From: a virus
Taxonomy: Duplodnaviria > Caudoviricetes
Virus record (IMG/VR): IMGVR_UViG_3300035201_000143
Span: 1 to 63,550 of that record
DNA length: 63,550 bases
Strand: one strand, 5' to 3'
Shown: positions 1-63,550 of the stretch, piece after piece
Numbering within the stretch: position 1 is the stretch's first letter
How the letters are laid out: every line of letters starts with the position of its first letter
Made by a program: the position numbers and the translations under genes
The notes under the pieces: model-generated
Databases searched by the model: none
Told to the model about the DNA's origin: nothing
What the model saw: the letters and a program-made list of their open reading frames with translations, nothing else

Positions 1-1
1 T

Positions 2-1615
2 ATCACCATAAGCCCACATCTCACCTTCAGCATCTATAAAGGTATCATCACCTAATCCATCATCAATGAATCCGAATGGAGCCATGTCCTGTTCAATCTG
101 ATTCCTTTGTTCTTCATATATCCTTCGCCTGACATCTTGATCTGTCATCTCTTTGAAATAGTCTTGCATGACCAACCAAGAGAACAGTACTAAACACATT
201 ACCAAATCATCATGGTATCCTTCATCTGCTTCCCATGCTTGTTTCTTCTGAATAAATGTCGTTAATTCTTGAAGTATATGAAAATCACAGAACGTTAATT
301 TATCTTCTTCTAATACTGCTTTAAGGTTTGCACATCCCTGCTTCTTAACAGTGATACTCATCTTGACACCCAACTGTGTCTTGTTACCTGAGAACCCTTG
401 TCCTACTATCTGACCTGCTCTACCACGCATTGCACACATCAATACGTTAGGATATTCTAGATCATAATTAAGCATTGATCCAATACTATCACCAATATCA
501 TTAACCTCTACGAGGATATATGGGAGATTATAATTCTTTGCTACTCCGAAAATGACGGACGGAAACATGATAGGCTTAATCTCATTATCACGGTATTTGG
601 CAACAACTTTATACGGGAGAGTGGTGATATCAAACACGATGAAAGCACTATAGTCGCCACCAATTCCTCTGGCAACATCGACAGTAATAATATATTCGTG
701 ATCGTCTTGTGCTCGTTCGTAAACATCAAGTCCTGCATTGCTTTGTATTGGATCTTTAAATGGTATATTCTGTAGCTTAGAAGGAGAGATGAGAGTGTCA
801 GCAGATCCAAGAAAGTCGCATTCAAATTCCTGTGCGAACTGTCTCTTGGACGTATTCTTCATCGTCTCCTCTTTCCATTTAGCATCTCTGCCTGGAACTT
901 GAGACCAATGAACTTCATTTGTAACATATCCATTCTTACCATTTCTGGCATCCTCCCACATCTTATAGAAGTGGTTCATGCCATTTGGCGTGGATATTAT
1001 AATAACTTTTGTAGACTTACCAGAAGTAATAGTAGGATACACACTAGCAAAAAACTGCTCGGCCACATGGTTAGGGACGAAAGCAAACTCATCGAGGAAG
1101 AGTATATTGAAAGACATTCCTCTAACAGCACTAGCACTGGTTGAAGCAGCCATGATTTTAGACCCATTTTCTAACTCCAGAGATCCTTTGTTCCATACCA
1201 AAACACCATGTTGCATCCACTTAGGTAGATTCTCATATGCTAATTGTAACCTACCCAAGAGTTCCCTAGCAGTAGAAGCTTTGTTAGCAAGAATACCAAT
1301 GTTAACGCTATCGTTAAAGATAGAATAATGTAACAAGTATGCGACCACTGTTGTGGATTTACCAGTCTGACGAGGCAGCTTAGCAATGTTGAATCTGTTT
1401 TCATGGAAGTCCATCAAAATCTTTTGCTGGAAATCATACATGGAGAAAGGTACAAGACCTTCATCCAAGTTAATGATCTGCATATAAGTCATTGCAAAAT
1501 AGAGTGGATCATTCTTACATTTGATCCACTCCTCTACCTGTTTCTTTGTAAATTGTATCTCAGTACCAGCCTTCTTAAGGTTGGGATTACCTAGATAAAC
1601 CTCAGTCTTAGCCAT
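2..1615 (-). CDS. gp17: Terminase large subunit (3' end runs off the window)
   Basis: Not in the ORF track because no stop lies in the window. Manual translation from ATG at 1615 gives MAKTEVYLGNPNLKKAG, Walker A LPRQTGKST, Walker B ILFLDEFAF and a C-terminal QIEQDMAPFGFIDDG typical of cyanophage gp17. Start overlaps the stop of the nuclease gene. Confidence 0.96.
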   Translation of the reverse strand, partial: MAKTEVYLGNPNLKKAGTEIQFTKKQVEEWIKCKNDPLYFAMTYMQIINLDEGLVPFSMYDFQQKILMDFHENRFNIAKLPRQTGKSTTVVAYLLHYSIFNDSVNIGILANKASTARELLGRLQLAYENLPKWMQHGVLVWNKGSLELENGSKIMAASTSASAVRGMSFNILFLDEFAFVPNHVAEQFFASVYPTITSGKSTKVIIISTPNGMNHFYKMWEDARNGKNGYVTNEVHWSQVPGRDAKWKEETMKNTSKRQFAQEFECDFLGSADTLISPSKLQNIPFKDPIQSNAGLDVYERAQDDHEYIITVDVARGIGGDYSAFIVFDITTLPYKVVAKYRDNEIKPIMFPSVIFGVAKNYNLPYILVEVNDIGDSIGSMLNYDLEYPNVLMCAMRGRAGQIVGQGFSGNKTQLGVKMSITVKKQGCANLKAVLEEDKLTFCDFHILQELTTFIQKKQAWEADEGYHDDLVMCLVLFSWLVMQDYFKEMTDQDVRRRIYEEQRNQIEQDMAPFGFIDDGLGDDTFIDAEGEMWAYGD

Positions 1616-2069
1616 TTAACAAACCATGTTTCCTACGTATTGTACGTAGTTCTTCAAAATCTTTCTTCTTGGTTCCACCATCATATGCCCAAGCATACCC
1701 TAGTTGAATCATTTGCTCATTGATGGACACGTTAGATTCCCCAATGTAAAGCCAACCCAGAAGGCGGCCGTACTTGCCGACACCACCACGAAGCTCAGTA
1801 CGAATAACCAACTCGTCATCACCCCGAATAGTGTTAGTGAGTTTTTCTTTGAGCCAGTTCGTTGCGTCAATGCCAAGTGCTTTCTCCTCTAAATCTCTAG
1901 TTCTCTTCTCTGGTGTATCAATACCAGCTACCCTAACTCTTTCTTTTTTTGTTAAGTCAAATCCCAAATCAATTGTTACATCTATTGTGTCGCCATCAAC
2001 TACTTTGTTGATCTTGACCACTCGGAAGTTGTAACAACTCTTCCTTGACGGTGGTTTCATTATAGTCAT
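1608..2069 (-). CDS. Thermonuclease (SNase-like) family nuclease
   Basis: VVDGDTIDV, RVRVAGIDTPE, GKYGRLLG and INEQMIQLGYA are staphylococcal-nuclease-family motifs. Confidence 0.88.
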   Translation of the reverse strand: MTIMKPPSRKSCYNFRVVKINKVVDGDTIDVTIDLGFDLTKKERVRVAGIDTPEKRTRDLEEKALGIDATNWLKEKLTNTIRGDDELVIRTELRGGVGKYGRLLGWLYIGESNVSINEQMIQLGYAWAYDGGTKKKDFEELRTIRRKHGLLNG

Positions 2070-2157
2070 CGTATTTAAAAATCCAATATATGAAAATTCC
2101 TACTGCTATTAGTAGTATTGCTATCATTATATTTATAGACCATATTACATCATTCAT
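1996..2157 (-). CDS. Small single-pass membrane protein, 53 aa (below the ORF-track cutoff)
   Basis: Manual translation MNDVIWSINIMIAILLIAVGIFIYWIFKYDDYNETTVKEELLQLPSGQDQQSS*. ATGA start/stop overlap with the upstream ORF at 2154-2157. One strong hydrophobic helix. Confidence 0.65.
   Translation of the reverse strand: MNDVIWSINIMIAILLIAVGIFIYWIFKYDDYNETTVKEELLQLPSGQDQQSS
2130..2137 (-). promoter_or_regulatory. T4-type late promoter TATAAATA upstream of nuclease/gp17
   Basis: Exact TATAAATA on the minus strand, ~60 nt upstream of the nuclease start, but inside a small ORF. Confidence 0.5.
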
Positions 2158-2411
2158 GACCATGCCTCATATGATGGTTCATCCTCTCCAACATAATGTA
2201 TAAAGTTTTCAGTATCGAAATAAGATATACCACTCTTACCTTCTCTCTCATCTAATACTTCATTGATAAGTATCTTCAACTCCTTAGCATAGGTCTCAGT
2301 GAATAACCTACGAGGTCTAATCTTTGCAGGTTTATATTCCTGTGGTTTATTATCAGGGATATAATTAGGATCGACTGGTCCACCCATCCCTTGAGTGTCT
2401 ATCTTACTCAT
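2154..2411 (-). CDS. Hypothetical phage protein (85 aa)
   Basis: Tightly packed minus-strand ORF overlapping both neighbours by 4-8 nt. Confidence 0.75.
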   Translation of the reverse strand: MSKIDTQGMGGPVDPNYIPDNKPQEYKPAKIRPRRLFTETYAKELKILINEVLDEREGKSGISYFDTENFIHYVGEDEPSYEAWS

Positions 2412-2736
2412 AATGATCCTCCAATCCTTCTACTTCTGTGAATTTATGATCTGGACCATAGTATCTCTCTAGTGCATTATGATGTGGTGCATCTGTACCT
2501 ACCTCTTGTTTCTCAGGTAGTGTCCTTGCCCATGGTAACTCAGTCTGTATACCATCAGGTTCCCAGAACCATTGATCTACACCATCCTCAGAATCTTTTA
2601 TATTTGTGTAACCATAAAAAGAACCATCCTCTCTCTGATAGAGAAAGTGATGGTCGTGAGGATTTAGTAACCACATCTTTGATAGTTTATCAGTGGTCTT
2701 ATATCCTATCTCTTCCTTAGTTAATTTTTTTACCAT
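2404..2736 (-). CDS. Hypothetical phage protein (110 aa)
   Basis: Packed minus-strand ORF with natural composition. Confidence 0.75.
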   Translation of the reverse strand: MVKKLTKEEIGYKTTDKLSKMWLLNPHDHHFLYQREDGSFYGYTNIKDSEDGVDQWFWEPDGIQTELPWARTLPEKQEVGTDAPHHNALERYYGPDHKFTEVEGLEDHYE

Positions 2737-3047
2737 TTGGGTATCTTGTTGATGCCAGCTTTAATCATATCATTCTCTATAATAACCTTAGTTTTCTCTG
2801 CAATATCATCCAAGATATTAACATCAAGATCCATGAATGGTGGAATGATACCAAGTATGCGAAGTAATCCATCTAAAAATAATGCAAGACATGTGAATCC
2901 TAAGATCATACTAATGATCGTTGCTTCTCTATTATGCTTTCTCATCGAAGCTTCATCAATAGCACGTGCTTCTGCAAGAGCATCAGCAATCATTATATCG
3001 ACTTCCTCCTTTGTGTAACATAAACTTTTGATTTTATCATCCGTCAT
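2730..3047 (-). CDS. Hypothetical membrane protein (105 aa)
   Basis: Hydrophobic segment ATIISMILGFTCLALFLDGLLRILGIIPPF; packed between neighbouring ORFs. Confidence 0.75.
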   Translation of the reverse strand: MTDDKIKSLCYTKEEVDIMIADALAEARAIDEASMRKHNREATIISMILGFTCLALFLDGLLRILGIIPPFMDLDVNILDDIAEKTKVIIENDMIKAGINKIPKW

Positions 3048-3225
3048 TTGCTACGCTAGACACAGCACAGTACCCTTGCTCACAGAGCTTATTGATCTTA
3101 TCGATCAAATGTTGGTACTCATCCCACATATATTCTGAACCAGTTTGTTCCTGATAGAGCTTACATGCAGTGGTTAGACGATGCACGTCTGTTTCGTTTA
3201 GTCTCATATCTTTCACTTCTTCCAT
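3037..3225 (-). CDS. Small hypothetical protein (true start may be MRLNETD at 3207)
   Basis: Helical LTTACKLYQEQTGSEYMWDEY segment; lies directly downstream of a sigma70-like promoter. Confidence 0.7.
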   Translation of the reverse strand: MEEVKDMRLNETDVHRLTTACKLYQEQTGSEYMWDEYQHLIDKINKLCEQGYCAVSSVANDG

Positions 3226-3231
3226 CCTTAT

Positions 3232-3260
3232 ATTATAATAGATTTTTAATTATTTTGCAA
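3232..3260 (-). promoter_or_regulatory. Host sigma70-like (early-type) promoter TTGCAA-N17-TATAAT
   Basis: Minus strand: -35 TTGCAA (3260-3255), 17-nt AT-rich spacer, perfect -10 TATAAT (3237-3232), in the gap after gp16. Confidence 0.6.
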
Positions 3261-3273
3261 TCCTAACTTAATG

Positions 3274-3687
3274 CTATTTTGATTTCCCCATCTGCTTTAG
3301 CATTTTTTGTAGTTCTGCTGTAGAACCTACAAACATAGCATTGTTAGTTACTTTACTTGGACCTTTTTTCTCTTCATCTAAATCAGCAACTTTCTTCTGT
3401 AGATCCATTAGTTTATCAGTCATGTCTGCTACCTGCTTCATGGCGTTTGTAGCAACTTCATATGCTCTTGGATGCCCTGACTCCTGTGCGACCTCTAACG
3501 CCCCTCTGACCGCCTCCTGACCCTGATCTATGAGACTATACAATTCCCCTCTAGTATATTCATAGTCCTTCTCTCTGTCCTCTGTGACATCTTTAGTTTG
3601 TTTCTTCCTAGTTGTACATCCACCTTCAGGTGTGTTGGATACATCAATGTCCAACATCTCTTCCATATTCTTATCTAGTTTGCTCAT
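3274..3687 (-). CDS. gp16: Terminase small subunit
   Basis: DYEYTRGELYSLI, GHPRAYEVA and NNAMFVGSTAELQKML motifs; synteny gp15-gp16-gp17. Confidence 0.93.
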   Translation of the reverse strand: MSKLDKNMEEMLDIDVSNTPEGGCTTRKKQTKDVTEDREKDYEYTRGELYSLIDQGQEAVRGALEVAQESGHPRAYEVATNAMKQVADMTDKLMDLQKKVADLDEEKKGPSKVTNNAMFVGSTAELQKMLKQMGKSK

Positions 3688-4499
3688 AATATTTCAAAAC
3701 CTTCATTAAATCCAAAGTCATCTGTAGAAATTACCAGATCATCATCTGCTGTATCAATAACACCATCTGCATTCTTATCTTCTAGAGCCTTAGGTGAGTA
3801 AGATCTCTCAACATTCCTCTTACTTACATTCTTGTCACCAATAGTTTCAATGACACGTGCCTTACGAATGACATCTGCCTTGCTGTAAGGACCGTAGATG
3901 TAAGACTTAACAGTAAACTGTAGAGTCCAAACTATACTCCTTCTTTCTAAGAAACTATCATCCCAATCATCTGCATAGTCAACACTGTTTAGGATGCATG
4001 CTATGTCACGTTTTTCATTCATGTCTGGAATGAAATTTAATGTGATATTAAATGACGGTTGGAAATATGGAAGTATCTGTTCTAGTATCTGTAGAGCATC
4101 ATCAGATGACTTGGCAATAATACCAAGTTCAAATGACATGTCATAAGGTACTGGAACAAATTGTGTTGTTATTGCTTTTGCGTTGTCTGCATTACCAGCA
4201 GCAGGAATAGCAGCTTTAATCTTTTTGATAGCACTAGTCTTTCTGCCACTATCGTATGTTACATTAGTTAACTCAAAGTATAGACGTGGTAGTTTAATTG
4301 CAACCTTCTTTGTTACGTCTGGACTTTGTTCTAACCTATAAAGGAATTTATTTTTAGGACCATATGCTAAAGGAACCTTCTCAGATTCTATAACAGTTCC
4401 AGCAGCGTCCTTTTTTTGAATTTCTATATTATTAAAAAGCGTACCAAAACCAATAACTGATTTACGTATCGCTTCATTATAAAAATGTGGTCCCAACAT
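3684..4499 (-). CDS. gp15: Tail sheath stabilizer / tail completion protein
   Basis: HFYNEAIRKSVIGFGTLFNNI, VPLAYGPK, PVPYD and DALQILEQILPYFQP are T4 gp15 signatures. Confidence 0.95.
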   Translation of the reverse strand: MLGPHFYNEAIRKSVIGFGTLFNNIEIQKKDAAGTVIESEKVPLAYGPKNKFLYRLEQSPDVTKKVAIKLPRLYFELTNVTYDSGRKTSAIKKIKAAIPAAGNADNAKAITTQFVPVPYDMSFELGIIAKSSDDALQILEQILPYFQPSFNITLNFIPDMNEKRDIACILNSVDYADDWDDSFLERRSIVWTLQFTVKSYIYGPYSKADVIRKARVIETIGDKNVSKRNVERSYSPKALEDKNADGVIDTADDDLVISTDDFGFNEGFEIL

Positions 4500-5380
4500 T
4501 AGAAGTCACCTGTTGTAAAATTACCAAACTCTCCAAAGGGGTTAACCTCACCCCAATCGATTAAATCATCAGCAGCATCTTCGATTTCTCTATTGTCTGC
4601 TGCTGCCCTATCACCCATCGTCAAATTGTCAATGGTAGTGATACTTCTTGCTGTGGTACTAGTACCTCCAGTAAGAGTCTCACCAGTTAGGAAGTTCCCT
4701 GTTCTATTTATGATGGTTAGTATATCGGTTGAACGATCCCAATATGCAACCTCACCTGTAACACCAGTGGTAGAACCAGTTATAGTTTCACTAAGTGAGT
4801 ACTCACCAGTACCAGCAGTATCCATTTGTATAGAGATAGAAGTGGAATATATCTCTTCTACTACATCTACTTCTGGTATACCAGTCTCAAACTTATCATC
4901 ACCAATCTGATAAAGCTCAGCACTCATTTGATAGATGTATGTCTGACCTAACTGATAGAAAGGAGCTTCTCTTTCTACATACTTGATTTCATACAATGCT
5001 TTCGTGAGTGGATAGTATATTAAATCCCCTTCATTGGGTCTACCATCTACAGTAGTAATGTCTGCAAACTCTTGAAATACCTGACTCCATCTATTCTTTG
5101 ATACAACAAAGGAGATTTCATCTGATATTGTTAGACCAAACTTACTAATAAATTCTGACGGTGATCCAAATCCCTCAACGTTAATCAGGAACATCTCAAT
5201 CATATACTGATTCTTAAATTCAGAATACAGAACATCATCAAGGGTATTATCCTTGATCATCTTACGTGGAAGATAATAGCAGTCAGTTCCAAATAATTTT
5301 ATTTGTTCATCAACAAGTGATTGTATGAGAGACTGCTCACTCGTAACACCACCATGTTGAGGAAAGTATATACTCTTCAT
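4499..5380 (-). CDS. gp14: Neck protein (head-tail connector)
   Basis: EQSLIQSLVDEQIKLFGTDCYYLPR, SKFGL, RPNEGDLIYYP, PFYQLG and C-terminal EVNPFGE. Confidence 0.94.
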   Translation of the reverse strand: MKSIYFPQHGGVTSEQSLIQSLVDEQIKLFGTDCYYLPRKMIKDNTLDDVLYSEFKNQYMIEMFLINVEGFGSPSEFISKFGLTISDEISFVVSKNRWSQVFQEFADITTVDGRPNEGDLIYYPLTKALYEIKYVEREAPFYQLGQTYIYQMSAELYQIGDDKFETGIPEVDVVEEIYSTSISIQMDTAGTGEYSLSETITGSTTGVTGEVAYWDRSTDILTIINRTGNFLTGETLTGGTSTTARSITTIDNLTMGDRAAADNREIEDAADDLIDWGEVNPFGEFGNFTTGDF

Positions 5381-6186
5381 CCTATCATATCCATAGGTGG
5401 TAGTTCATAGGTGCTCGAAGACATTTCCATCAGTCTTGCAATTTCGTCATTAGCATCATTGAACAATTCTCTACCATTGAGTTGGACACCACCTGGTAGA
5501 TTAACACCTTGAAACTTAATTAAATTCTGACCCCACTGCCTCTTTATCTTAGCAGTAGAATATTGTTTTACAAAAGGATCGTTATAAACTTGTGTGAAAG
5601 TATCTGGTTCTAATGCTCTATAACATTGTATAACAAGATATAATTCTTCCGTTAACATTGATTCGTCAATGTCAAGATATAATCTATCTTGCCTCTGGTT
5701 AAACCTATACTCAACAAATGCTCCATTGTTTAGAACCATGTCAATAGTTTCTAACCACTGCTTAACCATGAAGTAGTTAAGCATGTCAAGAGAACCAAAA
5801 GCATACAAATCATTCAAGAAGATCTGATACTCAATACCAAATAAGTTGTTACGAATAGCGTTACTTGCTAATCCATACACTTTAGATATCCCCATTACGT
5901 GTTGAGGAATCATAATATAATTATCTGATCGTTCCCATTTAGTACTATCAGCATCTGTCATGATAGTCTCAGACTTGCCATCAAATCTGGCTTTGTCATC
6001 TGCTGTGATCTTATGTTTTAAGTACATCAACTCCATACCATCATAATGACGCTCCCTGTAATATTGGAGAGCGTCATCAATAGCATCACTTACTTGATCA
6101 TCATCAACATTGACTTCAAGTACAGGAGCACCTAGTTGCCTTTTGCAGTAATCTGCTAATTGTGTTCTACTAGCTGGTTGTGCCAT
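5377..6186 (-). CDS. gp13: Neck protein
   Basis: YCKRQLGAPVLEVNVDDDQ, KRQWGQNLIKFQGVNLPGGVQLNG and C-terminal YELPPMDMIG. Confidence 0.95.
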   Translation of the reverse strand: MAQPASRTQLADYCKRQLGAPVLEVNVDDDQVSDAIDDALQYYRERHYDGMELMYLKHKITADDKARFDGKSETIMTDADSTKWERSDNYIMIPQHVMGISKVYGLASNAIRNNLFGIEYQIFLNDLYAFGSLDMLNYFMVKQWLETIDMVLNNGAFVEYRFNQRQDRLYLDIDESMLTEELYLVIQCYRALEPDTFTQVYNDPFVKQYSTAKIKRQWGQNLIKFQGVNLPGGVQLNGRELFNDANDEIARLMEMSSSTYELPPMDMIG

Positions 6187-6194
6187 ATGACCTC

Positions 6195-9100
6195 TTATGC
6201 TTGTGCTTCACCCCATCTGAGGTTGATCGTGCTGTTGAATGCACTACCTGACGTACAGTAAACGTTAATCGCCAAAACGTCAGGTCCATTCGGGAACGTA
6301 CCTCGACCACCGATAGGAGTATTAGTCAACTCTTTAAGTTCGGTCAAGTCAATACCATCCCTTTGTCCTGGTGCTGCCACGAAGGAGAAGATTCGTTCGC
6401 CTGGCTGAGCATATGGAGGAACAATGAATGTATATGTTGTACTACCAGAAGTTCCTGGATACGTGTTCTGAGAGAAGACGATCCATACTTGAGTACTTCC
6501 AGAGTTTCTAATCTGCGATACAGTAGAACCACCAGGTAGTTGTCCACCAGTCGCTTGCATACCTACCTCAACTCCCTGAACGTCTGCTTTGTTGAATCGA
6601 ACCCACCTAGTCCAGTAGTTCCTAGTAGTACTGTTGGTAGCAGTAATGTTAGCACCACCAGCACTCCAAACAGCACTAGATCCAGATGCAATCTGAGCGA
6701 ATGATGGTTGTCCACCTTCACCAGATGTATTCAAACCACCCCATGTAATATCAGCAACGTTTGCTGGATAGTTAATTGGATTTAAAATTCCTTCAACGAT
6801 AACTCCTTGAGAAGAACTACCACCCTGTGTAGTAATTTCTACACTCTTCAGTAGCAACTGCGCCCTGTTAATTAGTTCCCTCTCACCCAAGTCACCAGTC
6901 AGTGCGTTAGATACACTAGGTGATAGACGAATTAGGAAGACCGTATACGGCGTGACTGAGATCTCAATCTCAGATTCCTGATAGTTGAAGAGGTATCCTC
7001 TATCTTCATCGAAGCCACCGTCTGTTAGATATGCAGAACCCCAGTGGTTAATCTGTGGTGTTGCAGTAGTGGTGAGTAGGATAACACCCTCGTTCCTACT
7101 ATAGGATCCTGCTGCTCCAGCAGTGTATGTTCTGTTTGCTCCAGCAGTATAGTTGTTTAAGTTTGCTGTTCTTGTAAGACCAACCAATCGGTTAAGACTT
7201 ATATTTCTAGAAGAATAACGAATCAATTCGTTACCAACATAAACAACACCTGTTTCTGGGAATAGAGTTACATCAGTAACTGGAAGATACTCAACCATTG
7301 TATCTGATACAGCAGTTGTCAACTTAGTTCTTGGTCCTTCGTTTAGAACCTCATACCTAACAGGTAAGTTACCTGAACGCATGAACGCTTCTCTGTTTCT
7401 GTTGTTGTTCTTAAGTCTGTGTGCGAACACAAAGTTACCTGATGGACCTCTGAACATCCAGTCAATAAATCCAGCACCATACCATGTATACTGGAATCCA
7501 ATCATCTGCATGGTATTGATCTGAAGTGCGTATCCTGATTTACCAGTACCATCACATCTATCAATGTTCCACTGTGATTGTGGAATAATAATATCCTTAG
7601 TCAGTGCAGCTTTTGTATTAACTGCTCCAACCGCACCCCTATAGTCAGGGTTAACTGTTAAGTTGGTATCATCTATAATAGAAGTAACAACATGACTCAT
7701 TCCACGAATAACCAACCTGTCACCAGTAGTTAACTGTTCAGTGAATTTGGTATTGCTTCCTTGTATGAGGTTGTTATCTGGAGTAGCACTTACAGTACCA
7801 GCAATCTGGAATGTAGAAGATCTTAGACCAACAGATAGGTTTGTTCCATCATACTGGAAGAAGATACCATTCTGATCATCGAACGCACCAGATCGTACAG
7901 TAGAACCTTTCCACTTATACAGAGATATACTTGGTTGTTGACCGAACTCACCATTAGTAGCACCAAGTGTACCTGTAGCCAAGACAGTCAATGTAATTTC
8001 ATTAATGATACTTGCAACAATGTAATGACCATCATATCCAGAAGTGGTGATACCATTAAGAGCGATCTCAGCACCAACCTGTAGACCATGATCAACGTCA
8101 TCAGTAACTACAGTAATAATAGCACCAAGACCCGTACCATCAGAAGTAACTGATCTTAGGTCATATGAAGGAGCGAATAGAGCACCAGTAGTATACTGAA
8201 TACCTTTACCTGACTGGTATCTAATGTACTTTTTAGATTGACGAATCGCCTGAGCACCGTGTGATGGTGAACCTGTTCCTAGTTGTACACCACCGTCAAA
8301 TGGTCTGTGTGTATAGAAACAGTCTGGTCTAGTATAGAGTTCACCCTGTAAAGTTACTCCAGTATCAATAGTACCAGTTGTTCTTGTAGTATAAACAAAC
8401 TTATCTAGACTTGGAACTTCTTCAATGAAGAACGGTCCTGAAGCAAGATCATGGTTGTTACCAGTAGAACTGACAGCACATAGAATTGTATTTCCTGGAA
8501 CCAATCCGTGATTATTACTAAAGGTTGCACTGATTCTTGCGATAGCAGAATAGGTTATATTAGTACCATTATTAATAGCACCAGATGTAACGGAAGATAG
8601 AGATATAGCTGGATAGAAAGCAATACTCTCTCCTGATACTGGAGTACCAGAAGCAGTGATAGCAGTAACTTCTCCAGTTAGATAATCAATGTCGGTGACA
8701 GTAATAGTCATATCGTTGACACCAGCAACACCACCCAGTTCTTGACCACCTATACTGAACTGATAACCAATCTGGTATCCACTACCACCATTGGCAATTT
8801 CAGGAGCATAGTTACCACCAGAAATCTTAGGTAAGAATGTTGCGTTAAATGCTGTATTGTTAGCACCAAGTGATTGGAATGATGCATTACCAGAAGCTGC
8901 TGTACCACCAATACTGAATGCAGTGATCTCACCAGATGCACCAACACTAGTTATAGTAACAGTTAAGTCATGAGTAGCAGTTTCACCACCTAAGATTCCA
9001 CCGTCAATAATGATAGTATCATTTGGTTGGTAACTAGAACCTGCGTTGGTTAGAACAGCAGAGTATGTTGGTGTTGTGGTTGTATTCTCGTTAGGAGTAA

Positions 9101-11255
9101 AGTTTGTTGTGGTTATTGTCTGTGTATCAGCAGTACCACCACCACCTTCTGTAGTTGTAACACTTACTGTATATGCCTGACCTGGAACCTTTGCAACTAT
9201 TGATAACTTAGAAAATGTTTCGTCAGTTGGGTTAGCAGCAGCTGCATATACAAATGCAGATCCAGTTGACAGATCATTAATAAGATTGATGAGTCCATTT
9301 CTAACGACTGTTATACCTTCACCTGCACCAGCATTATAAGTAAATGTTTCGACAGTACTAGTTGTGGTATCTGTTACTTCAACTGTAAAGACATCAGAAT
9401 CTTCAACAGTTCCACCAATTTCTATCCAATCTATCTGAGCAATCTTACTACCAGAACCTGTTCTAGTAACATTAAATCCTGCGTTAATACCTACACCACT
9501 TCCATTAGCACCAGATACGTTAGTGTAGTCCTGAGTAGAGAATATACCTTGACCTATTGAAGTATATGTTAATACTTCACCAGCAGCACCAACTGTATTG
9601 ATAAAGATGTTTAAATCATTAGATGGTGATTGTCCACCAAGAACGTTACCGTAAATAACAATCTTTTCTCCAACGGCATATCCAGTTCCTGCATAAGGAG
9701 TTCCTTCTGCTGCTACACCACTTGTAGATATTGTTTGAATCTGACCATTACCATCAACAGCATCAATTGTAATAGTTAAGTCATTAGCTGGTGAAGCACC
9801 ACCTAAGTTAGTACCTAAGATAATGATTGTTTCTGTAGCAGAATATGTACTACCAGTATTAGATACAAATACATCTGTATAAGATGCACTACCAACAGTA
9901 CCATCCCTTTCAACGTTGAAGGCAGCATTGGATCCTAATCCAGTATATGTGTCTCCTTGTATGTCATAATAGAATACTGTCTGAGCAATATCTACACCGT
10001 TGTATGCACCAGAAGTTCTGGTGACATTGAATGTTGCTCCATTACCATTACCAAAGTTTACGGTAGTAGGTGATGTTGGTGTAGAGATGAAACTGTTACC
10101 AGTTCTATTTGCTGTATATGGTGCAGATAGAGATATAGTATTTGTCTCAATGTTAGTAACAAAAATAGTGTTACCTGAACCATTGTCTAACGCAGCACCG
10201 ATATCAATTCCTGTTGTATCGTTCAAAACTATCTGTGAGACAGGTGCTGTGAATGAAGTTGTAATATTGATCGATGTATCAGAACCTACATAACCAGTTA
10301 TCTGTGTACCAGCTGCAAGTCCTGCTGCTGAAAGAGGAGCACCAATTGGAGGAGCTGACCCAGGAGCAGAAATACCAATTCTTCCAGATCCAGCAGATGT
10401 ATTACCTCTAGTAGTCATCTGACCAGAAGCACCATTAGACTCTACTGCTAGAGTAGGGTTTCCTAATGAAGCACCAGTATAGAAACCTGCTTTCCTTAAC
10501 TGCACAAATCCAGATAGTAGACTAGTAGCAGGAGATGTACCTACCTTACCTTTCGCATAGAAAGTAAACTGAGATGGGTCTGGTACAGCACTAATAATGA
10601 ATGAACCTTCTGCCTTAGCGAATCCCTCTACACCATCATTAACACCCTTAAGTGTAATAGGATCTCCAACAACAAAACCATGTTCTAATTCAGTATCTAT
10701 TGTAATAAGAGAAGGACCTATGCCACCACTACCTTGTGAAGCATCTGTTGTAACAGCACTAACAGAAACGTCAGCACCTGGATACTCGAAGGAAGATGGA
10801 TATCCACGTACTAAGTCAATTGTCTGCCATTTAGTTGGCTGAATGCCATACTCAAAGTCAGCGTCAAGCATACTGAGAGGCTCAGCAAAACGCATACGTT
10901 CGATAGCATCTGTACCGAAGTCATATGGTCTCATCTTAACTTCATCACCTTCGATGAAGATCATCATCTCATCACTAGCTGTATACGTTGAAGTATCAAA
11001 CAAGAATGTAATTGTAGTTACACCGTTTGATAACGTACTAGCGAAGGGGAAGTCTGGATCAGATCCATCAGATGTTTCTACGAAAGATGCGGATATTTGA
11101 TTGACACTATCAGCAAAGTTGTACATGACAACATTGGCAGTCGCATTTGTGATCAAGAGAATTTGATCAGCACCGATTTTATCAAGTACCTTTAATGTTC
11201 CAACCCCAGAAAGACCTGGAGAGAAAACATAGTCTCTTATTTGCTTCTTAGCCAT
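6195..11255 (-). CDS. Large virion structural protein (1686 aa) with internal repeats
   Basis: G/T/S-rich; four copies of G..LGG....NDL.I.I; DADFEYG.QPTKW motif; lectin-like C-terminal part (GAFDDQNGIFF, YTWYGAG); lies just upstream of the neck genes. Confidence 0.8.
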   Translation of the reverse strand: MAKKQIRDYVFSPGLSGVGTLKVLDKIGADQILLITNATANVVMYNFADSVNQISASFVETSDGSDPDFPFASTLSNGVTTITFLFDTSTYTASDEMMIFIEGDEVKMRPYDFGTDAIERMRFAEPLSMLDADFEYGIQPTKWQTIDLVRGYPSSFEYPGADVSVSAVTTDASQGSGGIGPSLITIDTELEHGFVVGDPITLKGVNDGVEGFAKAEGSFIISAVPDPSQFTFYAKGKVGTSPATSLLSGFVQLRKAGFYTGASLGNPTLAVESNGASGQMTTRGNTSAGSGRIGISAPGSAPPIGAPLSAAGLAAGTQITGYVGSDTSINITTSFTAPVSQIVLNDTTGIDIGAALDNGSGNTIFVTNIETNTISLSAPYTANRTGNSFISTPTSPTTVNFGNGNGATFNVTRTSGAYNGVDIAQTVFYYDIQGDTYTGLGSNAAFNVERDGTVGSASYTDVFVSNTGSTYSATETIIILGTNLGGASPANDLTITIDAVDGNGQIQTISTSGVAAEGTPYAGTGYAVGEKIVIYGNVLGGQSPSNDLNIFINTVGAAGEVLTYTSIGQGIFSTQDYTNVSGANGSGVGINAGFNVTRTGSGSKIAQIDWIEIGGTVEDSDVFTVEVTDTTTSTVETFTYNAGAGEGITVVRNGLINLINDLSTGSAFVYAAAANPTDETFSKLSIVAKVPGQAYTVSVTTTEGGGGTADTQTITTTNFTPNENTTTTPTYSAVLTNAGSSYQPNDTIIIDGGILGGETATHDLTVTITSVGASGEITAFSIGGTAASGNASFQSLGANNTAFNATFLPKISGGNYAPEIANGGSGYQIGYQFSIGGQELGGVAGVNDMTITVTDIDYLTGEVTAITASGTPVSGESIAFYPAISLSSVTSGAINNGTNITYSAIARISATFSNNHGLVPGNTILCAVSSTGNNHDLASGPFFIEEVPSLDKFVYTTRTTGTIDTGVTLQGELYTRPDCFYTHRPFDGGVQLGTGSPSHGAQAIRQSKKYIRYQSGKGIQYTTGALFAPSYDLRSVTSDGTGLGAIITVVTDDVDHGLQVGAEIALNGITTSGYDGHYIVASIINEITLTVLATGTLGATNGEFGQQPSISLYKWKGSTVRSGAFDDQNGIFFQYDGTNLSVGLRSSTFQIAGTVSATPDNNLIQGSNTKFTEQLTTGDRLVIRGMSHVVTSIIDDTNLTVNPDYRGAVGAVNTKAALTKDIIIPQSQWNIDRCDGTGKSGYALQINTMQMIGFQYTWYGAGFIDWMFRGPSGNFVFAHRLKNNNRNREAFMRSGNLPVRYEVLNEGPRTKLTTAVSDTMVEYLPVTDVTLFPETGVVYVGNELIRYSSRNISLNRLVGLTRTANLNNYTAGANRTYTAGAAGSYSRNEGVILLTTTATPQINHWGSAYLTDGGFDEDRGYLFNYQESEIEISVTPYTVFLIRLSPSVSNALTGDLGERELINRAQLLLKSVEITTQGGSSSQGVIVEGILNPINYPANVADITWGGLNTSGEGGQPSFAQIASGSSAVWSAGGANITATNSTTRNYWTRWVRFNKADVQGVEVGMQATGGQLPGGSTVSQIRNSGSTQVWIVFSQNTYPGTSGSTTYTFIVPPYAQPGERIFSFVAAPGQRDGIDLTELKELTNTPIGGRGTFPNGPDVLAINVYCTSGSAFNSTINLRWGEAQA

Positions 11256-11276
11256 TTAAAATTTCCCTCGATCTTT

Positions 11277-12410
11277 TTATGAAAGCGCAATTGCTAATGC
11301 AGTTATCTGAGAGTCTACAGCACTTTTCGACATTGCATCTCCTGGTGCTGTTGCTTGTCCTAGATTCGTTATTTTATTATTTAGAAGACTTAGATCAGCA
11401 GAAACTCCACTGTTGACCCCTAAAGTCCCTGCCACAATAGTGTTACCCGAAGCATCTACTGTAAACTTATTACTACCAACACCAAACGTAGTACCAGCAG
11501 CAAGAGCAGCATTGAAAGAAGCACTCTCTCCTGCGACAGCACCAAGTGCCGAAACAGAGAATGTAGGAGCACTTAGATCAGCACCACCTTTGATACCATT
11601 CTGAACTCCAAGTTCCCCTTCTACCGTAGTGTTAACACCCTTGAAAGTTGCATCTCCCACAACATCAAGAGTTCCACCAACATCAACATTTCCCTGTAGA
11701 TCAGAGTCTTGTACTACAGTAAAGTTTCCATTAACAGAGAAGTCTGTTGCAATAATATTATATTTGAATCTACCATACACAGCAAAACTCAGGACATTAG
11801 CATCCTCAGCCCACACAATAATCTGTTGATCCCCTGTTGCTTTTATGTCAGTTCTTTGATAGAATGTTCGTGGATGTAATTTTGTGTTATAATTGATGTA
11901 GTTAGAGGTCTGCAAACTTGCTTGTCCGTCTTCTAGAATTCCAATTCTGAATCTAGATGGTTGAGAACTCTGGTTAGAAATGAAGATCGATAGTTCTACG
12001 TCTTCACCAGTAGGAACTGTGTAAATACTTGTATTTGTTCTTGCGTTTGTAAGCAACAACGAATTTAAGAATCCAGAACCAACTGGATTATCAAGTACCT
12101 CACCATGAACTAAGAAGGAGGTTAACTCATGATCACTATATACAACTAGACTCTGCCCATTGGCATAGTACATAGTTCTTGTTTCATAAGTTTCTCCTGC
12201 TTGAATCTCCATATCATATAGGATATAATTGGAGGGGGCAAAATTTGCCAACGCTCCGCTGGAAACTCCAACTCTAACTCGAACTGCATAAGGACTTTGG
12301 TGAGCAATTGAAATTTTTGCTTCTACCAGCTTTGCTGCTGGAGCCTCGTGTAGTACTGTCCTCGTCTTAACCTGCGGGACTATAGCTGCTAGAGCACCAT
12401 AAGTAGCCAT
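11277..12410 (-). CDS. Virion structural protein / fibre adaptor (377 aa)
   Basis: Two N-terminal beta domains resembling 25064..25387, a fibre-like beta repeat, and C-terminal KSAVDSQITALAIALS; own late promoter. Confidence 0.75.
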   Translation of the reverse strand: MATYGALAAIVPQVKTRTVLHEAPAAKLVEAKISIAHQSPYAVRVRVGVSSGALANFAPSNYILYDMEIQAGETYETRTMYYANGQSLVVYSDHELTSFLVHGEVLDNPVGSGFLNSLLLTNARTNTSIYTVPTGEDVELSIFISNQSSQPSRFRIGILEDGQASLQTSNYINYNTKLHPRTFYQRTDIKATGDQQIIVWAEDANVLSFAVYGRFKYNIIATDFSVNGNFTVVQDSDLQGNVDVGGTLDVVGDATFKGVNTTVEGELGVQNGIKGGADLSAPTFSVSALGAVAGESASFNAALAAGTTFGVGSNKFTVDASGNTIVAGTLGVNSGVSADLSLLNNKITNLGQATAPGDAMSKSAVDSQITALAIALS

Positions 12411-12440
12411 AACTTTGGGGTTTATATTACAATCGTTAGT

Positions 12441-12448
12441 TATTTATA
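12441..12448 (-). promoter_or_regulatory. T4-type late promoter TATAAATA
   Basis: Exact motif ~30 nt upstream of the 12410 start. Confidence 0.75.
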
Positions 12449-13272
12449 TGAAAATTCTTACTGGATGCAACGGATTCATTGGAAAGAAATTTGCTGATCA
12501 AATGGATGCAAAGTTCATTGGGTTTGAAATGGGCAATTGTTTTCAATTATTAGATAACCTACCTGTATGGGATCAGGTAGATGAGATCATCCACATGGGA
12601 GCAATATCTTCCACTACAGAAACTGATATTGGAAAAATTACAATTTACAATACTGAGTTTTCAATAAGACTATTTAAGAAAGCAATTGAACTAGGTATAC
12701 CAGTTAAGTATGCTTCTTCTGCATCTGTCTATGGAAACTCAGCAGGTAATATGAACCCGTTGAATTACTATGCAATATCAAAAGTTCAAGTAGACTACTG
12801 GGTACAAGATAACATAGATCAATTCAAAAAGATTCAAGGATTCAGATTCTTCAATGTGTATGGAGAAGGTGAAGAACATAAAGGAAACCAACGCAGTCCT
12901 ATTAGCAAATTTGTTTCTGAAGCAAAGATGACAGGTAAAATTAAAATCTTTAAACACTCTGAGAAGATGGTTAGAGACTTTGTATACGTTGGAGATGTAG
13001 TTGATCTTGTTCTTAATAATGATCAACCATCAGGAATATATGATATTGGTACAGGACATCCACATTCCTTTAGAGACATTGCTGATATTATTGCAGAGAA
13101 ATATAATGCAAAGATAGAAGAGATAGATTTTCCAGAACATTTACAAGGAAAATATCAGTTCTATACATGTGCAGATATGTTATGGAATAATGGATATAAT
13201 TATACCAACGTAGAAGACTATATCAATCTCCCCGAACCACCCGATAAGAGTCTTCTTCAAAGTGTTCGGTAG
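12448..13272 (+). CDS. hldD: ADP-L-glycero-D-manno-heptose 6-epimerase (extended SDR)
   Basis: ILTGCNGFIG, HMGAISSTTE, YASSASVYG, PLNYYAISK, GFRFFNVYGEGEEHKG, RDFVYVGD and HLQGKYQFYTCAD match the HldD/RfaD pattern. ATG at 12448 preferred over the TTG at 12415. Confidence 0.88.
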   Translation: MKILTGCNGFIGKKFADQMDAKFIGFEMGNCFQLLDNLPVWDQVDEIIHMGAISSTTETDIGKITIYNTEFSIRLFKKAIELGIPVKYASSASVYGNSAGNMNPLNYYAISKVQVDYWVQDNIDQFKKIQGFRFFNVYGEGEEHKGNQRSPISKFVSEAKMTGKIKIFKHSEKMVRDFVYVGDVVDLVLNNDQPSGIYDIGTGHPHSFRDIADIIAEKYNAKIEEIDFPEHLQGKYQFYTCADMLWNNGYNYTNVEDYINLPEPPDKSLLQSVR

Positions 13273-13564
13273 AAAATTCAAATAATTCTACGTCTGTGAT
13301 GCCTTCCATCATATGTCTAAGACCAGGAGGTATGTAAAACTTATCTCCTGGTTTTAATATTATTGTGTCTGCATCTATAAAATCATCCCTATGTCCATAG
13401 GTCATCTTTAGTTCACCACTCTGAACATAGAATGTTTCATCTTTAATCTTGTGGTAATGGTAGGAACACTTCTTACCTGCATTAAAATACAAAAGTTTTC
13501 CACAATAGTTTGGACTATTGCAGATCCACTTCTCATATCCCCAACCTTTCTGAACTATCTTCAT
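13223..13564 (-). CDS. Cupin-domain protein (sugar-phosphate isomerase-like)
   Basis: KGWGYEKW, CSYHYHKIKDETFYVQSG and IPPGLRH cupin motifs; ATG at 13564 overlaps the upstream stop (ATGA). Confidence 0.8.
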   Translation of the reverse strand: MKIVQKGWGYEKWICNSPNYCGKLLYFNAGKKCSYHYHKIKDETFYVQSGELKMTYGHRDDFIDADTIILKPGDKFYIPPGLRHMMEGITDVELFEFSTEHFEEDSYRVVRGD

Positions 13565-13938
13565 TCTCCTGGCCAACCACTCTTGAAGTCCTCATCTGGT
13601 CTGACCCACCACTCATAAGTTCCACCAAAGAAATCATCACATTGAATTCCTTTATCATCTACAAAGTAATCTGCATGGAATTTACCCATATGTAGAGCAT
13701 CAAATTCACATCCCCAATCAGTCAACTGTTTAAAAGTTAGATCATAAAATGCTTCATGTGCTTTGATAGGATCGTTATTAAATCTACCCATACCTCTAGC
13801 AGTATAAAAAATAATGGTATTACCATTCTTCCTTAACTTATTTAACTTCTTTATGCGGTCTTGTCTAGGTACAGATTTTTCATACTGCCCTTTTGGTGTC
13901 ACGGCAATAGTGCCATCAATATCAACTACGTAAATCAT
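13561..13938 (-). CDS. Capless HAD-family phosphatase (capsule-biosynthesis-phosphatase-like)
   Basis: DIDGT motif I, FYTARG motif II, MGK and VDDKG motifs III/IV. Confidence 0.85.
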   Translation of the reverse strand: MIYVVDIDGTIAVTPKGQYEKSVPRQDRIKKLNKLRKNGNTIIFYTARGMGRFNNDPIKAHEAFYDLTFKQLTDWGCEFDALHMGKFHADYFVDDKGIQCDDFFGGTYEWWVRPDEDFKSGWPGE

Positions 13939-14716
13939 TTATATCATCTCCTGTAAGAACATATGTACCTTGATTTTGTACTGCAATTGCAGCGGCTTTG
14001 TTGGCATAAGGTATAGATTTCTCTATTTTACCACACTCTAGATAAAAGTAAACCAAAGCAGTTAGGAAAGTATCACCAGCTCCTGCAACATCAAAACAAG
14101 GAACCTTTTCACCAGAATACAATTTACCTTTATACTCAGCACCAGAACTTCCTTTAGTAACAATCTTATTTCTGTATATACCTTTTAACCTAGAGTCTTC
14201 CAATTCATTAATCTTAATAAAGCATCCTTTCTTAGGTAATTTAGATTTCTTACTGTCTATGAATACAGGACCATCAAATGCTTCAACCAATTCAAATATT
14301 TTTTCTACACTCAAAAATCCTTTATCATAATCAGATATGATCATAGCATCGAAAGGGGTATCTGGTAAATCCCATCCATAATCAGCAACCTCATCGTTCT
14401 CATCCATCCTCATCAATTGTTGATTAGAACGTTCATCAATAAACCTAGTCTTAATTGGTTTTAATTCATTGGTCATAAGATATGCATTAACACCAAACGA
14501 CAAGAGGTTTGCTCTTACGTTACTTGCCATCCCCTCTGCTGTTACAGTACGAATGTATTCCATTACTGGTACAGGTGCTTCAGGACTTAACCTAGAACAC
14601 TTACCATAGACATACTTGTCTATACAAGTCTCACCTATAATTATGACCTTGTATTGTTTTTGTTGTGGAGTATTCTCCGATCCTGTCGAAGAATTCAACT
14701 TTTTTTGCATACTCAC
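13922..14716 (-). CDS. hldA: PfkB-family heptose-7-phosphate kinase (RfaE/HldE domain I-like)
   Basis: IGETCIDKYVYG, RLSPEAPVPV, IISDYDKG and DVAGAGDTF are HldE kinase-domain signatures. Confidence 0.85.
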   Translation of the reverse strand: MSMQKKLNSSTGSENTPQQKQYKVIIIGETCIDKYVYGKCSRLSPEAPVPVMEYIRTVTAEGMASNVRANLLSFGVNAYLMTNELKPIKTRFIDERSNQQLMRMDENDEVADYGWDLPDTPFDAMIISDYDKGFLSVEKIFELVEAFDGPVFIDSKKSKLPKKGCFIKINELEDSRLKGIYRNKIVTKGSSGAEYKGKLYSGEKVPCFDVAGAGDTFLTALVYFYLECGKIEKSIPYANKAAAIAVQNQGTYVLTGDDINDLRS

Positions 14717-15026
14717 GTCCTACTACGTCTCCGTTTTTCCAATCAGAACCTACTACTAGTATATCAGGGTTTATGGTTTTTATCAAATCTTCAAGCTCTT
14801 GTCTTGAATCAAAGGTATGAATTACATCCACAGCCTTCAAAGAACGTAATTGATATTCTCTGTCCTCCTGTGGATAAATTGGTCTACCTTCTCCTTTGTC
14901 CTCTCTAACTTTTCTATCAGTATCGATACCAACTATAAGCATAGAACCTAGAGACCTGGCATAATTCAATAATTCATAATGTCCTCTATGGAGAACATCA
15001 AAACATCCATTAACCCATATGATCAT
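14631..15026 (-). CDS. hldC: Heptose-1-phosphate nucleotidyltransferase (RfaE/HldE domain II-like)
   Basis: NGCFDVLHRGH (HxGH), VGIDTD, KGEGRP, PDILVVGSDW and C-terminal YSTT. Confidence 0.82.
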   Translation of the reverse strand: MIIWVNGCFDVLHRGHYELLNYARSLGSMLIVGIDTDRKVREDKGEGRPIYPQEDREYQLRSLKAVDVIHTFDSRQELEDLIKTINPDILVVGSDWKNGDVVGREYAKKVEFFDRIGEYSTTKTIQGHNYR

Positions 15027-15661
15027 TTGTACTGTTCGTAGAGAGCTCCATGCTGTTGATTAACATGCTGATTCGCTTTGTAATGTGGTGCATCTATATC
15101 AGCACAGAAGAAACATGTAACTATATGCTTTGAATCCATAGGTGAAGAATTACCTTGATGTGAATATAGTTGATTGCAAGGAAATATTAAAAGTTTACCC
15201 TGTTCAGGAGTAACTTTATAATTCAATGCTGGAAACTCTGTTTCTCCACCCTGTCTAACATCATCTAGGTATATAATCATAGCATATAACCTAGACAATA
15301 ACAAAGGATCCATTGGAGAGATATCGATATGTTCTCTCATGTGTCCTTCTTTTACTGGATAGCATCTGATTGCATGGTCATAAGAAACTAATGGTGCTCT
15401 CCAAAGAAGTTTATCTTTAGCACCCCATTTATAATACTCTTTAATAGCACGATCAGATTCAATTGCCAACTGACACCAAAAATCTAAACCAACTACGGGA
15501 TATACCTGTGAACATTTTTTGTGTTGTGTATCAACTTCACCAACACCTACAGCACCTTCTTCATGGAATCTTGTGTTGTGCCAGAACCAATCCTTCCATC
15601 CTTCACAGTCTTCAGCAGGAAGGAAGTTTTTCTTTTCGAATATAAGATCTGTTAGTTTCAT
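15023..15661 (-). CDS. 2OG-Fe(II) oxygenase (prolyl-4-hydroxylase-like)
   Basis: HID metal motif, IIYLDDVRQGGETEFP, PEQGKLLIFP and distal H (YSHQG). Confidence 0.88.
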   Translation of the reverse strand: MKLTDLIFEKKNFLPAEDCEGWKDWFWHNTRFHEEGAVGVGEVDTQHKKCSQVYPVVGLDFWCQLAIESDRAIKEYYKWGAKDKLLWRAPLVSYDHAIRCYPVKEGHMREHIDISPMDPLLLSRLYAMIIYLDDVRQGGETEFPALNYKVTPEQGKLLIFPCNQLYSHQGNSSPMDSKHIVTCFFCADIDAPHYKANQHVNQQHGALYEQYK

Positions 15662-17361
15662 GGTATTTTATTAAGCTCGTGTTTTGAAAGTCTTTTTACA
15701 GAAGGTTCGATACTATCTGGGAAGAATAATATTTCATTCTTCTCAGGTAAGTACAGATAACAAATATCACTTTCTCTCATAGTCTGTAATGCATCATCTA
15801 TAGTTTCTACTATAGTGTCACCAGCTAGATTAAAAGATGTATTGAATAAAATAGGCACACCTGTTAGTTCATAGAATGCCTCTATTAATTTATAGTAGTT
15901 TGGATTCTGATCTTCTGTAAGAGTCTGAATCCTACATGTATTGTCAACATGAGTTATACAAGGTATCTTCTCTGGTTTTAATACATCCACAGCATACATC
16001 ATAAATGGTGATTCATGTAACTTATCCATGTCAAACCATTCATGTGCATGGTCAGCAAGTACTGTTCCAGCAAAAGGTCTCCAATGTTCTCTCTTCTTTA
16101 CAGAATTAACAATGTCCTTTCCATTAGGATCACGAGGATCATATAGAATAGAACGATTACCAAGTGCTCTTGGACCATTCTCAGATTTGCCTTGAGCGAT
16201 AGCAACTACATTGCCCTCACTAATTAACTCAGCAACTCTCTGGGGTGTAACCTCACATACTTGGAACTCATTATCATTTAACTGATAATTATACCTTAAT
16301 GATTGTCCGAAATATACATTAGACAATGGTTTTATCTTTTTCTTTCTAGCAAGTTTGGAACATTCTCTTGCATATGTTATATACGCTGCACCCATAGCAG
16401 TACCACAATCGCTAGACATAGGTTCAACATATAGATTAATATGTTCTGGTAGTCTTTTTAATATTCTATAATTACCAACACAATTTAAAGCACATCCACC
16501 AGTAAATATAATATTATTACTTTTGCTTAATCTATGTGTATCCATAATTCTTTGATACACATACTCTTCAAAATCTTTTTGTAAAGCATATGCTAGATCT
16601 GCATTCCTTTTAAATTTATCATCTTCATCTTTAGAATATGAAATGTAATCATAAGGACGTACTTTAACCATTACATTCTTATGTTCATTAAAATCTGCTA
16701 GAGCAAATATATCCTCATTACCTCCAGCATCAGATATCATTTGTTTTATTCTATCATTAGGTTTTCCATATGAAGAAAGACCCATAGTTTTACCACATTC
16801 TAAACTATCCCATCCCAAAAATTCTGTAATACCAGAATAAACAAATCCAGTACCAATACTTCTTACCTTCTCCACAAATAGTGGTGCCTTTTCAATAGAC
16901 TGATTTGAATACCCAATAACCTTTTGACTTAAACATGTTGCTGCATTTGGATCCTGATTAAAATAAAAGATACTCTCATGCTCCTTACCCCAATCATAGT
17001 CAGCACCAGCACCATCTATTACAAGTATACCTGCATCATCAAATCCTGAATTATAGAACGCACAAGAAGCATGTAGAGAATGATGATAATCCTTTGCTTC
17101 TACATACCTCTCGACCCTAATCCCTATCTTTTTAATATATTTAAAGTATGGTCCAAAATCATTCTTAGTGTTGTACAGATGTGTATAAGCACATAAGTCA
17201 ATTACACCAGTATATTTGGCAACTTTATCCAGAGCATTAAACACTTCTCTGTCATATTTGACATGTGTTAATCTTTCTTCCTGTAAGGACAACACAACTT
17301 CATTGTCTCTCATGAGACAAATAGCAGCATCATGAGATCTATTAACACCAAGTATCCACAT
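15658..17361 (-). CDS. Carbamoyltransferase (NodU/CmcH family), copy B
   Basis: HDAA, QEERL, HHSLHA, IDGAG, GKTMGLSSYG, GGCALNCVGN, GPRALGNRS, KKREHWRPFA, HVDNTCRIQT and NTSFN. Confidence 0.93.
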   Translation of the reverse strand: MWILGVNRSHDAAICLMRDNEVVLSLQEERLTHVKYDREVFNALDKVAKYTGVIDLCAYTHLYNTKNDFGPYFKYIKKIGIRVERYVEAKDYHHSLHASCAFYNSGFDDAGILVIDGAGADYDWGKEHESIFYFNQDPNAATCLSQKVIGYSNQSIEKAPLFVEKVRSIGTGFVYSGITEFLGWDSLECGKTMGLSSYGKPNDRIKQMISDAGGNEDIFALADFNEHKNVMVKVRPYDYISYSKDEDDKFKRNADLAYALQKDFEEYVYQRIMDTHRLSKSNNIIFTGGCALNCVGNYRILKRLPEHINLYVEPMSSDCGTAMGAAYITYARECSKLARKKKIKPLSNVYFGQSLRYNYQLNDNEFQVCEVTPQRVAELISEGNVVAIAQGKSENGPRALGNRSILYDPRDPNGKDIVNSVKKREHWRPFAGTVLADHAHEWFDMDKLHESPFMMYAVDVLKPEKIPCITHVDNTCRIQTLTEDQNPNYYKLIEAFYELTGVPILFNTSFNLAGDTIVETIDDALQTMRESDICYLYLPEKNEILFFPDSIEPSVKRLSKHELNKIP

Positions 17362-17363
17362 AA

Positions 17364-18005
17364 TTAAATAGGGTTAAAATTTATATTCAATACAATACGT
17401 TCGGGTGTGCTCTCTGGATAGCGAGAGGCATGATATCTTCGACCATCAAATAAAACCAATCTACCCTTTTTAGGTTTCACAGTTTTAGCAACAGTAAAGA
17501 GACTGGGGTCATACCCATTAATGAATCTCTTGATATTAGGATCTAGAAATTCATTAAAGAAATGTGTTTCTCCATCACTATCATTAAGATAATAGATTGC
17601 TGTGTACTTCAATCCATCATCCTGATAATCAACATGCGGAACATGATGAGGTTGACGGTTCTTGTTCAATGTAAAGAGACCCAATCTTAATTGAACAAGC
17701 TCCTTGATAGTCATATTGATCTTTTCTTCCATCGAGTATAAAAGAGGAACGAAGATATCATACCACTCAGATTCCTTTCCCTCTTTTCCCCAAAGGATGT
17801 GCATAAACCCAGTAAACGAAGCATCCTCAACATCTAATTTAGAATCATTAAGTTGATTCTCTTTCCAATACCACAAAGGTGATGTTATATCACGATTGAA
17901 GTACCACGGAAACTTAGAATCCATAACGGATTGTTTCAGATGCTCCTGATATCTAGCATTGACTACATCATCAATAACTAAGATATCTTCAAAATGATTA
18001 GTCAT
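17364..18005 (-). CDS. 2OG-Fe(II) oxygenase
   Basis: PHVD, TAIYYLNDSDGETHFF, PKKGRLVLFDG..YHAS and RIVLNINF. Confidence 0.88.
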   Translation of the reverse strand: MTNHFEDILVIDDVVNARYQEHLKQSVMDSKFPWYFNRDITSPLWYWKENQLNDSKLDVEDASFTGFMHILWGKEGKESEWYDIFVPLLYSMEEKINMTIKELVQLRLGLFTLNKNRQPHHVPHVDYQDDGLKYTAIYYLNDSDGETHFFNEFLDPNIKRFINGYDPSLFTVAKTVKPKKGRLVLFDGRRYHASRYPESTPERIVLNINFNPI

Positions 18006-19698
18006 CAGACTTGTTAGGTACCTTAACTAGTTTTTGAATTTCTGGGAGATACATATACTCTATCTCACTCGTGTCTAATGTCTCTATCGCATCATGGATT
18101 GTTTCAACCAGAGGTTCACCTCCAAGATTGAAACTAGTGTTAAAGAGTATAGGTACATCTGTAATCTTATGGAAAGCATTAATGAGTTTGTAGTAATGTT
18201 CATTTTGTTCCTCAGTCACAGTTTGTATACGACAGGTTCCATCAACATGAATTACTGATGGAATCTTTTCTTCGACACCCTCAAGACATCTAACAGCATA
18301 CATCATATGAGGTGTCTCTTCTCTTCCTAATAGATCAAACCATTCATGAACATGTTCCTTTTTAATAGAACATGCAAATGGTCTAAACCATTCACGATGC
18401 TTAACACCATTAACAATATCCTTACCATCCTTGACAGTAGGATCAAATAAGATAGAACGATTACCTAAAGCACGTGGACCACCTTCTGATCTTCCTTGGA
18501 AGATAGTAACAATATTACCCTGACGAATAAGTGCAGCAACAGAATCATAATCAGTATCTGTTACATCAAGTCCAGCAATGGCATTCTCATAAGTATTAGG
18601 ATCATACTGAGGACCATAGTAAACAGATGCTTGTTTTCTAGGTTCTTCATTGTCAGTAAGTTGATGCCACTTATACAGTGCTCCACCAATAGATGTTCCA
18701 CCATCATGTGAAATAGGTTCACAATAGATGTTTAGATCTGGGAAACGTTCCCAATACTTATAGTTTGCAACACAGTTAAGACCATACCCACCACAAACTA
18801 CTATGTTCTTTTCATTAGTTAACTCAACTGCTTTATCAATCAATTGACACATACGTTCAGAAGTTTGTTCTTGAATCTTATATGCCATATCCTTTTGGAT
18901 ATCTGTATGTTCTAGAATCTCACCCTGTTGATGATTCTTAAAATCATTCTTTAGTATCTCAAACCTATTGTGGTTAAGAGTAGCAGCATTAGGATATGTT
19001 GGAACAATCAAATCTCTGTTGCCCCATTCCCCATTAAAGAATGATGGTAGTTCATCATTCGGTTTACCGTATGGAGCAAGACCCATAAGTTTACCTGCTT
19101 CAATAGCAGGGAACCCACAATACTGTGTCACCGCTTCATACATCTTGGTATGACCAGGATATTCAGTAATGAATGTATTTGGTTCTGGTTCATGGAAACC
19201 AATAGCAGCCTTAGTTCCTACATGTTTCCATACTGATTCAAACTCTTCTGGATATTCTGCATGGAAGATAGTTTCAAATTCATATAAGGTATCTGGAACC
19301 TCATTCATTGACAAGAAACTTCCAGCACCATCTGCAATAACACATGCAGCAGATTCAAATCCAGAATTATAGAAACCACATGCAGCATGCATTTCATGGT
19401 GATTCAAATCAATGTAAGTTGTTTCAAACTCAAATTTCTTACGAGCAATCTTCCTTACAAATCCTTCATACATATGCTCACCAGTCCAATCTAAATTAGG
19501 ACCAGATCTATGTGTATGACAAACAACTAGATGATCAATATGATCAACATACTCAAATGCTTTAAGTATACCTAGCATAGGAGAACCATCATACTTGAAT
19601 CTAGTAAGACGTTCCTCTTCGAGATAGAATACTATCTCACCATCTACCATTAAGGTAGTACTTCCATTGTGTCCACGTGCGACAGCTAAAATAATCAT
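17998..19698 (-). CDS. Carbamoyltransferase (NodU/CmcH family), copy A
   Basis: EEERLTR, HHEMHA, ADGAG, GKLMGLAPYG, GGYGLNCVAN, GPRALGNRS, KHREWFRPFA, HVDGTCRIQT and NTSFNLGGEP. Confidence 0.93.
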   Translation of the reverse strand: MIILAVARGHNGSTTLMVDGEIVFYLEEERLTRFKYDGSPMLGILKAFEYVDHIDHLVVCHTHRSGPNLDWTGEHMYEGFVRKIARKKFEFETTYIDLNHHEMHAACGFYNSGFESAACVIADGAGSFLSMNEVPDTLYEFETIFHAEYPEEFESVWKHVGTKAAIGFHEPEPNTFITEYPGHTKMYEAVTQYCGFPAIEAGKLMGLAPYGKPNDELPSFFNGEWGNRDLIVPTYPNAATLNHNRFEILKNDFKNHQQGEILEHTDIQKDMAYKIQEQTSERMCQLIDKAVELTNEKNIVVCGGYGLNCVANYKYWERFPDLNIYCEPISHDGGTSIGGALYKWHQLTDNEEPRKQASVYYGPQYDPNTYENAIAGLDVTDTDYDSVAALIRQGNIVTIFQGRSEGGPRALGNRSILFDPTVKDGKDIVNGVKHREWFRPFACSIKKEHVHEWFDLLGREETPHMMYAVRCLEGVEEKIPSVIHVDGTCRIQTVTEEQNEHYYKLINAFHKITDVPILFNTSFNLGGEPLVETIHDAIETLDTSEIEYMYLPEIQKLVKVPNKSDD

Positions 19699-19700
19699 AG

Positions 19701-20891
19701 TTACTTACCTTTTGTCATATCAGCAAACCCAGAAGGAACTTTACTTAAGGGTTTGATGTCAGATTGATCAGCCATTAATGCTGGTATTAGATTTGGATTG
19801 TTAGACTTGACGGGTTTGCTACCACCTAGTTGTGGCATAGGCATTCCTTTACCTGAAGTCATCTGCTTTTTGTATTCCTCCTCCATCGCTAGAGTTTGGT
19901 CTACTTGTTGCTGCATCTCGTCAGGAAGTCTGATAACTTTATCAGAAGCTTTATAATGCTTCTTCATTAGTTTATCAACCTCTTGCATAATGACAGATTC
20001 AACCTTATCATTCATTGCCATAATACGGTCATTGACTCGGTTGGTATATTCATCAATAGTGATCCGAATAGGATCGTATACTCTTAGACCTTCACCCATA
20101 TCAAGAACACTAAACTTCTTGTCATCTGGGTAACTGATATTTTCTTTGAATGTAGACCCAACAACTACAACTGCTGGTTTGTCAAATGCTTTAGCGATAT
20201 GTTGTCCAACAGAATCACATCCAATGAATAGATCTGCTGCTTTGATAGCACCAGCGAGTTCTCTTAATGGTCTGTTAACAGGATGAGATACAGTATCAGT
20301 AAACCCTTCTTTCTCAAAATCAATTGTTAATTCTGATAGAAGAATAACAGAATACTTTTTCTGTAACTTCTTAATAATACTGATGACATTATTAAATTCA
20401 AAACTTCTTCCAGAAGTATCCATAATAATATTACCAGCAGTCTGAACTCCTCTACCAAATGGTTGGAAGACTACGGTTTTCTTTTTCTTAGTTCTTTGAC
20501 GAACCTCCTCTACAATAAAAATTCCAGTTGTTTCTTCTTCTCTGGAAAGTTTAACTGTTGGTGCAGGAAGATCTCTTGGTTCTTTCAAACCATTGATCTC
20601 AATATCAAATGCTTGAGCGAGGTTGCATTTTTGATTATAGTAATGCCAGATTCTATATGGTTCTGGTGTAACTATATCTGTGTGTTTAATCTTGTCTTCA
20701 AAAAGATCTTTATGCCAGTGATCGTAGCATCTCCTGTGTAGAATAGGATGACCTTTAAAGAAATCTGTACCACCTTCACAGACAATTACAAAGTCTTCGT
20801 CTGGGTGGTCTTCGGCATATTTTTCAAATGCAGGGATAGAGCATAGTACACGTCCAGCTCCACCGTTAATAAAAAACGATTTGGGTCTCAT
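19701..20891 (-). CDS. GT-B glycosyltransferase, GT9/heptosyltransferase-like
   Basis: N-terminal GGAGRVLCSIPA (cf. GD.....P of GT9) and C-domain AIKAADLFIGCDSVGQHIAKAFDKPAVVVVGST (GT9 DSG..H.A.A...P motif); first gene of an operon that contains heptose genes. Confidence 0.78.
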   Translation of the reverse strand: MRPKSFFINGGAGRVLCSIPAFEKYAEDHPDEDFVIVCEGGTDFFKGHPILHRRCYDHWHKDLFEDKIKHTDIVTPEPYRIWHYYNQKCNLAQAFDIEINGLKEPRDLPAPTVKLSREEETTGIFIVEEVRQRTKKKKTVVFQPFGRGVQTAGNIIMDTSGRSFEFNNVISIIKKLQKKYSVILLSELTIDFEKEGFTDTVSHPVNRPLRELAGAIKAADLFIGCDSVGQHIAKAFDKPAVVVVGSTFKENISYPDDKKFSVLDMGEGLRVYDPIRITIDEYTNRVNDRIMAMNDKVESVIMQEVDKLMKKHYKASDKVIRLPDEMQQQVDQTLAMEEEYKKQMTSGKGMPMPQLGGSKPVKSNNPNLIPALMADQSDIKPLSKVPSGFADMTKGK

Positions 20892-20938
20892 AATATTTTA
20901 ATATAGAATGATATAGAAGATTTATTCAACTTCACTAC

Positions 20939-20946
20939 TATTTATA
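20939..20946 (-). promoter_or_regulatory. T4-type late promoter driving the enzyme operon
   Basis: Exact TATAAATA immediately after the terminator and ~48 nt before the glycosyltransferase start. Confidence 0.75.
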
Positions 20947-20951
20947 CGCAT

Positions 20952-20980
20952 AAAAAAGGACGGATATTACTCCGTCCTTT
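20952..20980 (-). terminator. Intrinsic terminator
   Basis: Stem AAGGACGGA / TCCGTCCTT with 6-nt loop and a T-run on the minus strand, just after the 21000 stop. Confidence 0.85.
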
Positions 20981-20999
20981 AATTATCTCGAACTTTGTT

Positions 21000-21827
21000 T
21001 TACCAACCATCAACTGATTTGATTGCTTCAGGAGCAGGAGTATCAGAAGACTTGGTTAATCCTGTTGCAGCATCGATCAATGAATCATAGTCATTAACAC
21101 GATAGTCATATCCATCGATCCAAGGAGTGCGAGGATCATCAGGGAATGGAATCATGTGTGGTCCCCAACCATCAGCAGCAGGGAATTTTGTATAAAGTTG
21201 ATTCAATTCTGCAATAAATGCTGTAAGAGCAGCTCTTTGCTGATCAGTAAGGTTACCCTGACCACCATTCTCAGTTGCTTCTGCATCTAAGTTTGCTTGT
21301 GCGTCTGCGACTAGACCGTCACGTGCAGCTTTGTGTTGCTCCATTGTGATCCAAGGCTTGAACCAAGGAAGAGGAGACTTCCATGCACCACCAGCAACGT
21401 CATATTCAATCTCGTCAGCAGCATAGGTATGATCAGGTGAGACTGGATCTGGACGCTCATAATATACAGTATCGTCACCAGTAATCTTGTACTCTTTCTG
21501 AGTGTAACCAGATGCCTTACCTGTATCTTTAGGGAAGTAGATAGCACCGATGACTGCTTCCTCATCCGTAGGAGAGTTCATGTCAATCTTAACGGCGACC
21601 TGATCTACACCAGCACGAGTATTAGCATGCTCGATGTCGTCAGCATTAGGTTCCCTATTGAACCCAATTGTTGATTGAGAGACTTGAAGTTTACCACTTG
21701 CTTTGTCTACAAAAACAAACAACCAACGTGGTCCCTCGTAAGTCCAACTTGCTGTCTTAGCGTCGTTGTCTGTCTGAGCCAAATAGTCATCAGGCAACTT
21801 GTATGTAAATGTTTTTGAAAAAGCCAT
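21000..21827 (-). CDS. Hypothetical protein, possible tail-fibre assembly chaperone
   Basis: C-terminal W...ARDGLV...LTDQQRAALTAFIAELNQL...FP..P resembles Tfa-type chaperone endings; follows the Cys-rich fibre-like genes; own promoter and terminator. Confidence 0.6.
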   Translation of the reverse strand: MAFSKTFTYKLPDDYLAQTDNDAKTASWTYEGPRWLFVFVDKASGKLQVSQSTIGFNREPNADDIEHANTRAGVDQVAVKIDMNSPTDEEAVIGAIYFPKDTGKASGYTQKEYKITGDDTVYYERPDPVSPDHTYAADEIEYDVAGGAWKSPLPWFKPWITMEQHKAARDGLVADAQANLDAEATENGGQGNLTDQQRAALTAFIAELNQLYTKFPAADGWGPHMIPFPDDPRTPWIDGYDYRVNDYDSLIDAATGLTKSSDTPAPEAIKSVDGW

Positions 21828-21850
21828 AACCTTTGATACCTATACCTTGT

Positions 21851-21858
21851 TATTTATA
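21851..21858 (-). promoter_or_regulatory. T4-type late promoter TATAAATA
   Basis: Exact motif in the intergenic gap upstream of 21827. Confidence 0.75.
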
Positions 21859-21879
21859 CAATTGAATTAGTTTTCTACT

Positions 21880-22776
21880 TTACGGATCAGCGACCTTGAA
21901 GTTAATGCGGATCATACCAGCGGTACCGTTCTGTCCATGACAGCATCCACCACCACAAGTCCAACCAGAAGGACCACCAACTCCAGGAACATAGTTATGT
22001 TCTGAGAAGGATCCACCCCAACCTAGTTGAGCAGTTGACCAGTGAAGTAAGCAATAACCACATCCACTGTTTTCGCACTGAACACCAGTCATCCATCCAC
22101 CCTTGCCGTTAACAAGACCAGCAGGATAAGGAATATGTTGCTTATTATAGCAATGCTCATTGTAGCAGAACATATAAGCAGCACCAGGAACTCCTTTAGC
22201 ACCACCATCGGCACCATAGAAGTCAGCACAGCATCCATAAGGACAACTAGAGAGACACATTGCTCTCCATGTGCAGCAACATAAGAAGCAGCAAGAACAT
22301 CCAGCACCACCACCTTTAGCACAGAAGTTACTTAAACCATAACCTGTGATATAGGATGGATTACCCATCTGACCACACTGACTACCTTGTCTACCACAAC
22401 CAGGAGTTCCAATATGAACATCATATACACAGTTTGCTATAGAAGCACCCTGAATACGTTTCCATGCGTATGCACCAGCACCACCAGGAATACCACGTGA
22501 ACAGCAACAAGAAGATCCACCGCCTCCACCAGCACCCCAGATCTCAAAGATAACATCACAAACATTATCAGGAACACACCACATTGGGTATCTATAGTAG
22601 TTATAACTTGTCGAGTGATCTTGACAAGTAGAACCACAATGAGGAGTGATATACTGCGTACAATAACCAGCAGCGGGTAACCGTGCTAGTTTTGTAGTAG
22701 CATCAGGATCAGATAATCCCATCAATGAATCTGACGTAACGAATCCTAATAGATCTCGTAAATTAGTATTTGGCAT
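21880..22776 (-). CDS. Cys/Gly-rich protein, paralog 3 (putative fibre tip/adhesin)
   Basis: WCVP..FEIWGAGGGGGSSCCC..GGAGAY glycine-rich domain; ~30 Cys in 298 aa. Confidence 0.8.
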   Translation of the reverse strand: MPNTNLRDLLGFVTSDSLMGLSDPDATTKLARLPAAGYCTQYITPHCGSTCQDHSTSYNYYRYPMWCVPDNVCDVIFEIWGAGGGGGSSCCCSRGIPGGAGAYAWKRIQGASIANCVYDVHIGTPGCGRQGSQCGQMGNPSYITGYGLSNFCAKGGGAGCSCCFLCCCTWRAMCLSSCPYGCCADFYGADGGAKGVPGAAYMFCYNEHCYNKQHIPYPAGLVNGKGGWMTGVQCENSGCGYCLLHWSTAQLGWGGSFSEHNYVPGVGGPSGWTCGGGCCHGQNGTAGMIRINFKVADP

Positions 22777-22799
22777 CTCTAGTTCCTAGTCCTCAGTAT

Positions 22800-23735
22800 T
22801 TAGTTAAAGTAGAACCACGCACAGTCGCTATTGCCTTCCTTGATCCAGCAAGAGCAATAGGTAAGTCTAATTAGACCACCGCCTCCACGCCATCCATAGC
22901 AGCATCCTCCACCACATGCAGTAGCAGATGGTGAACCAACTCCTGGAAGTCCTGGACCTCCATTACAGTTGATGTTATATGCCCAAGGAGTCGTTCCAGT
23001 ACAATACATGTATTCGTTAATACATGCATTACCATGATTATTTTGTGATAACCAACCACCTTTCTGGTTAATAAGACCAGCAGGATAAGGCATCATACCT
23101 TTAGCCCAGCAGTTATTTTGGTTACAAGTGTTCAAGAAGAATCCTGGTCTACCACCAATCATCTCATCTCCACCATAGGAGCATGATTGATCACAATGTA
23201 GATACCATCCTCCACATCCACCCCAAGAAACTTTGTCCTTACATCTGTAAGTTGAATCCCAGAAAGCCCAGCAGCATGTTTTGCCAGGAAGACCACCATT
23301 AGCACAAAGGTTACTTAAGTTACAACCTTGTACCCATGTCTTACATCCATTAATACCACAGCAACAACGAGAGCAACAAGTAGTTGATGCAACACATAGT
23401 TGGTAACACCAACCACCTTGTACTAGGGGATACTCTAATGTCTTACGGACATATGCACCAGCACCACCAGGCATACCCTGTTGACAGCAACAAGCACCAC
23501 CGCCTGAACCGCCTCCACCCCATAACTCGAAAGTTAATTGAGTAGTACCACAAGGAACACACCAGTACTGAATACAATAGTTTCTGTAACTACTGTCACA
23601 GTTACCTTGGTTACAGTAAGGGTGGAACACGAAGACCCTGCCTTCATGGTTCCTTTCAAGTGCAGTATTCTCAGAGACCGTTTGATCTATAGTACTTGCG
23701 AACTCCCTACCTAATAGTTCTCTTAAATTTGCCAT
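22800..23735 (-). CDS. Cys/Gly-rich protein, paralog 2
   Basis: WCVP..FELWGGGGSGGGACCC..GGAGAY; ~35 Cys in 311 aa. Confidence 0.8.
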   Translation of the reverse strand: MANLRELLGREFASTIDQTVSENTALERNHEGRVFVFHPYCNQGNCDSSYRNYCIQYWCVPCGTTQLTFELWGGGGSGGGACCCQQGMPGGAGAYVRKTLEYPLVQGGWCYQLCVASTTCCSRCCCGINGCKTWVQGCNLSNLCANGGLPGKTCCWAFWDSTYRCKDKVSWGGCGGWYLHCDQSCSYGGDEMIGGRPGFFLNTCNQNNCWAKGMMPYPAGLINQKGGWLSQNNHGNACINEYMYCTGTTPWAYNINCNGGPGLPGVGSPSATACGGGCCYGWRGGGGLIRLTYCSCWIKEGNSDCAWFYFN

Positions 23736-23750
23736 TAGTTTATCTCTCTA

Positions 23751-24677
23751 TCAGGATTTGCAGAATAATGTGACTCTGACGAGACCGTGAGCACCCTCAG
23801 AAGAACAGCAGCAACCGCCACCGAATACCTGAGCAGATACACCACCAGATCCAGGAGGACCATTTCTCCAGCAGTCTCCAGAGAGTCCACCGTTGTTTCC
23901 CGTCAACCATAATGTAGCTCGTCTACCACAAGATGCCATATCAGGCTTTCTCATAGAGTGATGAACACCATATCGAGCACCGTACATAGGTGCAGTTGGG
24001 TGATAATCTTTCTTCATACACCAGTTACCACAACCAGGGTTGCAATCATAATGAATGTATGGTGAAAGACCGTTCCAATACCATTTACCAGCATTTTCGC
24101 ATGATTGCATACAAGCATCATTATCTAATGTGTAATGGTCAGATTGCATCCTGCAACATGCAGGACCACATTGGTGTATCCTTGTCCTACAAGCGAAGTA
24201 TGAATCTACCCAGTGGCAACAGTTCCATCCGTGACAACCACCACAAGCACAGAAGTCGCTTAAACCTGGACCAGAAACATATGACTTACAACCGTCGTAA
24301 CCACCTCTGGAGGGGTGCCTACATGTACCACCAGCGACACATATATCGTAACAACAGTTATCTAACTGAGAAACGCCCTGAACAGCAGCACAGACAGTAC
24401 ATGATTGATACTGACCTGAGAAACCATTCCACGCAATAGAGCAGCAGCAAGTACCAGATCCACCGCCTCCTCCTCCCCAGAGTTCGAACTTGACCTTACA
24501 GATGCAGCAGTTAGGAACGCACCATCTTATACGTTGCCAGTCATAGTTGTAAGAACTACCATGTTCCCAACAGTGACTACCCCTGTAGTATAATTGATGT
24601 TGACCCCCACCCATATATGTTTGTATGGGTACTACATTAGCGTCAGGTACATCTAATAAATCTCGTAAACTTGACAT
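23751..24677 (-). CDS. Cys/Gly-rich protein, paralog 1
   Basis: WCVP..FELWGGGGGGSGTCCC; ~34 Cys in 308 aa; shared N-terminal LR.LL motif. Confidence 0.8.
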   Translation of the reverse strand: MSSLRDLLDVPDANVVPIQTYMGGGQHQLYYRGSHCWEHGSSYNYDWQRIRWCVPNCCICKVKFELWGGGGGGSGTCCCSIAWNGFSGQYQSCTVCAAVQGVSQLDNCCYDICVAGGTCRHPSRGGYDGCKSYVSGPGLSDFCACGGCHGWNCCHWVDSYFACRTRIHQCGPACCRMQSDHYTLDNDACMQSCENAGKWYWNGLSPYIHYDCNPGCGNWCMKKDYHPTAPMYGARYGVHHSMRKPDMASCGRRATLWLTGNNGGLSGDCWRNGPPGSGGVSAQVFGGGCCCSSEGAHGLVRVTLFCKS

Positions 24678-24697
24678 TTGACTACCTTAGTATTTCA

Positions 24698-25021
24698 TTA
24701 GTTGGATAGTATGGACCATCCGTATGCAGAACCCGTATAGATGAGCTCAAGAGAAGCATTTTTAATATCAAAATCAAGATCTTCTGCTAAATTAGCAATC
24801 TTGTGTCCATTACGAGCAATCGTTACTTTATTAGTATCACAATTACCAGCAGCATCAATCAAATTGATTCTGTCGCCAATTTTTCCGTTGGCAGGTAATG
24901 TGGCTGTAAAAGCTGATCCTGTTGTGTCAAGTAGCAGAATTTGTCCACTCAAAATAGAATGAGCAGAGGTAACTGCTACAGTTTCCCTTGTGTCAGATAC
25001 TGGTGTTAGGTTGCGTCCCAT
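24698..25021 (-). CDS. Small tail-fibre-associated beta-domain protein (107 aa)
   Basis: DTT...FT.TLP...GD.I..ID..G....N.VTI.RNG..I...LELIY....GW pattern seen in T4-like fibre domains; paralogous to the C-terminal domain of 29951..30412. Confidence 0.75.
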   Translation of the reverse strand: MGRNLTPVSDTRETVAVTSAHSILSGQILLLDTTGSAFTATLPANGKIGDRINLIDAAGNCDTNKVTIARNGHKIANLAEDLDFDIKNASLELIYTGSAYGWSILSN

Positions 25022-25045
25022 TGTTCTAAAATCTCCTTGTAATTA

Positions 25046-25053
25046 TATTTATT
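25046..25053 (-). promoter_or_regulatory. Late promoter variant AATAAATA
   Basis: NATAAATA in the intergenic gap upstream of 25021. Confidence 0.55.
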
Positions 25054-25063
25054 AATTAGTTAA

Positions 25064-25387
25064 TCAAGCGGTTGATTCTTCAACGCCATAAGCAGAGATA
25101 CTGACACCAGTCGTATCTGAGAAAGCAACAAGTTTCTTACCTGTTTGCATTGCAAAACCAGTTCTTTCAAGAACTCCGTATCCTCCAATCTCAGCATTGT
25201 ATTCAACATACTCAGCAGCAGTAGGTGTATCGGCAGCAGCAATTGCTACTCGTACATCAACGGCTGTTGCGTTGGTGTTGACAATGTTGAAGTTGCAATA
25301 TGCCACAGTACTTGCTGGTACTGTGTATATTGTTGTTAGTGTGTTAGCGGCTAGGGATTGTTGAGTCCCCAATACTCCAGAAGCCAT
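25064..25387 (-). CDS. Small virion structural/adaptor protein (107 aa)
   Basis: MASGVLG..IYTVP..VRVAI..YVEY..LERTG; Shine-Dalgarno GGAG upstream; same domain occurs twice in 11277..12410. Confidence 0.8.
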   Translation of the reverse strand: MASGVLGTQQSLAANTLTTIYTVPASTVAYCNFNIVNTNATAVDVRVAIAAADTPTAAEYVEYNAEIGGYGVLERTGFAMQTGKKLVAFSDTTGVSISAYGVEESTA

Positions 25388-25425
25388 TTTCTATTCTCCG
25401 AAATGCAGATGTAGTGGTTGTATGA

Positions 25426-25433
25426 TATTTATA
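25426..25433 (-). promoter_or_regulatory. T4-type late promoter TATAAATA
   Basis: Exact motif in the intergenic gap upstream of 25387. Confidence 0.75.
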
Positions 25434-25443
25434 TAGTGGGGGA

Positions 25444-28400
25444 TCAAACTGACCCTGCCCAGAAGACGTATCCTTTAGTTGTACGTGTACTATCAATGTA
25501 TGTCTTAACAGCACGTTGAGTAGGAACTTTTTGGTTTGAGTTAGCAGATAGAGTAACATCAGAAGAGAATTCTGTGATACTTTCTCCTAACTGAGCACCA
25601 ATAGAACCCAGTCTCAAGGATGATAGACCCGAAAGGTCAAAGGAGGAGGCATTCAATGTAGTTGAACCAGTTGCCTGATTGACCTTGAAGTAACGTCCAA
25701 CTGTGAAGTTACCATCTTGGTCTGTTGATACAAAGAATACACGTCCTGGGAAGTCTTCAGTAACTTCGTTGCCTGGTGCTGGATCCACTAATGGATCTCC
25801 AGGCCAGTTGGTGTTTAGTTTGTTTCCTGTACCTAAGTCTAGGAAGTCATGACCAGTTAAACGAACTTGACTGTAACCATATCTGATTTTGTAGTCCTGT
25901 CCATCAAAGGTTCTTGTAGGTTTCTCAGCAGCGAGAACAACTAGTGCAGTACCAGTCGTATCTGTCTGTGAGTTTGTCACCTGCATGAACTCAGTATCAA
26001 TCTTAATGTAGTCGTTGATATTGAAACCAGAAGCGTCAGTGATACGAACATCAGATTGAGAGTTTGTTATATCTCTCAAAGTATCTGTTTGATCGACAAC
26101 TTTGATTTCAAGAGCACGAACTGAAAGACCAGAGGTATGAGCAGCAGCGTTTGTACCTTCAACTCCACGAGTAACATCCATAGATGTTGCTGTTGGGAAG
26201 GAGGTGATTGCCATCATCTCATCTTCAATGATCAAATATGCTCCAATTGAGAATCCACTAATTGTATTAACGTAGATTGTTGTCTCAGTTGTGTTGTTAA
26301 CAGCAGAACTCAAGTTAGTTGCACCACCATACTGATATCTGGTAATTAATTCCAGACCATCATGTGCAGCAGCAGCACTACCTAGTAGTCCTCTAGTAAC
26401 AGTCAAGTTACCTCTTCCAGCAGGAGCTGTATAAGAAGAGTTAGCAATAACAAATGTGAATGGTTCTTCACCAAGTCCACCAGCACCAGTAACGAATTCA
26501 ACCGAACCGCCTGGAACAGGTGCAGATCCTCTACCAGTCAAGGCAAGAACGAATCCGTTCTGACCACCAACAGCATCAGCGTTACTAAGTAGCGGACCTT
26601 GTACTCCAGAAGTTTGACCATCAATAGTCTCACCTTGTACAAACGTTCCTTTGAAAGGTCTGTAAAGAATCTTAGATACACCAGCCTGTACAGAGATGAT
26701 TTCTCCAACAGCACCAGATGTCAATCCGATAACTCTCTCTCCTGTCAACCAGATTGAATCTGTTGCACCAGGAACGACCGCCGCCTCATCATATTGAAGA
26801 GATAATCCATCAATCTTACCATCAAGAGTTGTCTCATTAGTATCATATCCAGAAGATACAATACCGTATGTACCCCAAGAAGAGTTACCTGCGAGAGATC
26901 TGATTCTTCCACCTCTGGTAGAAACGTAAGAAAGATGACAGTAGTAAGTGAAGCAAGATACAATCTCAGCACCTGCCTTGTTTGTACACCAGAAACCAAC
27001 TCCACCATCTTCGTGGATTTGTGTCCAAGAGTCAAACACCATTGTTTTGTTTGATCTGTTATCAAACGTAACGGCGTTAGAAGCAGCACTCACAAATGTA
27101 TGAGCATACTGGTCAGCAGGAGGAGCAACACCAACATTAACTGTAATTGTTGTTGCAGAAGCAGCAAGAATTAGAAGTTCCTTACCAAAGGCAGGGTCAC
27201 TAACACGAGGATAAGCATGGTTAGATGCACCACCGTTCTTAGTACAATTGAATGTAATAGAAGCCTGTGCTAATGTAATACTTGATCCAGTAGTCAATCC
27301 ATGACCTGAACCAAGAGTAAGTTCCATGTCACCAGTAGCAGGATTATAAGATCCTCCAGATGGTGTAAACTGTGCTGTAGTATCCCACTTAGCGTGAACA
27401 TCACCATCAATAATAGCACCAACTCCAGTTGCACCGAAGCAAGAACAGTTTGATACGTAAGGTGATCTCTTAATTGGTGAGTTAGGATCTAGACGTACAT
27501 AAACACCACCAATTGTAGCAGTGTTAAGATCTTTAGGATCAGAAGCAGAAGGAACGAATCCAACCATTCCATCCATAACCATGTCCTTAAGCATAGTGGT
27601 GCTTCCTAGCATCCACATAGTTAAATGCTCGTTCATGACTGGAGTAACACTACTGATAGCGATATCTGTAGCACCTGCCTCATATGTGTCTGTAGTTGTC
27701 CAAAGGTTTTGGTTAGCATCTCTAGTGATACTTCCTAATCCAGAAGTTAAACCAGTTGTTGCAACTCCAACCAATGTTGTAATAGCAGCATCCTGTACAA
27801 GACAAGTTACGTTAGCACTAATGCTGTTAATATCAGTAATACTATTATTGATAACCTGTGTCAAACCATGAGTACCAACAACAGTAATAGACTCGTTATT
27901 GATAACATCTTTTGCAAGAGGAATCAAGTAAGCCAAGATAGAAACAACTTCTGCCTCGTTACCGTTCCAATAGTTATTAGTAATCCAATCATTAAGTGTG
28001 TCATAAACACGATCATTACCACCATAACCTAAGTTAGCAGTGATATCCTGAATAAGAATAGCAAGTTTGCTTTCAAATACAGAAGCATCTCCACCAGGAG
28101 GGTTAGTAATAGTAACACCACCAGCAGCAGCCTTAGCAAGAGTTTCTTTAACTAAGAACTGTGTGTTAGATGTTAATAGGTTATATGCGTCAGCAGTTTT
28201 GTTGTTAGCAAATCCATCGGTCTGAACATAAATGTCAGAACCACCTTCTCTAACGTCAATAACTTCACCAGTCTTTGCTCCATCACCAGATGTGATAGTA
28301 GCACCAAGAACTCTATACTGAGCATCAGGTACTTGTGCAAGTGTAAGTTTAACAACACTTGAAGGTTCACCAGCTCTTGCTTGAATCCTTGAGGTTCTTA

Positions 28401-29538
28401 GGTTATCACCAACGACACCTACTTGCTCAGGAACCCTCATTGGAAGGATTTCATTATATGTACCTGCCTTAACATAAATTGTTGCAGGACCAGTTACGCT
28501 GTCTACAGCGTGACGTACAGTTCTCCATGCTGCTGTAATGCTATTACCAGCATTAGTATCAGCACCTTCTGGAGTAACGTAATAAACTTTATGTGTTACG
28601 TGACTCTCTTTCCATGTTGGATATCCTGTATTGTCAACAGTAAGAACCTTATTCTCGGTGTTGATTGGCAATCTAGCAGGACCAGATCCACCCTGATAAA
28701 GAAGGTCACCAGCGGTTGTTAGAACATTGGCAGATGCTCCTTCTGCTAGTGAATTCCAATATGTACCACTAACATCTGTTTCTGGAGCATTACCTGTATT
28801 TTCCAGAACACAGATATGTGAGTTGCTATTCCTAACAACAGCATCACCTGGATAGTAGGTTGTTCCTACGTCCCAAGTTCCTTTCCATGTAAATCCACCA
28901 ACAATAAAGTCCCATGCCGCAGGATTGCTTGCTGGAGATTGGTTAATATTAGTTGTCTTAGCAACGTATGAGTTACCACCTAAGAGTACAACGTCGCCTG
29001 GTTTGTATGTTGTAGTGGAATTCCAATTACCAACAACTTTAAAACCAGTTGTAAGAATTTCCCACTGAACACCTATACCTAAGTTTGGAGCAATAGCAAC
29101 ACTTGTTTGTTGTGCAACGTAGCTATAACCACCATATGTTACGATATCACCGACTTGATATTCGGTTGCTGAATCCCAAGTATCTTCAAACTTGAGTCCA
29201 TCTAAGTAGGCAGAAAACTTAGCGGAATCGAAAGTAGCGGTTGAAGTATGAGGTGTAGTAGTCCTATAAAGTACGTTACCGTATTTTGCGATATCGTTAT
29301 TTCTATAGAAGGTTGCTGCAGCCCAGTCCCCCGTATTATAGATCCCTTCAGTATGAATGGACCAGCTTCCTGCGTCAGTTCCATACCATAGTGATGCGGT
29401 TGAAACCGATGTATGGTTTGCGGTAGCTACGTAAGTGTTAGCACCAAATTTAACAATGTCATCGATGACATAGGCGGTCGCAGCCGTCCAGTCACCTCTC
29501 CAGTTAAATTTTAGTCTGCCAAGTCTAAAATCTGCCAT
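25444..29538 (-). CDS. Tail fibre/spike-like protein (1364 aa) with carbohydrate-binding-like repeats and a beta-helix
   Basis: Five W...T.Y...D.V..G..Y repeats (CBM5/12-like) at the N-terminus; VYYVT..G.D.N.G..AWRT..A..IYVKAGTY pectin-lyase-like start; C-terminal SNQKVPTQRAVKTYID. Confidence 0.8.
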   Translation of the reverse strand: MADFRLGRLKFNWRGDWTAATAYVIDDIVKFGANTYVATANHTSVSTASLWYGTDAGSWSIHTEGIYNTGDWAAATFYRNNDIAKYGNVLYRTTTPHTSTATFDSAKFSAYLDGLKFEDTWDSATEYQVGDIVTYGGYSYVAQQTSVAIAPNLGIGVQWEILTTGFKVVGNWNSTTTYKPGDVVLLGGNSYVAKTTNINQSPASNPAAWDFIVGGFTWKGTWDVGTTYYPGDAVVRNSNSHICVLENTGNAPETDVSGTYWNSLAEGASANVLTTAGDLLYQGGSGPARLPINTENKVLTVDNTGYPTWKESHVTHKVYYVTPEGADTNAGNSITAAWRTVRHAVDSVTGPATIYVKAGTYNEILPMRVPEQVGVVGDNLRTSRIQARAGEPSSVVKLTLAQVPDAQYRVLGATITSGDGAKTGEVIDVREGGSDIYVQTDGFANNKTADAYNLLTSNTQFLVKETLAKAAAGGVTITNPPGGDASVFESKLAILIQDITANLGYGGNDRVYDTLNDWITNNYWNGNEAEVVSILAYLIPLAKDVINNESITVVGTHGLTQVINNSITDINSISANVTCLVQDAAITTLVGVATTGLTSGLGSITRDANQNLWTTTDTYEAGATDIAISSVTPVMNEHLTMWMLGSTTMLKDMVMDGMVGFVPSASDPKDLNTATIGGVYVRLDPNSPIKRSPYVSNCSCFGATGVGAIIDGDVHAKWDTTAQFTPSGGSYNPATGDMELTLGSGHGLTTGSSITLAQASITFNCTKNGGASNHAYPRVSDPAFGKELLILAASATTITVNVGVAPPADQYAHTFVSAASNAVTFDNRSNKTMVFDSWTQIHEDGGVGFWCTNKAGAEIVSCFTYYCHLSYVSTRGGRIRSLAGNSSWGTYGIVSSGYDTNETTLDGKIDGLSLQYDEAAVVPGATDSIWLTGERVIGLTSGAVGEIISVQAGVSKILYRPFKGTFVQGETIDGQTSGVQGPLLSNADAVGGQNGFVLALTGRGSAPVPGGSVEFVTGAGGLGEEPFTFVIANSSYTAPAGRGNLTVTRGLLGSAAAAHDGLELITRYQYGGATNLSSAVNNTTETTIYVNTISGFSIGAYLIIEDEMMAITSFPTATSMDVTRGVEGTNAAAHTSGLSVRALEIKVVDQTDTLRDITNSQSDVRITDASGFNINDYIKIDTEFMQVTNSQTDTTGTALVVLAAEKPTRTFDGQDYKIRYGYSQVRLTGHDFLDLGTGNKLNTNWPGDPLVDPAPGNEVTEDFPGRVFFVSTDQDGNFTVGRYFKVNQATGSTTLNASSFDLSGLSSLRLGSIGAQLGESITEFSSDVTLSANSNQKVPTQRAVKTYIDSTRTTKGYVFWAGSV

Positions 29539-29549
29539 TTGTTTTTCCT

Positions 29550-29954
29550 TTACTTAGGTCCCTCGGTTGTATAATCGTAAGTTTCATTGAAACGGACCAC
29601 GAAATATCCGTTATCATCTACAAAGTAGGTTACTTTTCTACTGTCAAATCTGTACTGTTGGTATTGATCTTGTGGATGATTAGTATATGATTTAGATTCT
29701 GTAGTTTCTTCTACATAATCTGTCATTCCTGTTGCAATATCTAGGTATGGAGTACCATCTTTACGATGGAAAGTTACTACATCATCATCAATACTTCTGA
29801 TTTTGGTATAATAGAGCATACCATCATCATCTCTGCGTAAGGCATGGATAGTAAAATCGTTACCAAGATCGTAGTTGTTACTAGCAAACCCTGTTGAGCC
29901 ACCTCCAGTACTGGAACCGCCTCCTCTAAAACTATCGCTGATGTACATCGTCAT
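29550..29954 (-). CDS. Hypothetical (probable structural) protein
   Basis: ATG at 29954 forms an ATGA overlap with the upstream stop (preferred over the track's TTG at 29987); YQQYRFD..YFVDDNGYFV. Confidence 0.75.
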   Translation of the reverse strand: MTMYISDSFRGGGSSTGGGSTGFASNNYDLGNDFTIHALRRDDDGMLYYTKIRSIDDDVVTFHRKDGTPYLDIATGMTDYVEETTESKSYTNHPQDQYQQYRFDSRKVTYFVDDNGYFVVRFNETYDYTTEGPK

Positions 29955-30412
29955 GTGACAATTACCCTCCAGTAAACTCCTTCCCAAATAAGTTGAACAC
30001 CTGCGCCTTTAACGTCAAAAACCAGAGGAGATGAAATTACTCCATATGTATTTTGAAATTGTCGTCCGATAGGGTCCGTCAGAGTAACATTATTTATATC
30101 CCAACTAAACTTTACATCAATGAACTCAATTACATCCCCAGACTTGGGAACCAATTGGTTATTGTAAAGAGGAAGTGTTAACGATATAGGACCATTAGAT
30201 GAGTCCACCAAATAACGAAGGCTTGTTCCTAGAGTTTGATTTGAATTTATATATTCCCATCTTGCCCTGAATACATCAAATCCACCAGTGGTGGTTCCGT
30301 CATGAATGACGGCCATATTCTTATCAGTATCAATCGTTAGTTCACCCTGAGCTCCAGTAAAAAGAGCGTGTTCAGATGTAGTACCCCTACGAAATTGAAC
30401 CTGAGTTGTCAT
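29951..30412 (-). CDS. Structural protein with Mtd-N/hyaluronidase-like N-terminal anchor domain
   Basis: MTTQVQFRRGTT.EH..FTGA.GELTIDTDK...IHDG.T.GG is the major-tropism-determinant N-terminal motif; C-terminal beta domain resembles 24698..25021. Confidence 0.8.
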   Translation of the reverse strand: MTTQVQFRRGTTSEHALFTGAQGELTIDTDKNMAVIHDGTTTGGFDVFRARWEYINSNQTLGTSLRYLVDSSNGPISLTLPLYNNQLVPKSGDVIEFIDVKFSWDINNVTLTDPIGRQFQNTYGVISSPLVFDVKGAGVQLIWEGVYWRVIVT

Positions 30413-30435
30413 CAGTGATTATTCGATACCAAGTA

Positions 30436-30454
30436 TATTTATGTGATATTTATA
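30436..30454 (-). promoter_or_regulatory. Tandem late promoters (TATAAATA 30447-30454; CATAAATA 30436-30443)
   Basis: Two NATAAATA boxes 11 nt apart upstream of 30412. Confidence 0.65.
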
Positions 30455-33400
30455 TTAGATGATCCAACCATATGATCTTGGTGGTGCGACTTGTATACGT
30501 CTTGTCTCGGCATCACCAACATGTAGAATAACTCCACCTTCAGATACAAATCTCTGATAAGGTGCAATAACCTTAGTTGTGATATCAATCTCAATTGGGC
30601 AGTGTCCATCGTAGCTGAAGGTACGGAGGACTTCTGCACTTGCCAGTGAAGGTATACGACCTGAACCAACAAATGCCTTGACAATAACAGGAACATTGTC
30701 CTCTTCGAAGACATCGATTCTTCCTGAACCATCTGCTGTGGTTGTAATACTGGAAGTAGATTCTCCAAAGAATTGTGCGGAACCTTCTCCAACATATCCC
30801 TTCCTTGTGAAGGATTCTGCACCTGATCCTCTGACCTCGACAGCGACATCTGTAACAATATTTCTTGCAACAGCCTGTCTTGCAACACCCAAGAAGTCGA
30901 AGATTGCGACATTCTCGACTGCAATTGTTCTGGATTCGGATGCATTGTTCCATGTGAAGAACGATCCAGTTCCAACTGTAACTCTTGTTCTTGGAGTATC
31001 GGCAACACCAAATACATTGACAACTCCATAAAGTTCTGGAGAGAATGTAATTGTCTCTGCTGCACCAGCGAATCCCCAAAGACGGCCAATTCCACTGTAT
31101 GCTTCTGTATGTTTCTCGTCTGCAATACCAGAAACACCAAGATCAATTTGAGAATTCCAGTGGAATGTACGACGCTCAATGCTGCTAACAAAGTTGAATA
31201 GATTTCCGAATCCAACTTCTGCGTATGTTGTTGCTTCCTCTGCACGACCCTTGAATGTAAAGAGTCCTGTTGCTTCTGGTACGACTCCAACACTTTCCGA
31301 AGCACCAGAGAACGCAAAGAGTGTACCAAATAGAACTTCTCTTGTAGTAACTCTCTCTGTCTTTGTACCACCAAAGGAGAATAGAGCAGTAGTCTCGTCT
31401 GGATTGACAGTGAAACTCTCTGAAGCACCACTGATATTGAAGATCCTTCCTTCTCCAACAAAGTCTCTTGTACGAGATACGGATGTTGTAACATCGACGT
31501 AGATAGTACCAGAACCAATATTGTTTGGTGTGAATCTCTCGAATGCTTCTCCAGTAATATCGAGTGGTACTGGTACTTCGTCTGGACTGAATGCAACAGT
31601 TTCTGATGTCCTTGTGCCACCAATAGAGAATAGTAACTGTCTCTCTTCTGGATTGAAGGTAACACTTTCGGATGCACCACTGATATTGAAGATGCGTCCT
31701 TCTCCAATAAAGTCTCTCGTACGAGAGAATGTGGACGTAACATCGATTGTTGCACCACCAGAACCAATCCAGTTTGGAATGTACTTGATACGTGCTGTAC
31801 CAGACAGTTTGGATTCGATTGTGAATCTTTCGCTGAAGGTTCTGATGAATCCACCAAATCCTTTGAACACCATGTCTGCCTGGAATTCTGGCAAGACAAA
31901 TGTGATACTCTCTGCTGCACCACTGATAGCAAATATACGACCTTCGCCAACCCATACATGGGATCTGGAAGATGTAGAAGCACCAAAGATATCGACTTCG
32001 ATTCTTGGTTGCTCTGCAAATGTAAGGATTGGTTCTGAAACTTCTCCACTGAAGAGAATTTCTGCTTGACCAATCTCTCTGTATGCAGCACGAATATCTG
32101 CTTTCTCTGGACTGAATGCAATATCTGCTTGGAATGCAGGTAACTTGAGGGTGATAGCCTCGTCTGCTGCTCCAATAGAGAACAGTCCACCAACACCAAA
32201 GTGGATATCGACGTTGACAACAACCGCATCTCCACTGAGATATATGTCTCCAAGTGGTTGTTCTGCGAATGTAAGTAGTGGATCTGCAATCTCTCCAGAG
32301 ACTGTAAATACACCAGATCCAATAATACCACCAAAGGTGAAGCTCTGGGTGACAGCACCCTTGAGAACTGCGTCTGCTGTAAACTCTGGAAGTTTGAGAG
32401 TAAGAGATTCTGCTGCACCACCAACAGAGAACACCTGACCATCGCCATGATAGGCATGTGTTCTGAGAATATCTGCTTGACCGTATACTTCTGTACGACC
32501 AAATGGTTGCTCTGCAAATGTAAGTATTTCTGGACTTGATGTTCCACGTACTTCTGTGTGAACCAGACCAGCAATAGCGATTGCACGACTCTCGTCGAGA
32601 CGACCTGTAAAGTCGAATAGTGCTCCAAGTTCGAGTGGGTTGAATGTAAACGCCTCGACTGCACCACTGAAGTTGAAGATCCGACCTTCGCCAGTCCAAT
32701 GTTTCGTGATAAGTGGTACAACAGAAACGTTGAATATCTCTGTGCGAGATTGACCAACCCAGTCTTCTGTATGTTTCTCCAGTGCAGTACCAGAGAGATC
32801 GATATCGACTGTAACCTGTTCGGAAGCAGTAAACCTCTGACTTGCGAGTCCACCAAATGTGAGATCTGCTTGGAACGCAGGGATGTCGATTGTAATCGCT
32901 TCTGCACTGCGACCAATGGAATATAGATTTCCAAATCCATGGAAGTGGAGACTGAAGTTCTCTCCTGCGTTTCCAGAAACATCGATAACAACGTATCTGT
33001 AGTTGTCTGATACAACTGCCTCTTGACAGCGACCAGATACTTCCATGTGAGCAGAACCTTCTTCTGCTGTGATGAACTTGAGATCTGTGTAACCACCAGC
33101 AAACTTGAATAATGGTGGTGTTGTTGGAGGAATAACAACAGTACATTCTGCTGCACCACTCCAAGCCCAAAGTGTAGGATCGTTGGTAACCCACTGAGGT
33201 GGTACACGAACTTCTGAATTGGAACGAATCTTGATCGCATGTTCCCAAGGAATCGGATCCGATATAAAGATCTTGGTCTGCGAATCGTGTGTAAGAGAAG
33301 TAAAGCTGACAAGTTTTCCAAATGGGTATTCGGAAACCTTTGTGCGAATAGGACTGAATACAGATGTGAATCCGTAGTCCTCTCTTACCGTTGCACCAGG

Positions 33401-35908
33401 ATCTGTGATGAATCCACAATCGTGGATCGTTGTTGCTCCAGCAGAGAGCCAAGGATCGATACCATATGTCTGGCCAAGAGGTACTGTTGCAACAACACCA
33501 TTGAGACCAATTCTGATGATAGAAGTTGGTGAAGTACCAGAGAGATTCTGACTTGGTGTAATGGTGGTAACAGTACCAACACCAGGTAGACTTGCATAAT
33601 CTCTGTACTCGTATAGATTCTCGGAAGAATCGTTGTAAGAGTAAGTTCTGGACTTCTCTGTACTGATGATAGTAGGTAGTACACCAGTACCTTCATAAGC
33701 AAAGGATCTAAGTACAGGTTCTGCTGTTCCATGAGATGCCCATAGAGTACCAAAGGCATTCCAATTAGGTGCGAATCTAACGTCAGCAACACCTCTAATT
33801 GGGAATAGAGCCTGTTTCTCATCTGGGTTGAAGGATACAGATTCAACTGCACCACCAATCTTGTAGATCTGACCTTCACCAACGTAGTCAAATACACGTG
33901 AAGCTTCAGCGTATACAATACTGAAGGCACGACCTTCACCGATGTATGGTCTAGTAACACTGTAAGTTGCAGAACCAGATGCCTTAAGTACAATGAATCC
34001 ATTCCATTGTGGGTTAATACGTACCCATGTGGAGGAACGAATCTTGACTGCTGCATCGAATGTCTTCTCTGCAATAAACCTGACACTGCGTGAGGTATGT
34101 GTATGACTGGTATACTGGAATCCACCAAAAGGATACTGCCATACTGTCTGAGAAATATATCCCCAATCAATATTTCCAGAGTAACCTTCAGCAATACTAC
34201 CGTAATCGAAGGCAGAACCTGCTGTATAGTTAGATACAAGAGATACAGTGTAGTCTGGGTCTACAACACCAACAACACCAACATTGATTCTTACAACCGA
34301 TCCTGTAGATGTTCCTGAGAGGATCGTATTTGTAGTGATCTCCTCAATGGTAGCAGTACCTGGCAACGGACCGAAGTCTGTATAACCAAATGGTACAATA
34401 GAACTATCGTTGTAATCCCAAGTAACTCTCTCAGCGTATGCATCTCCAGTGAAGACTGGGATGACACCAAATGGTTGCTCACCATATGTTCTCTTAACGT
34501 CAGAGACTGCACCTGTGACAGGTATAGTACCAGAACCTCTCCAGTTAGGTACGAAGTTGACCTTAACGTTAGACTGAAGTGGAGCAAGAGCACCAGTAGC
34601 AAGGTAATCTGTAGTGACTCTCTCTTCACCACCACCAATTTTGTATAGATTACCAGTACCCTCATAGGAGAATACAAATGCCTCGTCTGCTCTGGAGAAG
34701 TTGAACAGTACACCTGATCCAATTTCACTAGCAGTAATTCTCTCTGCGAGAACACCACGAACCATACTCCTGACGAATCCATTCCATCTAGGTTTGGTTC
34801 TTCCTCTACCTTTACCAAATACCTTAATGTCACCACGACCAATCCAGTTAGGTACGTAGTTCTGTTTAGCAGTACCCTTAAGTTGACCGAGACCGAATGG
34901 ATATAAGGTACCAGTGATACTAAGAAGACCCCAATCAGTATTGGTTGTCTTACCAATAGATATTGGAGCGTGTTCAATCGAGTTTGTAAACGTACCCGAA
35001 TGAGGTGCAATCTGATATCCACTAGGATCTACAGTTGCAGTTATTGTAGGATTAATTTGTACTACAGAACCTGTACTTATACCTGTAAGTACTTGGTTTG
35101 TAGAGATGACTTGATAGGACTGTACTGGAATAGTACCATAGTCCTCATAATCGAATGGAACAACAGAGGAGTTATTATATGAGTATGCTCTTCTGTTATC
35201 TTCGCTGTTAATATTAGGTAGAGTACCAGTACCCTCAAATCCAAATGTGCGCTTAACTTGCTGGACTTCTCCAGAAACCTTGGCTGTACCGTATCCAACC
35301 CAGTTAGGTCTGAAGGAAACCCCTGCGCTACTCTTGAATCTGAATAATCCCTTGGACTCAATAGAAATACTTCTAGTAACTGCACCAGAACCAATCTGAT
35401 ACAGATGTCCTTCACCAGATTCTTTCTTGGAGAAAGCTTCCGTTGTGAGGGACTGGATCCCAAATAGTCCAAAGACTTCGATATCTGGAACCCAGTGTGT
35501 AACCGCACTACCTGTGACTCGTACCGTACCCTGAACGATCCAAGGAGCAGACAGACGATAGTAAGTACCGACCATCTCGAAGACAGTACCACTACCAACC
35601 CATGCATGTAGAACTGTCCACGTTGTAGCAGTCTTCGGTCTAACAAAACCGTAAGGTCGGACAGTATCTGTGTAAATTATTCTACCCCAATCATCAACCG
35701 TAACAGCTTCTACGTCGTTGATGGATCCACCGTCTATGACAGTGGTGGGTGTTAATGCTAGTGAATTTAAACCGTAGTCGAGTTGTATAAACTCATCAAC
35801 ACATGAAGGATTCCATGAATATGAAAGTCTCTCGCCACTAAAAATACGCAACGCAAAACTAGACCCATAAGGTCCGTCTATACTAGTTGTATAGATGTGC
35901 GTTGCCAT
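30455..35908 (-). CDS. Large repeat-containing virion structural protein (1817 aa)
   Basis: Shine-Dalgarno GGAGGG upstream; natural composition; recurring W.G.G / GEGRIF.ISGA.E..TFNP and LTFAEQP repeats plus YSYN.SS and DYG.I motifs. Confidence 0.85.
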   Translation of the reverse strand: MATHIYTTSIDGPYGSSFALRIFSGERLSYSWNPSCVDEFIQLDYGLNSLALTPTTVIDGGSINDVEAVTVDDWGRIIYTDTVRPYGFVRPKTATTWTVLHAWVGSGTVFEMVGTYYRLSAPWIVQGTVRVTGSAVTHWVPDIEVFGLFGIQSLTTEAFSKKESGEGHLYQIGSGAVTRSISIESKGLFRFKSSAGVSFRPNWVGYGTAKVSGEVQQVKRTFGFEGTGTLPNINSEDNRRAYSYNNSSVVPFDYEDYGTIPVQSYQVISTNQVLTGISTGSVVQINPTITATVDPSGYQIAPHSGTFTNSIEHAPISIGKTTNTDWGLLSITGTLYPFGLGQLKGTAKQNYVPNWIGRGDIKVFGKGRGRTKPRWNGFVRSMVRGVLAERITASEIGSGVLFNFSRADEAFVFSYEGTGNLYKIGGGEERVTTDYLATGALAPLQSNVKVNFVPNWRGSGTIPVTGAVSDVKRTYGEQPFGVIPVFTGDAYAERVTWDYNDSSIVPFGYTDFGPLPGTATIEEITTNTILSGTSTGSVVRINVGVVGVVDPDYTVSLVSNYTAGSAFDYGSIAEGYSGNIDWGYISQTVWQYPFGGFQYTSHTHTSRSVRFIAEKTFDAAVKIRSSTWVRINPQWNGFIVLKASGSATYSVTRPYIGEGRAFSIVYAEASRVFDYVGEGQIYKIGGAVESVSFNPDEKQALFPIRGVADVRFAPNWNAFGTLWASHGTAEPVLRSFAYEGTGVLPTIISTEKSRTYSYNDSSENLYEYRDYASLPGVGTVTTITPSQNLSGTSPTSIIRIGLNGVVATVPLGQTYGIDPWLSAGATTIHDCGFITDPGATVREDYGFTSVFSPIRTKVSEYPFGKLVSFTSLTHDSQTKIFISDPIPWEHAIKIRSNSEVRVPPQWVTNDPTLWAWSGAAECTVVIPPTTPPLFKFAGGYTDLKFITAEEGSAHMEVSGRCQEAVVSDNYRYVVIDVSGNAGENFSLHFHGFGNLYSIGRSAEAITIDIPAFQADLTFGGLASQRFTASEQVTVDIDLSGTALEKHTEDWVGQSRTEIFNVSVVPLITKHWTGEGRIFNFSGAVEAFTFNPLELGALFDFTGRLDESRAIAIAGLVHTEVRGTSSPEILTFAEQPFGRTEVYGQADILRTHAYHGDGQVFSVGGAAESLTLKLPEFTADAVLKGAVTQSFTFGGIIGSGVFTVSGEIADPLLTFAEQPLGDIYLSGDAVVVNVDIHFGVGGLFSIGAADEAITLKLPAFQADIAFSPEKADIRAAYREIGQAEILFSGEVSEPILTFAEQPRIEVDIFGASTSSRSHVWVGEGRIFAISGAAESITFVLPEFQADMVFKGFGGFIRTFSERFTIESKLSGTARIKYIPNWIGSGGATIDVTSTFSRTRDFIGEGRIFNISGASESVTFNPEERQLLFSIGGTRTSETVAFSPDEVPVPLDITGEAFERFTPNNIGSGTIYVDVTTSVSRTRDFVGEGRIFNISGASESFTVNPDETTALFSFGGTKTERVTTREVLFGTLFAFSGASESVGVVPEATGLFTFKGRAEEATTYAEVGFGNLFNFVSSIERRTFHWNSQIDLGVSGIADEKHTEAYSGIGRLWGFAGAAETITFSPELYGVVNVFGVADTPRTRVTVGTGSFFTWNNASESRTIAVENVAIFDFLGVARQAVARNIVTDVAVEVRGSGAESFTRKGYVGEGSAQFFGESTSSITTTADGSGRIDVFEEDNVPVIVKAFVGSGRIPSLASAEVLRTFSYDGHCPIEIDITTKVIAPYQRFVSEGGVILHVGDAETRRIQVAPPRSYGWII
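31380..32720 (-). repeat. ~80-83-aa (~243-249 nt) degenerate tandem repeats in the 1817-aa gene
   Basis: DNA-level match of 31431-31540 to 31680-31790 (SRTRDF.GEGRIFNISGASES); LTFAEQP recurs near 32010, 32260 and 32505. Confidence 0.8.
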
Positions 35909-35925
35909 TTACCCTCCACTAAAAT

Positions 35926-35954
35926 AAAAAAGGGGATCCAGTAATGAATCCCCT
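35926..35954 (-). terminator. Intrinsic terminator
   Basis: Minus strand AGGGGATTCA-TTAC-TGGATCCCCT followed by TTTTT, downstream of the 35985 stop. Confidence 0.8.
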
Positions 35955-35984
35955 CACACATAATAATGAATTCAATTGAATTAA

Positions 35985-37373
35985 TCAGTCTAGGCTGACG
36001 TTCAGAGTTACTTTGATCTGGTCACCAGCGTTTTGAATAGCGTAAGGACCATTTGTGAACCTTTCAGCGAAGAATATCGCATCATAGAGTGTCACAGAAC
36101 CTGTACCATCAAGTGCTTTAGTAGTCGTGAAGGTGTTTGCATCAGGTGTCTCGAATACAATGTAAGTACCAGCAGTAGTTGTGGTATTACCTGTTCCCTG
36201 ATCGATATAAACTGCATCGCCTGGTTCTAGACCATGACCTGTAGCAGTTACTTTACTGAAGTCAAACTTAACAACGTCATTACCGTTAGAAGTTTGAATG
36301 TTCTCAATAAGAACGTTATTGAGGAATACAGTTACTGTTCCGTCTGTATCATCTGTCTCGTAATCGATACCAGTGATAACTGTAGCAGCATCGATACCAT
36401 TAGGTGTAGTTGTCTGAGAAACTCTCATTCCAAGAGCAAGATCCTCAGCAACGTTTGCTTGGAATACAGCATTACCACTAACTGCACCAGCGTTTGCCTT
36501 AGTTAGATAAACTGTAGTACCAACGATTCCAGTAACACGTGCTCCCTGAGCAACGTTAGTTCCTGTAACACGCTGACCAACAACAACTCCAGTTGTGGAT
36601 GTAACAACAATTTCAAATTCACCAGCAGTACCAGTAGCAGCAGTAGTAGCAGCAACAGCAGCAAGAGTAATATAGTTGTTTCCAATAGTACCACGAACAC
36701 CAGACTTAGAAATCTGTGTGCCAGTAGCAGCAGTACCAGCATCACCTACACCATGAATGGTTGTAGGCATGTTGTTAGCACGTGAGAGGAAATAACCGTA
36801 TACGTTACCAGCAGGACCATCAAATGTGAATGTTTGCTCTGGATAAGAAGCAGTTGTACGACCTCTACCAAAACTCAATGGTTGTGCAGTGAAGTTACCA
36901 GTGTTCTTAACACTTAAGTTAAGTGTAGTACCATCAATGTCAACAACATATGCACCAGTGCCGACAGATCCACCAGTAACATAGTCACCCTTTTTAATAC
37001 CTGTGTTAGAAGCAACCGTAACTAGGTATGTTCCAGATGTACCATCACCATTAGTTGTTGTGACAGCTGTTGGTTCAGTTTCGATTCCCCAACGGTTTCC
37101 GTTCAGCAAGATACCATACTGCTGTGCATAATCCTGATCAGTCCTATTATTGATGATGCCAGGATAACCTGTTGTAGGTGCGCCACCATAACCGTTTGTG
37201 TTGTTATCGGTGTATGGTTCGAAATATCGTGTTTGAGAGGGAGTATCACTCTCAGCAGGATATGTATCTGTAGTGAACAACTTAAGAATAAGGTTCCTAG
37301 GGATATTCTGCGAATAGTTAAGCAGATTCCTTAGAGAATCAATTTCGCCGTTGTCGGTGACTAAGAGTGCCAT
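35985..37373 (-). CDS. Virion structural protein (462 aa)
   Basis: NLILKLF..D..P.ESDT, ASYPEQTFTF.G.AGNVYGY and AERFTNGPY.IQN.GDQIKVT; T/G/A-rich; flanked by late promoters and a terminator, which suggests high expression. Confidence 0.8.
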   Translation of the reverse strand: MALLVTDNGEIDSLRNLLNYSQNIPRNLILKLFTTDTYPAESDTPSQTRYFEPYTDNNTNGYGGAPTTGYPGIINNRTDQDYAQQYGILLNGNRWGIETEPTAVTTTNGDGTSGTYLVTVASNTGIKKGDYVTGGSVGTGAYVVDIDGTTLNLSVKNTGNFTAQPLSFGRGRTTASYPEQTFTFDGPAGNVYGYFLSRANNMPTTIHGVGDAGTAATGTQISKSGVRGTIGNNYITLAAVAATTAATGTAGEFEIVVTSTTGVVVGQRVTGTNVAQGARVTGIVGTTVYLTKANAGAVSGNAVFQANVAEDLALGMRVSQTTTPNGIDAATVITGIDYETDDTDGTVTVFLNNVLIENIQTSNGNDVVKFDFSKVTATGHGLEPGDAVYIDQGTGNTTTTAGTYIVFETPDANTFTTTKALDGTGSVTLYDAIFFAERFTNGPYAIQNAGDQIKVTLNVSLD

Positions 37374-37410
37374 TGTTTTCCTCTGTCCTAATTACGTTGC
37401 TATGTATGAT

Positions 37411-37435
37411 TATTTATAACCACCAATTATTTATA
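37411..37435 (-). promoter_or_regulatory. Two late promoters TATAAATA (37411-37418, 37428-37435)
   Basis: Two exact motifs upstream of 37373. Confidence 0.7.
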
Positions 37436-38150
37436 GTTTTATCCTCAGCGCAACACTAGCCTTACTTATGTTCAGGACGTGGTTTACGTTGAATCTGAAA
37501 ATATCACCAGCGTTAACTGTGGTGTTCCAAGTCGAAAGATTATCATCTTTCGATTTAATTTCTGTACTAGTATTTAGAATACCTAGTTTGGGTGTTTCTG
37601 TTCCTGTTATTGAAGTGAAATTCGGATAGTCATTATAAGAACACTTCAATATATCTATTTCAATATTACCTGCGACATCTGCCACTATAACAAATGATTC
37701 AATTGTACCAGTAACATCCACTGCCATATCACCCTTCGGACCAATTGCCATTGGGAATGATCCAGAGTCAATAACGAAGTTGAGAGTTCTGGTTAAATCT
37801 GCTGTAGTTACTAAAGCAACACCAGAAAATCTATGTCCAGAAGCGGGTGGATTACTAAAAACGATTTGATCGTTTGAAACGATATAATCTGTATTTGGTT
37901 TGAGAACTATATCATTGATGGATATCAATAACTGCTGTTCATCTATTGGTGTATATGGTGATCCATCAACAGAAAGACTGAATGTATCTTGTGTACCATC
38001 GAATCCACCAGATATATCATCAAGAATTAAATTTGTATACTGTGTAGACTTGGTTGGAATTTGATAATTAACATCCAAGTTATACGCAGGGTTCTCTCTC
38101 AGAGCAACACTATGTTGCTGAGATCCAACTCTAACGGTATACTCTGCCAT
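37431..38150 (-). CDS. Structural protein (239 aa), baseplate/fibre-associated
   Basis: LDDIS..FDG...F.L..G...QLLISIN.I...P..DY.V....IVFS.PP repeat, also seen in gp7; C-terminal LSTWNTTVNAGDI. Confidence 0.75.
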   Translation of the reverse strand: MAEYTVRVGSQQHSVALRENPAYNLDVNYQIPTKSTQYTNLILDDISGGFDGTQDTFSLSVDGSPYTPIDEQQLLISINDIVLKPNTDYIVSNDQIVFSNPPASGHRFSGVALVTTADLTRTLNFVIDSGSFPMAIGPKGDMAVDVTGTIESFVIVADVAGNIEIDILKCSYNDYPNFTSITGTETPKLGILNTSTEIKSKDDNLSTWNTTVNAGDIFRFNVNHVLNISKASVALRIKL

Positions 38151-38485
38151 TAGGAAGATACTCCAGGATTAACTTCAACTAATCCTTCAATAACTCTTGT
38201 CTTGTATCCTGTTGGAGCAGTCAAGAGAATATCATAAACATACCTTCTACGATCCAAAGCACCTGTTTCTGTACTATTCATTGATATACCAATCTCACCA
38301 GCAGTTCTGTTAACGAATACCAAAGGTACAGCTACACTAGAAGTACTGGTGTAGCTTGTTTTAAAAGCTGCCTCACCAGTATATCCTGTCATGTTAAGTG
38401 GAGTACCATCTTTATTGGTAATAAAGAAAGTCACGTCATAGTTAGCATGACGGTCAACGACTATGTTTACAGGTATCGCTGCCAT
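38150..38485 (-). CDS. Small structural protein (BppU-N/Ig-like, 111 aa)
   Basis: P.N.TGY, G.I.I....ET..L...RYVYD.L and RVIEG.V.V.PGV pattern common in phage baseplate Ig-like proteins. Confidence 0.7.
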   Translation of the reverse strand: MAAIPVNIVVDRHANYDVTFFITNKDGTPLNMTGYTGEAAFKTSYTSTSSVAVPLVFVNRTAGEIGISMNSTETGALDRRRYVYDILLTAPTGYKTRVIEGLVEVNPGVSS

Positions 38486-38503
38486 TAGATTCTAGAAGTT
38501 ACT

Positions 38504-38719
38504 TTATTTAGTTGGTTTTTTAGGCGGTATTGGTTTTCCACCATTAGCCGCAAGTTCATCTGGATCAGGAGATTCTAGAAGATCTAATGTCTCTAATCCA
38601 CCAATAATTTTAAATCTATATTCTTTCAACTCAGTCAGACTCTTTTCAGTTGTTGAGATCTTAGTCTCTGCCTCACCCAATTGTCGTGTGAGTTCATTAC
38701 GTATTTTACTTGCTTCCAT
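38504..38719 (-). CDS. Small coiled-coil hypothetical protein (71 aa)
   Basis: Heptad-like helix ending KIIGGLETLDLLE; GATAAATA late box at 38740-38747 upstream. Confidence 0.7.
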   Translation of the reverse strand: MEASKIRNELTRQLGEAETKISTTEKSLTELKEYRFKIIGGLETLDLLESPDPDELAANGGKPIPPKKPTK

Positions 38720-38738
38720 AATAAAAGTTTAATAATAA

Positions 38739-39302
38739 TTATTTATCAGCGTTTCTTTCTCGGATCCATCCAGTACATATGTACTTAGTTTCAGATTTTG
38801 GAGCAACTCCTCGATGAACCCATGGCCATAATCCAGGAAATATTACTAGTTTCCCCATTTCTGGTTGAATCTTTAATCCTGAATTAAATTCAGTATAACC
38901 ATCTTCCATTACATCATTTAGATACCATATAAATGTCAAACGTCTAGTTTCTAATTGATCATGATGCCATTTATAAAATCCACCTGGTTGTGTTTCTTGT
39001 ATTTGATATCCAGTATCTTCTGGAAGAAAATTCAACACAAAATCTTCATATGGATGAGGAAGCCATTTTACATAATAATCTAAATTGAGTCCTATTGATT
39101 TAAAGAATACATTATCTTCTTTTTCCCAGTCAGAAGAACCAGTAATAAGAAGATCAGTAGATTGTTTAATATCCAGATCTACACCTCTACCAATCTTACC
39201 TTGATATCGATTATCATCTTTCTTAAATTTTTCAATTACATGTTCACAAAAATCTTTATCTAACTGTTTCTTTGCGACATATACCAAATCATCAATACGC
39301 AT
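38739..39302 (-). CDS. 2OG-Fe(II) oxygenase (prolyl-4-hydroxylase-like)
   Basis: YKWHHD, LTFIWYLNDV..GYTEF, PEMGKLVIFP..WPWVHRG and KYICTGW. Confidence 0.9.
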   Translation of the reverse strand: MRIDDLVYVAKKQLDKDFCEHVIEKFKKDDNRYQGKIGRGVDLDIKQSTDLLITGSSDWEKEDNVFFKSIGLNLDYYVKWLPHPYEDFVLNFLPEDTGYQIQETQPGGFYKWHHDQLETRRLTFIWYLNDVMEDGYTEFNSGLKIQPEMGKLVIFPGLWPWVHRGVAPKSETKYICTGWIRERNADK

Positions 39303-39312
39303 CTAAAATACT

Positions 39313-42300
39313 TTAAGTCTTCATAATATAGCACAAAGCATAGTATGGTGGCAAGTTCTCATGTGAAGAACCACTTCCCTTAGAGTTTGTGTTGGGATTT
39401 GCGTTACCTGTGTTTCCATTACCATTACTGCTAGTACCTGGATTTTCACTACCTGTGCTTCCACTACCACCACCAGTAGTTCCACTTATACTAATCGTTG
39501 TGTTATGAGTATGGTCTTCACTGACTCCTAAAGTATCGAAGTAGTGTGCGTGAGCGTTAGTAGTTCCACTATTGACAGTACCCATATTAGTACCACCATT
39601 AGAGTCACCCAAATATCTGGTTCCACCAGTGTTTATAGTACCTTGATGACTACCGTAGATACTGTGTGCGTGTGAACCACTATTAGATGTGTTTCCACTA
39701 TGATAATGGTTATCACTTTGTGTTCCACTAGTTCCACTTCCTGAACCACTGAATGAGTGAGTGTGACTACCAATACTATGGGAGTGATTATCTACAGTGT
39801 GACTGTGGCTACCTATACTATGTGTATGATTGTCAACTGAGTGTGAGTGTGACGGCATTTGTGCTTCCGTCAAGGTTACAGTAGAAGCACCACCAGTAGC
39901 ATCAACAGCGTAACTATTTCCAGCACCAACAACAAACCTATTTCTTAAGTCAGGAGTACTGTTGTTACCATCACACAGAACCCATCCATTAGGAATAGCA
40001 CTCTGTGCTCCAGACCACATAATAATACCACCAGCAGGGAATGAATCACCACCTCCAGTAGGAGCAGCTGCTGCCCAAGCAGTTCCATTATATGTTAGAA
40101 CATCATTGGTAGAAACAGATCCAGTAGTTACATCAGTTAGGTCATTAATAGCAAGACTAGGTGTAGGTGGATTAATCCATTCTATTTCAGTACCAGTTGA
40201 ACTTAATATTTGACCTGATGATCCAATATCATTATCCTTATCAATAATACCACCATGGAACTTACAACCACCATCAGCAGTTTCAAAGCAAAGGACGTTT
40301 GCATAATTTAAACCAACTTCAGCATTCTTCTTAAAGTATGCCATAACTCCACTTACCCAATCAAGTTGGATAGTGGTTCCAGAACCAGCAGCGGCTATAT
40401 GGAAAGTACTATCAGCATAACTGTAGAGATAAGTTGAAGTATTGTTATTTCTAAGTTCAGCTCTCTTAGTGTTACTACCTACAAGTAGGTAAGAATCAGA
40501 ATCTGCGTTACCTACCTTAAGTTTGTTATTTGTATTATCCCATACTAAAGAAGCATCTCCTTCAAAGGAACCTGAATCATTAAACTGTACCTGTGTATCA
40601 GAACCACCAGGATCTGTAACATTAGAATTCGCATCTGCTTGGTTAGTCCACTTACTTGTGGCATTATCCCACTTAAGTACTTGACCACTAGTAGGTGATC
40701 CAGTAATAACAACATCAGCTAAGTTTGCAATAACAGCTGTGTTATCTAAATAAGCACTTAAATCTGGTGGAGTATATGAGAATACACCATTAGCATTATT
40801 ATAAGAAATAGCACCAGAACCAGAAGCAACCTGTGGTGATCCTACTGATAGACTCGTTAATGCAATGAAAGTACTAACATTAGGAGGAGTATATGAGAAT
40901 ACACCTGTAACATTATCATAAGATAATGCTGCTGTACCTGCTGTATTACTAGTTACAGATATATCTGTTAATCCAATACCAGGATCTCCTGCAATCCATT
41001 CTGAACCATCATATTGAAGAACATCATTTGTAGAAGGATTTAATGCACCTTTAACATCACCAAGATCATTTAAGTTTATACCATTAACAGTAAAATCAAG
41101 AGTTCCAGTACTATCTTCATAGGTTACTCCAATACCTGTTTCGGTATTACCAGTTACCATTGCTCCAACAATATCCTGAACTTCCTCAGTTGTTAGTGTA
41201 CTACCACCAGCATCAGGAGCATTCTCCCAACTTGCACCATTATACTTTAATACGTGTCCATTCTGAGGAGATGCAATAGTTACATCAGAAAGATCATTTA
41301 CTGCAACAGCAGTTAAGTAACTACTTAAATCTGGAGGAGTATATGTGAATACACCACTTGTATTTGTATATGCAAGTCCACCACTACCAGAAGCAGAAGC
41401 GTTAGAACCAACAGAGAATGCTGTTAGATCTGTACTTGCAGCAGAAAGGTCAGGGGGAGTATATGTGAATACACCAGTTGTATCATTGTATGCTAATGCT
41501 GCTGTACCTGCTGTTGCAGTAGTTATAGAAAGATCTGCTAATGCAATACCACTTCCACCTGTTGCTGTTTGATCAGAAGCAGAGATCCACTTACTAGTTC
41601 CATTATCCCACTTAAGTACATGTCCATCAGTAGGAGATCCAGCATTAACGTCAGCAAGATCATTAAGGTTCTTACTAGAAAGATCTATAGTTGTTAGATA
41701 TGTACTAGAGTCAACACTACCATCTGCCTTTAAGAATTGAGATGATGTTCCACCTGTCTTAATAATAGAATTCGCAGTTAGATCACCAGTAGATCCTTCA
41801 ATTTTTGCTCTCCATACATTAGTAGAAAGATTACCAATATAGAGTCCTTTTCCATCATCAGTACTGATGCCAGTAGCAGCATCAAGAGTTATAGCATAAG
41901 CTCCAGCATTCTGTACATCAAGTCTACCAGCACCAGATCCACCAGTGAATATAACATTATTAGTTGAAGTTGCTCCTCTTCCAGTAACAGTCTCAAGAGT
42001 ATCTGTTTCAGTAACAGAAGTTAGATAACTACTGAGATCTGGTGGGGTATACGTAAATACACCAGTAGAATCATTATATGCAATTCCACCACCACCTGAA
42101 GCAGAAGCGTTAGAACCTACAGAAAGATCTGATAATACAATTCCACTAGTACCAGTAATGACAAGGTTCCCAGTACCACCACCTTGTCCGAAGGTGATTC
42201 CAGTACCAGCTACAAGGTTTAATGTCTGTGGAGTACCAGCACCATTATTTGTATAAACTATTTGAGATGTAGTTGCATTAGCATGGTTGAATACAAGAGT

Positions 42301-43671
42301 ATTATCTGCTGCTGGTGTAAATGTAAATTGACCAGTTAAATTATTATATGCTAATCCACCATTACCAGCAGCTGTTGGTTCAGCACCTACACTAAGATCT
42401 CCTAATGCAATACCAGCACCAGATCCACCAGTGTCAGCAGCATTAACCCATTTAGTACCATCCCATTTTAAAATCTGGTTAGTTTGTATAGAGTTAACAT
42501 CGACATTACTAATGCCCTCTATAGTTTGACTAACATATTCAATACCACCAGCACCATCAGAAGATAGTGTCTGACCTACTGTACCTTTTGATCCTGCCTT
42601 ATCAGAAATTGAAGTTCCAGCAGGGAACAATAAAGCATCAGCAGATTTGTCCCATGTAACATCAGCGTTAGCACCCTTGAATATAGCATCACCATCAGTA
42701 GTAGATCCATCAGATTCTACAGTGCCAGTGATATTAAGTCCTGTAGAACTAAATGAAGCTATAACTGTTGAACCAGACGTATAAGTAAGGTTATCTGCTA
42801 TGAGTAGGAAATCACTAGCATTGCCATTAAGAGTATTTACTCCAGCTGATCTAGAGAAACTAGCATATGTTGATGTGCCTAAAGTAAATCCTCCAGCATC
42901 AGAAGATATTAAGTTAGCTGCTGTAATAGAAGTTGTAGTTGTATTACCAGAAGCAGTTACCTGTGCTAATGTAGGTGTAGTACCACCTGTGTCATCTGCT
43001 ACTTCCCAAGTAGTATTAGAGACATTATATTTAAGAATTTTGCCATCACCAAGATTGGTTGTTGCATCTACATTGCTAAGATCATTTAAAGCAACTGTTG
43101 TTAGATAACTACTTAAATCTGGTGGAGTGTATGTGAATACACCTGTACTATTGTTGTATGCGAGTCCTGCTGTACCTGCTACAGCAGTGTTAATAGAAAT
43201 ACCTGTTAGTGTTAAGAAACCACTAACATCTTCTGGTGTGAATGACAATATACCAGTGATATTGTTATAACTTAATCCAGAATTTCCAGGAGTATTCTGA
43301 GTGACAGATAGATCTGTTAAAGCAATCCAGTTTGCAGAATTATCTGTTACTACACTATATCCACCAGAACCATCAGTCTTCATCAGACCAGCACTAGGGA
43401 AATCTGCATCCTGAATAGCATCACCAATTGATGTAATGAAATTACTTAAATCTGGTGGTGTATATACAAATTGTCCATTAGTATTGTCGTATGTTAATCC
43501 TCCACCGCCTCCAGCAGAGTTAACAGTAACGTTTAAATCACTCCAAGTCAAATACGTAGCATTAAGACCAGTCTGAGTCCCAGTGAAGGTATGCAGGTCA
43601 TAACCTATCTCATTAATCTTCTGCCTTTGATTTTCAAAGGTATCGGTCTTATTTACTATGACTTGTGCCAT
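39313..43671 (-). CDS. Tail fibre (1452 aa) with collar domain and HxH metal-binding tip
   Basis: N-terminal TDTFENQRQKINEI anchor; YTPPDL and L..L.DV...VLKW repeats; collar P.G.I.MWSG...P.GW.LCDG...TPDLRNRF; nine HxH motifs; HENLPPYYALCYIMK end. Confidence 0.9.
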   Translation of the reverse strand: MAQVIVNKTDTFENQRQKINEIGYDLHTFTGTQTGLNATYLTWSDLNVTVNSAGGGGGLTYDNTNGQFVYTPPDLSNFITSIGDAIQDADFPSAGLMKTDGSGGYSVVTDNSANWIALTDLSVTQNTPGNSGLSYNNITGILSFTPEDVSGFLTLTGISINTAVAGTAGLAYNNSTGVFTYTPPDLSSYLTTVALNDLSNVDATTNLGDGKILKYNVSNTTWEVADDTGGTTPTLAQVTASGNTTTTSITAANLISSDAGGFTLGTSTYASFSRSAGVNTLNGNASDFLLIADNLTYTSGSTVIASFSSTGLNITGTVESDGSTTDGDAIFKGANADVTWDKSADALLFPAGTSISDKAGSKGTVGQTLSSDGAGGIEYVSQTIEGISNVDVNSIQTNQILKWDGTKWVNAADTGGSGAGIALGDLSVGAEPTAAGNGGLAYNNLTGQFTFTPAADNTLVFNHANATTSQIVYTNNGAGTPQTLNLVAGTGITFGQGGGTGNLVITGTSGIVLSDLSVGSNASASGGGGIAYNDSTGVFTYTPPDLSSYLTSVTETDTLETVTGRGATSTNNVIFTGGSGAGRLDVQNAGAYAITLDAATGISTDDGKGLYIGNLSTNVWRAKIEGSTGDLTANSIIKTGGTSSQFLKADGSVDSSTYLTTIDLSSKNLNDLADVNAGSPTDGHVLKWDNGTSKWISASDQTATGGSGIALADLSITTATAGTAALAYNDTTGVFTYTPPDLSAASTDLTAFSVGSNASASGSGGLAYTNTSGVFTYTPPDLSSYLTAVAVNDLSDVTIASPQNGHVLKYNGASWENAPDAGGSTLTTEEVQDIVGAMVTGNTETGIGVTYEDSTGTLDFTVNGINLNDLGDVKGALNPSTNDVLQYDGSEWIAGDPGIGLTDISVTSNTAGTAALSYDNVTGVFSYTPPNVSTFIALTSLSVGSPQVASGSGAISYNNANGVFSYTPPDLSAYLDNTAVIANLADVVITGSPTSGQVLKWDNATSKWTNQADANSNVTDPGGSDTQVQFNDSGSFEGDASLVWDNTNNKLKVGNADSDSYLLVGSNTKRAELRNNNTSTYLYSYADSTFHIAAAGSGTTIQLDWVSGVMAYFKKNAEVGLNYANVLCFETADGGCKFHGGIIDKDNDIGSSGQILSSTGTEIEWINPPTPSLAINDLTDVTTGSVSTNDVLTYNGTAWAAAAPTGGGDSFPAGGIIMWSGAQSAIPNGWVLCDGNNSTPDLRNRFVVGAGNSYAVDATGGASTVTLTEAQMPSHSHSVDNHTHSIGSHSHTVDNHSHSIGSHTHSFSGSGSGTSGTQSDNHYHSGNTSNSGSHAHSIYGSHQGTINTGGTRYLGDSNGGTNMGTVNSGTTNAHAHYFDTLGVSEDHTHNTTISISGTTGGGSGSTGSENPGTSSNGNGNTGNANPNTNSKGSGSSHENLPPYYALCYIMKT
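40750..43500 (-). repeat. Nine dispersed Y.N.TG.F.(Y/F)TPPDL repeats in the fibre
   Basis: Visible in protein and DNA (e.g. + strand ggagtatatg(t/a)gaatacacc near 40770, 40885, 41335, 41455). Confidence 0.85.
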
Positions 43672-43870
43672 TGTTATTCATCAATTGTTTTAATAGGGTC
43701 TTGAGTTCATCTATTTCACTTTTAACATAGTCTAATTCATTCTCCATATTACGATATTTGTTTCTGGAGGATTTATATTTGGCAAAAGAAGACCTGTCAG
43801 TATTTATTATTGCACCTGTATTTACATCACGATACAAATGGTCTTGATTCTCAACCTTCAAGTGATTCAT
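43649..43870 (-). CDS. Conserved small protein downstream of VrlC (73 aa)
   Basis: KVE....LYRD..TGAIINTD...Y...R followed by a coiled coil; typical position in T4-like cyanophages. Confidence 0.8.
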   Translation of the reverse strand: MNHLKVENQDHLYRDVNTGAIINTDRSSFAKYKSSRNKYRNMENELDYVKSEIDELKTLLKQLMNNNGTSHSK

Positions 43871-43871
43871 A

Positions 43872-46800
43872 TCAATAAGATGCCACTGCCCTCATATCTT
43901 GAATCTTAGGAACGAATGCAGGGTTATTAGATCTCATAACAATCTTAACTGCATAAGATGAGAATTCTGGTAAATTCTCTATGCTATAAGATAGTTCTTG
44001 ATATGAAGATTGTTTTTCTGTAATACCACTAATGGCATTTTCAGAAGAAGCAATAGTATCTACATCAGGTTCACCTGCTTCATTAAAGTAAATCCATTCA
44101 ATGTCTTCAAAGTTCTCCTGTGAAGAAGACTTCTTAATCTTATAAAGAATCATAAGATTCTTAATATCAGTAACGTTAGCAGTAAGTTTTACATCAATAG
44201 ATGTAGCAGGATTTTCAATAGCAATCTCTTTAGTCACATATTTAGAAATTCCAGAACTATTCTTAGATTGGGTTTCTGTAATGAAGTCAACACCATCTGC
44301 ATAAGATACTGTTGCAACTTCGATGAAACTTACTTCATCAACTGGTTGATTAGGATATGATACTAGATCACCAACTCTAAAGATATCAGATAACTGATCA
44401 TCTACACTAGCGTTTCTATCAAAACTACTACTATCAATAAGTCTTCCTGTATAATCATTATTAATTGGTTGCTTGTCATTAACAGTAGTCAACTCACCAG
44501 ACTTACTATTCCACAAGATTATCTTTCCAGAAATTTTATTATCATAAGTATCTGCTGGTACTGATGGATTCCTAGCAGTTACATATGTTGGAGGTGTAGT
44601 GGTATTTGGTATATCAAACCAGAATTTAACAAGACCATCTGTACCAACAGTGATTGCACCAGCAAATGTTTGTCCACTAAAGGTTATTGTTTCACCAGCA
44701 GTGAAAGTATTAACTGTAGTAACCTTAACAAATACAGTACTACCATCAACCTTGACAATAGTTCCTTCTGCTTTAGAAGTAGTACCAACAAGAGTTTGTG
44801 AACTATTAATTACTTCAGCACCTTGTAGACCAGATGCAGTAAATGAAAATACTGGTAGGAAAGTTACAATTTGATTCCTTCTACCGTACCTATCTTCTGT
44901 TCCAGATGCATTCTCAATACGATTAGTAATAGTCTTAACAGATGCTCTATCCAAATCAATAACTGGAGAAAGATGTGTAACAGTACTTGATAAATCAAGT
45001 TTATAAACTAATGAATTATCGATACTATTAACGGTTTCATTAATCTTAGAAGCAACAATCTTCTGATTAATAAAATAGAAATCCTCATTTAAGAAAGTCT
45101 TTTCATAATCAGTCTGTGAATATGAAACGAAAGTACCTAAATTGTCATCTATTGGTGCAATGTTTGTAGTCTTAACAAAACTATCAATTTTAGTTTGACT
45201 GAATGTTAGATTAGATATAGAAGCAAATACCTTCTCAAACTTCCTATTGTATGTCGCTAGTACATTTGTACCACCACCAAAGGAATTACCAGACGCTCTA
45301 GTAGATCCAGTGATGTTATAATAATCAACACCAGTATTAGAAACCTTATAAAGATTGCTGTTTATTGATGAGGCAGTTACACCACCAACATCAACTGCAT
45401 TCTTGAAGTAAACCCATGACTTATTAAGATCAAAACCATTGTCTCTATGATTAACCTTAACAACATAATTGTTATTCTTGAATAGTGTTGATGTAGCAGT
45501 AGTATTTGCTTCTGCATTAGTCTCAATTGGTTGTGCATCCAATGCTTCAAATCCTAAGTCATCGTTAGACAACATCAAACTTGCAGTTCTACTAATATCA
45601 AATTCTGCACGATTCAATACAAACTTAACATCTTCAAATAGATCTTCAGTCCAATCACCTGTGTTCTGTGATCTGAATAAAGAACCTAAAGCAGGTTGTG
45701 TTGTGACAATTTGACTAGTGGCAACTTCAACTCCACCCAACTTAGAAGACCACAATTCATAATCAACTGAATCTGTCTCAATAGCAAGAGCATACTCAGT
45801 ATCATTCTCAAGATATACAGGGAAATCAAATCCAAACTTAGTAGGAGTTATAGATTCTGTTTCTCCTGTCTCATCAATAGCAATACCCATTCTAACTGCT
45901 GGAGTATCAATAGTAATTTCAGATTCAATCTGAGCACCAGCATTACCAGAACCTGTTCCTCTAAGAACAATAGATGGTGGTTCAGTATAACCAGAACCAG
46001 CAAGTGTCATTTCTGCATCATATACAAGACCTTGAGAAACTCTAACCGTAGCAGTAGCGTTACCACCACCAGGAAGTTGTGGACTTTCAATAGTAATAAT
46101 TGCAGAATCGTATCCACTACCTGTATTAGCAACATTCAACCCAGTTACACGACCAGAATCCTTAGTGATGTTTAATGTGAATTGTGTATTGTTTGCATTA
46201 TTAGCTTGTGTAATAGATGTAACATTTAATAGTTCATCTTGTACAAAATTCTTACCATTGTTGTTATCTAAAACAACAGTATACACTTGATCATTTGTAA
46301 GTGTGAATAGACCTGTAGTACTAGCAACAACTTCAATATTATTCTTATCAATCAGTTTACTAATAGGACCAGAAGCATTGGACTTAGATCCAGTTACCTT
46401 CTCTCCTTTTGTTATCGTAAGTGTATCACTTGCGACTACTTTTAAGAATGTCTCTGGAGTTAATACCTTCTGAGTACCAGGAACAATATTCTTACCTGGT
46501 TTTCCACTAGTAGTATCTGTTAGATAAACTCGTAATGGGATATTATCACTCTTCTTATTAAAGAATAGATCTATACTTGTTACAAATACACCACCCTCAA
46601 ATCCATCAACTTTAAATGTTTGAGCAAATGGGTTTGGTCTTATAGGATTCTCTGTATTACTACCAACAATTTGTGTACCTTCATTTGCTTTAAAGAATGC
46701 AGGTCTTGTGGAAATAATAGAAGATGGATTCTCTGGTACTACACCAGTAGCATAGAATTTCACTTCAGCAAATGTTTCTACTTCATCCTTACTAGCATCA

Positions 46801-49800
46801 GTAGAACTTGAAGTGAATCTAATAGTCTTAACACCAGTACTGAATCTCAATTCATCAGCATCACCATCATAACTTACTGTATCAACATTACCTGTCCAGA
46901 CAGCATTTTCTCTAGGTGGTAATCCAGCAGGTACCAAAATGACACCACTTGCATTACCATTATTATCTGTAGTAATAGATCCATTAAATGCTGATAATGA
47001 GTTAGCAGCAATGCCAGTATACTTAAGATCAGGATTTACCCATCTACCAATATCTCTACCTTCCATAAAGACATAAACCCTTGTATTTGGTTTAAGTCTA
47101 TTAATCCTAAACTTAACAGGAATACTCCTAGCAAAGTATGATAATGATGTAACAACAAATTTTGATCCTACACCTTTAGTTACTAGTCCTTTACCAACTT
47201 CATTGTTTTCTGGACTAATATTTGAAGATGTTGATACACTAGCAGTAGCAACAGTGGAATCTGCAATATTAGAATTAACTTCTGCAAATGATCCAATATT
47301 ATAGAATGCTTGATCAGCTCCTATCCAATTAACTTTATATGAATTATAAAGACTTGAGAATGCTTCCTTTAGATTTTCCTTAGCAAGGAAAATAGAATAC
47401 AAATTGGTGTTATTATCTGTTACTAAAGGTTCAACACTACTGTCATACCAAGAATCTACACTTGGTCCAATAAATGAATCACCAACATATTGAAGAACAA
47501 CAAATGGGTTAGGATTAACTGTGTTTGTAGCAAAGTTGTTTCCTAATAGTTCTAGTTCTGTATATGGTAAGGTTATAATGTCACCTGTTTTCTGATAACC
47601 AGAAACAGATCTTTGATCATCTCTAGTATTAATCTCAACTAGATTAATCGAATCTTCTTTTGCTTGTGCTCTTAGTACAGATTGCTGTGTATCAATAGCA
47701 CACTTATAATCTAAAGACTTCAAAGATCCAATCTTATGAGTCTCAAAATTGTCTACAACGAAACCACTCTTAAAGCGATTAACACCAGCAGAATCAGTAA
47801 TCTGCATATTCAGTGCTTGCTGCTCAAGAATGCTTAACGTTGTGTAATATTCTAGTCTCTCAATACGTTTCTCCAACTTACCAATGTCACGCATTGTGTA
47901 ACGACGGTTATCAACTGGAGTAATCCTTACATCCTTACCTGTCTGTGTAAATGCAGGAATGTACATATAGTACAATGCAATAGCATCACTGATAACATCA
48001 GGTTTAGATGGGTTAAGTGATGAATTACCTTGCTTAACAATGAATTGACCTTTCTTATTCAAGAACAATCCATCAATCCTATCAAGGTATTGTGTCTGTG
48101 TGAATGAGAATGTATATTCCAATCCAGCATCAGGAGCAGGAGTACTAGAAACAATACCACCAGTACCTGTAAATGATCTGCTATTAGGTGCAGACAATAA
48201 TGATGTATTCTGATATCCACCTATAATTGCATCGTTATCTACCTTTGGTCTAAAGTCAAGTACATCTTTCAATGATACTTTACCTAGTACAGGTGAATTA
48301 AATGATGGAATCTCTTCAGCACCAACACCTGCTTCATGTAAATAAGAATCAACTGTGATGAAATCTCCAGCAGTATGATCAAAGTAATCAAAAGCAATTA
48401 CTAGTTGACCTACTGGTGCTTCAAAACCAGGTTTAATAACAAGTCTAGAAACATCATATATGGTATCTCTTTGTCCATCATCAAATGTAAACCTGTTAGA
48501 TACATCAGTACCAGTAACAAGGTTTCCTGCTTTATCTACTACAGGAGGTGTCGATGAAGATCCTTCATAAACATACTTCAAATTAAATGCATCAGCATAA
48601 CTGTATACATCTAAAGATTCAGTATCATAGTCTCTACCTCTTAAAGGTATAATTTTATCTCCAGCAGCTTCAACAATAATTCTCTTGTTTAAATTTGCTG
48701 TCTTAAGTCTTGGTTTTGCTTTAGTAACTTCTAAAGTAGCAGTTAACTTTAATGTTGGGTATGTTGAATAAGAAGCAGATCCAAAGTAACCAGCAGGTAA
48801 ATTCAACTTAACACTACCAGATGTCAATCCACTAGCAGCATCAGTAGATGCTTTTATCTCAACTTGATCTGAAGTAATATAAACTACATCACCAGCAGCA
48901 ACGTCAGGAGCATCACCTGGATCAAGGATTGTGATTAGGAAGTTGCTTTCACTAAAAGATACAAATCTTTGAGTTCCAAATGGGAGTTGAGCAGCAAAAG
49001 TAATAGATCCAGAACCACCAGAACCTGTAGATATAAAATCTCTCCTGAGATAATATGTGATTTTCGAATCATCAGAAGTAGCAACAATAGAACTTATTTC
49101 TTTAGAACCAGTCTTGTATATTAAAGTTCCCTGATTGAAGTTCTCAATAGATGGTCTTACCCTAACAACACTAGCATTAGTAACATCATTAGGTAATGAT
49201 CTGTCTAAGTAGATCCTTGATTTATATACACCAGCTGGTTTTGTAGACTGTTGTACAACACCTCTTACAAGGATTCCAGTATCATCTGTGAACTGAATTA
49301 AATCTCCATGAATAACAAACGTTGTTGCATCTCCACCAAATCCTGTACATTCAATATACTTCCTTCCTTTGCTTCCACTGAAAGTAAAGTCAGTTACCGA
49401 AACAACCTCAGAATACTTCTCTTTGTTAATCTCAATATCTGCTGTAAATGTATTAGCATTACCAGATCCAAATTGAGAATAGAATGACTTAACATTCTGT
49501 GGAGTATATGTTGTAACAGCATTCCTTACCAATACTGGAGTTACAACTGCTTGACTGGTAGCACCAGTATCAATAATTTCAACTAATGGTGGTTGAGAAT
49601 ACTCAACTAAAGCAGAATCTCTGTCAAGAATCTGAACTCTCCATACTAATTGATCTCCACTGACATCAACCTTAATCTTAGAGTTATCATATTCAACACC
49701 ATCAATTCTAATAGTTGCTGTAGAAGAATGATTTGCACCTCTACTATTAACAACAAAATGAGATATTGTATTATCTTTTGCAATCCTTAATGTATTACCT

Positions 49801-51980
49801 GCTTCATCAGCAACAACTTCACCACTCTTAAATACACCGAATAAACCCTTTAACATAAGAGTTTTGTTCTTAGTATATGATCCTGTAGAAGTTCCTTCTA
49901 TTACACCATATGCACCACTTGTAAGACCTTTAACATATTGTCCTGGAGTAAAACTACCAGAGACTGAGATCTTATCATCTAACTGAATTTTAGTAAAGAA
50001 GTTTGGATCAAAGTACGATAGTCCAAATGTACTATTATATGTTGCATCTCCATTGGATAGTCTTCCTTTAGAGATAACAATATCAGTATCAGAATTAAAT
50101 CCTGCACCTCTCTCTAATAGAGTATAGTTACTAGGTTTTGCAATACCAACTACAGGAGTAATTGTTTCGTTATAGTCAACAATCTTACCAAAAGGAACTG
50201 ATCCAGGTGTCTCTGCATCATTCTCATTCATATAGATGAATCTATACTTGTTAGCATCAGTCTCATCATACTCAATAAGGAAGTCATCCAAAAGATTCTT
50301 TTGTGCAGTTACAGTGATCTCTAGAAATGTAACTGTATTATCTGGATTAGATTCAATTCTAGGAACCCTAGAATAAGATAGAACTTCAAAGCTGTTTGCT
50401 ATGATAGTACTACCACGTGATTGAATATACCAAAGAGTTGGAATACCATCAGCAGTAGTTCTGAAATTAGCACCAGTAAGACCTGCAACACGTGTTGCAT
50501 AGTTATTATCAACTTCAATATAGAGGGTCTTAATACCTGCATTGATATCAAAGAAAGAACCCCTTCTATTAATAGTCTGCTTTGGATCAGTTGCAGATTC
50601 GGTATTATTCATACCAATAGATCCATCATTAAATGCAGCAGACAAATATAAGTTAGGATATGATGTAAGCTCAGATCCTTCTGAGTTTACTGGTATCGAA
50701 CTATAATTGTTAGTAATTCTGTAGGTAGGTAAACCCTTTGTCTTAATACGTATATCTTCTCTGTTTAATGTTTCACGTGCTTTATCAACATCAATATACT
50801 TGGTCTCTTTATTAACAATCTCAAAACCTTTAATATATGCTTTACCTGGACCAACACTAGCAACTAACTTCTTACCAGCATCAGACTCATCAATACCATT
50901 TACCAGACCAGTAGTTACATTCTTACCATAGATACCAAGATTACCATTCTTCTGGTAATACTCTCTTACATCAAGAGAGAAATTATCAACAATATAATCT
51001 CCAGACTCATCATAAGTTCTACGTGCAAGAGTTTGCTCTAGTAGATTATAATCAGTTTGGGTTACCTGTGTTTGTACTACTCCATTCTTAATTTGAAGTA
51101 ATTTAATAAAATTCTTATCGGTCTTCTCGTCTAATGAGTATACAACGAGACTCAGTTTGATACTTAACCTATGTGCTCCAGGTGCAGAATAATTTGAAGA
51201 CCCTATTGAATTGTCATAGAGACTTGCATCTTCTTCTGGAGTTGAAATAGATTCAATGATTTTGAATCCTATCTTTGCAGATGCCTTATCATAATACTTG
51301 TCAACTACTAGTAACTCTGTACTATTCCTAACAAAATATCCATTAACAAAGTAAATACCTTCTTCTACTTTAACAGCAGAAGCATATCCCATTGCGGGAC
51401 TCTCTAACGACGTTGATATACCTGTGTCAGGATCAGTAACAGAAATACTAGTAGGAAGTACGCTTCCATCGGTTCCAACCACCATCAGTGGTGTATTAAC
51501 ACCGTCTACTACCTCTAGGGTCTCACCTTGACGGAATGTGTCCTCATTGCCAGCATCACCACTATTGGTGTATGTAACATATAATACATCAGCAGCAGTT
51601 TCTGTTGCTACATTAGATTGAAGGATAGTTGCAACAACACCAGATGTTAATCCTTTAATCTGTTTATTAATTAATTGTGTGACATCATATTTCTTATAAA
51701 CTATCTGACCATTGACATTTGTAGGTATCTCAGATACTGAAGATAGTTTAACAAAATGCAGTTTGTTATTAAATCCAATTTCACCAGGAATGACTAACTC
51801 ACCCTGTTTAAAAGCATATTTACCAAACTGTTCAATTTGGTTTTGTAATAAAGACTGAAGCTGCGTTAACTCTCTCGCTTGGACAGAATATCCAGGGCGA
51901 AAGAGTACTTTGTAAAAGTTTTTGTCAGTGTCAAAATCGTCGTAATACGGTGCGACATTAAGATTCGTCTTTTGAGGCAT
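43872..51980 (-). CDS. VrlC-like / DUF4815 virion structural protein (2702 aa)
   Basis: MPQKTNLNVAPYYDDF..KVLFRPGYSVQARELTQLQS, APGAHR, LARRTYDESGDY, YTMRDIGKLEKRIERLEYYT and PFAQTF. Confidence 0.9.
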   Translation of the reverse strand: MPQKTNLNVAPYYDDFDTDKNFYKVLFRPGYSVQARELTQLQSLLQNQIEQFGKYAFKQGELVIPGEIGFNNKLHFVKLSSVSEIPTNVNGQIVYKKYDVTQLINKQIKGLTSGVVATILQSNVATETAADVLYVTYTNSGDAGNEDTFRQGETLEVVDGVNTPLMVVGTDGSVLPTSISVTDPDTGISTSLESPAMGYASAVKVEEGIYFVNGYFVRNSTELLVVDKYYDKASAKIGFKIIESISTPEEDASLYDNSIGSSNYSAPGAHRLSIKLSLVVYSLDEKTDKNFIKLLQIKNGVVQTQVTQTDYNLLEQTLARRTYDESGDYIVDNFSLDVREYYQKNGNLGIYGKNVTTGLVNGIDESDAGKKLVASVGPGKAYIKGFEIVNKETKYIDVDKARETLNREDIRIKTKGLPTYRITNNYSSIPVNSEGSELTSYPNLYLSAAFNDGSIGMNNTESATDPKQTINRRGSFFDINAGIKTLYIEVDNNYATRVAGLTGANFRTTADGIPTLWYIQSRGSTIIANSFEVLSYSRVPRIESNPDNTVTFLEITVTAQKNLLDDFLIEYDETDANKYRFIYMNENDAETPGSVPFGKIVDYNETITPVVGIAKPSNYTLLERGAGFNSDTDIVISKGRLSNGDATYNSTFGLSYFDPNFFTKIQLDDKISVSGSFTPGQYVKGLTSGAYGVIEGTSTGSYTKNKTLMLKGLFGVFKSGEVVADEAGNTLRIAKDNTISHFVVNSRGANHSSTATIRIDGVEYDNSKIKVDVSGDQLVWRVQILDRDSALVEYSQPPLVEIIDTGATSQAVVTPVLVRNAVTTYTPQNVKSFYSQFGSGNANTFTADIEINKEKYSEVVSVTDFTFSGSKGRKYIECTGFGGDATTFVIHGDLIQFTDDTGILVRGVVQQSTKPAGVYKSRIYLDRSLPNDVTNASVVRVRPSIENFNQGTLIYKTGSKEISSIVATSDDSKITYYLRRDFISTGSGGSGSITFAAQLPFGTQRFVSFSESNFLITILDPGDAPDVAAGDVVYITSDQVEIKASTDAASGLTSGSVKLNLPAGYFGSASYSTYPTLKLTATLEVTKAKPRLKTANLNKRIIVEAAGDKIIPLRGRDYDTESLDVYSYADAFNLKYVYEGSSSTPPVVDKAGNLVTGTDVSNRFTFDDGQRDTIYDVSRLVIKPGFEAPVGQLVIAFDYFDHTAGDFITVDSYLHEAGVGAEEIPSFNSPVLGKVSLKDVLDFRPKVDNDAIIGGYQNTSLLSAPNSRSFTGTGGIVSSTPAPDAGLEYTFSFTQTQYLDRIDGLFLNKKGQFIVKQGNSSLNPSKPDVISDAIALYYMYIPAFTQTGKDVRITPVDNRRYTMRDIGKLEKRIERLEYYTTLSILEQQALNMQITDSAGVNRFKSGFVVDNFETHKIGSLKSLDYKCAIDTQQSVLRAQAKEDSINLVEINTRDDQRSVSGYQKTGDIITLPYTELELLGNNFATNTVNPNPFVVLQYVGDSFIGPSVDSWYDSSVEPLVTDNNTNLYSIFLAKENLKEAFSSLYNSYKVNWIGADQAFYNIGSFAEVNSNIADSTVATASVSTSSNISPENNEVGKGLVTKGVGSKFVVTSLSYFARSIPVKFRINRLKPNTRVYVFMEGRDIGRWVNPDLKYTGIAANSLSAFNGSITTDNNGNASGVILVPAGLPPRENAVWTGNVDTVSYDGDADELRFSTGVKTIRFTSSSTDASKDEVETFAEVKFYATGVVPENPSSIISTRPAFFKANEGTQIVGSNTENPIRPNPFAQTFKVDGFEGGVFVTSIDLFFNKKSDNIPLRVYLTDTTSGKPGKNIVPGTQKVLTPETFLKVVASDTLTITKGEKVTGSKSNASGPISKLIDKNNIEVVASTTGLFTLTNDQVYTVVLDNNNGKNFVQDELLNVTSITQANNANNTQFTLNITKDSGRVTGLNVANTGSGYDSAIITIESPQLPGGGNATATVRVSQGLVYDAEMTLAGSGYTEPPSIVLRGTGSGNAGAQIESEITIDTPAVRMGIAIDETGETESITPTKFGFDFPVYLENDTEYALAIETDSVDYELWSSKLGGVEVATSQIVTTQPALGSLFRSQNTGDWTEDLFEDVKFVLNRAEFDISRTASLMLSNDDLGFEALDAQPIETNAEANTTATSTLFKNNNYVVKVNHRDNGFDLNKSWVYFKNAVDVGGVTASSINSNLYKVSNTGVDYYNITGSTRASGNSFGGGTNVLATYNRKFEKVFASISNLTFSQTKIDSFVKTTNIAPIDDNLGTFVSYSQTDYEKTFLNEDFYFINQKIVASKINETVNSIDNSLVYKLDLSSTVTHLSPVIDLDRASVKTITNRIENASGTEDRYGRRNQIVTFLPVFSFTASGLQGAEVINSSQTLVGTTSKAEGTIVKVDGSTVFVKVTTVNTFTAGETITFSGQTFAGAITVGTDGLVKFWFDIPNTTTPPTYVTARNPSVPADTYDNKISGKIILWNSKSGELTTVNDKQPINNDYTGRLIDSSSFDRNASVDDQLSDIFRVGDLVSYPNQPVDEVSFIEVATVSYADGVDFITETQSKNSSGISKYVTKEIAIENPATSIDVKLTANVTDIKNLMILYKIKKSSSQENFEDIEWIYFNEAGEPDVDTIASSENAISGITEKQSSYQELSYSIENLPEFSSYAVKIVMRSNNPAFVPKIQDMRAVASY

Positions 51981-52010
51981 TGCAACCAGTCTCTAATAAC
52001 GGTGGGTAAA

Positions 52011-53771
52011 TTAGAATTCGATTACTAGTTTGATGTCCTCAATTTGGTCAGCAGCTCTAGTAATCTGTCTTCTGTTCTCTATGTATACGATTTCGCCAGA
52101 GTTTGCAGCGATTTCGGGGGATGCTAGACCTCCTGTTAAAGCGATGCCTGACACGGTACCATTAGCACCTGTATCGATAGCTCCACTAGCAGTAGATGCT
52201 TGTCCTACAACAGCATTAGAAGCATTCGACTCGAATGCTCTTGCTACACCAGAATCACTATGTAACTCTGGAGATTGATAATACTTAAGGATACCTGATG
52301 CAGAATCCCAAGACACAACTTTACCGTATGCAGTACCACCAGTAACTGATTGGAAAATATCTTCGTCAACAGTATAATCTGATGTTGCTCCGTTAATCTT
52401 TAGTACAGATGTACCACGTAATGTTGAAGCAGAAGCATAGTTAGTTGTACCATAATCAAATGGGTCTTGAACGATACCGATACGACGGAAATCATTGTCT
52501 ACAGGGAAGTCACCTGAACCCTCATCATATGTCAAACGAATGTTTGTCATGACTCTCTTAGAGAATAGTTCATTCTCAGCGTCAGAACCATGTCCTCCAG
52601 TTGGAGAAATAACAACTTCGATTGAAGCTTTACCAGTAAATGCACTAGCAGCAGATGTAAGACCTGCGTCAGTGAATACTTTACCAGTCTCTAGAATTGT
52701 AGTTCCGTAAGTATATCCAGTACCTACTGCTTCCATTGATGCGCTTGTAATGGTTCCAGAACCATCTGTAGCAAACTTAACAATAGCAGCACTACCATCA
52801 CCGTATACTGGTGTATAAAGTGTTGCAGTAGCAGGAAGAGCACTTCCAGCATCTTCTACAACAGCTACATGAACACCACCATTAACTGCTTGACCTTCAA
52901 CAGTTACCCTACTTGCTTCAGTCTTCTCAACGATAGGTAAGAAGTCTGTAGAAAGGAATGAAAGAACATCTGCTGTAGGCAGAGTGAACATATGCTTCCA
53001 AATGTATCCAGCAGTACCAGAAGGTTCTGTATAGATTCCACTAGCAAATGCACCTTGTCCACCAGCAGGTTGAGACTTAGGCTCATAAGTAGCGTTTTGT
53101 CCAGTTGGATTAGCAGGACTTTCGCCGTTATAAAGACACTTAAAGACTTCGTAACTTGAGTTCATTACATAGAACTTACCGTCAGAAAGACTTGTTTGAC
53201 CAGTAGCAGTTGATTTACCAACAGCACCACCGCCACCTGGAGTAGGTGCGTATGATGGACGGTACATATCAAACTTAGGATTTAGTGAGATGTTCCAGTT
53301 ATAACGAGGAACAACTAGACGTGCAAATGGTCCTGTAATACGCTTGGCAGCAATCAGTTCATTATAAATTGCTAGTTTCTCGGAATAGTTATCAATTGGA
53401 GCAGGAGGTGCTTCTTCAGTAGCATACCTATAAACTCCAGACTTAGCAGTAGCACTTGAAGTACCACCAGTGATGGTAGTTCCAAATGAAGGTGTAGTTG
53501 TAGCAGTAGGAAGAACGTTATTAACCAGAATACTATTCTCATTAACCTCAGCAACTGTTGCTGACCATCCACCACCTGAAACAGTTTCACCTGCTGCAAA
53601 TGTACCTGATACATTGAATACTTCAATATAAGCATCCCATTTTGCAGATCTTCCTACGAAGAAATACATTCTAGTTCGAGCTGCATCCGCATCGTTTGCG
53701 CCTTCGCTCAATGACTCTAGGAATTGCTTCGCATTGAAGATCCTAAATTTTTCTGAAATAATAGCTGCCAT
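52011..53771 (-). CDS. gp8: Baseplate wedge subunit
   Basis: MAAIISEKFRIFNA..F, FYVMNSSYEVFKCLYN, GYIWK.MF, P.GGHG.D..EL, DFRRIGIV.DP and SGEIVYIENR..I.RA.DQ.EDIKLVIEF. Confidence 0.93.
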   Translation of the reverse strand: MAAIISEKFRIFNAKQFLESLSEGANDADAARTRMYFFVGRSAKWDAYIEVFNVSGTFAAGETVSGGGWSATVAEVNENSILVNNVLPTATTTPSFGTTITGGTSSATAKSGVYRYATEEAPPAPIDNYSEKLAIYNELIAAKRITGPFARLVVPRYNWNISLNPKFDMYRPSYAPTPGGGGAVGKSTATGQTSLSDGKFYVMNSSYEVFKCLYNGESPANPTGQNATYEPKSQPAGGQGAFASGIYTEPSGTAGYIWKHMFTLPTADVLSFLSTDFLPIVEKTEASRVTVEGQAVNGGVHVAVVEDAGSALPATATLYTPVYGDGSAAIVKFATDGSGTITSASMEAVGTGYTYGTTILETGKVFTDAGLTSAASAFTGKASIEVVISPTGGHGSDAENELFSKRVMTNIRLTYDEGSGDFPVDNDFRRIGIVQDPFDYGTTNYASASTLRGTSVLKINGATSDYTVDEDIFQSVTGGTAYGKVVSWDSASGILKYYQSPELHSDSGVARAFESNASNAVVGQASTASGAIDTGANGTVSGIALTGGLASPEIAANSGEIVYIENRRQITRAADQIEDIKLVIEF

Positions 53772-53812
53772 AGCACTGGTCTCTAAATGTTAAATTAAGA
53801 CTAAATCCGAGT

Positions 53813-53830
53813 TATTTATATTTATTTATA
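53813..53830 (-). promoter_or_regulatory. Three stacked late promoter boxes upstream of gp8
   Basis: TATAAATA 53823-53830, AATAAATA 53819-53826, TATAAATA 53813-53820. Confidence 0.7.
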
Positions 53831-56800
53831 GGGCGTTTCTGATGTACTCTCCAATGAGATGCTCCTCAATAGGAGAATTTTCTACGCCTCTCGTACATCC
53901 TGTAAAACGATCACTTAACTTGCCAGTGTAACTGATCTTCTCACGACCAACAAAGATTGTCCCTGTTGTATCGAAATTGGTTGTATTTGCATATACGATA
54001 GCACCTGTTGGTACATATCCACCACCACTAGCATCTGGCAAGTCTGCTGTGTTCAACTGACTTATATAGTAGTTGATTGATGGGTTAACAAAATTCCATT
54101 TGATGTTACCAACAAACTGCGTGTTTACCGCTTCGTTGATTTCACCAATAGTAAATCCCCACTTACTGATCTCTTCCAGTGTATACTCGGATACTGGAAT
54201 ACCACCTGTAGAAAGTACATCTCCTAGATCTAGTTGACCACCAACGGTGCTATAACTAACCCTATTAAATGTCTGTGGAGTTGGTCCTAAAATTGCGGAA
54301 CTATATGTGTTCTGATAAGCAAAATGATTATCAACAGCACCAGTTACGATATATTTAATCAATTGCTTATTGAAGTTGACATTAAATGTCGCAACAGATC
54401 TAATAGTTCTAGTTTTTTCAATTTCAATCTCTATAGAGGATCCCATAGGGGCAGAAGTGACTGAAGTTGGCCATGATCTAATGATCTCTTTATTAAAAAC
54501 AAATCCACCAAGATCAGCAACCAATTCGAATGTAGAAACAACTACTGGTTTATTAGTAACTAATCCTCCACTAGCTGGACCTCCAAGTAGAACATCACCA
54601 ATAACTTCAATACCCTTAATAGGAATAATTTCAGTTGTAACATTAGAAGGAGACTGTTTTAATAATGTAGTTGAGAATATTAATCCAACTAAACTATCAA
54701 TCTTTCTATCATTTCTCTTAATGATACTAAATCTCCTAGCAACACTAACTCTTGGTGTCTTAGTGTATCCAGAACCAGAACGTATTAATTTAATGTCAAC
54801 AATTTGACCCTTACTGACTATTACCTCAGCCTTTGCTCCACCACCAGCACCATCTTCAGGAACGAAGTGTAATACTGGAGGAGTAGCATATCCATATGCA
54901 GTAGTAGGTTCAATAATACCTTTTTCATAATATAATTGAAGACTCTTCTTATTCCATTCTATACTTGTTACTTTATCACCAGTAAGTGTACATGTAACAC
55001 TTAATCCAACACCATTAACATCTCCATTATAATTTGTAGTAGATACAGAACCAAAGAAGTTAGAAGATACTTCAGAACCAGATCTATAATCTTTAGGATT
55101 TACATATTTTGGTAATCCCTGTATATCTCTATAAGCATTCTCACCATCAATTTTAATCTTATCCCCTACATTCAAGTTCGCTATTAAATTCTTTGATTGA
55201 TAATATGCACTTTCTGCTTGTGTACTATCATATAACCATGCAGAAGCATTTCTCTGCATCTTGTAATTGTTATACTCATCCTTTTGATAAGAAAGTGTAC
55301 TAGGAACATCAACAGTTACTTCATTAATACCAGTAGAGAAGTATAATGCTTCGGAACCATTGAATAAAGGATTATTACCAGCAATGATTAATTTAACTGC
55401 TCTATCATTAAGTCTCTCAATAGTCTTAATCTCACCTATTGGATTTTTACGAGATCCATCCTTTTGATATACAAATCTAGAATTATCATAGTTTGTTTCA
55501 AACCAACTAAACAATGAACCAAATGTATTAGGATTAGTATCTGTAATTGTTAATTCTAATTTATTAAAATACTTACCAGGTTGGAAATCATGCAGAGTAA
55601 TTGTCTGTTGTACATCTCTACCATACAACAGCATAATTTCTACACTGTTCTTAGCAAATATCTTTCTTGTAAATCTTATAGCAGGTCCAGTGATAGTATA
55701 TGATTCGGTCTGTCTCTGTAATACACCATCAATAAAGACAAGTGCATAATCAGCATCATCTACTTTCTTAACCTCTTTAGTAGCACTATCAAGTAGAATG
55801 AAAGGACCAGCAGATCCATCCAATATACCAGAAGTTTCAATCTCACATCTGATATAGTTACCAATACCATGTAGAGCAATATTCTCTACTGCTAATGGTT
55901 CATATACAGTCTTAGTATTTGCTTCCTGACCCCAGATAGGTGCTCCAGAGAATACTATCTTATTTGGTGTTGTGGTTCTATCAATATGATAAGCAGAATC
56001 ATGTTGTACAACACCACTTATTGCAACTAAAAGATTCTCATTAGCGTCAGTTACTACCTCTTCACCATCATCATAATATAAGTCAAAGATTTTGTTTTCG
56101 TTATTAACGTAGTCAGGAAGAGAAGTTACAGCAGTTCCTGGACCTGTAACTAATGTTGATTTTAAATTCTCATACAATGAAATCAATGCAGATTCAACAT
56201 CTGCACATTTAGGATTACCTGAATCCACACGAATGTTAATATCAACAAATGGATCTAATGTAGTATATGTACCAGTAGGTAATATATTTCTCATTGCTAA
56301 TATAGCAAGATCCCTTGTCTTTTCATATGCTTTAATAGTTGGTTCAATTTCACCTGTAATGAAATCTAGAAGATCATTGTTATAATATGCTTCACCAGCA
56401 GCAATAGTTCTAGAGTTACCACCAAATCTTAAATCATGCTCTAATGCATCTACTACTAAACCAATATCTCTATGACATGTTGGACCTAACGTACCCCATG
56501 TAAGTGCTGGATACTCATTCTTAATCCAACCTAATGTTTCTGATTGAATATATGCTCTATTCATTGCTACTAAATTAGCAGCATCAATCCAAGTACCAGA
56601 TCTTTGATGTATATTTCTAAGTTTCTTAAGATACCTAGCATTCAATGTAGCAGTCTTAAATTCAAACCACCTACCATAGAACTTAACCTGTTCTATATTC
56701 TGTCCTTCATGTACTCTTGGACCTAATGGTGGTGATGAGAATGTAATATTATTACCATTGATAACATATGCTGAACCAGGTTCTTGTATAATACCATCAA

Positions 56801-59800
56801 GAGTAATAGTCAATGCTTGTGCATTATATGGTGTTACAGCATTACCAGCAGCATCTACAATAACAAATGTCTTTTGTCCTTCAAGGTTTCCTTTATCAGT
56901 AAAGGCACCAGTAAAATTAGAATTAAGATATATCTGTTTTGCTCTGACCTCTTCTGTAGAGAATGTATCACGTGATACAGAACCTAACCCTTGTTCTACT
57001 TTAAGTTGCTCAGTCCTAATAATAGAAGTACTGATTTGTTTCTTAGTACTAACAACAGTGATCTTATTCTTCTCTGGATCCCATAATTGAATCCTAGTAG
57101 AATGTCCACTAGATGTAGTGGGTGACATTCTGACATGTGCATCAGATTCAATAAGAACCTCACCAAATAACTGGAAACCAGCAGGGTGAGTAGTTTGCTT
57201 AATTAAATCTCTCCAAACATCAATTGAAGTCTTAGATTTAACAACATATGAATAATCTTGATAATAGTAAGTATCAGTAATCTTTTGATTAGATGAACTA
57301 ACTATACCTTGATCATCACTATATGATCCAAGATTATCAAAATATGTTTTAATCTCTGGTGTGAACTCAGTATATGAAACATTATCCAAAGTAGCAGTGT
57401 TTCCTTTAGCAAGACCAGTAATAATCAACTTTTCTCTAAAGAGACCAGATATATCTTTAACAGATAAAATATTAGATCCCTTTCTCCATGATGTAACTGT
57501 TCCTCTAGCAGTTTCTAAACCACCAATATGCTGAACTACAGTTTCACCAATTTTAAATGCATCAATATCAAAATTAGATAAAGTAAATACGTAATTTGAT
57601 CTGATAGTAGAACTTAACGTAGTATCACTGTGATAAGTACCACCATTGTTAATAATACGAATATTTCTAGGAACTCCTATATCAGAACTTGAAAGATATA
57701 CCTCAACATCACTTTCTACTATTCTAACTTCTGGAGCAACAGTATAACCAGATCCAGCATCAATTACAATAATACCAGTAATAACTCCAGCATCAGATAC
57801 TACATCTAATAATGCATTTCCTTCAACAATTGCTTTTGGTTTAGAATAATTTGATCCAGCAGTAACAACAGTTACACCACTAATAGAACCATTGTAGATG
57901 TCAGTCGTAGCAGTCGCTTTCAGCGTTTCTGTTGGGGCAACACCAACTACGATTGGAAGTTTCTTATATTCTCCACCGATGTTAATAACATTGATTGTAT
58001 CAATAGCACCAATAGAAAACTTAGACTCGGAAGTATATGTGGCAATTCCAGAACCGTCATGTGGTGCAGTTACGCCAGTGTCATATACAATAGAATCACT
58101 TGTTACAGCCAATGCTTTCTTTACACCCTGAAGAGGATCAGGTACAACATTCAAATAACCTGTCTCACGTGATGTAACGTTATTCCTATCAAAATAGAAA
58201 TACTTAGAATACCTTAATGGTACTTTTGTACTATAGGTGTTTGTAGCAACTCTTGCTCCAAATCCCAATTTAATATTAACAATATCACCAGAATCAACTT
58301 TCTCTGGAGTGTTTATGTTATAATTGATACTAGGAGATATATCAAACTCCCTGTCAGCCATTGAGGCATGAGATACATCAAAGTTATATCTATAGAATTC
58401 CTTAATGTTTAGTATGGGATTTCTCACAAAATTTATTTGATCTGTGGAAAACTCAAATACTTCAATTGGGGCAGAGACTTCAACAACTCTTACAAGTCTC
58501 TTATCATCACTTGTATCATAGAATACAGTACTTAGAGTAACAGCATTAATTGAAGTTAACGTTGAGTTATAATCCCATACAACTTGTGCTTTCTGAGTAA
58601 TTGGATCATATGTCTGTATGACTGCATCTCCAGCAAGTTCACCAATCTTATAACCTCTATCTAAAGTATAACCAGGAACATATAATTTAACTACTGCATC
58701 ATTATAATGATCTATAGCAATTGTTCCATTTTGTGCTCTAGTTACAGTTAGTACATTACCAGTCTTATTAATAACTTTTATAATTTCATCATCAATCTGA
58801 ATATAATCATCTTTAGTGAAACCTATAGCACTATCTACATTAACCTTAGTCTCAGTGAGTCCTAAACCGATATGATCTATCTCTAACTGTAGTACTGGTG
58901 TACTACTATCAGTCTTAGACAAATCACTGTCACCAACTGTAAGAATCTCAAATTTTTGATACCCAGTACCTTTATTCTTTAATGTAACATTTATTACACT
59001 GCCAGAAGGATCAACAACGAAGTCTGCTGTTGCATCAGTTCCAGTTCCACCCTTAAGAGCAATATCAGTATATGTACCAGCAGTATAATCTTCACCACCA
59101 TTTAGAATAGTAGTTCTACCAATACCTGTATCATTTATTGCTGTAGAAGCAACAGGTGACTGGAAAGTTACTTCCTGATATATCCTGCTTCTGACATACT
59201 GTGTAGTTGTAGTAAGACTATCATCAGGATTAATGTCAACATCGATATCATCACCAATACCAACACCATGACTACTAGTAGTCTTTAAGATCGCTGTATT
59301 GTTGTTGATAGTGAATACATTCAACCCAGAACTTAAAGATGTTACACTAATCAACTTAGAACCAACAGTATCAATCAAATTACTACTTCTAATGAAATAG
59401 TCATCAGTAACATTGTAATCTCCACTTGTTACTTTAACTTTAACTGTATTTTTACTTGTAGTACTTTCTAATACTTCTCCTACTGCAATAGTAGTAGCAA
59501 CCCCATCAGTATAACTTAAATTCGATCCTTTCGTATATGATGAGTTTTCATCCAATATTAAAGTTACTACTTTAGTATTAGAATATAATGGATCAGTAGT
59601 AGTGAATACACCATTCACACCTCTCAATGTAATTGTACTACCACTAAACACATCACCAACTATTTGACCAGTAGAACCAGTAGTTGATTGTGTTATAGTA
59701 TCTCCATCAAACAGATATGCAGTATTTGATAATTTTATTAGTAATGCTTTAGTCTTCTGTGATTCAATTGAATAAATTGGTTTTCCTTTTACAGAAGCAA

Positions 59801-62381
59801 CTTCAGCAGTAACACCATGTCCTTCAGTGTTTGAGTCATCAATCTCTAATGGAGACCCAACTGAGAATGTTGAGACACTAGATAATGCTTCTGCACTTGC
59901 AATGCTACCTCTTGTGACTTCATCTACTATAAGTGTAGTCTTATCACCATTCTTTTGTATATCACCAGTTCTTAATCGTTTTGATGTTTGAGGAATATCA
60001 CTATGACTTAATGACTGGACATAATTAGAATCTCTAGGAACTGCATAGTAGTTCTCACCAATGATATAAGGGAATACTGGAGTAGTACCATCAACTGTAA
60101 CAAAATATGCATATACACCATCAGGATACTCAGGTGTTAAACAGAATCTACCATTATTGTGATCTAGTGTTCCTCTCTTATGAGTATACTCATAATCTTC
60201 AAAGAATGTACCTAGAACATAAGTTGCAGTAGAAGGACCATTAGTTCTAGAACTCTTTAAAGAATAACTAGTGGTCATTTGTGTGACAGAGCTAGTAGCG
60301 TCTAGTGGGTCTGCATAACCATAGGCACCATATATGGGGTTGCCATCATAAGCATACCCCAGAATAGGACTATGGTTCGTACCGTTGTCGCCACTACGCA
60401 AAGCAGCAGGAACTGGATTTGTTTGAGTTGACTTATACCTATCGTGAGTCCAAGACAGTATAGATGCAAATGCATCAGCACCAGATCCAACAGGAATGAT
60501 GTCAACCTGAATATTAGCATCTGTATAACCACTACCAGCAGTAACTAAGTTACATGCAGTAATTTGACCATTATTAGATACCTCTGCTTTAAATTCCGCA
60601 AACCTACCCTTACCTGCCAAATCTAAGATCCTGATAACAGGTGGAGATGAATAATACTCACCTGGATTAGTTACCACCATACTGGTGATTGAACCATTGG
60701 TTATAACTGGAGTAACTACTGCGTTCCTACCAGAAAGTATCTCTATGGTAGGTATATCAGTGTAGGAGCCTGGTGTATCAACAATAACTGATTCGACTAC
60801 CTGACCTGCTAACTTAGTCCTTGCAAGACCAGATACACCCCCTACAAGAACAAATGGTTCCTTAGCGTATCCACTACCTCTTTGAAGAACATGAATCTCT
60901 TGAATTGGACCATTGAGTATACTGTCAGTGTATCTTGCACCCATAGCAAGACTACCATCAAGGAAGACACCAATGTCTTTATTGTTAGTCTTATAGATCT
61001 CAGTAGTTAACGTAGATTGTTTGGGAACAATACGTAACTGATTATTTGGTAATGCAATATAGTAATCATCACCATCATTGAAAATTGCTTTTATAGAACT
61101 TAGATCCCATCTTATATTATTAGATGAATCAAATATCTTTACATCAGTGTTAACAAAACCAGGATCTGATATCTCTAATTTTTCCCCAACATTAGCATAT
61201 GGGTTTGGACTAGTAGGAGATGCACTGTACAATACTCCTAAAATGAGTACGGAATTACTTCCTACCTTAACATCAGCAGCGTCATATACCAAATCACCAA
61301 TAGAATGTGAAGAAGCGGCAGATCTAGTCTTAATTGTAAACTGATCTATGGTCTTTTCTTCAAAAGTGAAGGTTTCGTTGTTAATAACGAACTTACCTTT
61401 GTCTTTCCACCCTAATGTAGAGAATACATCAACAACAGTACTTGAATTATCAATATCCGCAGTTAGAGTACTCTTTGATGATAATGTGAATGTTCCATTG
61501 ACACTTTCTTCCGCAAGTATCAATTCATACAAATCAATACCATCATGCCTTCCATTGAAAAGCACATTATCTATAACCGCCGAAGCGTAGGCCCCGTCTA
61601 CGTTTTGGACGATGCGTTTTCCAATAAATGACTCTGGAGTGCCAGAAAGGATTTTTGCCTTAAGTGAATAATTTTTTACCCAAGTAGACTCAGAAGACTT
61701 GATCGTCTGCTCTCTAGGATATTTTACTTCTGGTTGAGGATCATCTTTAACCAAGCATTTGAAGAGGAACTTGATTGATTGTGATGTACCCTTTGATTTA
61801 TAGAAATCTGCAATATTTTTGATCAAATTACGCTGATCAACGCTGTCGTTAAGAAAAGCAACAGGAAAGTCAGGTAGATACTGGGATTCGAAACTTTTTA
61901 CTAAAGCAAATAGAAAAAGATTACTTATATTGTATACTTTAGCAGGAACAGTGTGATCTGCTGCTTGAGTAGTAACAAATGTAGACTCCTTGTAGAGATC
62001 CCCCAGCTGGGTGTTACCTGAGACTCCCCTACTGACCTCTAGAAACTGTGTAGCTGATTTAGACTTATAGAAACATATCTCATCATCAACCTTCAAATAT
62101 CCACTATCAGGGAAACCACTGGTGTCCCCCACAGTTAGTGACACATCCGTTGATTGTAGAAACTGGGTTAACTGTGTATTCTGTTTTAGAACACCCTGCT
62201 CATAAAAATCGATATCACGATATGTTGTGAGATGATTCGCAATATCTAATGGTTGTCCTTGTAATTCTAACTGCTCATAGTACTTTTGTATGAACTTAGA
62301 AAACAGTTCATACTCCTCGCTGATAAACGAAGCGAGTTGACTCTCTATTAATAATGAGGTTTTTCTTGCAGTCTTTGGCAC
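53826..62381 (-). CDS. gp7: Baseplate wedge initiator-like protein (2851 aa)
   Basis: Lies between gp6 and gp8; IESQL..FI.EEY..F..F...YYE, IKNI.DFYKSKGT..S..FLF and D.YYYQDYSYVVKS..W...K...HPAG; GTG start overlaps the gp6 stop. Confidence 0.8.
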   Translation of the reverse strand: MPKTARKTSLLIESQLASFISEEYELFSKFIQKYYEQLELQGQPLDIANHLTTYRDIDFYEQGVLKQNTQLTQFLQSTDVSLTVGDTSGFPDSGYLKVDDEICFYKSKSATQFLEVSRGVSGNTQLGDLYKESTFVTTQAADHTVPAKVYNISNLFLFALVKSFESQYLPDFPVAFLNDSVDQRNLIKNIADFYKSKGTSQSIKFLFKCLVKDDPQPEVKYPREQTIKSSESTWVKNYSLKAKILSGTPESFIGKRIVQNVDGAYASAVIDNVLFNGRHDGIDLYELILAEESVNGTFTLSSKSTLTADIDNSSTVVDVFSTLGWKDKGKFVINNETFTFEEKTIDQFTIKTRSAASSHSIGDLVYDAADVKVGSNSVLILGVLYSASPTSPNPYANVGEKLEISDPGFVNTDVKIFDSSNNIRWDLSSIKAIFNDGDDYYIALPNNQLRIVPKQSTLTTEIYKTNNKDIGVFLDGSLAMGARYTDSILNGPIQEIHVLQRGSGYAKEPFVLVGGVSGLARTKLAGQVVESVIVDTPGSYTDIPTIEILSGRNAVVTPVITNGSITSMVVTNPGEYYSSPPVIRILDLAGKGRFAEFKAEVSNNGQITACNLVTAGSGYTDANIQVDIIPVGSGADAFASILSWTHDRYKSTQTNPVPAALRSGDNGTNHSPILGYAYDGNPIYGAYGYADPLDATSSVTQMTTSYSLKSSRTNGPSTATYVLGTFFEDYEYTHKRGTLDHNNGRFCLTPEYPDGVYAYFVTVDGTTPVFPYIIGENYYAVPRDSNYVQSLSHSDIPQTSKRLRTGDIQKNGDKTTLIVDEVTRGSIASAEALSSVSTFSVGSPLEIDDSNTEGHGVTAEVASVKGKPIYSIESQKTKALLIKLSNTAYLFDGDTITQSTTGSTGQIVGDVFSGSTITLRGVNGVFTTTDPLYSNTKVVTLILDENSSYTKGSNLSYTDGVATTIAVGEVLESTTSKNTVKVKVTSGDYNVTDDYFIRSSNLIDTVGSKLISVTSLSSGLNVFTINNNTAILKTTSSHGVGIGDDIDVDINPDDSLTTTTQYVRSRIYQEVTFQSPVASTAINDTGIGRTTILNGGEDYTAGTYTDIALKGGTGTDATADFVVDPSGSVINVTLKNKGTGYQKFEILTVGDSDLSKTDSSTPVLQLEIDHIGLGLTETKVNVDSAIGFTKDDYIQIDDEIIKVINKTGNVLTVTRAQNGTIAIDHYNDAVVKLYVPGYTLDRGYKIGELAGDAVIQTYDPITQKAQVVWDYNSTLTSINAVTLSTVFYDTSDDKRLVRVVEVSAPIEVFEFSTDQINFVRNPILNIKEFYRYNFDVSHASMADREFDISPSINYNINTPEKVDSGDIVNIKLGFGARVATNTYSTKVPLRYSKYFYFDRNNVTSRETGYLNVVPDPLQGVKKALAVTSDSIVYDTGVTAPHDGSGIATYTSESKFSIGAIDTINVINIGGEYKKLPIVVGVAPTETLKATATTDIYNGSISGVTVVTAGSNYSKPKAIVEGNALLDVVSDAGVITGIIVIDAGSGYTVAPEVRIVESDVEVYLSSSDIGVPRNIRIINNGGTYHSDTTLSSTIRSNYVFTLSNFDIDAFKIGETVVQHIGGLETARGTVTSWRKGSNILSVKDISGLFREKLIITGLAKGNTATLDNVSYTEFTPEIKTYFDNLGSYSDDQGIVSSSNQKITDTYYYQDYSYVVKSKTSIDVWRDLIKQTTHPAGFQLFGEVLIESDAHVRMSPTTSSGHSTRIQLWDPEKNKITVVSTKKQISTSIIRTEQLKVEQGLGSVSRDTFSTEEVRAKQIYLNSNFTGAFTDKGNLEGQKTFVIVDAAGNAVTPYNAQALTITLDGIIQEPGSAYVINGNNITFSSPPLGPRVHEGQNIEQVKFYGRWFEFKTATLNARYLKKLRNIHQRSGTWIDAANLVAMNRAYIQSETLGWIKNEYPALTWGTLGPTCHRDIGLVVDALEHDLRFGGNSRTIAAGEAYYNNDLLDFITGEIEPTIKAYEKTRDLAILAMRNILPTGTYTTLDPFVDINIRVDSGNPKCADVESALISLYENLKSTLVTGPGTAVTSLPDYVNNENKIFDLYYDDGEEVVTDANENLLVAISGVVQHDSAYHIDRTTTPNKIVFSGAPIWGQEANTKTVYEPLAVENIALHGIGNYIRCEIETSGILDGSAGPFILLDSATKEVKKVDDADYALVFIDGVLQRQTESYTITGPAIRFTRKIFAKNSVEIMLLYGRDVQQTITLHDFQPGKYFNKLELTITDTNPNTFGSLFSWFETNYDNSRFVYQKDGSRKNPIGEIKTIERLNDRAVKLIIAGNNPLFNGSEALYFSTGINEVTVDVPSTLSYQKDEYNNYKMQRNASAWLYDSTQAESAYYQSKNLIANLNVGDKIKIDGENAYRDIQGLPKYVNPKDYRSGSEVSSNFFGSVSTTNYNGDVNGVGLSVTCTLTGDKVTSIEWNKKSLQLYYEKGIIEPTTAYGYATPPVLHFVPEDGAGGGAKAEVIVSKGQIVDIKLIRSGSGYTKTPRVSVARRFSIIKRNDRKIDSLVGLIFSTTLLKQSPSNVTTEIIPIKGIEVIGDVLLGGPASGGLVTNKPVVVSTFELVADLGGFVFNKEIIRSWPTSVTSAPMGSSIEIEIEKTRTIRSVATFNVNFNKQLIKYIVTGAVDNHFAYQNTYSSAILGPTPQTFNRVSYSTVGGQLDLGDVLSTGGIPVSEYTLEEISKWGFTIGEINEAVNTQFVGNIKWNFVNPSINYYISQLNTADLPDASGGGYVPTGAIVYANTTNFDTTGTIFVGREKISYTGKLSDRFTGCTRGVENSPIEEHLIGEYIRNAL

Positions 62382-63550
62382 TACTCTTTAGTTGCTGTAA
62401 ATTTACTCTTTGCTACATCTACGTCAAGATATACTTCTCTAAGTACAGTGACATCATTAGATGCAGGTTTTACACGCAGTTCAATACGATTATCAGAAAA
62501 ACTTCCTTGAATGATAGTTAGATCATATAACTTGATCTCACCATGAACATAATCAATATCACCCAAAGAGTCATTTAAAACAATCTTATCGCCTGACACT
62601 GAATCTAGTCTATATAGCACTATTTTACCCGATCTATCCTCTAGATACGTGGTATAGTTTGGATATTCTAAAGTTATGAAACCTGTTGATGATACAACGG
62701 GATTATCACAATCAACATCAAATGCATTTTGGTAACATACCTCATAAAATGTAGTTGAATTCAACTGTGCATAGAAATCTTTCCTTAGTGTGATTGAGGT
62801 TAGGTTAGAACGGATCGCTCTATCTGAATCATCAATGACACTAATGAATTTCGAATATCTGAACTTACCATTGAACTTCTCTGTCTGAGATGTCTTCAAA
62901 TATTCTGTTATTGCTTGTGCAGCATTAGATGCTACTTGTTGCGGAAGTAACTCTGTCTTAGTACCATCAAAATAGATACTTGAATCCATTTCAACATAAA
63001 GAATAGATGGATCTATTAATACAGGTCTTACAGATCCTACAGAATACTTCTTGAGGTCTTTGGCAATCGTACCTTTAGTATATGCGGAAAGGAATGATGC
63101 ATCAGATGGTTTAATAGAGACAAACACCTTACCATAGTCAGGTGGAACTTGCTCCTCGCCACCAAATACAATAATATCACTAATAGCAGGATATACATTA
63201 CGTACAATCACTTCATAGTCAGAACTAGTGACTGCCCTGTTCTGAGAAGAGAAGAATTTAGGTGCAAGATACTTAATCTTAGCAACACTCTCAATATCCT
63301 CACCACCATACGCTTTCTCTACTGTAGAAATAGATTGAACCTGATATGGAATTGTTAAAGTCGTAATACCATCACTCAATACACCACCAAACGTAAATGT
63401 CTTGGCACCATTGACTTCTTTGCCATGTGTTACCACATATGACATTTGAACGACATTACCATTATCCAGTTTCTTACCTAGAACACCGTCACCAAAGACA
63501 ATCTCATAGTTTTCATCTTCAATTTCATTCACAAAGAAAACTGGAGCGTT
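62381..63550 (-). CDS. gp6: Baseplate wedge subunit (5' end outside the window)
   Basis: YEIVFGDGVLGK, GG.DIES...IK..AP..FSSQNRAVT..DY, GGEE..PP.YGKVF.SIKP and F.GKFRYSK; frame stays open to the window edge (NAPVFFVNEI). Confidence 0.94.
   Translation of the reverse strand, partial: NAPVFFVNEIEDENYEIVFGDGVLGKKLDNGNVVQMSYVVTHGKEVNGAKTFTFGGVLSDGITTLTIPYQVQSISTVEKAYGGEDIESVAKIKYLAPKFFSSQNRAVTSSDYEVIVRNVYPAISDIIVFGGEEQVPPDYGKVFVSIKPSDASFLSAYTKGTIAKDLKKYSVGSVRPVLIDPSILYVEMDSSIYFDGTKTELLPQQVASNAAQAITEYLKTSQTEKFNGKFRYSKFISVIDDSDRAIRSNLTSITLRKDFYAQLNSTTFYEVCYQNAFDVDCDNPVVSSTGFITLEYPNYTTYLEDRSGKIVLYRLDSVSGDKIVLNDSLGDIDYVHGEIKLYDLTIIQGSFSDNRIELRVKPASNDVTVLREVYLDVDVAKSKFTATKE

Follow-up and report, generated by a model that had tools for sequence, protein, structure and literature searches.

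The window analysed here, a stretch of viral DNA of 63,550 nucleotides, carries on its minus strand a gene for a protein of 1817 aa (the main ORF) that belongs to the phrog_11522 cyanomyovirus repeat protein family (profile E 1e-265). The gene lies between a phrog_10467 gene and an Mtd_N gene, an arrangement also found in S-CAM1, S-CAM3, Sf-FS3 and S-SSM7. The S-SCSM2R homologue of the phrog_10467 partner is annotated as 'tail fiber rope protein', and the syntenic S-SCSM2R counterpart of the main protein, ORF111, has been found in virions. The features of the locus are as follows (frames relative to the main ORF).

29951..30412, minus strand: downstream gene, 153 aa, with an Mtd_N domain (PF18454); phrog_9648 tail protein
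30439..33384, minus strand: +1 open frame of 981 codons, ending 16 nt beyond the main stop; shadow translation rich in Leu/Ser/Gln/Val
30447..30454, minus strand: TATAAATA, directly after the main stop; closes the -1 frame
30455..35908, minus strand: main ORF, 1817 aa, phrog_11522; no Pfam match
30513..30593, minus strand: five -1 stops, a terminal cluster within the last 46 codons
30591..31142, minus strand: second -1 open block, 183 codons
31143..31187, minus strand: three clustered -1 stops, the exit of the long -1 block
31185..33692, minus strand: -1 open block of 835 codons; shadow translation rich in Arg/Ser/Trp/Tyr/Cys, net charge +103
31188..33384, minus strand: core, stop-free in the three sense frames (codons 842-1573); stop opportunities realised 0/85 in +1 and 0/142 in -1
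33385..34260, minus strand: +1 open block of 291 codons, closed by a single TAA at 33385-33387
34291..35028, minus strand: +1 open block of 245 codons, equal to one N-terminal module; -1 frame normal here
35077..35676, minus strand: +1 open block of 199 codons, equal to the first module
35677..35908, minus strand: first 77 codons; off-frame stops at ordinary density in either frame (7/13 and 8/16)
35985..37373, minus strand: upstream partner gene, 462 aa, phrog_10467; off-frame stops ordinary

The N-terminal half of the main protein consists of Gly/β-strand modules of ~250 aa and the C-terminal half of Gly/β-strand repeat units of ~82 aa; the N-terminus and a C-terminal ..WII are conserved. 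PDB and Pfam searches gave no match and an Atlas search no convincing one, and two AlphaFold2 runs yielded unusable models (mean pLDDT 26.5 with 25 sequences and 30.3 with 54). The site TATAAATA, a match to the T4 late-promoter consensus, probably gives the next gene its own promoter.

The first-pass annotation had described a long part of the main gene as free of stop codons in every sense frame. A recount agreed, with no stop between 31188 and 33384 in any of the three minus-strand frames and exactly the four triplets it had named (31143, 31176, 31185 and 33385) between 30594 and 33692; the flanking minus-strand stops lie at 30591 and 33693. Likewise, its comparison line 43921-43980 does hold four stops, and the +1 frame is open in blocks further upstream and ends 16 nt beyond the main stop, as described. 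The next-longest all-frame stop-free gaps, of 552 and 308 nt, are both in the main gene and are followed by one of 153 nt. On the plus strand the longest is 134 nt, and stops over the purged region are normal there (45-62 per kb), again as claimed.

Over the 731 codons of the core no off-frame stop was observed in either frame, compared with 17.8±2.6 (minimum 9) in +1 and 59.0±5.0 (minimum 46) in -1 among 1000 synonymous shuffles. The purge thus survives the codon-shuffle check, the nulls never coming near zero, and the 12 other window genes tested have off-frame stops close to their own shuffle nulls. The targeting is synonymous, as had been proposed: third-position T is absent before AA/AG/GA and normal in other contexts (GGT 0.79, GTT 0.71). 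TGG, TAC and TAT, noted earlier as common, are in fact enriched in the purged region, and the GC content of the gene is 44%. An assembly artefact was not upheld, since two DNA runs that were not marked as a possible source of the window each contain the whole stretch in one contig, free of indels. Taken together, these data confirm that the off-frame stop purge of this gene is real.

The segment had been called 'frame-agnostic', a description that must be abandoned, as purging begins and ends in each frame independently of the other, block by block. Codons 78-738 are purged in +1 (6 of 75 opportunities realised) and normal in -1 (63 of 122). A purge that differs by frame implies a sequence read by ribosomes, and its block-wise, frame-specific nature excludes avoidance of a frame-blind motif; on the same grounds a nuclease or surveillance factor targeting stop triplets, suggested previously, found no support. 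Avoidance of a frame-blind RNA or DNA motif (one targeted by a nuclease, a methylase or a defence system), or descent from repeats that had been homogenised, is accordingly left as an extremely unlikely explanation. All three triplets are indeed missing from the core in every frame, but one frame is purged while the other is normal over 660 codons, and the enriched TGG, TAC and TAT and the normal plus strand also speak against it. Frame-blind motif avoidance is refuted by the frame specificity, and repeat homogenisation was rejected because the repeats are only 41-62% identical in DNA.

The comparison with homologues advised in the first pass showed the purge to be kept in all nine full-length close relatives and in S-CAM1, S-CAM3, S-SSM7 and Sf-FS3, the +1 purge being present in 24/24 family representatives. 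In the S-CAM1 genome the family gene is the sole extreme case among 68 ORFs. Among the nine close relatives, risky dicodon states formed a stop in 0 of 408 cases in the core vs 163 of 418 in the N-terminal part; the corresponding counts in the S-CAM1 group were 4/742 vs 286/1007. By these counts, selection on openness is ongoing. Whole blocks have been lost in lineages L116, L038 and L174, and the orthologue in the complete S-SCSM2R genome is partly purged. The most distant subfamilies were examined as proteins only; a search with P0031 found no genomic loci for them.

A long extra open frame is conserved in relatives, and ORFs of 981 and 835 codons that stay open in diverged phages might encode sequence-selected +1 and -1 proteins. 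The substitution data argue otherwise: synonymous change is unsuppressed, its rates being only 4-14% lower in the core than in the N-terminal part, and there is no surplus of changes that are silent in +1 or -1 over those that are not. Conservation is lower in the extra frames than in frame 0, their translations gave no match in Pfam or PHROG, and block boundaries vary between lineages. Moreover, several -1 blocks have no start codon. ATG, GTG and TTG number zero in the -1 frame of the S-CAM1 core and are missing from the L116 block (784-1013), which overlies a Trp/Cys-free stretch, so that canonical initiation cannot be the entry route there; the +1 frames are rich in these triplets (22, 45 and 67). 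Overlapping genes, one of the options first raised, are therefore very improbable and largely refuted, given start-free -1 blocks and no sign of purifying selection on a second protein. The original view that selection acts on openness and not on a second folded protein is borne out by the absence of amino-acid constraint in the extra frames.

It is just as improbable that openness is maintained as a route to diversification, with shadow sequence brought into the protein by indel pairs or by recombination out of frame. A similar idea has been published, in an account of PE_PGRS genes (PMC13328622). Frame mosaics make up 24 of the 150 database representatives of the family, which is also a warning for annotation, and two of 95 loci contain out-of-frame stretches. 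However, all eight mosaics looked up are singletons, confined to one contig each, many have 3-5 switches, as sequencing indels would give, no intact homologue has a shadow-type segment in frame 0, and the main repeat families are spaced in multiples of three. The earlier suggestion of indel tolerance and out-of-frame repeat recombination finds no support in the same material: nine close relatives have no non-triplet gap and 93 of 95 loci are in frame. Nor did the check for compensating indels reveal a non-triplet gap in four DNA runs (short-read assemblies). Contigs from RNA runs (small shares, mostly 85-95% relatives) have no RNA-specific joint within the gene, the sole joint inside it (X19) being present also in DNA run X13.

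The edges of the blocks are informative. Among relatives, the 5' edge of the long -1 block falls at codons 733-762, with two lapses to 859 in L021, and the 3' edge is fixed at 1573-1577; in a second subfamily, too, the 3' edge of the last -1 block stays in place and the 5' edge moves (SD 5 vs 83 columns; 24/25 sequences). The zone just upstream of the block in short-block lineages is partly purged (29/101 vs about half further up), and single stop lapses inside blocks are tolerated. The fixed 3' and wandering 5' edges, the partly purged zone and the tolerated lapses point to entry distributed along the gene. Stop density just after the -1 exits is 0.61-0.66, above the baseline of 0.45-0.50, and at the 5' edges of -1 blocks, taken together, it does not clearly fade (0.42-0.49), which suggests that the block ends are chosen. 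The TAA at 33385-33387 (codon 841) is kept in all full-length close relatives and absent in the sister lineage L142; at S-CAM1 codon 1620 a single exit stop stands between long open blocks in 9/9 group members. Block lengths are often near one module (200-300 codons) and +1 stops are located at module junctions. The purge follows the repeats, the globular insert of S-SCSM2R ORF111 having normal -1 stops (49/89 vs 51/180). The purge is more widespread in +1 than in -1, which would be in keeping with the lower codon cost of +1 (0.05-0.09 vs 0.14 per codon).

Our preferred reading of this sequence pattern, which we hold tentatively and with a little less than even confidence, is that the purge reflects selection on what becomes of ribosomes that have accidentally left the frame. 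Ribosomes would enter the +1 and -1 frames by slipping at low frequency at many sites, and would then read on through the repeat shaft as far as one of a few exits, with no clean truncated chain released. We presume the protein to be a virion fibre or ruler subunit, long and two-ended, and truncated chains of it may be dominant-negative and would be likely to poison virion assembly. If release came within a few codons of the slip, the chain would persist and be incorporated into the virion; one with a long junk tail would be destroyed, and so would a chain tagged by tmRNA after its ribosome, in a frame without stops, had met a message that was broken or stalled. The cost of a new stop would rise with the open stretch upstream of it, in which case the open and the ordinary state would both be stable. 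The stop hazard does fall with distance from the previous stop (0.54 to 0.03), a trend that any two-state mixture gives and that is not counted as support, and toy cumulative-cost simulations (without equilibrium) produced a long sharp patch in 1/36 runs of one set.

Slipping itself is selected against, by a purge of T_TTY sites: T precedes TTY in 1/61 cases in the window core and 1/69 in the S-CAM1 core, vs 84/352 in seven other window genes. Furthermore, internal Met amounts to 0.13% over 80 long family proteins, 29 of which have none, and with the conserved termini this looks as if fragments were unwelcome. The accidental-slippage reading is weakened by one subfamily in which Met depletion is less marked (5-16 per gene), by other long fibre genes of the same phages that are perhaps truncation-sensitive too yet unpurged, by the denser stops after -1 exits without a 5' fade, and by the single exit stops at window codon 841 and S-CAM1 codon 1620, which persist between long open blocks though predicted to be the costliest.

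Those conserved single stops, which accidental slippage does not account for, keep alive a rather unlikely alternative, namely programmed frameshifting at several non-canonical sites to give useful isoforms with a correct N-terminal part and a long tail read in +1 or -1. Of this tail the length or overall chemistry (Leu/Gln/Ser-rich or polycationic) would matter, and the sequence would not. It would fit the sharp blocks with ordinary density on both sides, their module-like lengths, the denser stops just after exits, and exit stops that occupy the same module position via different codons in different lineages; windows at the two S-CAM1 exits also rank in the lowest ten for synonymous variation (obs/exp 0.32-0.33). 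On the other hand, block starts have no conserved slippery heptamer (X_XXY_YYZ) or shared site, slippery 4-mers are purged more strongly here than elsewhere, 5' edges wander by >200 codons, and whole blocks are lost (L116, L038, L174) and lapses tolerated. No conserved functional domain was found in a shifted frame by Pfam, PHROG or the substitution test, and the search for stimulatory RNA gave a few windows of low synonymous change and two weak Rfam hits, both outside the core. Of the frameshifting proposed in the first pass, the stochastic form is thus the one we favour, and the programmed form lacks its conserved slippery heptamer.

The scarcity of Met could also mean that off-frame termination is harmful because ribosomes re-initiate nearby in the main frame, giving N-terminally truncated chains with the C-terminal docking motif, exits being confined to places where restarting does no damage. 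Most long neighbours are richer in TTG, the +1 ATG/GTG/TTG triplets could load ribosomes, and the +1 stops at module junctions agree with this. We nevertheless consider it improbable, as -1 is purged just as completely despite few starts, Met is not scarce in one purged subfamily, and with almost no in-frame start codons there is little to re-initiate on. Distinctly improbable, too, is a benefit from translation of the extra frames as such, in which ribosomes covering the long message would protect it or avoid collisions, an idea put forward for ambigrammatic narnaviruses. Openness without protein constraint is the pattern reported for those viruses (PMC8316113, PMC8155312), but main-frame ribosomes already cover the same strand, there is no purge in late genes that are longer and more abundant, such as gp23 and the 3693-aa fibre gene, no internal TATAAATA occurs in the gene, and several homologues have a +1 frame that is closed ahead of the main stop. 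This earlier closure, and a promoter-like site that makes coupling unneeded, also led us to reject a link between the +1 frame and the next gene.

For the tmRNA arm of the accidental-slippage reading, ribosomes left without a stop by decay or frameshifting are reported to be rescued by tmRNA (PMC6207430). A two-piece tmRNA was detected in six family-bearing genomes, a co-occurrence that is confounded by kinship. Two tmRNA models gave no match in the complete S-SCSM2R genome, two fragments and the window were likewise negative, and S-SCSM2R, with its partly purged orthologue, counts against this arm. The C-termini of blocks have no common motif that might act as a degron, and inspection by eye showed no codon re-pairing before exit stops for return to frame 0. 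Rare Arg codons before exit stops appeared enriched (10/69 vs 13/528 in +1; 10/63 vs 145/3623 in -1), also with 20 representatives; with nine independent representatives the signal was gone (2/24 vs 0.96 expected; 2/22 vs 1.03) and was rejected as a kinship effect. Tandem Arg was not enriched near exits (7/725 vs 140/7421).

In wider terms, the gene may be a three-frame, stop-free runway with built-in exits, for gene-encoded proofreading against poison subunits or for length-defined, sequence-free isoforms, a view that we regard as evenly balanced between right and wrong. Ribosomes off frame anywhere in the shaft would translate until a fixed module boundary or until tagging by a tmRNA, often the phage's own. 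The purge may supply a purpose for the tmRNAs of these cyanophages and may be a sequence signature for proteins with poisonous truncations. It is present in cultured phages (S-CAM1, S-CAM3, S-SSM7 and S-SCSM2R), and the long-open questions of what frameshift errors cost, and of which is preferable, early or late termination, are directly testable by synonymous recoding. We found no published description of this phenomenon.

Several known systems invite comparison. As in ambigrammatic narnaviruses, where extra frames are reported to be selected stop-free on a kilobase scale and their protein sequence is not (PMC8316113, PMC8155312), openness is what is kept. However, the frames concerned here belong to the sense strand, being the remaining two frames of a single mRNA from a dsDNA phage, and are purged in separate blocks, often without start codons; the stop-free reverse-complement frame that defines ambigrammatic genes is missing, the opposite strand having normal stops. 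Lambda gpG/gpGT likewise has a long second frame in the tail-assembly region, described as reachable by a shift only (PMC5009743); unlike it, the present gene has no conserved slippery site or second-frame protein, avoids slippery runs and is affected in both extra frames, over many blocks. The PE_PGRS repeat-protein genes of M. tuberculosis are also reported to be poor in out-of-frame stops, tied partly to GC enrichment and mutational plasticity (PMC13328622), whereas the present gene, at 44% GC, is depleted against a codon-matched null with no indels seen. In tmRNA-SmpB rescue, a shift onto a stop-free stretch is a described route to tagging and destruction (PMC6207430). Two-piece tmRNAs are known from marine phages (PMC9004378), and most carriers of the purged gene encode one, although one carrier genome has none detectable; we found no report in the literature of recoding by which a gene would channel its own errors into such rescue. 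Finally, as in the ambush hypothesis, the choice between synonymous codons would be governed by what becomes of frameshifted ribosomes. The reports on that hypothesis describe off-frame stops at neutral levels or in excess, and selection that shortens the products of frameshifting (PMC5909447; PMC2996987; bioRxiv 10.1101/2025.10.02.679949). In place of an excess over the codon-matched null, the core has a complete deficit: this is a natural gene in which the sign is reversed, off-frame stops being almost completely removed, and the effect is far above the debated genome-wide trends.

The 1817-aa minus-strand ORF is a member of phrog_11522, combining Gly/beta-strand repeats of ~82 aa with N-terminal modules of ~250 aa; neither Pfam nor PDB matches were found for it. 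A profile search (E<=0.001) gave 206 family representatives, the long members having a similar first strand and, in most, a C-terminal ..II. Internal Met is nearly absent (0.13% over 80 long proteins), with 29 of these 80 lacking any in 1,200-3,100 residues. In S-CAM1, S-CAM3, Sf-FS3 and S-SSM7 the gene has a 462-aa gene on one side and an Mtd_N gene on the other. At the syntenic place in S-SCSM2R stands ORF111, after a 'tail fiber rope protein' gene; a globular domain has been inserted into it at about residues 360-730 and is probably the source of its TolB label. According to PMC12801897, the S-SCSM2R virion proteome contained ORF111, which its authors did not class as structural. Two designations are assumed here: the consensus of T4 late promoters, and the name VrlC that the first-pass annotation gave to a window gene. 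The features of the locus are as follows.

30455-35908, minus strand: the 1817-aa ORF
31188-33384, minus strand: core, codons 842-1573
35918-36019: weak Rfam L20_leader match (E 0.015, below cut-off) covering the hairpin plus T-run that separates the main gene from the 462-aa gene; the hairpin is probably terminator-like
12415-13272, plus strand: NAD-dependent epimerase, a lone plus-strand gene among minus-strand structural and sugar-modification genes
L178:16131-20240: ORF111 of S-SCSM2R

Minus-strand stop triplets at 31185 and 33385 bound a 2.2-kb gap and only four lie in 30594-33692, exactly as the first-pass annotation had counted; elsewhere in the window they occur at about 40-85 per kb. 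The plus strand over the gap retains 45-62 stops per kb, normal as that annotation had stated. The 731 core codons contain no stop in either +1 or -1, whereas synonymous shuffles (n=1000), the null it had proposed, give 17.8 and 59.0 (minima 9 and 46), and 12 other window genes lie close to their shuffle nulls. The depletion is synonymous, again as proposed, and targeted: third-position T is missing before AA, AG and GA, with other contexts normal. An assembly artefact is ruled against by two DNA runs not flagged as a possible origin of the window, each holding the entire stretch within one contig (8 and 25 substitutions, zero indels). Repeat homogenisation was rejected as a cause since DNA identity among the repeats is no more than 41-62%. 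The off-frame stop purge is real, selected and gene-specific.

Homologues, to which the first-pass annotation had looked for a decision, keep the purge. An all-frame stop-free gap of 2200-2206 nt is present in 9/9 full-length close relatives (84-99% identical), and the S-CAM1 (29% identical) and S-CAM3 (26% identical) homologues have gaps of 1684+1473 and 1303+1203 nt. Among 24 de-duplicated representatives, all realise <=9% of +1 stop opportunities in the C-terminal half and 21 have an all-frame gap >400 nt; S-SSM7 realises 1/106 in that half, and the first tenth of the gene 35% (20 representatives). Of 68 ORFs tested in the S-CAM1 genome, the family gene is the most extreme (71 stops vs 207 expected, z -14), the next independent gene having 384 vs 453. 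Two other giant S-CAM1 structural genes (L091:8712-16832 and 18786-27884) show milder -1 deficits (267 vs 333, z -6.3; 330 vs 359, z -4.1 overall). Selection against off-frame stops is current: risky dicodon states form stops in 0/408 core cases vs 163/418 upstream among the close relatives; the S-CAM1 group gives 4/742 vs 286/1007.

Contrary to what had been supposed, the segment is not frame-agnostic, since the +1 frame is open from codon 78 (bar clusters at 277-293 and 539-549 and a single stop at 841) while -1 is ordinary up to codon 738, then open bar 1574-1588 and the final 46 codons. Other lineages have mid-gene -1 blocks flanked on each side by ordinary stop density; three loci (L038, L065, L174) have no -1 block. 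In a second subfamily the last -1 block, present in 24/25 sequences and lost in L116, has a 3' end fixed just past an LTFAEQP motif and a wandering start (SD 5 vs 83 alignment columns). Lineages with a short block have a partly purged zone immediately upstream (29/101). Pooled densities of 0.42-0.49 at 5' block edges and 0.61-0.66 in the first 15 codons past exits count against a simple fade. In ORF111, -1 stops are at ordinary density in the globular insert (49/89) and fewer in the repeats (51/180; p 3e-5), although recent insertion could also account for the former.

A second folded protein had been doubted in favour of openness itself, and this view holds. Third-position synonymous rates per thousand (transitions, transversions) are little lowered: 63, 26 in the core and 73, 27 upstream in the window's group; 126-134, 74 and 144, 86 in the S-CAM1 group. 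No excess of transversions silent in +1 or -1 over non-silent ones was found, in a test of modest power. The S-CAM1 core -1 frame contains no ATG, GTG or TTG, and the L116 -1 block cannot contain one; entry there is therefore by shift, and true overlapping genes are disfavoured by both the rates and the missing starts. Tolerance of indels or out-of-frame recombination also fails: 9 close relatives show no non-triplet gap and 93/95 loci stay in frame. Frame mosaics make up 24/150 database proteins of the family (among them P0022, P0064, P0065, P0077, P0111 and P0140), and since 8/8 checked are singletons they look like sequencing errors; these entries run on across frames because gene callers miss indel errors where the frames are open.

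The frame specificity of the purge points to ribosomes, and the missing start codons to slippage as the entry. No slippery heptamer common to block starts was found, and T before TTY occurs in 1/61 (window core) and 1/69 (S-CAM1 core) cases vs 84/352 in seven other window genes, suggesting that slippage is unwanted. Ordinary window genes likewise avoid T ahead of TTT/TTC (84/352), and in the long minus-strand window genes TTTY 4-mers reach roughly one third to one half of shuffle expectation. The simplest reading, which we infer and hold tentatively as a serious possibility, is damage control for slipped ribosomes. A ribosome that slipped and stopped at once would release a clean N-terminal fragment. 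Such a piece of a two-ended repeat subunit would probably be incorporated and ruin the fibre, and the scarcity of internal Met hints at avoidance of the other kind of fragment as well. Meeting no stop, it would make a long junk tail, or tmRNA might catch it once the message breaks, a route described in PMC6207430. The cost of a new stop would rise with the length of open stretch upstream, so that neither the open nor the ordinary state would be lost. Estimated costs of openness, in population-scaled units per codon, are about 0.14 for -1 and about 0.05-0.09 for +1, the lower +1 cost fitting the broader +1 purge; by our own estimate, error-level slippage in large marine populations could supply such selection.

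Single stops kept between long open blocks (codon 841 in the window; 1620 in 9/9 S-CAM1-group genes), and +1 stops retained at module junctions via different codons, look like selected exits and fit damage control poorly. They keep alive programmed, length-defined isoforms made by frameshifting, which we consider unlikely, and avoidance of re-initiation, which appears more doubtful still. A search for a degron or stall signal at exits found none. Hayes and colleagues reportedly dealt in 2002 with rare Arg before stops. Around both conserved S-CAM1 exits (L013, codons 1052-1066 and 1611-1625), observed/expected synonymous variation is 0.32-0.33, among the ten lowest windows, and these may be RNA signals.

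Two-piece tmRNAs, already known from phages (PMC9004378), were found in S-CAM1, S-CAM3, S-SSM7, Sf-FS3 and two further genomes (G001, G003). None was detected in the complete S-SCSM2R genome (two models), which is partly purged all the same (+1 5/73), or in two half-complete records and the window. S-CRM01 and S-CBWM1 have tmRNA-like matches, and the family gene was not detected there. The link between tmRNA and purge is thus common, not strict, and is confounded by kinship. Tags include ANTSDSAANNIVAFSRSTVAA, that of S-SSM7 being longer and ending ..ELVTA. RNA features noted were:

L093:8643-8957 (S-CAM1) and L180-L184: unannotated two-piece tmRNA genes inside tRNA clusters
L093:4238-4331 and 6239-6335 (S-CAM1): matches to the PhotoRC-II and wcaG RNA motifs that exceed the Rfam cut-offs

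The purge is undescribed within the mostly open-access literature searched, which covered three open frames in structural genes of phages, out-of-frame stops in cyanophages, stop depletion in connection with dominant-negative truncation, the proteomics of S-CAM1, avoidance of internal Met, shadow ORFs and S-SCSM2R. The gene was also compared with programmed phage frameshifts (PMC5009743) and PE_PGRS genes, and the closest systems are the ambush literature (PMC5909447, PMC2996987, 10.1101/2025.10.02.679949), which is of opposite sign, and ambigrammatic narnaviruses, whose open frame is on the reverse strand, unlike the sense frames kept open here.
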